Made by a program: the position numbers and the translations under genes. This document shows positions 1 through 32,000 of a stretch of DNA of 32,000 nucleotides, in pieces. Position 1 is the first letter of the stretch. The number at the start of each line of letters is the position of its first letter. Location: contig NC_008789.1 in the NCBI RefSeq assembly GCF_000015585.1, positions 1,890,001 through 1,922,000 on the forward strand, read 5' to 3'. Source of the stretch: Halorhodospira halophila SL1. GTDB lineage: Bacteria > Pseudomonadota > Gammaproteobacteria > Nitrococcales > Halorhodospiraceae. The notes beneath the pieces were generated by a model. That model was not told where the DNA came from and did not search any database. It saw only the letters and a program-made list of their open reading frames with translations.

Positions 1-140
1 GCGTGCAGACGGCGGATCAGTCGTTCCAGGGGGCGCCAGGATCCGCGCAGGTAGAGTTTGGTGAAGGTCTCGACCAAGCGGCGTTTGCGTTCATCGTAGA
101 CGCCTGGGTCCGCCGGAGCGGCAGCTAAATCGATTTGCAC
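1..140 (-). CDS. hypothetical protein, 5' end only (continues past the left edge)
   Basis: Absent from the ORF track because it runs off the window. The minus-strand frame reads (M/V)QIDLAAAPADPGVYDERKRRLVETFTKLYLRGSWRPLERLIRRLH, with mostly G/C third positions. Candidate GTG at 140-138 is preceded by AGGGGAAG and would overlap the upstream stop by 16 nt. No family recognised. Confidence 0.3.
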   Translation of the reverse strand, partial: MQIDLAAAPADPGVYDERKRRLVETFTKLYLRGSWRPLERLIRRLH

Positions 141-523
141 GGCTTCCCCTGGGGCTCCAAATCCTCGAACATCGACCAGTAGGCGTAGGCGTCGAAGATG
201 GCCACGATGCGTAGGATGCGCCCTTGCTCGACCTGCGCCCAGTGGGCCAGGTCGATCTGTTGCTTGTCGGAGAGTTGGATGCAGTAGCGCAGGAAGTGGC
301 AGACATCGGGACCGTCTACAAAGCACTTGACCACCTGCCGCTGCTGGACAATCGACCCGCCGACCATGGCGTGATCCAGCAGGTCTTCGGCCCGAGTGTA
401 GCTGGCGATGGGACTCTCGTAGCGAAACCCCTGCCCGGCGAGGCAGGCGCGCGCGGCCTCGTAATCCCGGTCCTCGAGGGCCTGCAGATAACGCTCGACC
501 GTCGCCTTCGGGTCCGTGCCCAT
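125..523 (-). CDS. NTF2/SnoaL-like family protein
   Basis: ORF 125..544. Start placed at ATG 523-521 because GGGAGAG (529-535, read on the minus strand) lies 5 nt upstream. Small protein whose N-terminus (TVERYLQALEDRDYEAARACL) is typical of SnoaL/NTF2-like folds. Confidence 0.7.
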   Translation of the reverse strand: MGTDPKATVERYLQALEDRDYEAARACLAGQGFRYESPIASYTRAEDLLDHAMVGGSIVQQRQVVKCFVDGPDVCHFLRYCIQLSDKQQIDLAHWAQVEQGRILRIVAIFDAYAYWSMFEDLEPQGKPCKSI

Positions 524-544
524 GGACACTCTCCCTGATCCCAT

Positions 545-721
545 CTACCAGGGTGATGAAAAAGTCTTTTCATCACCCTGGTAGAAGCGGAACCCGCAGG
601 TTCCGCTTGTTTTAAAAAGACCGAACTCACTGCTTTTCCAGGCTTGCCAGGAAAAGCTTCATCCTGGTCCACCGCGTCAGCGGTGAAAGCAGGCTGCTGA
701 AAAGGGTTTTCAGCAGCCTGC
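545..721. repeat. cluster of five consecutive stem-loops in one intergenic spacer
   Basis: Read directly from the sequence. 545-562/567-584: perfect 18 bp stem, loop agtc. 585-594/599-608: perfect 10 bp stem, loop cgca. 632-639/650-657: 8 bp stem. 670-675/680-685: 6 bp stem. 689-703/707-721: perfect 15 bp stem, loop ggg. Three of them share a GAAAAG/CTTTTC run. Confidence 0.8.
689..721 (-). terminator. candidate gshA terminator hairpin (overlaps the stop codon)
   Basis: On the minus strand, gcaggctgctgaaaa-ccc-ttttcagcagcctgc starts inside the TAG stop (723-721). It is followed by only TTT, so the U-tract is short. Confidence 0.4.
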
Positions 722-2088
722 TAGTAGGCGTACTCCGTGAAGATCGGATCCAGCGATCCGCCCCAGCGCCCGTGGTAGGCACTCAGCAGGTCCTCGGCGG
801 GGGTCCGCCCTGCATCGACGATCTCCCAGAGCCGCTCCAGGTGGCGGCGCTCATCCCGCCCCCGCTGATCCAGACGCTGGCGGTTGCGCAGTCCGTCGCT
901 GGCGATGGTGAGCACCTCCCGGGCCAATGCCCCCACAGTCGTCTCGCGGAACGGGGTGTGCAGCGCCGTTCGCGGGACCTCGTGGCGCAGGGCGCGCATC
1001 TCCTCAACACTCCAGTCACGAATCAACGCCTCGGCCGCAGCCAGGGCCGCGTCATCGTAGAGCAGCCCCGTCCACAGTGCCGGCAGCGCGCACAACCCCC
1101 GCCACGGGCCACCGTCCGCCCCGCGCATCTCCAGAAACTGCTTGAGCCGCACCTCGGGGAAGAGCGTCGTCAGATGGTCGTCCCAGTCACTGAGTGTCGG
1201 CCGCTCTCCCGGCAACTGCGGCAGTCGCCCCGCCATGAAATCGCGGAACGACTCGCCGGCGCAGTCGATGTACTGGCCATCGCGATAGACGAAATACATG
1301 GGTACATCGAGCACGTAGTCCACATAGCGCTCGAACCCCATACCGGACTCGAAGACGAAGTCGAGCATGCCGCAGCGATCGGGGTCGGTGTCTTCCCACA
1401 CCCGGCTGCGGTAGCTGAGATAGCCGTTGGGCTGGCCATTGGTGAACGGCGAGTTGGCAAACAGCGCAGTGGCGATCGGCTGCAGGGCCAGGCCGACCCG
1501 GAACTTGCGGACCATGTCCGCCTCACTGGAGAAGTCCAGATTCACCTGTACCGTGCAGGTGCGCAGCATCATATCCAGCCCCAGGTGACCCACCTTGGGC
1601 ATGTAGCGGCCCATCACGCCGTAACGCGCCTTGGGCATCCAGGGGATCTGCTCGCGCCGCCAAACCGGGTGAAAACCGAACCCTGAGAACCCGATCTGCA
1701 GCTCGCGGGCCACGGTGTCCACCTGCTGCAGATGCTCCCGGACCTCCACACAGGCCTCGTGCAGGGTCTCGAGCTGCGCCCCGGAGAGCTCCACCTGTCC
1801 GCCGGGCTCAAGGCTGACCGAGGCACCGCCCTCGCGCTTGAGGGCGATCACCCGTCCATCCTCGTGCACCGGCTGCCAGCCGAAGCGCACCAGCCCTTCG
1901 AGGAAGGCGCCGATGCCGCGCTCCCCCGCGTACGGCACCGGGCTGAAGTCTTCCAGATGGTGGACGAACTTCTCATGTTCGGTGCCGATCCGCCACTGCT
2001 CCGGGGGCCGGGAACCGCGCTCAAGATGCTCTGCCAGCTGCGCGACATCGGTCACCGGCTCACCGGGTTGGCTGGGGACTCCTGACAT
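721..2088 (-). CDS. gshA: glutamate--cysteine ligase, plant-type (GCS2/GSH1 family)
   Basis: Long blocks match my recollection of plant GSH1 and proteobacterial GCS2 enzymes: [77 protein letters not shown]. Start moved to ATG 2088, which has GAGGAGAG 5 nt upstream. Confidence 0.93.
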
Positions 2089-2126
2089 AGCTCTCCTCGA
2101 TCCGGCACAAGGCAAGGCCGGCTATC

Positions 2127-3653
2127 TTACCCGTCCGCGTCGACGGTTTCGACGAAAGCCGCTTCCTCGCCGGACGGCGGTTGCGCTGTACGCAGCTGAG
2201 CATCGAGCACCGTCTCATCGGCCTCGGAGGGATCGCGCCCCTCGGCCAGCCGCTTGCGCAGGCGTTCCCGCAGGGTCTGTTCGTCGGCCCGAACATGCAG
2301 GATCCGAAATCGACATCCGGTGCGCGCAGCCAGCTCCAGGAACGGCCGGCGTCGCTCGGCCTTGAGGAAGGCGGCATCCACCACCACCGAAAAGCCGGCT
2401 TCCAGGGCGCCCTCGGCCTGCTCCTGCAGTCGTTCGTAAGTCCGCCACGTTGCCTCCGGCGAATAGAGCCCGCTATCCAGGGTCGAGTCCGAGCGCGCGC
2501 GGGGCTCCAAACCGAACAGCCGCTTGCGCTCGACATCCGATCGCAGCCGGATAAACCCGCGCTCCTCGACCAGTCGGCGGGCGCGTACGCTCTTGCCGGA
2601 TCCCGATAACCCGTAGGTAATGACCAACTCCGGCACCTGCGCCACCGTATAGCTCTTGGCCAGTTGGACGTGGTCGCAGAGCGCCTCCTGGGCTGCACTG
2701 CCACCCCCCTGTTCGACCTCGTGGCCGTTGATCTTGGCCCGCACCAGGGCCCGATACACGGCGTACAGGGGCAGCAGCGGCAGCGCCTGGTAGTCGCCAC
2801 TCTGCTCCAGGTAGCGGTCCAGGAAGCAGTGGCGAAGCCGACGGGCCCCTTCAAAATCCAGATCCATAACGGTGAAGGCGACCTCGCTGGCCGTGTCGAT
2901 CCAGCGCAGTGCCGGATTGAACTCGATGCCATCAAAGATGATCAGGTCGTCCTCATGCCAGGCGACATTGCCCAAGTGCAGGTCCCCGTGGCATTCACGC
3001 ACCGCGCCCTCGGCGCGTCGCCGGCGGATCAGCGGCTCCAGCCGCTGCAGCTGTGCCTCGGTCCAGCGCTCCAGGGCACGCAGTTCGCCGCGCATCGAGG
3101 CGGCCGCGGACTGGGTCTCCAGGGCGCGGAAGTTGTCACGCATGGGATCGGCCACGGCCTCCGGCGACCCGTATTCACTATCCTCCCCGGCGGCCGGCAG
3201 CCCGGCATGGAACCGCGCCACAGTCTCAGCCAGGCGCTCGACGGCTCCATGGGGCAGACGCCCCTCGCGCAGCAGACGGCTCATGAGCTCATTCTCGGGG
3301 AAGCGGCGCATGAGCACCGCGTACTCCAGCACGTCCCCTTCGCCGTCGATGCGCGGCTCCGTCGCCGGACCGGCGATTGCCACTCGGCGCAGGTAGATCT
3401 GCGGAGCCAAGCGGCCGTTGAGGCGAACCTCTTCGTCGCAGAAGTAGCGTCGCCGCTCCAGGCTGGAGAAGTCCAGGAAGCCGAGGTCCAGCGGTTTCTT
3501 GAGCTTGACCACGTACGCCCCGGCGAGCAGCACCGTGGAGATGTGGGTCTCGATACACTCGACAGTGTCCACCGGCCACGGGTAGCACTCCGGGGCCTGG
3601 AGTGCCTCGGCCAGGGCCCGGTGGGCCTCCAGGTCAGGGATCCGATCCGTCAC
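2127..3653 (-). CDS. fused aminoglycoside-phosphotransferase-like kinase / P-loop (AAA_33-like) kinase protein
   Basis: The N-terminal ~330 aa carry the APH/protein-kinase-like catalytic motif HGDLHLGNV. The C-terminal ~170 aa carry the Walker A motif GLSGSGKS. GTG start at 3653 with GAAGGAG 9 nt upstream. Confidence 0.8.
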   Translation of the reverse strand: MTDRIPDLEAHRALAEALQAPECYPWPVDTVECIETHISTVLLAGAYVVKLKKPLDLGFLDFSSLERRRYFCDEEVRLNGRLAPQIYLRRVAIAGPATEPRIDGEGDVLEYAVLMRRFPENELMSRLLREGRLPHGAVERLAETVARFHAGLPAAGEDSEYGSPEAVADPMRDNFRALETQSAAASMRGELRALERWTEAQLQRLEPLIRRRRAEGAVRECHGDLHLGNVAWHEDDLIIFDGIEFNPALRWIDTASEVAFTVMDLDFEGARRLRHCFLDRYLEQSGDYQALPLLPLYAVYRALVRAKINGHEVEQGGGSAAQEALCDHVQLAKSYTVAQVPELVITYGLSGSGKSVRARRLVEERGFIRLRSDVERKRLFGLEPRARSDSTLDSGLYSPEATWRTYERLQEQAEGALEAGFSVVVDAAFLKAERRRPFLELAARTGCRFRILHVRADEQTLRERLRKRLAEGRDPSEADETVLDAQLRTAQPPSGEEAAFVETVDADG

Positions 3654-3733
3654 GGCTGCGCACTCCTTCTGTTGCTCGACCTGCCCAGCTTGCCGGCTTC
3701 AGCCGCCCGGCTCCAGCCTGTATCCTCTCCCCT

Positions 3734-4162
3734 ATGATCGAACAGAATGAAACAGCTCGCCCGGGCGACGGACTAGACTGGTCGGCGGTGCTCGACACCC
3801 TGCCCTTTAACAGCGACGGCCTGCTACCCGCCATCGCACAGCAGCACGACAGCAACGAGGTGCTGATGCTGGCCTGGATGAACCGCCAGGCCCTGGAGGA
3901 GACCCTACAGACAGGCCGGGTCTGTTACTACTCCCGCTCGCGGGGCACACTCTGGCGCAAGGGAGAGTCTTCGGGGCAGGTCCAGCATCTGCACGAGCTG
4001 CGCCTCGACTGCGACGGCGACACCCTTCTGCTGCGGGTGGATCAGCAGGGCCCGGCCTGCCACACCGGCCGAAGGAGCTGCTTCTACAACGTGCTGCAAG
4101 GTAACCGGGTGGTGGTCAGCGAACCGCCTCAGGTCGACCCACAAACCCTCTACGGGCCATGA
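3734..4162 (+). CDS. hisI: phosphoribosyl-AMP cyclohydrolase
   Basis: HisI blocks: GLLPAIAQQHDSNEVLMLAWMNRQAL, YYSRSRGTLWRKGESSGQVQ, DCDGDTLLLRVDQQGPACHTGRRSCF. The only in-frame ATG near the conserved N-terminus is at 3734. No HisE domain is fused. Confidence 0.9.
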   Translation: MIEQNETARPGDGLDWSAVLDTLPFNSDGLLPAIAQQHDSNEVLMLAWMNRQALEETLQTGRVCYYSRSRGTLWRKGESSGQVQHLHELRLDCDGDTLLLRVDQQGPACHTGRRSCFYNVLQGNRVVVSEPPQVDPQTLYGP

Positions 4163-4166
4163 CGGC

Positions 4167-4970
4167 CTAAAAACGCGCCGCCACCACCCCCCGCGCACTG
4201 GTCACTACCGCGAAGATGGCCGTGGCCGTCACCACGATGGCCGGGCCGGTGGGCAGATCCCAGCGGAACGAACCGGCCAGCCCGCCGACCACCGCCAGCG
4301 CACCGATCAAGGCGGCGATCACCGCCATCTGCTCCGGGGTCCGGGCGAAGGCCCGCGCCGCGGCGGCAGGGATGATCAGCATGGAGATCACCAGCAGGAT
4401 GCCGACGATCTGCATGGCCAGGGCAATGGTGGCCGCCACCAGCGCCATGAAGGCGAGCTGAACCGGCAGCACGCGGACCCCCTCCACCCGGGCCATCTCC
4501 TCGTGCAGGGTGAGACTCAGCAGCGGGCGCCAGATCCCGATCAGCGTCCCCAGCACCAGGACCCCACCGCCGTAAATCCAGTAGAGGTCGGTGGGCGTCA
4601 CCGCCAGGATATCGCCGAAGAGGTAGCCCATCAGGTCGACACGCAGCCCCTCCATGAAGGCGATGGCCACCAGCCCTAAGGACAGCGAGCTGTGCGCCAG
4701 GATACCGAGGACCGTATCGCTGGCCAGCCGCTGGTACTGACGCAGGACCACCAACAGAACGGCCACCACGACGCAGACCATCAGGATGCCAAGATTCAGG
4801 TTGATACCGAAGAGGAACCCCAGGGCCACGCCCAGCAGCGCAGAGTGCGCCAGGGTCTCGCCGAAGTAGGCCATGCGCCGCCAGACCACGAAGCTGCCCA
4901 GCGGCCCGGCCACCAGGGCCAGCCCCAGTCCGGCAGCCAGCGCCGTGAGGATAAACTCATCCACGGCCAC
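4167..4970 (-). CDS. znuB: zinc ABC transporter permease
   Basis: GPLGSFVVWRRMAYFGETLAHSALLGVALG matches the ZnuB N-terminal signature, and the protein is multi-pass hydrophobic. GTG at 4970; a second GTG at 4964 has better spacing to AGGAG and may be the true start. Overlaps the end of znuC. Confidence 0.9.
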   Translation of the reverse strand: MAVDEFILTALAAGLGLALVAGPLGSFVVWRRMAYFGETLAHSALLGVALGFLFGINLNLGILMVCVVVAVLLVVLRQYQRLASDTVLGILAHSSLSLGLVAIAFMEGLRVDLMGYLFGDILAVTPTDLYWIYGGGVLVLGTLIGIWRPLLSLTLHEEMARVEGVRVLPVQLAFMALVAATIALAMQIVGILLVISMLIIPAAAARAFARTPEQMAVIAALIGALAVVGGLAGSFRWDLPTGPAIVVTATAIFAVVTSARGVVAARF

Positions 4971-5739
4971 CTCCTGCCAGGGCAGGGCCCGAATGGTCGT
5001 GGTGATCGTGGGGAAACACCCCGGTGTCCGGCCCCAGGTGTGAACCGAAGAGCTTCTGGTACTCAGGATGCTCGATCACCGACGCCGGCGCGCCACGGCA
5101 GGCGATCCGGCCGTGCTCCAGGCAGAGCACCTCGTCGCTGGCCGCCATGACCAGGTTCAGGTCGTGGGAGATGATCACCACCGCGCAGCCGTAACGCTGG
5201 CGCAGCGTACCGATCAGCCGATACAGCGCGCCCTGGCTACGCCCATCCAGGCCGGCAGCCGGCTCGTCCAGGGCCAGCACCGACGGGTGCTGAAGCAGCG
5301 CCCGGGCGAGCAGGATCCGGCGCATCTCGCCCCCGGACAGTCCCTGTAGGGGCTGATCGAGGAGCTCCTCCACCCCGGTATCGGCCACCACCTCTTGCCA
5401 ACGCGCCGCGTTGGCACGCCCGGACAGCGCCATGAACCGCCGTGCCGTAATGGGCAGGTTGGCGTCCACCGAGAAGTGCTGCGGAACGTAGCCGATGCGC
5501 ACCTGCGGGGCCCGCCAGACCCGCCCGGCAGCCGTATGCGTGAGCCCAACCACCACCCGCAGCAGGGTGGTCTTGCCGGCGCCATTGTTGCCGACCAGGG
5601 TGGTGATCCGGCCGGGCACCACCTCCAGGCGGACATCCTGGAGTATGGATCGCCCGCCGAAGGTCACGGCCACCTCCTGGAGACGGATCAGCGGATCGTC
5701 AGCGGCCTGCCTACCAGCTAACGGCTGCACTGGGGACAT
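4957..5739 (-). CDS. znuC: zinc ABC transporter ATP-binding protein
   Basis: Walker A GNNGAGKTT, ABC signature LSGGEMRR, Walker B LALDEP. His-rich C-terminal tail HDHHDHS. ATG at 5739 overlaps the end of zur by 22 nt. Confidence 0.9.
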   Translation of the reverse strand: MSPVQPLAGRQAADDPLIRLQEVAVTFGGRSILQDVRLEVVPGRITTLVGNNGAGKTTLLRVVVGLTHTAAGRVWRAPQVRIGYVPQHFSVDANLPITARRFMALSGRANAARWQEVVADTGVEELLDQPLQGLSGGEMRRILLARALLQHPSVLALDEPAAGLDGRSQGALYRLIGTLRQRYGCAVVIISHDLNLVMAASDEVLCLEHGRIACRGAPASVIEHPEYQKLFGSHLGPDTGVFPHDHHDHSGPALAGGGRG

Positions 5740-6212
5740 ACACCTTCAAGCTCCACCACTGCGGAATCGGTCTGGAACCCCATCTGCCCGGCCTTGTGCT
5801 GGAGCAAACGCGCCACATCATCGTCGGCAAGTTCGGCCACCGCCGCACAGGAGCGACAGACCAACAGCTGAACCGGGTGTACGTGCCCGGGTTTGCCGCA
5901 ACCGACATAGGCGTTCAGGGATTCCACACGATGGATCAGCCCTTCCTGCAACAGGAAATCGAGGGTGCGGTAGACGGTGGGCGGCGCCGCGCCGGCCCGC
6001 TCGCCGCGCAGACGATCCAGCAACTCGTACGCCTTGACCGGACGGTGCTCATCCCAGATCAGCTCCAACACCCGGCGGCGCAGCCGCGTAAAGCGCATGC
6101 CGCGACGGCGACAAATGACCTCGGCGGTCGCCAGGACCGTCTCGCGGCAGACGTCGTGGTCGTGGTCTTCGCTGGGGAATCCGGTTACCAGCGAGCGGTG
6201 TAAGCGGGCCAT
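5718..6212 (-). CDS. zur: Fur-family zinc uptake regulator
   Basis: The winged-helix region PPTVYRTLDFLLQEGLIHRV and the paired CxxC motifs (CRSC, CPQC) are typical of Zur. The ORF track extends to 6464. Plausible starts are ATG 6212 (chosen) or ATG 6236; the longer forms would cover the divergent znuA promoter. Confidence 0.85.
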   Translation of the reverse strand: MARLHRSLVTGFPSEDHDHDVCRETVLATAEVICRRRGMRFTRLRRRVLELIWDEHRPVKAYELLDRLRGERAGAAPPTVYRTLDFLLQEGLIHRVESLNAYVGCGKPGHVHPVQLLVCRSCAAVAELADDDVARLLQHKAGQMGFQTDSAVVELEGVCPQCSR

Positions 6213-6240
6213 GGGGTGCTCGCCGTTGTTGCGCATTTTG

Positions 6241-6260
6241 GTATTGTATAACATAACGAT
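6241..6260. promoter_or_regulatory. candidate Zur box in the zur-znuCB / znuA divergent region
   Basis: gtattgTATAACATaacgat is the only AT-rich patch in this region. It contains a perfect TATAACAT half-site of the gammaproteobacterial Zur palindrome (ATGTTATA..TATAACAT, from memory). The other half is degenerate. Confidence 0.5.
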
Positions 6261-6288
6261 GCCGTGAAAAGTCCCGGGGATTCGACCC

Positions 6289-7230
6289 ATGCGAGCGCTT
6301 CCCGCACTCCTCACCGCCCTGACCCTATTGGCGTGCGGCCCCGCCGTCGCGGCGCCGCCGCAGGTGGTGGCCTCGATCAAGCCCCTGCACAGCCTGGTCG
6401 CCGGGGTCACCGAGGGGGTCAGCGAGCCGGACCTCCTCCTCTCGGCCGGCGACTCTCCGCACACCTACGCCATGCGGCCCTCCGAGGCCCGGGCCGTTCG
6501 CAACGCCGACCTGGTTGTCCACATCTCCCCGCACATGGAGGCCTTCCTGGAGCGCGCCCTGGATGCCCGCGGCGATCCGGATACGGTACTGGCTGCCGCC
6601 GATATCGAGGGCATCGAGCTCCTCGGTGGCCGCGACGGGGACACCTGGGGCGAGGACGGGCACCGGCACGGCGACGACGATGCCCACCGCCGGGACTACC
6701 ACCTGTGGCTCGATCCGCAGAACGCACAAATCATCACCGCCGCGGTGGCCGAACGGCTGGCCGCACTCGATCCCAGGCACGCGGACACCTACCGCGAGAA
6801 TGCCGAAGCACAGAAGCAACGCCTGGCGGCGCTCGAGGCCGATCTGGACGAGCGCCTGGAGCCCGTCCGCGGGCTCCCCTACGTGGTGTTCCACGACGCT
6901 TACCAGTACTTCGAGCAGCGTTTCGGCCTCAAAGCCGTCGGCGCGGTCACGGTCAACCCCGAACAGCCCCCAGGGGCGCGCCACTTGAACGAGCTACGGG
7001 GGCAGATCCGCGAGCTGGATACGGTCTGTGTCTTCAGCGAACCGCAGTTCGAGCCGGCCATCGCCCGCGCCCTGGTGCGAGGCCTGGATGCCCGAGCCGG
7101 CGAACTCGACCCCTTGGGCGCGGGCCTTGAACCCGGCCCCGACGCCTACTTCCAGCTCCTGGAGCGGTTGGCCGACGGCTTCGTGGACTGCCTCGTGCGA
7201 GACGAACAACCCGGCGGACGGGGCCGCTAA
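6289..7230 (+). CDS. znuA: zinc ABC transporter substrate-binding protein
   Basis: Signal peptide MRALPALLTALTLLACGPAVAA, the ZnuA/TroA-type block VVASIKPLHSLVAGV, and the acidic His-rich loop GEDGHRHGDDDAHRRDYH characteristic of ZnuA. Confidence 0.9.
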   Translation: MRALPALLTALTLLACGPAVAAPPQVVASIKPLHSLVAGVTEGVSEPDLLLSAGDSPHTYAMRPSEARAVRNADLVVHISPHMEAFLERALDARGDPDTVLAAADIEGIELLGGRDGDTWGEDGHRHGDDDAHRRDYHLWLDPQNAQIITAAVAERLAALDPRHADTYRENAEAQKQRLAALEADLDERLEPVRGLPYVVFHDAYQYFEQRFGLKAVGAVTVNPEQPPGARHLNELRGQIRELDTVCVFSEPQFEPAIARALVRGLDARAGELDPLGAGLEPGPDAYFQLLERLADGFVDCLVRDEQPGGRGR

Positions 7231-7889
7231 ATACCCTCACGCAGGTAGACCGGACGGATGGCCTCAGCGTGGCAGGTGCGGCCGGCTCGCCAGTCGGCCA
7301 GGGCCATCGGCAGCAGGTCGCGCGCCTCGGGCAAGGCATCGGGATCGCATCCGGCGCCGGTGGCCGGCAGCTGTTCGGCATAGGCCGCAAAGCCGCGCCC
7401 GACCCCGAGCCAGTCAGCACCACCGCCATGCACGGCTTGCGGCGCATCGGCGGCCTCGACCCCCTCGGCGAGCACGACACCCGCATCCCCGGCGGCACGG
7501 TAACGCCCCCAGTAAACCTGCCCCATCCGGGCGTCCAGGGCCGCCAGCACGTACCCGCCCCCATGGCGGCGACGCCCGCCGGCCGCCAGGGCAGCCAGCG
7601 TCGAGACCGGCAAGGCCGGCACCCCCCACGCGGTGCACAACCCTTGGGCTGCCGAGGCCGCTAGGCGCACACCGGCGAAAGCCCCGGGCCCCTGACCGAA
7701 GGCCAGCGCCGAGACCTGCTCGCCACAGACTCCGGCCTCCGCCATCACCGCCTCGAGCATCGGCAGCAACCGCGCGGTGTGCCGCCGCGGCGCCTCTTCA
7801 CAGTGATGGAAGACATCGCCGTCACAATAGACGGCCACCGAGCACCCCTCGGTGGCCGTCTCCAGGGCCACGATCACGGTCTGCGTCAT
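7227..7889 (-). CDS. tsaB: tRNA threonylcarbamoyladenosine (t6A) biosynthesis protein TsaB
   Basis: The N-terminus IVALETATEGCSVAV and the block GQGPGAFAGVRL are typical of TsaB/YeaZ. ATG 7889 is preceded by AGGAGGG. The 3' end overlaps the znuA stop by 4 nt (convergent). Confidence 0.85.
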   Translation of the reverse strand: MTQTVIVALETATEGCSVAVYCDGDVFHHCEEAPRRHTARLLPMLEAVMAEAGVCGEQVSALAFGQGPGAFAGVRLAASAAQGLCTAWGVPALPVSTLAALAAGGRRRHGGGYVLAALDARMGQVYWGRYRAAGDAGVVLAEGVEAADAPQAVHGGGADWLGVGRGFAAYAEQLPATGAGCDPDALPEARDLLPMALADWRAGRTCHAEAIRPVYLREGI

Positions 7890-8027
7890 CCCATCCCTCC
7901 TGCACCACCCCCGCTGCGCGGGGCTGGGGCACTGATCACCTCTGCGAGCCTTGCGGCCGGCGCACTATACCGCCGATCCGCGCCAGCGACGACCCGGTGA
8001 CAACCGGGGCGCAGCGTCTACCCTCGC

Positions 8028-8056
8028 TTGACCGCCCCCGGGGCGGCTGCTGTAAT
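8028..8056 (+). promoter_or_regulatory. candidate sigma70-type ectA promoter
   Basis: TTGACC (8028-8033), a 17 nt spacer (gcccccggggcggctgc) and TGTAAT (8051-8056), ending about 34 nt upstream of the ectA start. The spacer is almost pure G/C and contains the palindrome ccccgggg. Confidence 0.45.
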
Positions 8057-8089
8057 TAGTGTGAATCTTGCGAACAAGAGCGCAGCTCG

Positions 8090-8581
8090 TTGTCCGAGGA
8101 ACCATCCATCGTCTTTCGTCCGCCCACGCGGGAAGACGGCGCCACAATCCATCAGCTGGTCGAGCGCACCGGCGTCCTGGACGTCAACTCCTGCTACCTC
8201 TACCTACTCCTGTGCACGGAGTTCTCGGATACCTGCGTGGTCGCCGAAGAAGAGGGTGCGCTGCTCGGTTTCACCACCGGGCTGCGCTTGCCGAAAAGGC
8301 CGGAATCGATCTTCCTCTGGCAGATCGGCATCCACCCCGACGCCCAGGGCCGCGGGCTGGGCAAATGCCTCGTGCGCGCCTTCCTCGAAACCCCCGGCGC
8401 CCGGGATGCCCAAGTGCTCGAGACCACGATCTCGCCCTCCAATGCAGCCTCCCAAGGCCTGTTCCAGGCCATCGCCCGGGAGCGCGGGGCGGAGGTCCAG
8501 GTCAGCGAGTACTTCCGCGACGACCACTTCCCTCCGGGACATGAGTCCGAAGAGCACTACCGGATCGCCCCCATTCGCTAA
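8090..8581 (+). CDS. ectA: L-2,4-diaminobutyrate acetyltransferase
   Basis: GNAT-fold protein with EctA-like blocks (FRPPTREDGATIHQLV, LDVNSCYLYLL, WQIGIHPDAQGRGLG), positioned first in ectABC. The start is TTG (8090-8092). Confidence 0.9.
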   Translation: MSEEPSIVFRPPTREDGATIHQLVERTGVLDVNSCYLYLLLCTEFSDTCVVAEEEGALLGFTTGLRLPKRPESIFLWQIGIHPDAQGRGLGKCLVRAFLETPGARDAQVLETTISPSNAASQGLFQAIARERGAEVQVSEYFRDDHFPPGHESEEHYRIAPIR

Positions 8582-8646
8582 GCCAGCGGTGCCCGCCGCC
8601 ACTGGCCGCCCAATCGATTGCAATTCACAACCGAGGCAATGACGCC

Positions 8647-9930
8647 ATGACCCTTGATGTAATGCAGACCATCGAGCAGCACGAGTCGGTCGTGCGCTCC
8701 TACATCCGCACCTTCCCCAAGCCGTTCGACCGAGCCAGCGGCGTGCGGGTCTACGACACGGACGGCAACAGCTATCTGGACTTCTTCGCCGGGGCGAGTG
8801 TGCTCAACTACGGGCACAACAACCCCGAGCTGAAAAAACCGCTCCTCGAATATCTGCAGGACGATCGCATCGTCCACAGCCTGGACATGGCTTCGGTGGC
8901 CCGTGCCGAATTCCTGGAGACCTTCCATCGACTCATCCTCGAGCCGCGCGGCCTGCACTACCGGGTGCAGTTCCCAGGGCCAACGGGCACCAACGCCGTC
9001 GAGGCGGCCCTGAAAATCGCCCGCAAGGTCACCGGCCGTCAGCGCATGGTCTCCTTCACTAACGCGTTCCACGGGATGACCGTCGGCTCGCTGGCGGTCA
9101 CCGGCAACGCCTTCAAGCGCAAGGGCGCCGGCTTCCCACTCACCTACAGCGAGAGCATGCCGTACTGCGGCTACTTCGGGCAGGACGTGGATACGCTGGA
9201 TTACATGGACAAGCTGCTGGCCGACAAGGGCAGCGGCGTCGACCACCCGGCGGCGATCATCACCGAGACCGTCCAGGGTGAGGGGGGGCTGGCCGCATGC
9301 AGCATGCATTGGCTCCAGGGCCTCGAGGAGCTGTGCCGCAAACACGACCTGCTGCTGATCGTCGACGACATCCAGACCGGTAACGGCCGCACGGGCCCGT
9401 ACTTCAGCTTCGAGGAAGCCGGCATCACCCCGGATATCGTAACCGTCTCCAAGTCGATCAGCGGGTACGGGCTGCCGATGTCACTGACCCTGGTCAAGCC
9501 GGAGCACGACATCTGGGAGCCGGGCGAACACAACGGAACCTTCCGCGGCCACAACCTGGCCTTCGTGACGGCCAAGCGCGCGCTGGAACTGTACTGGAGC
9601 GACGACACCCTGCAGCGGGAGACCGAGCGCAAGGCCCGCCGGATCTACGAGGCGTTGCAAGAGCTGATCGACAAGTACCCCCGCGCCGGCGGCGAACACC
9701 GCGGCCGCGGCATGATGCGCGGCATCCGCTTCGCCCACGACAAGGAGCTGGCCGGCACCATCTCGGAGATTGCCTTCGAGCACGGACTGATCATCGAGAC
9801 CTCCGGCCCCGAGGACGATGTTCTCAAGCTCCTGCCGCCACTGATCATCGAGGATCAGGACCTCGAGGAGGGCCTGGCGATCATCGAACGCGCCCTCGGC
9901 GAGGCGATGCAGCGCCGCGGCCTGGCCTAA
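8647..9930 (+). CDS. ectB: diaminobutyrate--2-oxoglutarate transaminase
   Basis: Class-III aminotransferase with EctB-like blocks (ESVVRSYIRTFP, FFAGASVLNYGHNNP, DDIQTGNGRTGPYFSFE, SKSISGYGLP carrying the PLP lysine). Sits between ectA and ectC. Confidence 0.95.
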   Translation: MTLDVMQTIEQHESVVRSYIRTFPKPFDRASGVRVYDTDGNSYLDFFAGASVLNYGHNNPELKKPLLEYLQDDRIVHSLDMASVARAEFLETFHRLILEPRGLHYRVQFPGPTGTNAVEAALKIARKVTGRQRMVSFTNAFHGMTVGSLAVTGNAFKRKGAGFPLTYSESMPYCGYFGQDVDTLDYMDKLLADKGSGVDHPAAIITETVQGEGGLAACSMHWLQGLEELCRKHDLLLIVDDIQTGNGRTGPYFSFEEAGITPDIVTVSKSISGYGLPMSLTLVKPEHDIWEPGEHNGTFRGHNLAFVTAKRALELYWSDDTLQRETERKARRIYEALQELIDKYPRAGGEHRGRGMMRGIRFAHDKELAGTISEIAFEHGLIIETSGPEDDVLKLLPPLIIEDQDLEEGLAIIERALGEAMQRRGLA

Positions 9931-9944
9931 TCCGCGCCCCACGT

Positions 9945-9974
9945 CACGGGCGGCGGCACCGGCCGCCGCCCGTG
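9945..9974 (+). promoter_or_regulatory. perfect GC-rich stem-loop in the ectB-ectC spacer
   Basis: cacgggcggcggc (9945-9957), loop accg, gccgccgcccgtg (9962-9974): a 13 bp perfect stem. No T-tract follows, so it is not a canonical intrinsic terminator. Confidence 0.6.
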
Positions 9975-10051
9975 GCATCACCCGCTATCACCGAGACACC
10001 TGACGCCCCGGGCACCCAGCTGCCCGACCCACTACCCAAGCGAGGTACATC

Positions 10052-10432
10052 ATGATCGTCCGCCACATGAAGGACATCATCGGCTCCGACCGCGAGGTCG
10101 AGACCGATGAATTCATCAGCCGCCGGATCATCCTCAAGGAAGACGGGATGGGGTTCTCGTTCCATGAGACCATCATCAAGGCCGGCACCGACATGTTCAT
10201 CTGGTACGCCAACCACCTCGAATCGGTCTACTGCATCTCCGGCAAGGGCGAGATCGAGGTCATCGGCGGCGAGACGTACACCATCGAGCCGGGCATGCTC
10301 TACGGCCTGGACGGCCACGAGAAGCACTACCTGCGTGCCGAGGAAGAATTGCGCCTGATGTGCGTCTTCAATCCGCCGCTGACCGGCCGGGAAGTCCACG
10401 ACGAGAACGGCACCTACCCGCTCCTCGACTGA
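10052..10432 (+). CDS. ectC: L-ectoine synthase
   Basis: Cupin protein with EctC signatures: MIVRHMKDIIGSDREV, GMGFSFHETIIKAGT, WYANHLESVYCISGKGEIE. GAGGT lies 5 nt upstream of the ATG. Confidence 0.95.
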   Translation: MIVRHMKDIIGSDREVETDEFISRRIILKEDGMGFSFHETIIKAGTDMFIWYANHLESVYCISGKGEIEVIGGETYTIEPGMLYGLDGHEKHYLRAEEELRLMCVFNPPLTGREVHDENGTYPLLD

Positions 10433-12072
10433 CCCGCACCCCCTTCTTGCCGTAGCCCCGCCGCCGCCACCTCCGTGGCGGCGCTTCGGGCCCGGCTGCT
10501 CAGGCGCTGGCACTGCGCCAGCTCCTCGCGCACACCGGCCAGTGCAGTACCGCCCGCCCCGGCAACCGCCTCGATGACCTGCCGCGCCAGCTGGCGCTCG
10601 TGGCGCCGGGCCCCCGGCCCGAGCAGGGAGCGCCCCACCCAACCCAGCAGCAGACTGCCGATACTCCCTCCTGCGAGCAGGGCGAAAGGCCAGCTGATGT
10701 CGCCCACCGCTGCCGGTGCGGGCACAGCCGGCAGGGCCAGCCACTCCACCACTCCGCGCACAGCCAGCCAGAGCGCCCCGATCACCGCGGCCGCCTCGCC
10801 CGCCCCGCGGAGCGTACCCAGGCTCCGCCACCAAAAGCGCGGACGCGGCGACCAGGCCAGTTCCCCTAGACGCCCGCGGAGTTCGCCGGCGTGCGGCGCC
10901 GCCGCTGCCGCCGCCAGGTCCCGCAACCGCTCGGCAGCCGGCTCGGGCATCCGCGCCGCAGCCGGTTCGACCGCCTGCAGCAGGCCATCACGCAACACGG
11001 GCTCCGCCACCACCGGGCGCGGCAGGGTCGAGCTGGTACCGGCCATAGCGGCAGAGCGCTTGCGCGCCCCGGAGAACAGCCCGATGGCCATCCGTTTCAA
11101 CGGCGAGCCCAGAGCCCGCGCACCAATCTGGCGATAGGCCCCCGCAGCACCGGTCAGCAGCTCGGTCTCGTTCACCGCCTGGCGCTGGGCGGTCACCAGG
11201 CGCTCACCGTCAAGCTCCAGGCTGCCGGGTTCGGGAAGGCAGGCGGCGGCGCGGACCACCAGTTCGGCCACGTCAGCACGGACCCGCTCCAGCGGGGCGC
11301 GGCGCTCGCGCACCCGGTCCGCGATCCGCTGGGCGAGTGCAGAGACCCCCTCCCCTTCGACCGCGTCGGTGGCCAGCAACTCCACCGCCTGCAGCCCCTG
11401 CCGGCCCAGCAACTCCCGAAGGTGGTCGAGACAGCTCTCTCGGTCGCCTGGATCCAGGCGATCGGCGTGGTTCAGCGCCACCATCAACACCTCGGTGTGG
11501 TGGGCCAGGCGGGCAAAATACCCCTCATGGGCCAGGGCGTGGGCGTACTTGACCGGATCGACGACCCACAGCAGCAGATCGCAGCGCTCGATCAGTCGCT
11601 CGGCCACCTCCCAGTGGGCCTGCACCACCGAGTCGATATCGGGCAGATCCAGGATCACCGCCCCGGCCAGACCACCGCGCCCACCGCTGGCCGGTACGCT
11701 GCGCCGTTCGAAGACCTGCAGCCAGTCGAGCAGCCCGGCGGCCCCGTCCTCCTCGCCCACGGTGACCGCCACCGCATGGTCCGTGGTCGGCCGGCGCACC
11801 CCGGGGGCGGAGACCTCTTCGCCGACCAGGGCATTGACCAGCGAAGATTTGCCGCTACCGGTCCCTCCGGCCACGGCGATAACGACGTGCTCCCGCGACT
11901 GGGCCAGGCGTTCACGGGCACGGCGCTGGAGCTGCGCCATCTCCTCGATCAGCGCCGGCGACAGACGGCCGACACCGAGCGTCTGGAGCGTCTGCAGGGC
12001 GTCCAGGCCGGTGTCGCCGGCGGCGCTCGGCGCACGCGTCGGCGCCTCGGCACTTGCTCCCGCCCAGCGCAT
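10414..12072 (-). CDS. membrane-anchored P-loop GTPase, dynamin-like/HSR1-type (paralog B)
   Basis: G1 GGTGSGKSS (nt 11871-11842), G3-like DLPDIDS, G4-like NHAD. A long Ala/Arg/Leu-rich helical region follows, then two hydrophobic segments near the C-terminus (AAAVIGALWLAVRGVVEWLALPAV, ISWPFALLAGGSIGSLLLGWVG). ATG 12072 shares one base with the upstream stop (TGATG). Confidence 0.75.
   Translation of the reverse strand: MRWAGASAEAPTRAPSAAGDTGLDALQTLQTLGVGRLSPALIEEMAQLQRRARERLAQSREHVVIAVAGGTGSGKSSLVNALVGEEVSAPGVRRPTTDHAVAVTVGEEDGAAGLLDWLQVFERRSVPASGGRGGLAGAVILDLPDIDSVVQAHWEVAERLIERCDLLLWVVDPVKYAHALAHEGYFARLAHHTEVLMVALNHADRLDPGDRESCLDHLRELLGRQGLQAVELLATDAVEGEGVSALAQRIADRVRERRAPLERVRADVAELVVRAAACLPEPGSLELDGERLVTAQRQAVNETELLTGAAGAYRQIGARALGSPLKRMAIGLFSGARKRSAAMAGTSSTLPRPVVAEPVLRDGLLQAVEPAAARMPEPAAERLRDLAAAAAAPHAGELRGRLGELAWSPRPRFWWRSLGTLRGAGEAAAVIGALWLAVRGVVEWLALPAVPAPAAVGDISWPFALLAGGSIGSLLLGWVGRSLLGPGARRHERQLARQVIEAVAGAGGTALAGVREELAQCQRLSSRARSAATEVAAAGLRQEGGAGQSRSG
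10462..10483 (+). terminator. possible ectC 3' stem-loop embedded in the convergent gene
   Basis: cgccgccac (10462-10470), loop ctcc, gtggcggcg (10475-10483): a 9 bp stem 30 nt after the ectC stop. No T-tract. It lies inside the coding 3' end of the minus-strand GTPase gene. Confidence 0.25.
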
Positions 12073-13778
12073 CAGACCAGGGCCTCCAGCGCATCCCGAC
12101 GAGCCTGCACGGCGCTCACCGCCTCCGGGGACGGGGCCGCCGCCGTCAATAACCGGTGGTAGGCCTGCGCCTCGGACTCCGCCAGGGCGGCCACCCGGGC
12201 GTGGAGATCCGCGCGGATATCGGTGATGAGCTGATGGACATTGCGCTCACCGAGGATCCGCGAGAGGACTGTATGGGTGGTGGTGGAACCGGCAGCGGTC
12301 AGCGCCAGCTCGCCGGTGCTCAACCCGCCACTGAGGGTGAAGAGGACCAGCACGGCGCTGGTGAAGGTGGCGTTGATCCCCGTGGTCGCACGGCGTGCCC
12401 AACTGAGCTTGGCCCGCCCGATGGTAGCGACGTGTTCGGCAACCTGCTGCTCCCAGGCCGCCACCAGCGCCTCGGCGTCGGCACGGCGCGCAATGGCCGC
12501 GGTTGACCGCGGCCGCGGATAGCGGGCGAAGATCCCCCGCCCGACCGGATCCTGCTGCCACGCACTCTCTACGCCGGCGGCGGCCTGGTCGAGGACGGCG
12601 TGCAGCATCTCGGCGATGCCAGCCCGCGCCTCCTCCTTGGCCTCCTGCTCGACCTGCCGACCACCGCGAGGGAGCGGCAGCCATCCCAGCCAGCGCCGCG
12701 GCGAGAGCTGCCCCACCGCGGCGTGCAGCTGACGCTGCAGCCAGCCACTCCCGACCAGCTCGGTCCAGCGGCGGAGCACCTCACGGCGCAGGGGCTCGCC
12801 CTCCTGGAGCTGGGTCAGCAAGCGCTCGGGGACATCGGTGTAGCCTTCATCGATGACGGCAGCCAGCCTGCGGGCCGCGGTCCGCTCCGCCTCGACGGCC
12901 TCGAGCAGGGCATCGACCTCTGCCGGCAGGTAACGCACTGCGCCGAGCACCGTTCGGCGCCGGTGGGCAGCACGCTGGTCCGCCGGCGCCAGGGCACGGA
13001 TCCGCTCGAGCACCGGCGCCGCTGCCGAATCGGGCAGGCGCTCGTCAGAGACCGGCGCCGTGGGCAGGTGCGTCGTCTCGACTGCCCGATGGCCGGCCGC
13101 ATCCAGCTTCTCGGCCAGGTCGGGGAGGATCTCCCGCGCCTCGGCCTCGGTCGCCTGGGTGAGCACGACCAGCGTCGAGACGTCCAGCTGGGCCGCCTGG
13201 CGCAGATAGGCCATACCCGCCTCGTCGGCGTAGGTGCGGGCGGTCGCCAGCCAGACCCAGACATCGGCCACCTCCAGCAGACGCTCGGTGGCGGCACGAT
13301 TGGCGGTCTCGACGCTGTCCACATCCGGCGCATCCACCACCACCACCCCCTCCGGTACCGTCTCCAGAGGGGCCGTACGCAGGGCGGCGCGCTCGGCCTC
13401 GGCCGCCAATACCCCACGGCGCAGGACTGTATCCAGGTCCGCCGCTCGGCCGATGACCGTAGGCACCGAGGTGGTGGGGCGGCGCGCGCTGGTCGCGGCG
13501 ACCGCAGACCCCGCCAGGGTGTTGGCCAGCGTCGATTTCCCGGCCCCCGTGCCGCCGGCAAACACCACCAGAAGCGGCTCATCCTGGCGCTCCAGCCGAG
13601 CGATGAGGCCATCGATGCGGCGCAGCAGGCGCTCCCAGGGGAGCAGCCAGGGGGCATCGCGATCCCGAGCGGCCTCGCCATCGAGGCCATGCAGGTCCTG
13701 GCGGAGTTCGGTGAGGGTCTGCTGGAGCTCTTCGCGGTCCATCACGACAAGATACAGGGAAACCCCGCCGGTGATCAC
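12072..13778 (-). CDS. membrane-associated P-loop GTPase, dynamin-like/HSR1-type (paralog A)
   Basis: G1 GGTGAGKST (nt 13559-13530), G3-like DAPDVDS, and TQAT at the G4 position (13160-13149). Helical region, then a hydrophobic segment INATFTSAVLVLFTLSGGLSTGELALTAAG. The start is GTG 13778 or ATG 13742 (MDREELQQ); neither has a strong SD. Confidence 0.75.
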   Translation of the reverse strand: MITGGVSLYLVVMDREELQQTLTELRQDLHGLDGEAARDRDAPWLLPWERLLRRIDGLIARLERQDEPLLVVFAGGTGAGKSTLANTLAGSAVAATSARRPTTSVPTVIGRAADLDTVLRRGVLAAEAERAALRTAPLETVPEGVVVVDAPDVDSVETANRAATERLLEVADVWVWLATARTYADEAGMAYLRQAAQLDVSTLVVLTQATEAEAREILPDLAEKLDAAGHRAVETTHLPTAPVSDERLPDSAAAPVLERIRALAPADQRAAHRRRTVLGAVRYLPAEVDALLEAVEAERTAARRLAAVIDEGYTDVPERLLTQLQEGEPLRREVLRRWTELVGSGWLQRQLHAAVGQLSPRRWLGWLPLPRGGRQVEQEAKEEARAGIAEMLHAVLDQAAAGVESAWQQDPVGRGIFARYPRPRSTAAIARRADAEALVAAWEQQVAEHVATIGRAKLSWARRATTGINATFTSAVLVLFTLSGGLSTGELALTAAGSTTTHTVLSRILGERNVHQLITDIRADLHARVAALAESEAQAYHRLLTAAAPSPEAVSAVQARRDALEALV

Positions 13779-13827
13779 GTGCCCGGTGCACGATCGGTGT
13801 CACAGGGCCGGGACGGCACCCGAGCGG

Positions 13828-15540
13828 CTAGTCCGTCTTTTCCAGGTCCACGGCAATGGGATCGTGGTCCGAAGAGCGATAGGCATCCTCCCGAACGCGA
13901 CCGGGATCACCGTCGAACTCCAGGAAACGGGGCTCGTCGGCATTGATGGGGTGCCGGTGGACCGCGGCCACCCGCTCCGCCAGCGCCGGGTGGGCCTGAA
14001 GGTGATCGAGATAGCCCGACTCGCCCCGAAAGACGTAGGTATACCGGTCGGGCCAGGCGAGGTGTTCGGCGAGCAGATCCACCTTGCCCGCTGCGGCGAG
14101 GGCGCGGGCCGGATCCTCGCCACCGTAGGCGTTGAGATCACCGGCGATGAGCACCGGTAACGCCTCGCTGCGCTCCGCACGCCAGCGGCCGAGGAACTCG
14201 GCCAGGGCCTCGGCCTGTTCGGTGCGACGGTGGTTCCAGCACCCCTGGCCACGATCGACATCCCCGGCATCCGGACACCGCGTCTTCGACTTGAAGTGGA
14301 TCCCGGCCACAGCGAAAGGCTCCCCGCCACCCTGCGGACGAAAACCGACCAGCGGCGGCGGACGATGATGGACCCGCCGGGCATCGCGCACCGTCTCGGT
14401 CACCGGCTGCACGCGGTCCTCGCGGTAGGCCAGAGAGACCTTGATGGCGTCGCTCCCGGTTTCACCCCCGCGGGCCAACCGCCAGGGGTGGCCGGTGCTC
14501 GCCGCTAGGCGCTCCACAAAGTCTTCCGGGGCGTCCTGGCGATTCTCCATCTCGACCAATACCAGCACGTCAGCGTGCAGGGACTCGGCAGCAGCGAGCA
14601 GCTTGGCCCGCTGGCGCTCCAGTTCCACCTCGCTGGCCGCACCTCGCTCGCCGAGGGTCAGGAAGTAGTTCTCAACGTTGAAGGCGGCCACGCGCACCGT
14701 CCCCGCCTCCGGTGGCGGCAACGCTTCCGGCCGCGGGTTGGAGGCTTCGAAATCCGGCGGCTCGGTCGGGTGCAGCCGCCAGGCGCCGAAGGCGTGGGTC
14801 AGCACGCCGGTCAGGTCCGCCACGCGGCTCCCCACCCGACGGGTTCCGTCGTCGTCGAGGTAGGGAATGGGATCGGGCCGCCCCCGGTAGCTGCCATCAT
14901 CCAGCCGCAGCCGGGCTCCAGACAGGGTCGGATCCTCGGGGCCGTCGCCCGGCAGAAAATTGGTCGGCCGAAAGGCGCGCCGCTCTGGGGTGAGCTTCAG
15001 GGTGCCGTAGCGCGGCAGCTCGTAGGTACCGCTGACCACCATCGGCTGCCGGATACGCACCAGCACGCCCTCCAGGCGCTCGGGGGCGGCCGCCGGCCAG
15101 TCCAGCGGATACGGGGTGACCTGCTTGGCACCGCAGTCCTGAACGGCCTCCAGCCACTCGAGCTGCGGTCGCCCCCGGTGCTCACCGGCGCGCCCGGTGA
15201 GCAGGAGCTGACGACCAGGCTCGATCCGCTCGCGCTGCTCGGCGGTCAGCTCCGGGGCGTAGACGAACAGCCCGGCGGGCTTGCCATCCGGCGCCGGCCC
15301 GGTACCCTGGATGAAGAAGCCATCCAGCCCCTCCGCTCCGAGGAAGGCGGCGGTGACCACCCCGTTCACCCGGACCGGATCCTCCGGGGCCTGGCGCCCC
15401 ACACCCTGCCCGGCCAGTTCATGGACCGCGGTGGTCTCCGCTGAGGCGCACGGTTTGGAAGCGACCGCCGCGCCCCCCGCCAGTACCAGCACGGCCCCCC
15501 AGGCGGCCAACACCAGGACTCTGGATACCGATGCGATCAC
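13828..15540 (-). CDS. ExeM/NucH-family extracellular endonuclease (EEP fold), secreted
   Basis: EEP motifs VRVAAFNVENYF, DVLVLVEMEN and SDHDP. The N-terminal domain pattern (VNGVVTAAF..GFFIQ..GLFVY) is typical of ExeM/NucH. The track ORF (to 15657) overlaps the RND gene. I place the start at GTG 15540, preceded by GGGAGGAG, which gives the signal peptide (M)IASVSRVLVLAAWGAVLVLAGGAAVASKPCASA. Confidence 0.85.
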   Translation of the reverse strand: MIASVSRVLVLAAWGAVLVLAGGAAVASKPCASAETTAVHELAGQGVGRQAPEDPVRVNGVVTAAFLGAEGLDGFFIQGTGPAPDGKPAGLFVYAPELTAEQRERIEPGRQLLLTGRAGEHRGRPQLEWLEAVQDCGAKQVTPYPLDWPAAAPERLEGVLVRIRQPMVVSGTYELPRYGTLKLTPERRAFRPTNFLPGDGPEDPTLSGARLRLDDGSYRGRPDPIPYLDDDGTRRVGSRVADLTGVLTHAFGAWRLHPTEPPDFEASNPRPEALPPPEAGTVRVAAFNVENYFLTLGERGAASEVELERQRAKLLAAAESLHADVLVLVEMENRQDAPEDFVERLAASTGHPWRLARGGETGSDAIKVSLAYREDRVQPVTETVRDARRVHHRPPPLVGFRPQGGGEPFAVAGIHFKSKTRCPDAGDVDRGQGCWNHRRTEQAEALAEFLGRWRAERSEALPVLIAGDLNAYGGEDPARALAAAGKVDLLAEHLAWPDRYTYVFRGESGYLDHLQAHPALAERVAAVHRHPINADEPRFLEFDGDPGRVREDAYRSSDHDPIAVDLEKTD

Positions 15541-15559
15541 GGCAGACTCCTCCCTGAGT

Positions 15560-18500
15560 TCAGACCCTGCCTCGAGGCGGACCCGAGGCGTGCTCCAGGC
15601 GCTCCAATTCGGCTCCGACCACGTTGACCGGCGTGGTATACCGCGCCAGCCAATCATAAAGCACCGGGATGACGAACAGCGTCAGCAGGGTAGCGAATCC
15701 CATCCCGCCGATGATCACCGTACCGATGGCAGCCCGGCTCTCCGCCCCGGCACCCAGGGCCAGGACCAGGGGGACCGCCCCGAAGACCGTGGAGACGGCG
15801 GTCATCAACACCGGGCGGAAGCGCAGGGCGGCCCCGGCGTGGATCGCCTCGCGCACGGTGTAGCCCTGGTCCCGGAGCTGATTGGCGAACTCGACGATCA
15901 GGATCCCGTTCTTGGTCATCAGGCCGATGAGCAGGATCATACCGATCTGGCTGTAGAGGTTCAGGCTGCCGCCGCTGAGCAGGAGCGCGCCGAGGGCGCC
16001 GGTAATGGCCAGGGGCACGGCGGTCATGATGATCAGCGGGTGGATGAAGCTCTCGAACTGCGCCGAGAGCACCAGGAAGACGATCAGCAGGGCCAGGCCG
16101 AAGGTGAGGAACACAGCGCCGCCGGCGCGCTTGAACTCATCCGACAGCCCCAGGTAGCTGACCCGCGCCGTCGCCGGCAACTCCTCGGCAGCCACCTGCT
16201 CGAGATAGGCCAGGGCCGCGCCCAGGTCATAGCCCGGCGCCAGCGACGCGGTGAGCGTCACCGCAGGCAAGCGGTCGACGCGACTGAGCACCGGAGGCGC
16301 CCCCTCCTCCTCCAGCGTCACCAGGGCCGAGAGCGGGATCAGTGCCCCGTCATTGAGGCTGCGCACGTGCAGGCGATCGAGGTCGGCGGGGTAGCGCCGG
16401 TCGCCGGCCTCGGCCTGCAGCATGACGTCGTACTCCCGGCCCCGATCCAGGTAGGCCGTCACGGTGCGCGACGCCAGTAGGGTCTGCACGGTACGCCCCA
16501 GCGCCTCGGCACTGACCCCGAGGTCGGCGGCCCGATCCCGGTCGATCCGCACGTTCAGCTGCGGACGCGTTGCGTCGTAGCTGCTGTCGAGATTGAGCAG
16601 CCGCGGGTTGTCGGCCCGGGCCCGATCCAGCACCCGCTCGGCCCAATCGGCCACCTCGTGGTAATCGGTGCCGCCGATGACGAACTGCACCGGTTGCTGG
16701 AAACCGCTCTGGCCGAGCCCTGGCGGGTTCACAGCGAAGGCACGCACACCGGGCACAGTCATCAGCCGAGGCATGGTCTCGGCGACGATCTGCTGTTGGC
16801 TACGCGAGCGCTCCGCCCAGTCCTCCAAGCCGACAATGATGAAGGCGCTGTTGGCGCGCCCACCAAAACCGAGGATGGTCAGCACGCGACGGGCCTCGCC
16901 GGTGTCCTCGCGCAGGGGGCGCAGAATCGCCTCCAGCTCGCGCACACTCGCGTCCGTGTGCGCCGCGGTGCTGCCCTCCGGCGCGCTGGCCGGGACGATG
17001 AACACCCCGCGATCCTCGGTGGGGATCAGCTCCTGAGGCAGTGCCTGGTACAGGGCGTAGGCGCCCACGGCGGCGGCCACCCCGACGCCGAGCACGGCGA
17101 TGGGCATCCCCAGGGCGCGACCGAGCAGGCGGCGGTAGCCGAGTGTCAGACCGGTCAAGACGCGTTCGGTGGCCACCTGCAGCCGCCCCGGGTGCTCCGC
17201 GCGAGGGCGCAGCCACTTGGAGCAGAGCATGCCGGTCAGGGTCAGGGCGACGAAGCTGGAGAAGACCACCGCCGCCGCCAGCACCAGCCCGAACTCAGTG
17301 AACAGCCGCCCCACATTGCCCTCCATGAAGGCGATGGGCACGAAGACTGCTACCAGGGAGATGGTGGTGGCGATGACCGCGAACCCCACCTGCCGCACGC
17401 CGCGGTAGGCCGCCAGCAAGGGCGGCTCGCCCTCATCGATGCGCCGCTGGATGTTCTCCAGCACCACGATGGCGTCGTCGACCACCAGCCCGATGGCCAG
17501 GATCAGGGCCAGCAGCGTCAGCACATTCAGTGAGAACCCCAGGGGAGCCATGACGGTGAAGGCACCAATCACCGCCACCGGGATGGTCACCGAAGGGATC
17601 AGGGTCGCCCGCAGGCTGCGGAGGAAGATGAAGATGGTCAGGACCACGAGAGCCACGGCGATCAGCAGGGTGCGCACAACCTCGCGGATCGACTGACGCA
17701 CGAACTGCGATTCATCGTAACCGACGACCAGGCGCAGATCGCCGGGCAGCTGCTCCTCGATCCGCGCCATCTCCTCGAGTACGGCATCGGCAACGGCGAT
17801 GGTGTTGGCACGGGACTGCCGGATGACGCCCAGGCCTACGGCGGTCTCACCGTTCAGGCGCACGGCGGTGTCGTCGTCTTCGACGCCCCGCTCCACTCGC
17901 GCCACTTCCTCCAGACGGACCAGCTCGTCACCGCGGCGCTCGATTACCAGCCGGGCGAACGCGTCGCGGTCGCGCAATCGAGTGTCGGTCCGCACGGTCA
18001 GCTGCCGGGCGGTCGACTCGATCTCGCCGGCAGGCAACTCGATATTCTCGCGGCGCAGGGCGTTCTCCACGTCCTCGACGGTTAGATCACGGGCCGCCAG
18101 GGCGTCACTGTCGAGCCAGACGCGCATGGCGTAGCGGCGCTCGCCACCAATGCGCACCCGCGCCACACCGTCAAGCACCGAGAGACGATCGACCAGTTGT
18201 CGATCGGCGTAGTCGGTCATCTCCTCGGGGGTCATCCGGCTGCTGCTTAGCGACAACCACATCATCGGCCGGGCATCGGCCTCGGTCTTGGCGACGACCG
18301 GCGGGTCGGCATCCACCGGCAAGTCATCGAGGATCCGCCCGATGGCGTCGCGCACATCGTTGGCCGCAGCGTCGATATCCCGCCCCAGCTCGAATTCGAT
18401 GTTCGTCTCCCCCCGCCCGTCGCGGCTCTCCGAGGTCATCGAACGGATGCCGTCGACGCTGCTCACTGCCGACTCGATCCGCTCGGTGATCTCGGTGTCG

Positions 18501-18676
18501 ATCACCGCCGGGGCGGCACCGGTATAGCGGGTCTCGATGGAGACCAGCGGGGGATCGATGTCGGGGTACTCGCGTACCGGCAACTGAGCGAGGGAGGCGA
18601 TGCCGAGGACGACGATCAACACGCTGGCCACGGTGGCCAGGACGGGACGACGGATCGCAATGTCGGAGAGGATCAA
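15560..18676 (-). CDS. RND efflux transporter permease (AcrB/HAE1-like)
   Basis: 1038 aa with the typical N-terminus IRRPVLATV..LPVREYPDIDPP, 12-TM topology and two large periplasmic loops. The TTG start at 18676 overlaps the adaptor stop (TTGA). Confidence 0.93.
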   Translation of the reverse strand: MILSDIAIRRPVLATVASVLIVVLGIASLAQLPVREYPDIDPPLVSIETRYTGAAPAVIDTEITERIESAVSSVDGIRSMTSESRDGRGETNIEFELGRDIDAAANDVRDAIGRILDDLPVDADPPVVAKTEADARPMMWLSLSSSRMTPEEMTDYADRQLVDRLSVLDGVARVRIGGERRYAMRVWLDSDALAARDLTVEDVENALRRENIELPAGEIESTARQLTVRTDTRLRDRDAFARLVIERRGDELVRLEEVARVERGVEDDDTAVRLNGETAVGLGVIRQSRANTIAVADAVLEEMARIEEQLPGDLRLVVGYDESQFVRQSIREVVRTLLIAVALVVLTIFIFLRSLRATLIPSVTIPVAVIGAFTVMAPLGFSLNVLTLLALILAIGLVVDDAIVVLENIQRRIDEGEPPLLAAYRGVRQVGFAVIATTISLVAVFVPIAFMEGNVGRLFTEFGLVLAAAVVFSSFVALTLTGMLCSKWLRPRAEHPGRLQVATERVLTGLTLGYRRLLGRALGMPIAVLGVGVAAAVGAYALYQALPQELIPTEDRGVFIVPASAPEGSTAAHTDASVRELEAILRPLREDTGEARRVLTILGFGGRANSAFIIVGLEDWAERSRSQQQIVAETMPRLMTVPGVRAFAVNPPGLGQSGFQQPVQFVIGGTDYHEVADWAERVLDRARADNPRLLNLDSSYDATRPQLNVRIDRDRAADLGVSAEALGRTVQTLLASRTVTAYLDRGREYDVMLQAEAGDRRYPADLDRLHVRSLNDGALIPLSALVTLEEEGAPPVLSRVDRLPAVTLTASLAPGYDLGAALAYLEQVAAEELPATARVSYLGLSDEFKRAGGAVFLTFGLALLIVFLVLSAQFESFIHPLIIMTAVPLAITGALGALLLSGGSLNLYSQIGMILLIGLMTKNGILIVEFANQLRDQGYTVREAIHAGAALRFRPVLMTAVSTVFGAVPLVLALGAGAESRAAIGTVIIGGMGFATLLTLFVIPVLYDWLARYTTPVNVVGAELERLEHASGPPRGRV

Positions 18677-19773
18677 CGGGCCGCCTCGGCCAAGCCACTG
18701 CCATTCGCCGCATCACCGGCCGGACGGTTACGTACCCGGACCCGGGTGCCGTCACTCAGACGCTGGTGGCCCAGGGCGACCACCCGATCCGCGGGCTCGA
18801 GTCCGGCGCTGATCTCCACCCGGCCGTTCTGACGCTGCCCGATCTCCACATCCACCTGCCGGGCGACACCGTCGGTGATGCGGTAGACGTAGCGTCGGGG
18901 CCCGTCGAGGATCAGAGCCTCTTCCGGGATGACAACGGCCTGGCGGCGATCGAGTTCCAGCTCCACCTGCAGGAACATCCCGGGTTTGAGGCGGCCGTCC
19001 CGGTTGTCGATCTCGGACTCCAGGCGCAGGGTCCGGGTCACCGGATCGATCCGGCTGTCGATCCGGTGCAGTACCCCGGAGAAACGGTGCTCGGGAAATC
19101 CGGCACTGCCGGCCGTCACCGCCAGGCCGGTCTCGAGTCGCCCGAGCAGGCGCTCGGGAACGGTAAAGACAAGCCGCAGGATCTCGGTATCATCCAGGGT
19201 GGTCACCACGGTCTGCGGGTCGACGTAGGCACCGAGGCTCAGCCCGCGCATACCGACCACGCCCGCGAAAGGGGCGTGAATGCGGCGCTCGCGGAGTTGG
19301 ACCTCGGCCACCCGGACCTGGGCACTGGCCACGGCGACAGCAGCTGCCAGGGTGTCCACATCCTGCTCGGTGACATCCCCGGTCTCCCGCAAGGTACGAG
19401 CGCGACGCAGCTGTGCCTGCACATCCTCTAGGTGGGCCCGGGCCTCCTCCAGGGCCGCCCGCTCGCGCTCGGCGTCGAGCTCAAGCAGGATCTGCCCGGC
19501 TTCCACTGCCGCGCCTTCCTCGAAACCGATGGCGGTGATCCGGCCCGCCGTTTCGGTCACCACATCCAAGGCCTCCCGGGCACGGGCGGTTCCCGTCGCC
19601 CGGAAGGTGTCCCGGATCACGGCCCGCTCGGCATCGGCGGCCTCCACCACCACTTCGCGCCCTGCGGGGGGACCTGCCTGGGACGCCGGCTCGCCGCGGG
19701 TCAGCCAATAACCGCCGAAAGCCACCCCGGCAATCAGCAGGGCAGCGAAGAGGATCTGGTAAGCGGGACGCAT
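18673..19773 (-). CDS. RND efflux periplasmic adaptor (membrane fusion protein)
   Basis: N-terminal TM anchor, coiled-coil hairpin (ERERAALEEARAHLEDVQAQLRRA) and barrel-domain motifs (RIHAPFAGVVG). ATG 19773 is preceded by AGGAG. Confidence 0.9.
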   Translation of the reverse strand: MRPAYQILFAALLIAGVAFGGYWLTRGEPASQAGPPAGREVVVEAADAERAVIRDTFRATGTARAREALDVVTETAGRITAIGFEEGAAVEAGQILLELDAERERAALEEARAHLEDVQAQLRRARTLRETGDVTEQDVDTLAAAVAVASAQVRVAEVQLRERRIHAPFAGVVGMRGLSLGAYVDPQTVVTTLDDTEILRLVFTVPERLLGRLETGLAVTAGSAGFPEHRFSGVLHRIDSRIDPVTRTLRLESEIDNRDGRLKPGMFLQVELELDRRQAVVIPEEALILDGPRRYVYRITDGVARQVDVEIGQRQNGRVEISAGLEPADRVVALGHQRLSDGTRVRVRNRPAGDAANGSGLAEAAR

Positions 19774-19823
19774 GGTGACTCCTGGCCGGGGCCGTGGATG
19801 GCCACGGCTATATTAGCCGCCCC

Positions 19824-22064
19824 TTATGTGCCGCGCCATACGCGCTCCACCCGCTCACTGGATGAAAGCTTGGCCATCAACCGCGAGAGCTGCTGGACGT
19901 CACTGACCTGCACGTCGATATCGATGCGGTAGGCGTCCGCCGGCTCCGCATGGGTCTGTACCCCATCCAGGCGTACCCCTTCGTGGCCACAAAGGCGGGT
20001 GATCTCGCTCAACGGCCCGTCCAGCACGCCGGTACGGACGTGGATGCGCACCGGGTACCGACCGGCAGGGGCCGTACGCCAGTTGACGTCGAGCAGACGC
20101 TCTGGCTCGCGCTCACGCAGCTGCTCGACGTTGCGGCAATCCTGGCGGTGGATCGTTACCCCCGCCCCCCGGGTAATGAACCCGATAATCGGATCCCCCG
20201 GGGCCGGACTGCAGCAACGGGCCATGCGAGTCAACAGGTTGCCGACCCCCTCCACGGTGATATCGCCGTCGCCACCGGGTTTCTCGGTAGCGCGGGGCCG
20301 CTCGGGCGCAGAGGCGGGTTCGGGCTGCTGGGGCAGCAACCGGTCGCGCAACAGGGCTGCGATCTGCCCGGGGGTCACCTCGCCGCGACCCAGGGCCGAG
20401 AGGAACAGCTCCACCCGGGTATAGCGGCTGCGCCGGACCACCTCTTCGGTGCTGACGTCCTCCAGACCTAGACGGCGCAACTCCTTGTCCAGGGCCTGGC
20501 GGCCGGCGGCCACGTTCTTGTCGTGATCGCGCTGACGGAACCAGGTGCGCACCTTGGTGCGGGCCCGGTTGGTGTAGAGATAGCCCAGCTCCGGATTGAT
20601 CCAGTCGCGGCTCGGTCGCTCCTCGCGGCTGGTCAGGATCTCGACTCGATCCCCGTTGTCCAGGGCACGGGTCAGCGGCGCGATCCGGTTATTGATCTTG
20701 GCCCCGCGGCAGCGGTGCCCGAGGCCGGTATGGATGTGATAAGCAAAATCCAGCGCTGTCGCCCCGCGCGGCAGATCGATCACGTCGCCGCCGGGAGTCA
20801 GGGCGTAGACCCGATCGGCGAAGACCTCGGCACGGACACGATCGACGAAATCCCCCTCGTCGTCTTCATCCTCTCGCCCCCACTCTAGGATCTGACGCAG
20901 CCAGGCGATCTTCTGCTCGAATTCGGCATCCTGCTTGCCGCCCTCCTTGTAGCGCCAGTGGGCGGCAATGCCCAGCTCGGCCTCGGCGTGCATCTCGTGG
21001 GTACGGATCTGCACCTCCACCGCTTTGCCCTCGGGGCCGGCCACCGCGGTATGCAGCGAACGGTAGTTGTTCTCCTTGGGGGTTGCGATGTAGTCATCGA
21101 ACTCCCGCGGGATCGGCGTCCACAGGCCGTGGACGATCCCCAGGGCGGCGTAGCAGGTGCGCTCGTCATCGACGAGGATGCGCACTGCGCGCAGATCGTA
21201 GAGATCGTCGAAACGCAGCCCCTTGCGCTGCATCTTCCGATAGATGCTGTAGATGTGCTTGGGACGTCCGTAGACCTCGGCCTTGAGGCCGGCCTCGTCC
21301 ATGGCCGCCTGCAGCTGGCTGCAGACCTGCTCGATATAGGCCTCGCGGTCGCGCCGGCGCTCGGCCAGGCGTTTGGCCAGATCCATGTAGGCCTCGGGCT
21401 CCAGATGCCGAAAAGCCAGGTCTTCCAGCTCCCACTTGAGCTGCCAGATCCCCAACCGGTTGGCCAAGGGTGCATAGATATCCCGGGTCTCGCGGGCCAG
21501 GCGCATGCGCCCCTCCTCGTCGAGACCTCGACAGCTGCGCAGATCGTGCAACCGCTCGGCCAGGGCGATGAACACCACGCGGACGTCGCGGGCCATAGCC
21601 AGCAGCATCTTGCGCAGCCCCTCGACCCGCTCCCCCTGGATCGCTGCCTCCAGCTCGGCCGAATCGCGGAACCGACCAATGCCGTGCATACGGCACACCC
21701 CCTGGGCGAGCTCGGCGATATCACCTCCCAGGTGCTTGCGCAGACCGGCGATGGAGCCTTCCTGCAGCTCCGGCAGATCGTGGATCAGCGCCGCCGCCAG
21801 GGTCGCGGCGTCCAGACCCAGCTCGGCCAGGATGGTGGCGGTGTAGACGGCGTGGGCGAAATACGGCTCGCCCGAGTCGCGCAGCCGCTCACCGTAGCCG
21901 GCCCGTGCGCGCTCCCAGGCCTGCTCGAGCAGTGCACGGTCGGCGTCACTGACCGACACCGGCAGGCGATGCAGCCACACTGCGGGCTCCAGGGCGGTGA
22001 CGTCGTCGATATCGGCTAGGGCGGACTGGACCATGGGCCTCGGGGGTTCAAGTTGAGGGTTCAC
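19824..22064 (-). CDS. relA: RelA/SpoT-family (p)ppGpp synthetase, probably GTP pyrophosphokinase
   Basis: Synthetase blocks YGRPKHIYSIYRKM and YRSLHTAV, TGS and ACT regions. The track start is GTG 22064; ATG 22034 (MVQSAL) is an alternative. A relA versus spoT call cannot be made firmly by eye. Confidence 0.88.
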   Translation of the reverse strand: MNPQLEPPRPMVQSALADIDDVTALEPAVWLHRLPVSVSDADRALLEQAWERARAGYGERLRDSGEPYFAHAVYTATILAELGLDAATLAAALIHDLPELQEGSIAGLRKHLGGDIAELAQGVCRMHGIGRFRDSAELEAAIQGERVEGLRKMLLAMARDVRVVFIALAERLHDLRSCRGLDEEGRMRLARETRDIYAPLANRLGIWQLKWELEDLAFRHLEPEAYMDLAKRLAERRRDREAYIEQVCSQLQAAMDEAGLKAEVYGRPKHIYSIYRKMQRKGLRFDDLYDLRAVRILVDDERTCYAALGIVHGLWTPIPREFDDYIATPKENNYRSLHTAVAGPEGKAVEVQIRTHEMHAEAELGIAAHWRYKEGGKQDAEFEQKIAWLRQILEWGREDEDDEGDFVDRVRAEVFADRVYALTPGGDVIDLPRGATALDFAYHIHTGLGHRCRGAKINNRIAPLTRALDNGDRVEILTSREERPSRDWINPELGYLYTNRARTKVRTWFRQRDHDKNVAAGRQALDKELRRLGLEDVSTEEVVRRSRYTRVELFLSALGRGEVTPGQIAALLRDRLLPQQPEPASAPERPRATEKPGGDGDITVEGVGNLLTRMARCCSPAPGDPIIGFITRGAGVTIHRQDCRNVEQLREREPERLLDVNWRTAPAGRYPVRIHVRTGVLDGPLSEITRLCGHEGVRLDGVQTHAEPADAYRIDIDVQVSDVQQLSRLMAKLSSSERVERVWRGT

Positions 22065-22161
22065 GTTCAGGGTAGGAGAGTTTCAGGCTGCAGCGGCAAC
22101 GTGACAAGGGACAACAGACACACCGCCGGCCGCTACCCGAGAGGACCAACTGGGCCGATCA

Positions 22162-22203
22162 CCACTGTTGTACATAATACCATCTGTGTATATAGTACTA
22201 CCC
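22162..22203 (+). promoter_or_regulatory. lexA promoter with tandem CTGT-containing operator repeats
   Basis: Two 19-nt-periodic repeats, CCA-CTGTTGTACATAATAC (22162-22180) and CCATCTGT-GTATATAGTAC (22180-22198). TTGTAC (22168-22173), a 17 nt spacer and TATAGT (22191-22196) form a plausible promoter ending 7 nt before the lexA ATG. Confidence 0.55.
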
Positions 22204-22884
22204 ATGGATACTCTTACAGACCGCCAACGCGAAATCCTCGAGCTCATCCGCCGTTCGGTGGCCGAACGGGGATACCCCCCCACTCGCGCCGAGATCTGCC
22301 AAAGCCTCGGCTTCCGTTCACCGAACGCTGCCGAATCCCACCTCCGGGCGCTCGCCCGCAAGGGGGCCATCGAGATGCGGCGCGGCGCCTCGCGGGGCAT
22401 CCGCCTGACCGATGCCTTCGCCGGGGCCGCCCCCGAGCCCTCGCCGGCAACCGACGACCCGAACGCTGGACTGCCGGTGGTCGGGCGGGTGGCCGCCGGC
22501 AGTCCCCTGCTGGCCGAGGAAAGCATCGAGCGCTACTGCCAGGTCGACGCTTCACTATTCTCCCCACCGGCCGATTACCTACTGCGTGTGCGCGGTGAAA
22601 GCATGCGCGATGCCGGCATCCTGGACGGGGATCTGCTCGCCGTCCGCCGCGACACCGAGGCACGGGACGGGCAGATCGTGGTGGTTCGCCTCCACGACGA
22701 GGTGACCGTCAAGTTCCTGGAGCGCTGCAATGGCGTCCTGCGGCTGATTCCCGCCCATCCGGACTACCCGGTCATCGAGGTGGCGGCGGACGGCCAGGAT
22801 GCCGTACTCGAGGGCATCGGCGTGGGCGTACTGCGTAGCCCGCTCGATCCCAGAGGCCCGGAAGGTAACGCGGCATCCGACTGA
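22204..22884 (+). CDS. lexA: LexA repressor
   Basis: [56 protein letters not shown] closely parallels E. coli LexA. The C-terminal S24 peptidase has GESM and [10 protein letters not shown]. Start at ATG 22204 (residue M13 of the track ORF). Confidence 0.95.
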
Positions 22885-22896
22885 GGAGGCGCAACC

Positions 22897-23733
22897 GTGA
22901 GCGAAGCTGCCCTGCAACCGCTGCTGGACGATCCGCGCATCTGGCGCCCCGGCCGCCGGACCGAAACCGCCCGGCACGCCGCCCTGGGTACCGGCTATCC
23001 GGAGCTGGATGCTGCCCTGCCCGATGGTGGCTGGCCGCTGGGCACCGTCACCGAGATCTTCCACCAGCAGCCCGCCATCGGCGAACTCCAGCTGATCCTG
23101 CCCTCCCTGGCAGCACTGAGCCGACGCAGACAGTGGCTGGCCCTGGTCGCTCCCCCCTACATCCCCTACGCTCCCGGGCTGGCCCACGCCGGCGTGGACC
23201 TCTCGCGGGTCTTGCTCATCCACCCCCGAGCCCACGAGGACCACCTCTGGGCCATCGAGCAGGCCCTGCGGAGCGGGACCTGCGGTGCGGTGGTGGGCTG
23301 GCCCCGGCAGGCCGACCGGACCACCCTGCGCCGGCTGCAGCTGGCCGCCGAGACCGGTGGTAGCTGGGCCGCACTGTTTCGTCCGCACAGCGCACGGCAC
23401 CAGGCCTCCACGGCGGCGATCCGCCTGGCCCTGCAACCGGAGGAAGACGCCACCCTTGGCATCGACCTGCTCAAATGCCGAGGCGGGCAACCGCGCCGGC
23501 TGCAGCTTCGCCCGGGGGAGGCCGTACACCCGGCGACCGACGCCCCCGCCGCCACGACCTCGCCGTACCCGGCCCCCCGTGCCGCGGGTGCCACCGGGAC
23601 GGCTGAACCGCCCCTTCAGGAGGCCCCGTACGGCGATCGCGCCCGCCAGGCTGCGCCACCTCCCCGCGGCCGACCGCGGCGGCAGGCGCCCCGCTCCCGG
23701 CGGGCCGCAGGGCAGCTACCCCTCCCTCTGTAG
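22897..23733 (+). CDS. imuA: ImuA / SulA-like translesion-synthesis accessory protein
   Basis: RecA/SulA-like core (GYPELDAALPDGGWPLGTVTEI, GELQLILPSLA, WLALVAPPY), positioned between lexA and imuB. GTG 22897 has GAGGAGG 6 nt upstream and lies 12 nt after the lexA stop. It carries a long Pro/Ala/Arg-rich tail. Confidence 0.8.
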   Translation: MSEAALQPLLDDPRIWRPGRRTETARHAALGTGYPELDAALPDGGWPLGTVTEIFHQQPAIGELQLILPSLAALSRRRQWLALVAPPYIPYAPGLAHAGVDLSRVLLIHPRAHEDHLWAIEQALRSGTCGAVVGWPRQADRTTLRRLQLAAETGGSWAALFRPHSARHQASTAAIRLALQPEEDATLGIDLLKCRGGQPRRLQLRPGEAVHPATDAPAATTSPYPAPRAAGATGTAEPPLQEAPYGDRARQAAPPPRGRPRRQAPRSRRAAGQLPLPL

Positions 23734-23770
23734 CGCTGGTAGCGCGCCCACGCTGCGACCGACCACCACC

Positions 23771-25069
23771 ATGCCGGAGCCACAGACCAGCCCGTTGTGG
23801 CTCGCCGTCCACCTGCCTACGCTCACCGCCGAGGCTCCCTCGGCCTCGGCGGCCCCCACCCTGGAGCAGATCGCCCTATGGGGGCTGGAACTCACCCATC
23901 AGGCGAGCCTCGAGCCCCCGGACACCGTCTTCCTCGAGGTCGGCGGCAGCCAGCGCCTGTTCGGCGGCCGGGCCGCGATCCAGCAGCGCGCCCAAGAGGG
24001 CCTGCGCGAATTGGGCCAACCCCGGGCCGCACTGGCCGCTGCCCCCACCCCGCAAGGCGCCCGACTGCTCGCCCGGGCCAGCCCCGGGATCTGGCTCACC
24101 GACCGCCAGTCGCTCCGCCGCGCGCTGATGCCCCTACCGTGCCACCTCCTCGATCCGACACCGGCCCAGCAGTCCGCACTGAGCACCTTGGGCCTGACGC
24201 GGTTGGGCGATTGCCTGCGCATGCCCCGCAGCGGTCTGCGCCGCCGCATCGGCGACCCCCCTATCCGCACCCTGGAGCAGGCCCTCGGCGAGCGCCCCGA
24301 GCCGCGCCGCTGCATCCCACCACCCCAGCGCTACCGTGGTCGCCTGGAACTCCCGGCCCCGACCGCAGCCACTCAGGCAACCGGCTTCGCCCTGCAGCGC
24401 CTGCTGCGCGCCCTAGTCGGCATGCTTCGCGGCCTCGATGCCGGGATCCAGCAGGCCGCGGTCGCCCTGGAGCACCCGGATGGTCCGGATACGCGGCTGA
24501 CCCTGGGCTTCCTGCGTCCGACCCGCGACCTGGAGCACATGGCCCACATCGCCCGCCACCGGCTGGAACGCCAGGCACTCCCCGATGTGGCCACCGCCGT
24601 CCGTCTCGAGGCGGATCAACTCCTGCCCTACCAAGGGACCAGCGGCGACCTCTTCGAGCGTACGGGCGCCGATGGCGAAGCCGTGCGCACCCTCAGCGAG
24701 CGACTCATCGCCCGCTTGGGGGCCGATTGCGTCCAACGCCTGGCTACCTACCCCGACCCACGTCCGGAGCGTGCCTGGTGCCGCCTACCGTTGGAACACC
24801 CGGACCGGCCCCCCGCCGCAACGCTGCCGCGGCCGGTCTGGCTCTTGCCACACCCGCGGCGTCTACTCAGCGGCGAGGGCGGAGAACCGCACTGGGGCGG
24901 CCCGCTGTGCCTGGAAGCGGGTCCGGAACGGATCGAAAGCGGCTGGTGGGACGACGAGGACGTGGCCCGCGATTACTACGTCGCGCGCGCCCCGGTCGGC
25001 AGCCGGCTCTGGGTCTATCGCGACCGTCGCCCGCCCTACGGTTGGCACCTGCACGGCTTCTTTGCCTGA
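23771..25069 (+). CDS. imuB: ImuB, Y-family DNA polymerase-like protein
   Basis: The N-terminus PLWLAVHLPTL..LE..ALW and the overall layout are typical of ImuB. It follows imuA. ATG 23771 is the only nearby in-frame start. No obvious SD. Confidence 0.8.
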   Translation: MPEPQTSPLWLAVHLPTLTAEAPSASAAPTLEQIALWGLELTHQASLEPPDTVFLEVGGSQRLFGGRAAIQQRAQEGLRELGQPRAALAAAPTPQGARLLARASPGIWLTDRQSLRRALMPLPCHLLDPTPAQQSALSTLGLTRLGDCLRMPRSGLRRRIGDPPIRTLEQALGERPEPRRCIPPPQRYRGRLELPAPTAATQATGFALQRLLRALVGMLRGLDAGIQQAAVALEHPDGPDTRLTLGFLRPTRDLEHMAHIARHRLERQALPDVATAVRLEADQLLPYQGTSGDLFERTGADGEAVRTLSERLIARLGADCVQRLATYPDPRPERAWCRLPLEHPDRPPAATLPRPVWLLPHPRRLLSGEGGEPHWGGPLCLEAGPERIESGWWDDEDVARDYYVARAPVGSRLWVYRDRRPPYGWHLHGFFA

Positions 25070-25074
25070 ACCGC

Positions 25075-25725
25075 TCAGGGCACCCCGGTGACGATCTCCA
25101 CCCCGGCCGCCTGCAGCGTCCGCTGCACCGAGGCGTCGTTGCTGGCATCCACAGGACGGGTCAGATCCCACAGGAAGTGCACCCCGAAGCCCGCCTGGGC
25201 CCCGTCCTCCGCGCTCCACAGTGCGCAGTAGTCCCTCGCCAGGCCGCAGACGTAGAGCTGCTCGACACCGAGTTCGCGCAGGTAGCCGGTCAGACCCGTC
25301 GACGGCCGCCGTCCATCCGGGGCGAAGTTCTCGCGGAACGCGCTGTACGAGTCGACCAGCGGATCGGTGGCCTTACGCAGGATGAGGTCTGCATGGCGCC
25401 ATGGGACCCCGTCGTGCAGGGCTGCACCGCGGGTCTCCTGGACACAGTGATCGGGCCAGAGCACCTGGTCGACGCCGTGGAGCTCGATCACCTCGAAGGG
25501 GGAACACCCTGGATGGCTGGAGGCAAAGGAGATGTGCCCCGGTGGGTGCCAGTCCTGGGTCGCCACCACGTAGCGGCTGGGCGCCCGCTCCAGCAGGCGG
25601 GCAATGGGGGGGACCACTTCGTCGCCGCCCTGGGTCGGCAACGCACCGCCGGGCATAAAGTCCGGCTGGACGTCGACGACGAGCAACGCGGCGTGCTCCG
25701 CGTCTCTTAGCTTGGCTTCAACCAC
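25075..25725 (-). CDS. pncA: nicotinamidase/pyrazinamidase
   Basis: ALLVVDVQPDFMPGGAL, ATQDWHPPGHISFA and VCGLARDYC (catalytic Cys) are isochorismatase/PncA motifs. The track start is GTG 25752. I prefer GTG 25725, which has GGGAGG 5 nt upstream. Confidence 0.85.
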   Translation of the reverse strand: MVEAKLRDAEHAALLVVDVQPDFMPGGALPTQGGDEVVPPIARLLERAPSRYVVATQDWHPPGHISFASSHPGCSPFEVIELHGVDQVLWPDHCVQETRGAALHDGVPWRHADLILRKATDPLVDSYSAFRENFAPDGRRPSTGLTGYLRELGVEQLYVCGLARDYCALWSAEDGAQAGFGVHFLWDLTRPVDASNDASVQRTLQAAGVEIVTGVP

Positions 25726-25823
25726 CGCAACCTCCCGACGATCGGTCGGCACCCCCTTCAGGGTAGCCGCCGCGGCGCCGGCAGCAAGCCGACACCGCAG
25801 CGATTGCAGTGGTCCGGCGGCCG

Positions 25824-27932
25824 TTACTCCTCTTCGACGGCCTTCATCGACAGCCGGATCCGGCCCTGACGATCGACCTCGAGCACCTTGACCCGGACCG
25901 AGTCGCCCTCCGAAAGCTCGTCGGCGACGTTCTCGACCCGGTTGTTGGAGATCTGCGAGATATGCACCAAGCCATCCCGACCGGGCAGGATGTTGACGAA
26001 GGCGCCGAAGTCCATGAGCTTCGCAACCTTGCCATCGTAGACCTTGCCCACCTCGACATCGGCGGTCAGCAGCTCGATGCGCTTCTTCGCCTCTTCGGCG
26101 GCCGCCTTGTCCGCCGAGGCGATGGTCACCACGCCCTCGTCGCTGATGTCGATGTTGGTACCGGTCTCCTCGGTCAGCCCACGGATGGTCGCACCGCCCT
26201 TGCCGATCACGTCCCGGATACGCTCCGGGTCAATCCTCATGGTCAGCAGCCGCGGGGCGTACTCGGACATCTGCTCGCGCGGCTTGTCGATCACCTGATT
26301 CATCTGCTCGAGGATATGCAGCCGGCCGGAGCGCGCCTGATCCAGGGCCTGTTCCATGATCTCCCGGGTGATCCCGTCGATCTTGATGTCCATCTGCAGC
26401 GCAGTGACACCATCCTTGCTACCGGCAACCTTGAAGTCCATGTCACCGAGGTGGTCCTCGTCGCCAAGGATGTCGGTGAGCACGGCGAACTCGTCGCCTT
26501 CCTTGATCAGGCCCATGGCGATACCAGCCACCTGAGCCTTCAGCGGCACGCCGGCATCCATCAGCGACAGACTGGTGCCACAGACGGTGGCCATCGAAGA
26601 CGACCCGTTGGACTCCGTGACCTCCGAGACCACGCGAATCACGTAGGGGAACTCCTCGTCGGAGGGCATCACCGCTTCAACACCGCGCTTGGCCAGCTTG
26701 CCGTGGCCGATTTCGCGCCGCTTCGGCGTGCCGATGAAGCCAGTCTCGCCCACGCAGTACGGCGGGAAGTTGTAGTGCAGCATAAACGGCTCGCGCCGCT
26801 CGCCCTCCAGCGCATCGATGACCTGAGCATCCCGGCCTGTACCGAGCGTGCTGACCACGATCGCCTGGGTCTCGCCGCGGGTGAAGATCGCCGAGCCGTG
26901 GGTCCGCGGCAGGACACCGGCCTGCACGTTGAGCGGGCGCACCGTCTGGTTGTCGCGGCCATCGATGCGGGGATGACCGGCCAGAATCCGGCCCCGGACG
27001 ATCTTCTTCTCGAGCGTCTTGAACGCCTCTCCGACATCGCCGGCGCCCCAGCCTTCACGCTCCTCGTCGGCCAGCGCCTCCACCGCCTTGTCGCGCAGGG
27101 CGCCAACCCGCTCACTGCGCTCCTGCTTGTCGGCGATCTGGTAAGCGGCCTCGAGGTCCGAACGCACCAGCTCTGCCACCGCCGAGTCCAGCGACTCGTT
27201 CTTCGCCGGCGGCTGCCAGTCCCAACGCGGCTTGCCCGCCTCAGCGGCCAGATCGTTGATGGTATCGATGGCCACCTGCATCTGCTCGTGCCCGTAGAGC
27301 ACGGCGTCGAGCATCGTGCTCTCCGGCAGCAGATTGGCCTCGGACTCGACCATCAGGACCGCATCCTGGGTGCCGGCCACGACCAGATCCAGATCCGACT
27401 CCGCCGTCTGACTGAAGGTCGGGTTGAGTACGAACTCGCCGTCGAGGTGACCAACCCGGCAGGCACCGATGGGCCCCTCGAACGGAATGCCGGACAACGC
27501 CAGCGCCGCCGAGGTCCCGATCATCGCCGGAATGTCGGCATCCACCTCATCGTTGAGCGAGAGCACCGTGGCGATCACCTGGACCTCCTGGCGGAACCCC
27601 TCGGGGAACAGGGGCCGGATCGGCCGGTCGATCAGGCGGCAGGTCAGGGTCTCCTTCTCGGAGGGCCGGCCCTCCCGCTTGAAGAAGCCACCGGGGATAC
27701 GCCCCGCAGCGTAGGTGCGCTCCTGATAATTGACCGTCAGCGGCAGGAAATCGCGTGCCGCCGCCGGGTCCTTCCTGCCGACCACGGTGACCAGAACCAC
27801 CGTGTCCGCCATATCGACCAGGACGGCGCCATCGGCCTGACGGGCCACGCCCCCGGTCTCCAGGGTCACCTGGTGCTGACCGAACTGAAAACTCCGCTTG
27901 ACCGGGGTCAGGGATAGCTGGCTCTCGCTCAT
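25824..27932 (-). CDS. pnp: polyribonucleotide nucleotidyltransferase (PNPase)
   Basis: Full-length PNPase layout: [13 protein letters not shown], two RNase PH domains, KH ([15 protein letters not shown]) and S1 ([18 protein letters not shown]). ATG 27932 is preceded by AAGGGG. Confidence 0.97.
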
Positions 27933-27951
27933 CGTTGTTTACCCCTTGCGC

Positions 27952-28221
27952 TTACTTGCGAATGCCGAGACGCTCGATGACGTCCTGATAACGGCCCCGA
28001 TCCTTGCGCTTGAGGTAATCGAGCAGCTTGCGGCGCTGACTGACCAGCTTCAGCAGACCCTGCCGGGAGTGGTGATCCTGCTTGTGCACCGAGAAGTGCT
28101 CGGTGAGGTGCTGGATTCGAGCCGAGAGCAGCGCGATCTGCACTTCGGGCGATCCGGTATCTGAGGGGGAACGCCGGAATTGCTCGACGATCTCCGATTT
28201 TTGCTCAGCATTCAGCGACAT
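27952..28221 (-). CDS. rpsO: 30S ribosomal protein S15
   Basis: 89 aa. MSL..EQKSEIV..F.R...[49 protein letters not shown] is the S15 signature. Confidence 0.97.
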
Positions 28222-28347
28222 GTACGACTCCTGACCTGTACGTTCGATTTCGGCCTGTCAATAAAGGCAGCTAGTGTAGCCCTCGCGGGGGCAAGGGAAC
28301 AAGAATTTGCCACCCGGCGGCGGGGGCTTGCGCAGCACCGCCCCCGT

Positions 28348-29262
28348 TCAGCGGCGCGCCACCAGGCGCTTGGGCCCGATGCGCCCGTCATCCAGGGCCT
28401 GCCCCATGCCCAGGAAGTTGCCGCCGCGATCGTAGAGCCGCAGCCAACCCTCGCTGGGCGCCTTGGGCACAAAGACCGGCTGCCCCTGGACGACAAAGTA
28501 GGCGAGATCGTCGGCAAGCTCGACGCCGGTGTACTGCTGGAGGGCCGAGTCCATCGGCAGCAGTGTGGCATCCAGCGCCTCGCGCCCCTGCTCCGCCCGC
28601 GCGGCGAGCATCTCTTCGGTCCACATCGCCGGATCCTGGTACGGCCCCAGCCCGAGCCTGCGCAGCGCGCACACGTGTCCCACGGTCCCCAGCGCCTGGG
28701 CGATGTCCTCGGCCAGTGTACGGATGTAGGTGCCTTTGGAGCAGTGCACCGACAGCTCCAGCTCATCCCCACGAACCGCCACCAGCTGCAGGTCGTAGAT
28801 CTCAACCCGGCGGGGTTCGCGCTCGACCTCCACCCCCTGGCGCGCCAGGTCGTAGAGTCGCTGGCCCTGGTGCTTGATGGCCGAGTACATGGGCGGCAGC
28901 TGGTCGATGGGGCCGCGAAACCCGGTCAGACCTCGTTCGACCGCCTCCTCGTCCAGCGCGGGGACCTCGGCACGATCGCGTTCCGTGCCCTCCGCGTCGC
29001 CGGTGTCTGTGGCCACCCCGAGCTTGCAGGTCACCACGTACCGTTTGTCCGCATCGAGCAGGAACCCGGATACCTTGGTTGCATCGCCGAAGCAGATCGG
29101 CAGCAGGCCGGTAGCCAGCGGATCGAGACTGCCCGTGTGCCCAGCCTTGCGCGCCCCGAAGAGCCGCTTAACCTGTTGCAGGGCCTTATTGGAGGTCACG
29201 CCAGCCGGCTTGTCGAACAACAGCACGCCGGTGACGTTGCGCCCACCCCGCCTCTTCGCCAT
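28348..29262 (-). CDS. truB: tRNA pseudouridine(55) synthase
   Basis: [14 protein letters not shown] and the catalytic-Asp block [21 protein letters not shown], then a PUA-like C-terminus. Conserved position between rbfA and rpsO. Confidence 0.95.
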
Positions 29263-29269
29263 TCGCCTT

Positions 29270-29650
29270 CTACTCCTTGCTCGGTTCGTCGTCTGCCGGC
29301 GGCGGCGCCACCTCGTCGATCAGGGCACTCAGCCGCGCACCGCGATCGAAGGCGGTGTCGTGCAGGAAGCGCAGACTGGGCGTGCGCTTGGCGCGGATGC
29401 GCCGCGCCACCTGGCTGCGCAGGAAGCCGTGGGCCTTGTTCAGGATATCGATCCCGGCCTGCGCCTCGGCCGCCTCGGCGCCGAGTACGGTGACGTACAC
29501 GGTGGCGTGCGCCAGGTCGCGACTGACCTGCACCTCCGAGATGGTCACCGACCCGACGCGCGGGTCGTCGACATCGTCTCGGATGACCTCGGCCAGCTCA
29601 CGACGGAGCTGCTCGGCGATGCGCCGGCTGCGCGGATAGTCCTTGGCCAT
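29270..29650 (-). CDS. rbfA: ribosome-binding factor A
   Basis: [41 protein letters not shown] is the RbfA signature. Start placed at ATG 29650 (residue M22 of the track ORF), 7 nt after the infB stop. Confidence 0.92.
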
Positions 29651-29657
29651 ATGCGCG

Positions 29658-32000
29658 TTACAGGCTCCGCTGCACCTCGACCCGCTCGTAGCACTCGATC
29701 TGGTCGCCGGCACGAACGTCGTTGTAGTTCTTCACGCCGATACCGCACTCGGTGCCGGCGCGCACTTCGTTGACGTCGTCCTTGAAGCGCCGCAGGGACT
29801 CCAGCTCGCCCTCGTAGATCACCACGCTGTCACGCAGAACCCGGATCGGGTTGCGGCGGCGAACCACGCCATCGACGACCAGGCAGCCCGCCACCTGGCC
29901 GAGCTTCGACGAGCGGAAGACCTCGCGGACCTCCGCGGTGCCCAGGATGTGCTCCTCAAGGGTCGGCTCAAGCATACCGGAGATGGCGTTCTTGACCTGC
30001 TCAATGGCGTCGTAGATGACACTGTAGTAGTGCAGGTCGACCCCATGCTCCTGGACCATGCGCTTGGCCGCGGCGTCGGCTCGGACGTTGAACCCGATCA
30101 TGATCGCCTCAGAGGCCAGCGCCAGGTTGACGTCGGACTCGGTGATGGCGCCAACACCGGAGGAGACCACGCGCACCCGCACCTCCTCGTGAGAGAGGTC
30201 TTCCAGCGACTGTCGCAGCGCCTCTGCGGAGCCGTGGACATCGGCCTTGACCAGCAGGTTGATGGTGGAGACCTCATCCTCCTTCATCTGCGAGAAGAGG
30301 TTCTCCATCCGGGCGGCCTGCTGCTGCGCCAGACGCTTCTCGCGCTGACGCTCGGAGCGGCTCTCGGCCACTTCGCGCGCCTTGCGCTCGTCCTCGACGA
30401 CCATGATGTCGTCACCGGCATCCGGCAGGCCGGAGAGGCCCAAAACCTCCACCGGGGTCGACGGACCGGCTTCGTTAACGCGCTTGCCGTGCTCATCGAC
30501 CAAGGCGCGTACGCGACCGAACTCGGTGCCGGAGATGACCGTGTCGCCGCGATGCAGGTAACCGTTCTGCACCAGCACCGTGGCCACCGGGCCACGGCCC
30601 TTGTCCAGGCTCGACTCCAGCACGACCCCGCGCGCCGGGCAATCCTTGACGGCCTTCAGCTCCTGGAGCTCGGCCTGCAGGACAATGGCCTCGATCAGCT
30701 CGTCCATGCCTTCACCGGTCATGGCCGAGACGTGGACGAACTGGACGTCGCCACCCCACTCCTCCGGGATGACCTCCATCTGCGAGAGTTCCTGCTTGAC
30801 GCGGTTGGGGTCCGCGTCCTCCTTGTCCATCTTGTTCACCGCCACGACGATCGGGACCTCGGCGGCGCGGGCGTGCTCGACCGCCTCCTTGGTCTGCGGC
30901 ATGACACCGTCGTCGGCGGCCACCACCAGCACGACGATGTCGGTCATCTGCGCGCCCCGGGCCCGCATGGCCGTGAAGGCCTGGTGACCGGGCGTATCGA
31001 GGAAGGTCGCGCTGCCGTTCTCCCCCTCGACGCGATAAGCGCCGATGTGCTGCGTGATGCCGCCGGCCTCGCCCGAAGCCACCTTGGCGCGGCGGATGTA
31101 GTCGAGCAGCGAAGTCTTGCCGTGGTCGACGTGGCCCATGACGGTCACCACCGGCGCACGGCCGATCTGCTCGCCCTCGGGCTGTTCGCCCTGACGCAGC
31201 AGCTCCTCCTCGACATCATCATCGCGCTGGAGCTTGGGCTTGTGACCCATCTCCTCGACGAGGATCGCGGCGGTCTCCTGGTCGATGGCCTGGTTGATCG
31301 TGGCCATCACGCCCTGTTTCATCATCTCCTTGATCAGGGCGGCAGCCTTGACGCTCATGCGGTCGGCGAGTTCCGCCACAGTGATCGTCTCGGGGATCTC
31401 GACCTCACGGACCACCGGCGCCGTCGGCCGCTCAAACTCCTGCTGCAGCTGCTTGGCCGCGGTACCGCCCCCGCGCTTCTTGCCACCACGCCGGGCGCCC
31501 GCGCCTCGGCCACCAGCAGGCTGCTCTGCCTTCTTCTTCTTCGGCTTGGCCTCCTGCTTGCGCTGGGCACGCTCCTCGGCTTCGCGCTCACGCTTGGCTT
31601 CGAGCTCGGCACGCTTGCGTTCGCGCTCCTCTTCACGCTTCTTGGCTTCGTCCTGCTGGCTCTTGGGCTTCTCCTTGAGCGCCTCGGCCTGGGCGCGAGC
31701 GGTCTCATCGGCAGCCGTCTCCTCCGGCTCCGCGGCCTGCACTTCGACGCCGGACTCCTCGACGGCCTCCGCGTCCGCGGCGCTCGGCTCGGCCTCCTCG
31801 GCCGGCGCAGCCTCTTCGCTCGGCGCCTGCTCGGCCTCGTCCCCGCCGGTTACGGCCGTATCGCCGGCGCGCTGGGCCTCGGCGGCATCCTCTTCCCGCT
31901 TGGCCTCTTCCTGCTCCAGGGCGCGCTCGAGCTGTGCGGCGGCCTCTTCGGCCTCTTCCTGCTTGCGCTTTTCCTCGGCCTCGATGTCGCTGCGCTTGAC
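29658..32000 (-). CDS. infB: translation initiation factor IF-2 (5' end outside the window)
   Basis: G domain ([26 protein letters not shown]) and IF-2 C-terminal domains. The track 'M' at 31742 is an internal GTG. The same frame stays open to position 32000 and encodes the Glu/Lys/Ala-rich IF-2 N-terminal region. Confidence 0.95.

What the first reader, a model, noticed from the sequence alone, without database searches (positions are those of the whole stretch)
10414..13778. Translationally coupled pair of paralogous membrane-anchored GTPases with dynamin-like architecture and no assignable function
Two adjacent proteins of 568 and 552 aa share the same layout.
- Each has a short helical N-terminus, then a P-loop GTPase domain (GGTGAGKST / GGTGSGKSS; DAPDVDS / DLPDIDS).
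- About 300 aa of Ala/Arg/Glu/Leu-rich helical stalk-like sequence follows.
- Hydrophobic paddle or TM-hairpin segments sit near the C-terminus.
- The stop of the first gene and the start of the second share a base (TGATG at 12074-12070), which implies coupled, stoichiometric synthesis and probably a heterodimer.

Tandem pairs are the pattern seen for bacterial dynamin-like proteins (for example LeoA/LeoBC, IniA/IniC and the fused DynA). Those are linked to membrane remodelling or repair, vesicle release and, in some cases, phage resistance. I cannot place this pair in any characterised family by eye.
Basis: partly seen in the sequence, partly recalled or inferred. Interest (0 to 1): 0.7.

Follow-up and report, generated by a model that had tools for sequence, protein, structure and literature searches.

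The report
DynA/DynB-type bacterial dynamin gene pair
These two overlapping genes of the salt-loving purple bacterium Halorhodospira halophila encode a pair of bacterial dynamin-like GTPases belonging to the DynA/DynB family already studied in Streptomyces cell division, apparently acquired long ago from actinobacteria, so the finding is real but is a new member of a known kind.

Summary
Two minus-strand genes, A (12072-13742, 556 aa; the 568-aa GTG start is probably too long) and B (10414-12072, 552 aa), share one base at TGATG. Both have P-loop GTPase domains, about 300 aa of helices and C-proximal hydrophobic segments.

The dynamin-like reading is supported. Both pass the Pfam Dynamin_N threshold. 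Both AlphaFold models (pLDDT 87 and 91) best match BDLP, IniA, Cj-DLP1/2, LeoA and mitofusin over their full length.

The claim that no characterised family fits is not supported. The pair belongs to the actinobacterial DynA/DynB family, characterised in Streptomyces as divisome-associated dynamin-like proteins. Supporting points:
- 79 of 83 distinct actinobacterial loci carry the same A-then-B arrangement.
- A Streptomyces A-type protein has its P-loop lysine at K74, and a B-type protein at K128 (published DynA K74A, DynB K129A).
- Published S. venezuelae dynB primers map onto B-type genes.

In trees of both proteins the Halorhodospira clade nests next to Egicoccus/Nitriliruptoraceae, which suggests one ancient transfer of the operon.

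Family oddities: an invariant D-x-P-D-x-D-S replaces the switch II DxxG in both proteins, and A lacks the G4 aspartate. The role in Halorhodospira is untested; a membrane-anchored B recruiting A is the best inference.

The parts
12072..13742 (-). Gene A, DynA-type dynamin-like GTPase (556 aa from the ATG at 13742; the alternative GTG at 13778 gives 568 aa)
   Evidence: ORF list. Homologs are 556-557 aa. Pfam Dynamin_N 36.4 bits against a cut-off of 27. AlphaFold2 pLDDT 87. Foldseek top hits are BDLP, Cj-DLP, IniA and LeoA. The A1 profile scores A-type genes 240-730 bits against 60-120 bits for the B profile.
10414..12072 (-). Gene B, DynB-type dynamin-like GTPase with a C-proximal hydrophobic helical hairpin (552 aa)
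   Evidence: ORF list. Pfam Dynamin_N 42.5 bits. AlphaFold2 pLDDT 91.4. Foldseek top hits are BDLP, IniA, Cj-DLP1 and mitofusin. 42% identity to the Streptomyces B-type protein P0087 over 258 aa, E 2e-44.
12070..12074 (-). TGATG stop/start overlap of A and B (one shared base)
   Evidence: Sequence. An overlap of 4 nt or 1 nt is possible in 59 of 81 related loci.
13533..13556 (-). A: G1/P-loop GGTGAGKS (K69 in 556-aa numbering)
   Evidence: Translation. G63, G66, G68, K69 and S70 are invariant in 74 sequences.
13470..13481 (-). A: RPTT, candidate switch I / G2 threonine
   Evidence: R88, P89, T90 and T91 are invariant.
13314..13334 (-). A: G3 region DAPDVDS (family signature D-x-P-D-x-D-S; Asp in place of the DxxG glycine)
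   Evidence: D137, D140, D142 and S143 are invariant; P139 is present in 71 of 74.
13149..13160 (-). A: degenerate G4 position (TQAT; no guanine-specificity Asp)
   Evidence: Column statistics: T/D/N, then Q/R, then x, then x; only 9 of 74 have D at +3.
12288..12389 (-). A: single Gly-rich hydrophobic segment (residues 452-485), a candidate membrane-dipping paddle tip
   Evidence: Kyte-Doolittle 19-residue maximum 1.57. Low-confidence tip of the model, residues 448-485. The A family typically shows one peak, median 1.79.
11845..11868 (-). B: G1/P-loop GGTGSGKS (K75)
   Evidence: Translation; invariant in 83 sequences.
11782..11793 (-). B: RPTT, candidate switch I
   Evidence: R94, P95 and T97 are invariant; T96 is present in 82 of 83.
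11629..11649 (-). B: G3 region DLPDIDS (same D-x-P-D-x-D-S signature)
   Evidence: D142, P144, D145, D147 and S148 are invariant.
11461..11472 (-). B: G4 NHAD (family N-[QH]-x-D)
   Evidence: N201 and D204 are invariant in 83 sequences.
10624..10836 (-). B: WW motif plus two hydrophobic helices separated by a Pro-rich loop (residues 413-483); a transmembrane hairpin or paddle
   Evidence: Hydropathy. Model helices 413-444 and 461-504. 58 of 83 family members have two peaks >= 1.6, median maximum 2.47. Streptomyces DynB is reported to have two transmembrane segments (PMC8748795).
10414..10432 (.). 19-bp overlap of the convergent 3' ends of gene B and ectC
   Evidence: ORF coordinates, sequence. 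No terminator-like site was found. The same convergent arrangement with ectCBA occurs in H. halochloris.

Best explanation
The two genes are a dynA-dynB operon: a heterotypic pair of bacterial dynamin-like proteins of the family known from Actinomycetota. An ancestor of Halorhodospira probably acquired the operon as a unit from a Nitriliruptoria-like actinobacterium.

Shown here:
- Both proteins have the BDLP/mitofusin-type fold: a GTPase head, a helical neck and trunk built from N- and C-terminal helices, and a hydrophobic tip.
- They fall into two distinct orthologous groups that are almost always encoded A-then-B with overlapping or nearly abutting stop and start codons.
- The Streptomyces members of these groups are the published DynA and DynB.

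Inferred mechanism:
- The overlap gives coupled synthesis.
- B sits in the cytoplasmic membrane through its helical hairpin, and it keeps a full set of guanine-nucleotide motifs (GxxGxGKS, RPTT, D-x-P-D, N-[QH]-x-D).
- A is cytosolic or only peripherally membrane-dipping, and it lacks the G4 aspartate.
- B recruits A in a nucleotide-dependent way, through the G domains and/or stalks, to form a membrane-bound assembly.
- That assembly remodels or scaffolds the membrane. By analogy with Streptomyces, the most likely site of action is the division site, where DynB recruits DynA and the pair stabilises or times FtsZ rings.

I put the family and architecture assignment at about 0.9. A division-site role in Halorhodospira specifically I put at about 0.35.
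For: Fold:
- AlphaFold2 models have pLDDT 87 and 91.4.
- Foldseek against the PDB puts BDLP 2j69, IniA 6j72, Cj-DLP1/2 5owv, LeoA 4aur, Drp1 and mitofusin on top, at E 1e-9 to 1e-6 with 590-700 aligned columns.
- Both proteins score above the Pfam Dynamin_N threshold.

Family:
- All 80 genome loci found with the B profile are Actinomycetota.
- 79 of 83 distinct loci have an A-type gene directly upstream of the B-type gene. The remaining four are three loci cut by contig ends and one too divergent to classify.

Link to the published DynA/DynB:
- The Streptomyces evansiae A-type protein has its P-loop lysine at residue 74. This equals the DynA K74A mutant (bioRxiv 10.1101/2025.06.23.661029).
- The S. 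gardneri B-type protein P0398 starts MVDVD, has its lysine at 128 and ends AGVRGR. S. venezuelae dynB primers encode VVDVDVEA at the start and TGVRGR at the end, and the published mutant is DynB K129A.
- Primer ss190 (peptide EALDELTV) maps at 20-22 of 24 nt to the same site of B-type genes in at least 10 Streptomyces loci, just before the hairpin.
- Five B-type proteins end in TGVRGR.
- DynB has two transmembrane segments and dynA precedes dynB (PMC8748795, PMC6428758).

Transfer:
- Neighbour-joining trees of A and of B both place the Halorhodospira clade beside contig L086 and then Egicoccus/Nitriliruptoraceae, inside the actinobacterial radiation.
- GC3 of the pair (0.84-0.85) matches that of its neighbours, and the synteny is kept in H. 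halochloris. The transfer is therefore old.

Coupling: stop/start overlap is possible in 59 of 81 loci.
Against: - No experiment exists for Halorhodospira.
- The Streptomyces partners SsgB, SepF2 and SepX are actinobacterial proteins (my knowledge; only this window could be read), so the division-site mechanism cannot be carried over as it stands.
- The H. halophila B hairpin is much less hydrophobic than the family norm. Its Kyte-Doolittle 19-residue maxima are 1.74 and 1.47 against a median of 2.47, and helix 1 contains Arg and Glu. It may be a paddle rather than a true transmembrane hairpin.
- The invariant Asp in place of the switch II glycine, and the missing G4 Asp in A, leave it open whether A, or either protein, hydrolyses GTP in the canonical way.
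- The heterodimer itself was not modelled here.
- The trees are distance-based and midpoint-rooted, with no support values.
- The taxon of the sister contig L086 is unknown (GC 72%).
Confidence: 0.85

Rival explanations
1. The pair is a stress-responsive membrane surveillance and repair machine, or a phage-defence machine, like Bacillus subtilis DynA or the LeoA/LeoBC 'dynamins' defence system. In this reading it assembles at damaged membrane to seal or tether bilayers and has nothing to do with division.
For: - It has the same overall fold class as B. subtilis-type and LeoA-type DLPs.
- There are weak PADLOC matches to LeoA and LeoBC, E 8e-7 to 1e-4.
- Halorhodospira lacks the actinobacterial partners through which DynAB acts in Streptomyces (my knowledge).
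- The conserved neighbourhood is envelope- or stress-flavoured: ectABC, an RND pump and relA/spoT.
Against: - The PADLOC matches cover only the GTPase head.
- There is no third LeoABC-type gene and no defence-island context in the window.
- The closest characterised homologs by far are DynA/DynB.
- The neighbours are convergent or separately transcribed housekeeping genes, so adjacency says little.
Confidence: 0.25
2. The pair has been put to a new use in Halorhodospira: building or maintaining the lamellar intracytoplasmic photosynthetic membrane stacks. This would be analogous to the proposed roles of cyanobacterial and chloroplast DLPs at thylakoids.
For: - Outside Actinomycetota, the named hits are Halorhodospira plus one MAG labelled Halochromatium. 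Both are phototrophs with intracytoplasmic membranes (my knowledge).
- The pair is retained across species that differ by more than 10% in GC content, which indicates selection.
Against: - This is purely circumstantial, with no link to photosynthesis genes in the window or in L085.
- Other Ectothiorhodospiraceae with similar membranes did not appear among the named hits.
Confidence: 0.1
3. The proteins are ribosome-associated or small-GTPase-type enzymes (Era/EngA/'50S ribosome-binding GTPase'/'YfjP family'), or ABC/ECF-transporter ATPases, as many database names say.
For: - Source names such as '50S ribosome-binding GTPase', 'YfjP family GTPase', 'ABC transporter' and 'EcfA2'.
- MMR_HSR1 scores just above threshold: 22.9 and 29.7 bits against a cut-off of 21.9.
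Against: - Those matches cover only G1 to G3.
- NCBIfam scores for Era, Der, HydF and MnmE are 34 bits or less against cut-offs of 116-380.
- ABC_tran E is about 0.01, on the P-loop only.
- The full-length structural matches at the top of both lists are all dynamin-superfamily proteins.
Confidence: 0.02

Closest known systems
Streptomyces DynA/DynB (S. venezuelae vnz_12110/vnz_12105; Schlimpert et al. 2017, as cited in PMC6104087; PMC8748795; bioRxiv 10.1101/2025.06.23.661029)
   Same: - Same two orthologous groups: the profiles score Streptomyces genes 340-370 bits (A) and 420-475 bits (B).
- Same dynA-then-dynB order with coupled stop and start.
- Same P-loop, RPTT and D-x-P-D-x-D-S signatures.
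- B/DynB carries a two-helix hydrophobic hairpin before the C-terminal helices.
   Different: - The host is a unicellular Gram-negative phototrophic gammaproteobacterium, not a sporulating actinomycete.
- Sequence identity is only about 30% (A, over 340 aa) and 42% (B, GTPase domain only).
- The long disordered N-terminal extension of Streptomyces DynB is absent (K75 against K129).
- The hairpin is less hydrophobic.
- A carries a more hydrophobic tip than Streptomyces DynA.
- The partners SsgB, SepF2 and SepX are not expected in this host.
- No Whi/Bld developmental regulation applies.
Egicoccus / Nitriliruptoraceae DLP pairs (uncharacterised; for example Egicoccus halophilus L001)
   Same: - Nearest named relatives in both trees, at about 37-41% identity over 85-90% of the length.
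- Same gene sizes (557 and 537 aa) and an overlapping stop/start.
- Saline or alkaline habitats (my knowledge).
   Different: - Different phylum and different flanking genes: a DUF4032/Kdo kinase-like gene is coupled upstream in Egicoccus.
- The EEP-family genes near both loci are unrelated beyond the domain level.
Nostoc BDLP1, Campylobacter Cj-DLP1/2, Mycobacterium IniA, ETEC LeoA (solved BDLP structures)
   Same: - Best structural matches over the full length, E 1e-9 to 1e-6.
- Pairing in operons is typical of BDLPs (PMC6104087).
   Different: - There is no sequence-level relationship beyond the generic P-loop GTPase. Profile searches of the PDB return only Irga/IRG, Der, FeoB, septin and similar proteins among the 60 best shown, with no IniA, BDLP or LeoA there.
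- The DxxG glycine is replaced by Asp.
- TM-scores are low (0.2-0.4) because of different hinge states.
Mitofusin / Fzo1
   Same: GTPase head plus helical bundle, and a membrane hairpin near the C-terminus. Truncated mitofusin and Fzo1 give the best local superpositions, with rmsd 5-7 A and TM about 0.45-0.5 on the target.
   Different: These are eukaryotic outer-mitochondrial-membrane fusogens. There is no evidence of common ancestry closer than the superfamily.

Membership tests
Dynamin superfamily / bacterial dynamin-like proteins (fold level) | Match to the dynamin-type GTPase domain model above the curated threshold | tested here: met
   Pfam PF00350 Dynamin_N: A 36.4 bits, B 42.5 bits, cut-off 27.
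Dynamin superfamily / bacterial dynamin-like proteins (fold level) | Large GTPase head followed by a helical neck/trunk (stalk) bundle that includes the N-terminal helices | tested here: met
   AlphaFold2 secondary structure and confidence. Foldseek full-length alignments to BDLP, IniA, Cj-DLP, LeoA and Drp1, all at probability 1.00.
Dynamin superfamily / bacterial dynamin-like proteins (fold level) | Canonical G1-G4 motifs (GxxxxGKS/T, switch I Thr, DxxG, N/TKxD) | tested here: inconclusive
   G1 and a conserved RPTT are present in both. G3 is D-x-P-D (Gly replaced by Asp) in both, family-wide. G4 N-[QH]-x-D is present in B and absent in A.
Dynamin superfamily / bacterial dynamin-like proteins (fold level) | Membrane-binding element (paddle or transmembrane hairpin) at the tip of the trunk | tested here: met
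   B has two hydrophobic helices with a Pro-rich loop. A has one Gly-rich hydrophobic segment at the low-confidence tip of the model. Actual membrane binding was not tested.
Dynamin superfamily / bacterial dynamin-like proteins (fold level) | Nucleotide-dependent self-assembly and membrane remodelling | not testable with these tools
   Needs purified protein, GTPase assays and liposome assays.
DynA/DynB family (Streptomyces/Actinomycetota) | Sequence homology of A to DynA and of B to DynB, each distinct from the other paralog | tested here: met
   - The profiles separate A-type genes (A1 240-730 bits against A2 60-120) from B-type genes (A2 230-680 against A1 70-115) in 79 loci, Streptomyces included.
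- BLASTP: A against Streptomyces A-type, E 8e-23; B against Streptomyces B-type, E 2e-44.
- The Streptomyces proteins are tied to the published DynA/DynB by K74 and K128-129, by the N- and C-terminal peptides, and by primer mapping.
DynA/DynB family (Streptomyces/Actinomycetota) | dynA immediately upstream of dynB in one operon | tested here: met
   The window shows a TGATG overlap. 79 of 83 distinct loci have A upstream of B. Overlap is possible in 59 of 81 loci. The dynAB operon is described in PMC6428758.
DynA/DynB family (Streptomyces/Actinomycetota) | DynB anchored by two transmembrane segments; DynA without them | tested here: inconclusive
   The B hairpin is present at the homologous position but is weakly hydrophobic in H. 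halophila (maxima 1.74 and 1.47 against a family median of 2.47). A has one hydrophobic segment. The two transmembrane segments of DynB are reported in PMC8748795.
DynA/DynB family (Streptomyces/Actinomycetota) | Family signature RPTT and D-x-P-D-x-D-S | tested here: met
   Invariant in 74 A-type and 83 B-type sequences, the window proteins included. Present in Streptomyces as DAPDIDS and DLPDHDS.
DynA/DynB family (Streptomyces/Actinomycetota) | Septal localisation, interaction with FtsZ, SepF2, SsgB and SepX, and stabilisation of Z rings | not testable with these tools
   Known only for Streptomyces (PMC8748795; bioRxiv 10.1101/2025.06.23.661029). Only a 32-kb window of the Halorhodospira genome is available here.
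IniA/IniC (mycobacterial isoniazid-inducible DLPs) | Sequence-level homology to IniA/IniC and an iniBAC operon context | tested here: not met
   Profile searches of PDB sequences do not list IniA (6j72/6j73) among the 60 best matches shown at E <= 1. Only the fold is similar. There is no iniB-like gene nearby.
LeoA/LeoBC 'dynamins' defence system | Confident match to the LeoA and LeoBC models, and a three-gene leoABC arrangement | tested here: not met
   PADLOC gives E 8e-7 to 1e-4, 19-27 bits, limited to the GTPase head. The locus has two genes, flanked by ectC and an ExeM/NucH nuclease gene.
Era/Der/'50S ribosome-binding GTPase' (MMR_HSR1), and the ABC/ECF ATPase annotations | Score above the curated family cut-off, with family-specific domains (KH, a second G domain, the ABC signature) | tested here: not met
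   NCBIfam Era, Der, HydF and MnmE score 34.5 bits or less against cut-offs of 116-380. ABC_tran scores 16 bits against a cut-off of 25. The matches cover only the P-loop region.

The most novel reading that the evidence does not exclude
Two possibilities remain open.

1. The DynA/DynB family may work as an asymmetric, non-canonical GTPase pair. Every member has an acidic residue in place of the switch II glycine (D-x-P-D-x-D-S), and only the B subunit keeps the guanine-specificity motif. A would then be a nucleotide-binding regulatory partner rather than a true GTPase.

2. The family may have a generic activity that does not depend on host-specific partners, acting on the cytoplasmic membrane and/or FtsZ. 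That would explain how an actinobacterial operon could be taken up and kept for a long time by a Gram-negative phototroph that lacks SsgB, SepF and SepX. It would also explain why Streptomyces DynAB blocks septation when expressed in E. coli (bioRxiv 10.1101/2025.06.23.661029). In that case Halorhodospira would offer a minimal natural system for finding the core function of this dynamin family.
Probability: 0.25. Interest if true: 0.55.

Novelty: new member of a known kind. Interest (0 to 1): 0.35.

Why it matters
DynA/DynB are the only bacterial dynamins with a demonstrated role in cell division, and they are usually described as a feature of filamentous actinobacteria. This window shows that the same operon is stably kept in a unicellular Gram-negative purple sulfur bacterium.

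That has three consequences:
- It corrects misleading database names such as '50S ribosome-binding GTPase', 'ABC transporter' and 'EcfA2'.
- It documents a cross-phylum transfer. The habitats of donor and recipient look similar (my knowledge), but that was not tested.
- It offers a host without the Streptomyces-specific partners, in which the core activity of the pair could be separated from developmental regulation.

The family-wide replacement of the switch II glycine by aspartate, and the loss of G4 in the A subunit, are concrete and testable mechanistic oddities. For the genome annotation itself this is an ordinary result: a known protein family correctly recognised.

Tried and rejected
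- Single-sequence and profile searches of PDB sequences gave only generic P-loop GTPase hits. Sequence alone could not place the proteins, so structure prediction plus Foldseek was needed.
- NCBIfam gave no family above its cut-off.
- I looked for Rosetta-stone A-B fusions among long A-family representatives. The extra length is acidic or Pro-rich low-complexity sequence, not a B domain.
- I tested whether the EEP-family gene next to the pair was transferred along with it, because Egicoccus also has one nearby. The two proteins share only domain-level similarity, and the window gene is a typical ExeM/NucH nuclease. Rejected.
- A compositional sign of recent transfer was rejected. GC3 equals that of the neighbours; the higher overall GC comes from codon positions 1 and 2, that is, from amino-acid composition.
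- The promoter and terminator scan of 10000-14300 found nothing, so transcript boundaries remain unknown.
- The terminal primers ss105 and ss106 gave no informative DNA matches in the loci first fetched. The link came from the internal primers and later from protein termini.
- The Schlimpert 2017 paper itself is not held. Its content is cited only through later papers.
- A literature search for Halorhodospira plus dynamin, and one for BDLP phylogeny, found nothing relevant.

Full report
**1. Observation**

The minus strand carries two long ORFs, 12072-13778 (568 aa from GTG) and 10414-12072 (552 aa from ATG). The junction reads CTGGTCTGATGCGCT, so the TGA of the first gene and the ATG of the second share one base.

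Close homologs of the first protein are 556-557 aa. Its real start is therefore probably the ATG at 13742, and I number protein A from there.

The two proteins are paralogous only across the N-terminal helices and the GTPase domain. BLASTP gives 33% identity over 186 aa, E 3e-17. Profile-profile comparison gives E 1e-32 over columns 7-267 against 10-248. The helical halves show no detectable sequence similarity.

Exact copies of both proteins are on record for Halorhodospira halophila (P0001, P0091). That fits the 64-73% GC of the window and the ectABC genes next door.

**2. Fold**

Both proteins exceed the Pfam gathering score for Dynamin_N (36.4 and 42.5 bits against 27). The alternative labels (MMR_HSR1, RsgA, ABC_tran, Era, Der) rest on the P-loop region alone and are far below the curated cut-offs.

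Sequence searches of the PDB, even with family profiles, return only generic P-loop GTPases.

AlphaFold2 models built on 74- and 83-sequence alignments are confident:
- A: pLDDT 87.0, pTM 0.80.
- B: pLDDT 91.4, pTM 0.84.

Each model shows N-terminal helices, a mixed alpha/beta GTPase head, and then long helices to the C-terminus.

Foldseek against the PDB puts Nostoc BDLP, M. smegmatis IniA, Campylobacter DLP1/2, LeoA, Drp1, dynamin and mitofusin/Fzo1 on top for both. E-values are 1e-9 to 1e-6, with 590-700 aligned columns. The global TM-scores are low (0.2-0.4), which I attribute to different hinge states between the models and the crystal structures. The dynamin-like architecture is therefore supported.

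**3. Membrane segments**

B has two hydrophobic helices (about 420-447 and 459-480). A WW motif precedes them, a Pro-rich loop separates them, and basic residues follow. In the model they form the tip of a long helical hairpin. Across the B family, 58 of 83 sequences show two peaks of at least 1.6, with a median maximum of 2.47. The H. halophila protein is at the weak end (1.74 and 1.47).

A has a single Gly-rich hydrophobic stretch (452-485, maximum 1.57). It coincides with the only low-confidence part of the model. The A family typically shows one such peak, median 1.79. A single segment in the middle of a helical trunk is more consistent with a membrane-dipping paddle than with a transmembrane anchor. 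That last point is inference.

**4. Which family**

Beyond Halorhodospira and one MAG labelled Halochromatium, all hits that carry an organism name are actinobacterial: Egicoccus, Nitriliruptoraceae, Cellulomonas, Mycolicibacterium, Streptomyces and others.

A scan of one genome per species with the B profile returned 80 loci, all Actinomycetota. Profiles of the two families separate the genes cleanly. In 79 of 83 distinct loci an A-type gene lies directly upstream of the B-type gene. Three of the remaining four are cut by contig ends, and one is too divergent to classify. A stop/start overlap of 4 nt or 1 nt is possible in 59 of 81 loci, and it is annotated as such in the Egicoccus, Mycolicibacterium, Streptomyces and H. 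halochloris records.

The Streptomyces members are the published DynA/DynB:
- dynA (vnz_12110) precedes dynB (vnz_12105) in one operon (PMC6428758).
- DynB has two transmembrane segments (PMC8748795).
- The published P-loop mutants are DynA K74A and DynB K129A (bioRxiv 10.1101/2025.06.23.661029).
- The A-type protein of S. evansiae has its P-loop lysine at exactly residue 74.
- The B-type protein P0398 of S. gardneri starts MVDVD, has its lysine at 128 and ends AGVRGR.
- The S. venezuelae dynB cloning primers encode VVDVDVEA at the start and TGVRGR at the end, and five B-type proteins end in TGVRGR.
- The internal primer ss190 (EALDELTV) matches the same site at 20-22 of 24 nt, just upstream of the hairpin, in at least ten Streptomyces B-type genes.

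So A is a DynA-type protein and B a DynB-type protein. They are not IniA/IniC or LeoA/LeoBC relatives at the sequence level.

**5. Family signatures**

Both families keep GxxGxGKS and an invariant RPTT.

In both, the switch II motif is D-x-P-D-x-D-S. The position of the canonical DxxG glycine (DLPG in dynamin, my knowledge) is invariably aspartate. This holds in all 74 A-type and all 83 B-type sequences, and in Streptomyces DynA and DynB (DAPDIDS and DLPDHDS).

B keeps N-[QH]-x-D at G4 (N and D invariant). A has [T/D/N]-[Q/R]-x-x, with Asp at +3 in only 9 of 74 sequences.

The pair is therefore asymmetric in its nucleotide-base contacts. I cannot explain the Asp-for-Gly replacement, and I have recorded it as unexplained.

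**6. Origin in Halorhodospira**

Neighbour-joining trees of each family (154 and 165 sequences, profile-aligned, midpoint-rooted) agree. The Halorhodospira clade groups first with an unassigned 72%-GC metagenomic contig (L086), then with Egicoccus/Nitriliruptoraceae, and the whole group sits within the actinobacterial radiation. The congruence of the two trees argues for transfer of the operon as a unit. The wide actinobacterial distribution argues for an actinobacterium-to-Halorhodospira direction.

The transfer is old:
- The pair occurs in H. halophila, H. halochloris and H. abdelmalekii at 59-90% (A) and about 47-78% (B) identity.
- The arrangement ExeM/NucH nuclease gene, then A, then B, convergent with ectCBA, is shared by H. 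halophila and H. halochloris.
- GC3 of the pair equals that of its neighbours. The higher overall GC comes from codon positions 1 and 2.

The A family as a whole is large, with 1321 representatives at E <= 1e-30.

**7. Mechanism**

Shown here: the fold, the family, the operon structure, the conserved motifs and the hydrophobic tips.

Inferred:
- Coupled translation yields the two subunits together.
- B is held at the cytoplasmic membrane by its hairpin and binds guanine nucleotide.
- B recruits A in a nucleotide-dependent way, as reported for Streptomyces.
- The assembly scaffolds or remodels membrane.

In Streptomyces the pair acts at division sites, stabilising Z rings and controlling when septa form. 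Streptomyces DynAB also blocks septation in E. coli, which hints at an activity that does not need actinobacterial partners. A division-site role is therefore my leading guess for Halorhodospira, at about 0.35. Membrane repair or stress comes second at about 0.25, and a role at intracytoplasmic membranes third at about 0.1. None of these can be tested with the tools at hand.

**8. Verdict**

The dynamin-like, coupled-pair interpretation is right. The statement that no characterised family fits is wrong. This is a new member of a known kind, the first I can document outside Actinomycetota. Its interest is modest and lies in the cross-phylum transfer and the odd switch II and G4 features of the family.

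Noticed in passing
window 22168-25069 (+): A lexA (TIGR00498, 209.6 bits) and imuA (NF033429, 214.9 bits) cassette is followed by a long ORF with ImuB-like termini (LWLAVHLPTL... and ...WHLHGFFA). The ImuB call is by eye only, with no Pfam or NCBIfam hit. No dnaE2 follows inside the window. This roughly 3.7-kb, 74% GC block lies between relA/spoT and pnp, which are only about 400 bp apart in H. halochloris.
   Followed up: partly
window 10414-10432: The 3' ends of ectC (+) and gene B (-) overlap by 19 bp, with no terminator-like hairpin detected. Convergent transcription of the ectoine operon and the dynamin pair would therefore collide. The same convergent layout occurs in H. halochloris.
   Followed up: partly
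window 13828-15657 (-): An ExeM/NucH-family extracellular endonuclease gene (NF033681, 415.7 bits against a cut-off of 300) lies 85 bp upstream of gene A on the same strand, and it is conserved there in H. halochloris. It is unrelated to the small EEP gene near the Egicoccus pair. Whether it is co-transcribed with the pair is unknown.
   Followed up: partly
window 13314-13334 and 11629-11649; alignments A1 and A2: A D-x-P-D-x-D-S motif replaces the canonical switch II DxxG in every DynA-type and DynB-type sequence examined. The A family also lacks the G4 aspartate. I have no mechanistic explanation.
   Followed up: partly
loci L004-L084 (actinobacterial dynAB loci): In about 47-54 of 79 loci, an SSB-domain gene and an ABC-F-like ATPase gene lie 1.5-4 kb downstream of dynB (Pfam labels from L004). 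This is probably vertical synteny, and no functional link was examined.
   Followed up: no
proteins P0231, P0248, P0252, P0283, P0312, P0319, P0336, P0339: Some DynA-type representatives carry 400-800 aa acidic, Pro-rich or repeat-like low-complexity extensions at either end. None is a DynA-DynB fusion.
   Followed up: partly
locus L001 4706-6004 (Egicoccus halophilus): A DUF4032/Kdo kinase-like gene overlaps the start of the DynA-type gene by 4 nt. This suggests a three-gene operon in that lineage, which is not seen in Halorhodospira, Mycolicibacterium or Streptomyces.
   Followed up: no
window 15560-19773 (-): An RND efflux pump (1038 aa) and its HlyD-type membrane-fusion protein lie between the nuclease gene and relA/spoT in H. 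halophila. They are absent from the corresponding position in H. halochloris.
   Followed up: no

Follow-up and report, generated by a model that had tools for sequence, protein, structure and literature searches.

A five-gene run in Halorhodospira halophila SL1 read as adjoining RND efflux, ExeM/NucH-type nuclease and dynamin-like GTPase modules

Closest described systems and gene identities

Bacterial dynamin-like proteins (DLPs) are mostly encoded as pairs in operons (PMC6104087), and in the Streptomyces pair DynA/DynB, DynB is anchored in the membrane through a pair of transmembrane segments with DynA as its partner (PMC8748795). For ExeM of Shewanella oneidensis itself, the cytoplasmic membrane fraction, and not the medium, was the main location (PMC6085458). 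In the 32-kb window of H. halophila SL1 (the whole stretch of DNA analysed), genes resembling these systems were found in a minus-strand run of five, in the order RND periplasmic adaptor (membrane fusion protein, MFP), RND permease, nuclease, GTPase A and GTPase B. A preliminary description had proposed either a functional module or coincidental packing. The five gene identities that it gave were borne out by profile matches (Pfam, TIGR01730, NF033681), and all four of its tight junctions were verified by re-reading each in the sequence. The five genes are most probably three independent modules placed end to end on a conserved relA ... ectABC-tsaB-znu backbone (probability roughly 70%).

GTPase A (12072..13742, minus strand; 556 aa from the ATG at 13742) and GTPase B (10414..12072, minus strand) both matched Pfam Dynamin_N above the gathering score, the match covering the P-loop region only (profile positions 1-45 of 168). 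With the AF2 model of GTPase A (pLDDT 79.8), the top Foldseek matches were BDLP, Cj-DLP1/2, IniA and LeoA, and with that of GTPase B (pLDDT 86.5) Cj-DLP1/2, BDLP and IniA were matched. In the predicted structures both proteins have a dynamin-like fold, supporting the earlier assignment to dynamin-type GTPases. As in Streptomyces DynA/DynB, Campylobacter Cj-DLP1/DLP2 and Mycobacterium IniA/IniC, the two genes are adjacent, and the products of about 550 aa each carry an N-terminal GTPase domain followed by a long helical bundle. The pair is translationally coupled, and the 1-nt overlap described earlier between the GTPase A stop and the GTPase B start was confirmed (gtcTGATGcgc). A clear hydrophobic helical hairpin was observed only in the second protein, GTPase B (approximately residues 421-484, by hydropathy), which by analogy would resemble the arrangement in DynA/DynB. 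Unlike in the known pairs, both proteins have DxPD in place of DxxG as the G3 motif, with no variation across the family, the Pfam match is confined to the P-loop region, and a sequence search against solved DLPs gave no sequence-level match to any of them.

The anti-phage system Eleos (LeoA/LeoBC) also contains a dynamin-like GTPase pair, and PADLOC gave weak matches to both LeoA and LeoBC (E 1e-4 to 8e-7). However, these matches extend over no more than the N-terminal third (residues 14-237 at the widest), and in Actinobacteria the pair lies in a core-genome context beside gltX, ettA and leuCD, not in defence islands; it was not found on plasmids.

The nuclease (13828..15540, minus strand) is a product of 570 aa, identical over its full length (100%) to the NCBI-annotated protein, and consists of an N-terminal signal-like segment and an EEP catalytic domain (PF03372). 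Like ExeM and Aeromonas NucH, it scored above the cutoff of the NCBIfam domain model (ExeM_NucH_DNase, NF033681; 416 bits, cutoff 300), consistent with the earlier ExeM/NucH-type assignment, and the signal peptide named there corresponds to the hydrophobic, signal-like N-terminus MIASVSRVLVLAAWGAVLVLAGGAAVA/SK (Kyte-Doolittle). Unlike ExeM, it is a short form that fails the full-length ExeM/GlyGly-CTERM model (96.6 bits, cutoff 1300) and therefore is without ExeM's C-terminal anchor. Since ExeM is found mainly in the membrane fraction, the term "secreted" is not assured for the H. halophila enzyme. Its orthologues are gammaproteobacterial, with 50-58% identity.

The MFP gene (18673..19773, minus strand; TIGR01730 (RND_mfp) 256 bits, cutoff 95; HlyD_D23) and the HAE1-type RND permease gene (15560..18676, minus strand; ACR_tran E 1e-298) encode a full-length AcrB-type permease with its cognate adaptor, as in AcrAB-TolC and MdtABC, including the gene overlap. 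This overlap is 4 nt (cccgTTGAtc), with the RND TTG start over the MFP TGA stop, and gene calls with it recur in relatives. The permease scored 1124 bits with RND_permease_2, below the NCBIfam subfamily cutoff of 1250, so its substrate cannot be named. Unlike in tripartite HAE1 systems, no match to an outer-membrane factor family was found among the scanned ORFs of the window (most large ORFs included), in agreement with the earlier observation, and no outer-membrane gene was found in the corresponding locus of Alkalilimnicola; this is normal for AcrAB-type pairs. RND pairs with no linked outer-membrane gene are common, the textbook case being AcrAB with an unlinked TolC, and the idea that the nuclease occupies the expected position of this factor was an over-reading.

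Junctions and candidate transcription units

The minus strand, G-rich along the whole window, carries about 70% of the window's genes, and the co-directionality of the five genes is thus unremarkable. The same run includes relA upstream (GTP diphosphokinase; 19824..22064, minus strand; Pfam HD_4, RelA_SpoT, TGS and ACT_4; NCBIfam PRK10872, E 2e-213), which ends 50 nt before the MFP gene and lies outside the claimed module. At the other side the run ends where the 3' end of GTPase B overlaps by 19 nt that of ectC (10052..10432, plus strand; Ectoine_synth E 9e-59), the last gene of the convergent ectABC operon. A simple scan of the junctions detected no sigma-70 site and no terminator at any of them, and the promoters proposed below, which it did not flag, are candidates at the level of consensus.

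In the relA-MFP gap, the element GCTAATATA (19809..19817, minus strand) is invariant in the window, in L083 (an H. halophila MAG) and in the Halorhodospira lineage L088, while the rest of the gap diverges. Within it, TAATAT (19815-19810) would be a candidate -10 for an MFP-RND(-nuclease) transcript; a Shine-Dalgarno sequence, CCAGGAGT, follows. Between the RND stop (TGA, 15562-15560) and the nuclease start (GTG, 15540), the 19-nt spacer (15541..15559, minus strand) contains the strong Shine-Dalgarno sequence GGGAGGAG at 15554-15547, just as previously described. This spacer is near-identical in the H. halophila MAGs L083 and L084, and the corresponding gap measures 74 nt in L088 (by gene calls) and 55 nt in Alkalilimnicola (L093). 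MFP, RND and nuclease are plausibly one transcript in H. halophila.

From the nuclease stop (TAG, 13830-13828), GTPase A could start at GTG 13778 or at ATG 13742, giving the gap of 49 or 85 nt reported earlier. Homology shows the true start to be ATG 13742 (MDREELQ...), and thus the gap to be that of 85 nt (13743..13827, minus strand). A promoter-like element is conserved in this gap in five Halorhodospira lineages (the window, L083, L088, L086 and L081), with the general form TGAnCA, 17 nt, TATCTT or TATGGT, and 6-7 nt before the ATG, and the rest of the gap is unalignable among them. In the window it comprises a -35 TGATCA (13777-13772), a 17-nt spacer and a -10 TATCTT (13754-13749) located 6 nt from the ATG, and the motif occurs only once in the window. 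No Shine-Dalgarno sequence precedes the ATG in any of the five lineages, and the conserved element would give a leaderless GTPase mRNA. The GTPase pair may thus own a promoter in this gap, with transcription starting at or beside the ATG.

The earlier statement that this gap holds no convincing terminator held up for the window, with no prominent hairpin (fold z-score 0.17) and an empty terminator scan, and an Rfam search of the gap gave no match. With no hairpin between the two genes in this strain, transcription may well read through, giving a transcript of five or six genes. In H. halochloris, the stretch between the nuclease and the promoter-like element contains an inverted repeat whose arms are 57 nt long, with TTTTT after it. 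The preliminary description had named independent promoters or terminators as evidence against its module, and at the nuclease-GTPase junction comparative inference points to both. Of the single transcription unit that it proposed, the MFP-RND-nuclease part stands as plausible, but the GTPases have a conserved promoter-like element of their own, and the likely units, judged from sequence, are MFP-RND-nuclease and GTPase A-GTPase B.

Separability of the modules in relatives

H. halophila MAGs and one lineage at 65% identity have the identical five-gene order. Together with the tight spacing (two stop/start overlaps and the 19-nt spacer) and the absence of a hairpin from the 85-nt gap, this would fit one operon encoding an envelope or extracellular-DNA module, with pump, nuclease and GTPases working together, for instance to release the nuclease in association with vesicles. 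This explanation is highly improbable, as relatives show every component pair uncoupled and the GTPase A gap carries the promoter-like element, joined in H. halochloris by the hairpin and T-run. In addition, the substrates of RND pumps are small molecules, and with a putative Sec-type signal of its own the nuclease need not depend on the pump mechanistically.

Adjacency of the nuclease and the GTPases, for which the preliminary description suggested a survey of relatives, was observed only within Halorhodospira among the loci examined. H. halochloris (L081) and H. abdelmalekii (L086) carry relA-nuclease-GTPase A-GTPase B with neither MFP nor RND, and Alkalilimnicola ehrlichii (L093) carries MFP-RND-nuclease beside ect-tsaB-znu with the GTPases absent. 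A lone nuclease, with neither pump nor GTPases adjoining, was present in Thiohalorhabdus and Halomonas sp. ML-15. Among 80 metagenomic nuclease loci, the GTPases occurred in none of the 56 that extend 2 kb or more downstream, and an adjacent RND gene in none of the 49 that extend 3 kb or more upstream. The actinobacterial loci among the matches listed all had GTPase A followed by GTPase B (80/80) and never MFP or RND (0/80). The GTPase pair stands alone in unrelated contexts in two closer relatives, L087 (72% identity) and L089 (46% identity), and in L092 it occurs without an ExeM-like nuclease. This separability favours coincidental packing over the functional module.

Five Halorhodospira lineages, with identities as low as 59%, retain the order nuclease-GTPase A-GTPase B, and the gap between nuclease and GTPase A in L088 is only about 32 nt. 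A functional link between the nuclease and the dynamin-like pair, for example through membranes in DNA uptake or degradation or through nuclease release, with the pump as a bystander, could account for this, and DNA-related neighbours occur elsewhere: a 272-aa EEP-family gene overlapping the GTPase B end in Egicoccus, and, in 25 of the 75 actinobacterial loci compared, an SSB-like gene following the pair. Such a link is quite improbable, however. The five lineages share the wider relA/ect synteny, and inherited order is therefore enough to explain the adjacency. At every non-Halorhodospira nuclease locus examined the GTPases are missing, and an ExeM-like nuclease is absent from 79 of the 80 actinobacterial loci listed, as well as from L087, L089 and L092; the one exception is a distant match 9 kb away on the opposite strand. 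Apart from membership of one superfamily, no relation between the Egicoccus EEP protein and the nuclease was detectable (E 0.21), and the gene of the former is absent from the other 89 loci compared.

Co-selection and co-transcription of pump and nuclease, for example in an envelope or biofilm response, with the GTPases as a later and unrelated addition, is unlikely. The 19-nt spacer with its Shine-Dalgarno sequence leaves a promoter no room, the Alkalilimnicola locus has the same three genes and likewise no outer-membrane gene (RND 72% and nuclease 55% identical), and two marine contigs carry an RND pair (58-59% identical) 6 kb upstream of an ExeM-like gene. But H. halochloris and H. abdelmalekii would have lost the pump yet kept the nuclease, and RND is not beside the nuclease in Halomonas, Thiohalorhabdus or any of the 49 informative metagenome loci. 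Alkalilimnicola shares the ect/tsaB/znu backbone and is therefore not an independent observation of the adjacency.

Among the points against the three-module reading, the nuclease stays next to the GTPases in all five Halorhodospira lineages with the shared backbone, and the RND-nuclease adjacency persists across two genera. Either could reflect selection, beyond inherited order.

Origin of the GTPase pair and history of the locus

The non-Halorhodospira homologues of GTPases A and B in the genome-wide scan were all actinobacterial among the matches listed (Egicoccus/Nitriliruptoria at about 40% and other Actinobacteria at about 30% identity), and other proteobacterial carriers besides Halorhodospira could exist. 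The actinobacterial affinity, in contrast to the gammaproteobacterial one of the nuclease orthologues, suggests an old horizontal acquisition of the pair. The GTPase genes have host-like codon usage (GC3 0.84-0.85), and thus no compositional trace of transfer is seen.

In terms of the three-module reading, we infer the direction of the gains and losses as follows. The MFP-RND-nuclease adjacency would be the older one, common to Alkalilimnicola and lost in the H. halochloris/abdelmalekii branch, and in the Halorhodospira lineage the GTPase pair would have been inserted 3' of the nuclease, probably by an old transfer from a haloalkaliphilic actinobacterial donor. The three modules would then be the MFP-RND efflux pair, presumably working with an outer-membrane channel encoded elsewhere; the ExeM/NucH-type nuclease, putatively Sec-exported and in H. 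halophila probably on one transcript with the pump, driven by a promoter in the relA-MFP gap; and the translationally coupled dynamin-like GTPase pair. Because these three units occur independently elsewhere, the locus is most likely a case of genes packed in the ordinary way, rather than a new machine.

Gene layout and gene order in relatives

For the five minus-strand genes at 10414-19773, the MFP-RND-nuclease genes are probably carried on one transcript and the GTPase pair on another. The run consists of the RND adaptor, a membrane fusion protein (MFP, 18673-19773), the RND permease (15560-18676), an ExeM/NucH-family nuclease (13828-15540), GTPase A (12072-13742) and GTPase B (10414-12072), of which the nuclease and both GTPases are each 100% identical to annotated Halorhodospira halophila proteins. 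The junctions given in the preliminary description were confirmed, namely a 4-nt overlap (TTGA) between the MFP and RND permease genes, a 19-nt spacer between permease and nuclease in which GGGAGGAG precedes the nuclease GTG, a gap between the nuclease and GTPase A that measures 49 nt with the start at GTG 13778 and 85 nt with the start at ATG 13742, and a 1-nt overlap (TGATG) between GTPase A and GTPase B. Its gene identities were borne out by family matches, the Dynamin_N match covering the P-loop end of that profile only.

The relA gene (19824-22064, minus strand), 50 nt upstream, also belongs to the co-directional run. About 70% of the window genes are on the minus strand, G-rich throughout, so five consecutive genes there are not unusual. 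GC3 and codon usage were host-like for all five genes. Beyond relA, the region at 22168-25750 holds plus-strand lexA and a SulA/ImuA-like gene between pnp and relA, and in H. halochloris and H. abdelmalekii relA directly follows pnp; the stretch at 23.8-25.7 kb has 73-75% G+C and contains two long ORFs that matched no Pfam family and show weak GC3 contrast. At the other end, the plus-strand ectABC operon converges on the run, the 3' ends of ectC and GTPase B overlapping by 19 nt (10414-10432). There is no terminator between these convergent ends, which in relatives are 10-110 nt apart. Transcription of the ect operon, which is under osmotic regulation, could disturb the opposing GTPase transcript.

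The order relA-MFP-RND-nuclease-GTPase A-GTPase B, facing ectCBA, was observed in two H. halophila MAGs (L083 and L084) and in a metagenomic lineage with 65% GTPase A identity (L088). In H. halochloris (L081) and H. abdelmalekii (L086) the order is relA-nuclease-GTPase A-GTPase B, without MFP and RND genes, while Alkalilimnicola ehrlichii (L093) carries MFP-RND-nuclease beside ect, tsaB and znu genes, without the GTPases. The nuclease stands alone in Thiohalorhabdus (L094) and Halomonas sp. ML-15 (L175). Among 80 metagenomic nuclease loci (32-54% identity), the GTPase pair was found in 0 of the 56 with at least 2 kb of downstream sequence, and an adjacent RND gene in 0 of the 49 whose upstream sequence reached 3 kb or more. 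The matches listed from the genome scan with the GTPase profile were all actinobacterial, at ~30% identity, and the Halorhodospira contexts were obtained by exact-protein look-ups. In the 80 actinobacterial loci among the matches listed, GTPase A was followed by GTPase B in all 80 and an MFP or RND gene was present in none; an ExeM-like match occurred in one of the 80, 9 kb away and on the opposite strand. The GTPase pair alone, in unrelated contexts, was also found in L087 (72% identity) and L089 (46% identity).

Among the relatives examined, the full five-gene order is therefore restricted to the H. halophila lineage and every sub-combination is uncoupled elsewhere, indicating that each of the three modules (pump, nuclease and GTPase pair) occurs without the other two. 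The suggestion that the five genes form a single functional module is unsupported by this distribution; coincidental packing, which had been offered as the alternative, is the better reading once refined to two probable transcripts. The literature search found neither a description of an RND-nuclease module nor a transcriptome of H. halophila.

Two related marine metagenome contigs (L120, 77-3882; L140, 25-4028) carry an MFP-RND pair with a permease 58-59% identical to that of the window. An ExeM-like gene follows in the same orientation 6 kb downstream of the pair, and in L120 the interval contains long ORFs in both orientations. On the MAG contig L087 (10001-13296), the GTPase pair is 72% identical to that of the window, closer than the H. 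halochloris pair (59%), and is surrounded by genes for CsbD, a BCCT transporter, a cation ATPase and DUF389, without the nuclease. This pair either moved or was transferred among halophilic purple bacteria.

Promoter-like elements and the gap upstream of GTPase A

The deposited start of GTPase A, GTG 13778 (568 aa), adds 12 unconserved residues relative to ATG 13742 (556 aa; MDREELQ...), which lines up with the start codons of four other lineages. The homologue alignment and the conserved upstream element both identify ATG 13742 as the start. In all five lineages, the region upstream consists of a TGAnCA-like hexamer, a spacer of ~17 nt, TGTATCTT or TGTATGGT (a TAnnnT -10 element), 6-7 nt and the ATG, and no Shine-Dalgarno sequence precedes GTPase A in any of them. 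The remainder of the gap between the nuclease and GTPase A is unalignable and varies from ~32 to ~200 nt in length, and the motif occurs once in the window. The element fits a sigma-70-type promoter with transcription starting at the start codon, from which a leaderless mRNA is predicted; a leaderless GTPase mRNA would be unusual in Gammaproteobacteria.

In the same gap of H. halochloris (L081, 9790-9955), an inverted repeat with 57-nt arms that are 89% complementary, followed by TTTTT, is located between the nuclease stop and the promoter-like element, with a predicted energy of -144 kcal/mol for the gap. The repeat and T-run look like a terminator. The arm segment tested had no other exact copy in the loci examined, and L082 begins inside the far arm, so that it holds only the tail. 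For the window, the preliminary description had seen no convincing terminator in this gap, and this stood up: the fold z-score was 0.17 relative to shuffled sequences and a simple terminator scan was negative at the junctions. Since no structure stands out in the gap of the window, read-through from the nuclease gene is possible there. Signs of independent transcription at the junctions, against which the single-unit proposal was to be weighed, are mixed, with a conserved promoter-like element before GTPase A and a hairpin with a T-run in H. halochloris on the one side, but no hairpin in the corresponding gap of the window on the other.

Two sequences ahead of the MFP gene, GCTAATATA and the Shine-Dalgarno sequence CCAGGAGT, do not vary among three lineages, and GCTAATATA is a candidate -10 element for an MFP-RND-nuclease transcript. 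The 19-nt spacer between permease and nuclease is too short for a promoter and is nearly unchanged in both H. halophila MAGs. An SOS box before GTPase A was considered, as the conserved CTGTAT there is similar to half a LexA box and lexA is nearby, and was rejected because the sequence reads CTGT-N8-GTGA, with no ACAG at the required spacing. An RNA element in the gap was likewise rejected, since Rfam matched nothing in the whole window at gathering scores and nothing within 13600-13950 at E up to 1.

Nuclease and RND pump

All components of the run are of known kinds. The nuclease matched NCBIfam NF033681 with 415.7 bits (cutoff 300; E 3e-124) over profile positions 1-545 of 546, its EEP (endonuclease/exonuclease/phosphatase) catalytic domain (PF03372, E 9e-12) spans residues 327-598 of the 609-aa ORF, and a hydrophobic segment at residues 1-28, ending AVA/S, is a candidate export signal. 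It is not ExeM proper, scoring 96.6 bits against NF033680 (GlyGly-CTERM exonuclease; cutoff 1300) with 570 aa versus the 884 positions of that model, and a sequence search of solved structures gave no useful match for it. The permease is full-length and of AcrB type (ACR_tran positions 2-1018 of 1021, E 1e-298), and the adaptor matched TIGR01730 with 256 bits (cutoff 95).

The absence of an outer-membrane factor gene held for the window ORFs scanned, with most of the large ORFs among them. A linked gene of this kind is found in some RND (HAE1) efflux systems and is not a requirement. The Alkalilimnicola locus also lacks one; the 456-aa gene upstream of the pump there was considered for this role and rejected, as it is not an outer-membrane factor. 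RND pumps are not known to export folded proteins. The pump is expected to export small molecules through an outer-membrane channel encoded elsewhere, and the nuclease would cross the inner membrane by the Sec route. ExeM was recovered mainly with the cytoplasmic membrane fraction rather than from the medium (PMC6085458), and this nuclease may likewise stay associated with the envelope.

The permease is 72% identical to the Alkalilimnicola copy and the nuclease orthologues, found across halophilic and alkaliphilic Gammaproteobacteria, are 50-58% identical, so both genes look native. Alkalilimnicola has MFP-RND-nuclease in this order on the shared backbone, which is most simply explained by an ancestral adjacency and loss of the pump in the H. 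halochloris/H. abdelmalekii branch.

The dynamin-like GTPase pair and its possible link to the nuclease

Dynamin likeness of the two GTPases is not convincing from sequence alone. The Pfam Dynamin_N matches, with 42.5 and 36.4 bits (gathering 27), extend over just positions 1-45 and 1-38 of the 168-position profile, and a sequence search of solved structures with both proteins gave no useful match. AF2 models built from family alignments reached pLDDT 79.8 (GTPase A) and 86.5 (GTPase B), and in Foldseek searches of the PDB the dynamin superfamily leads the lists (BDLP, Cj-DLP1/2, IniA, LeoA, mitofusins and dynamin; E to 2e-9, prob 1.0), with the low TM-scores of 0.2-0.45 that are expected for hinged proteins. 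In the models, both GTPases are built like dynamins, with a helical neck/trunk bundle after the GTPase domain.

The G1 motif GxxGxGKS is invariant in both proteins. At G3, D-x-P-D is present instead of DxxG (D149/P151/D152 in GTPase A, D142/P144/D145 in GTPase B), and D-x-P-D-x-D-S (149-155 and 142-148, respectively) is invariant in alignments reaching Actinobacteria. G4 in GTPase B is N-x-x-D (N201, D204), and GTPase A has no evident N/TKxD G4 motif. With these motifs, the nucleotide preference and hydrolysis of the pair could be atypical. Two hydrophobic helices forming a hairpin (~421-484) are found near the C-terminus of GTPase B and none in GTPase A, the same division of labour as in Streptomyces DynB/DynA, where DynB is the membrane-anchored partner (PMC8748795). 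This hairpin is the one hint of GTP-dependent membrane binding or remodelling. Pairing is the rule for genes of bacterial dynamin-like proteins (DLPs) (PMC6104087), and the overlap of the two genes is 1-4 nt in relatives. The pair is predicted to act on the cytoplasmic membrane.

Outside Halorhodospira, the nearest relatives of the pair among the matches listed are from Egicoccus and other Nitriliruptoria (~40% identity), followed by many other Actinobacteria (~30%), where it sits in a core-genome neighbourhood of gltX, an SSB-like gene, ettA, leuCD and a Xaa-Pro aminopeptidase-like gene. This distribution and housekeeping context point to an old transfer of the pair into the Halorhodospira lineage. 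No compositional trace of transfer was seen in GC3 or codon usage. Carriage by mobile elements was rejected, as the sole match in the plasmid collection was an 11.85-Mb Nonomuraea record. The Eleos (LeoA/LeoBC) defence system was rejected as an identity, the PADLOC matches being weak (E 1e-4 to 8e-7) and covering the N-terminal third at most; in contrast to Eleos, the actinobacterial pair occupies a housekeeping neighbourhood and not a defence context.

The adjacency of nuclease and GTPase pair is kept in all five Halorhodospira lineages with the shared backbone, as expected if the two formed a working Halorhodospira unit, in which the GTPases would shape the inner membrane for release or positioning of an envelope-bound nuclease, or would act in DNA uptake. 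Under such cooperation, the DLP family would more generally have a DNA-related role, in keeping with an EEP-family gene overlapping GTPase B at its end in one Egicoccus genome and lying nearby in another, and with an SSB-like gene after the pair in 25 of the 75 actinobacterial loci listed. However, each of these three observations can be accounted for by a gene order that a clade has inherited, and no counterpart of the Egicoccus EEP protein was present in the other 89 loci examined. Cooperation of nuclease and pair would provide a rare concrete partner for bacterial dynamins, and is judged unlikely on present evidence.

The Egicoccus EEP genes (L090, 8259-9077; L091, 11069-11899) encode cytoplasmic-looking proteins of 272-276 aa, at the end of the pair or 1.8 kb past it, and these share no more than superfamily membership with the ExeM/NucH nuclease. 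The SSB-like gene (loci within L002-L077) lies 100-220 nt downstream of GTPase B and is followed by an EttA-type ABC-F gene on the same strand.

Under the preferred reading of two transcripts, the pump, the nuclease and the GTPase pair would be three modules with separate jobs, and nothing demands their cooperation. The DLP pair is widely conserved in Actinobacteria, where no characterisation of it was found, and its non-canonical G3 motif, its probable passage into a purple sulfur gammaproteobacterium and its predicted leaderless mRNA may be of interest to specialists. The cluster is a case of tight co-directional packing that is operon-like in appearance and separable into independent modules on comparison.
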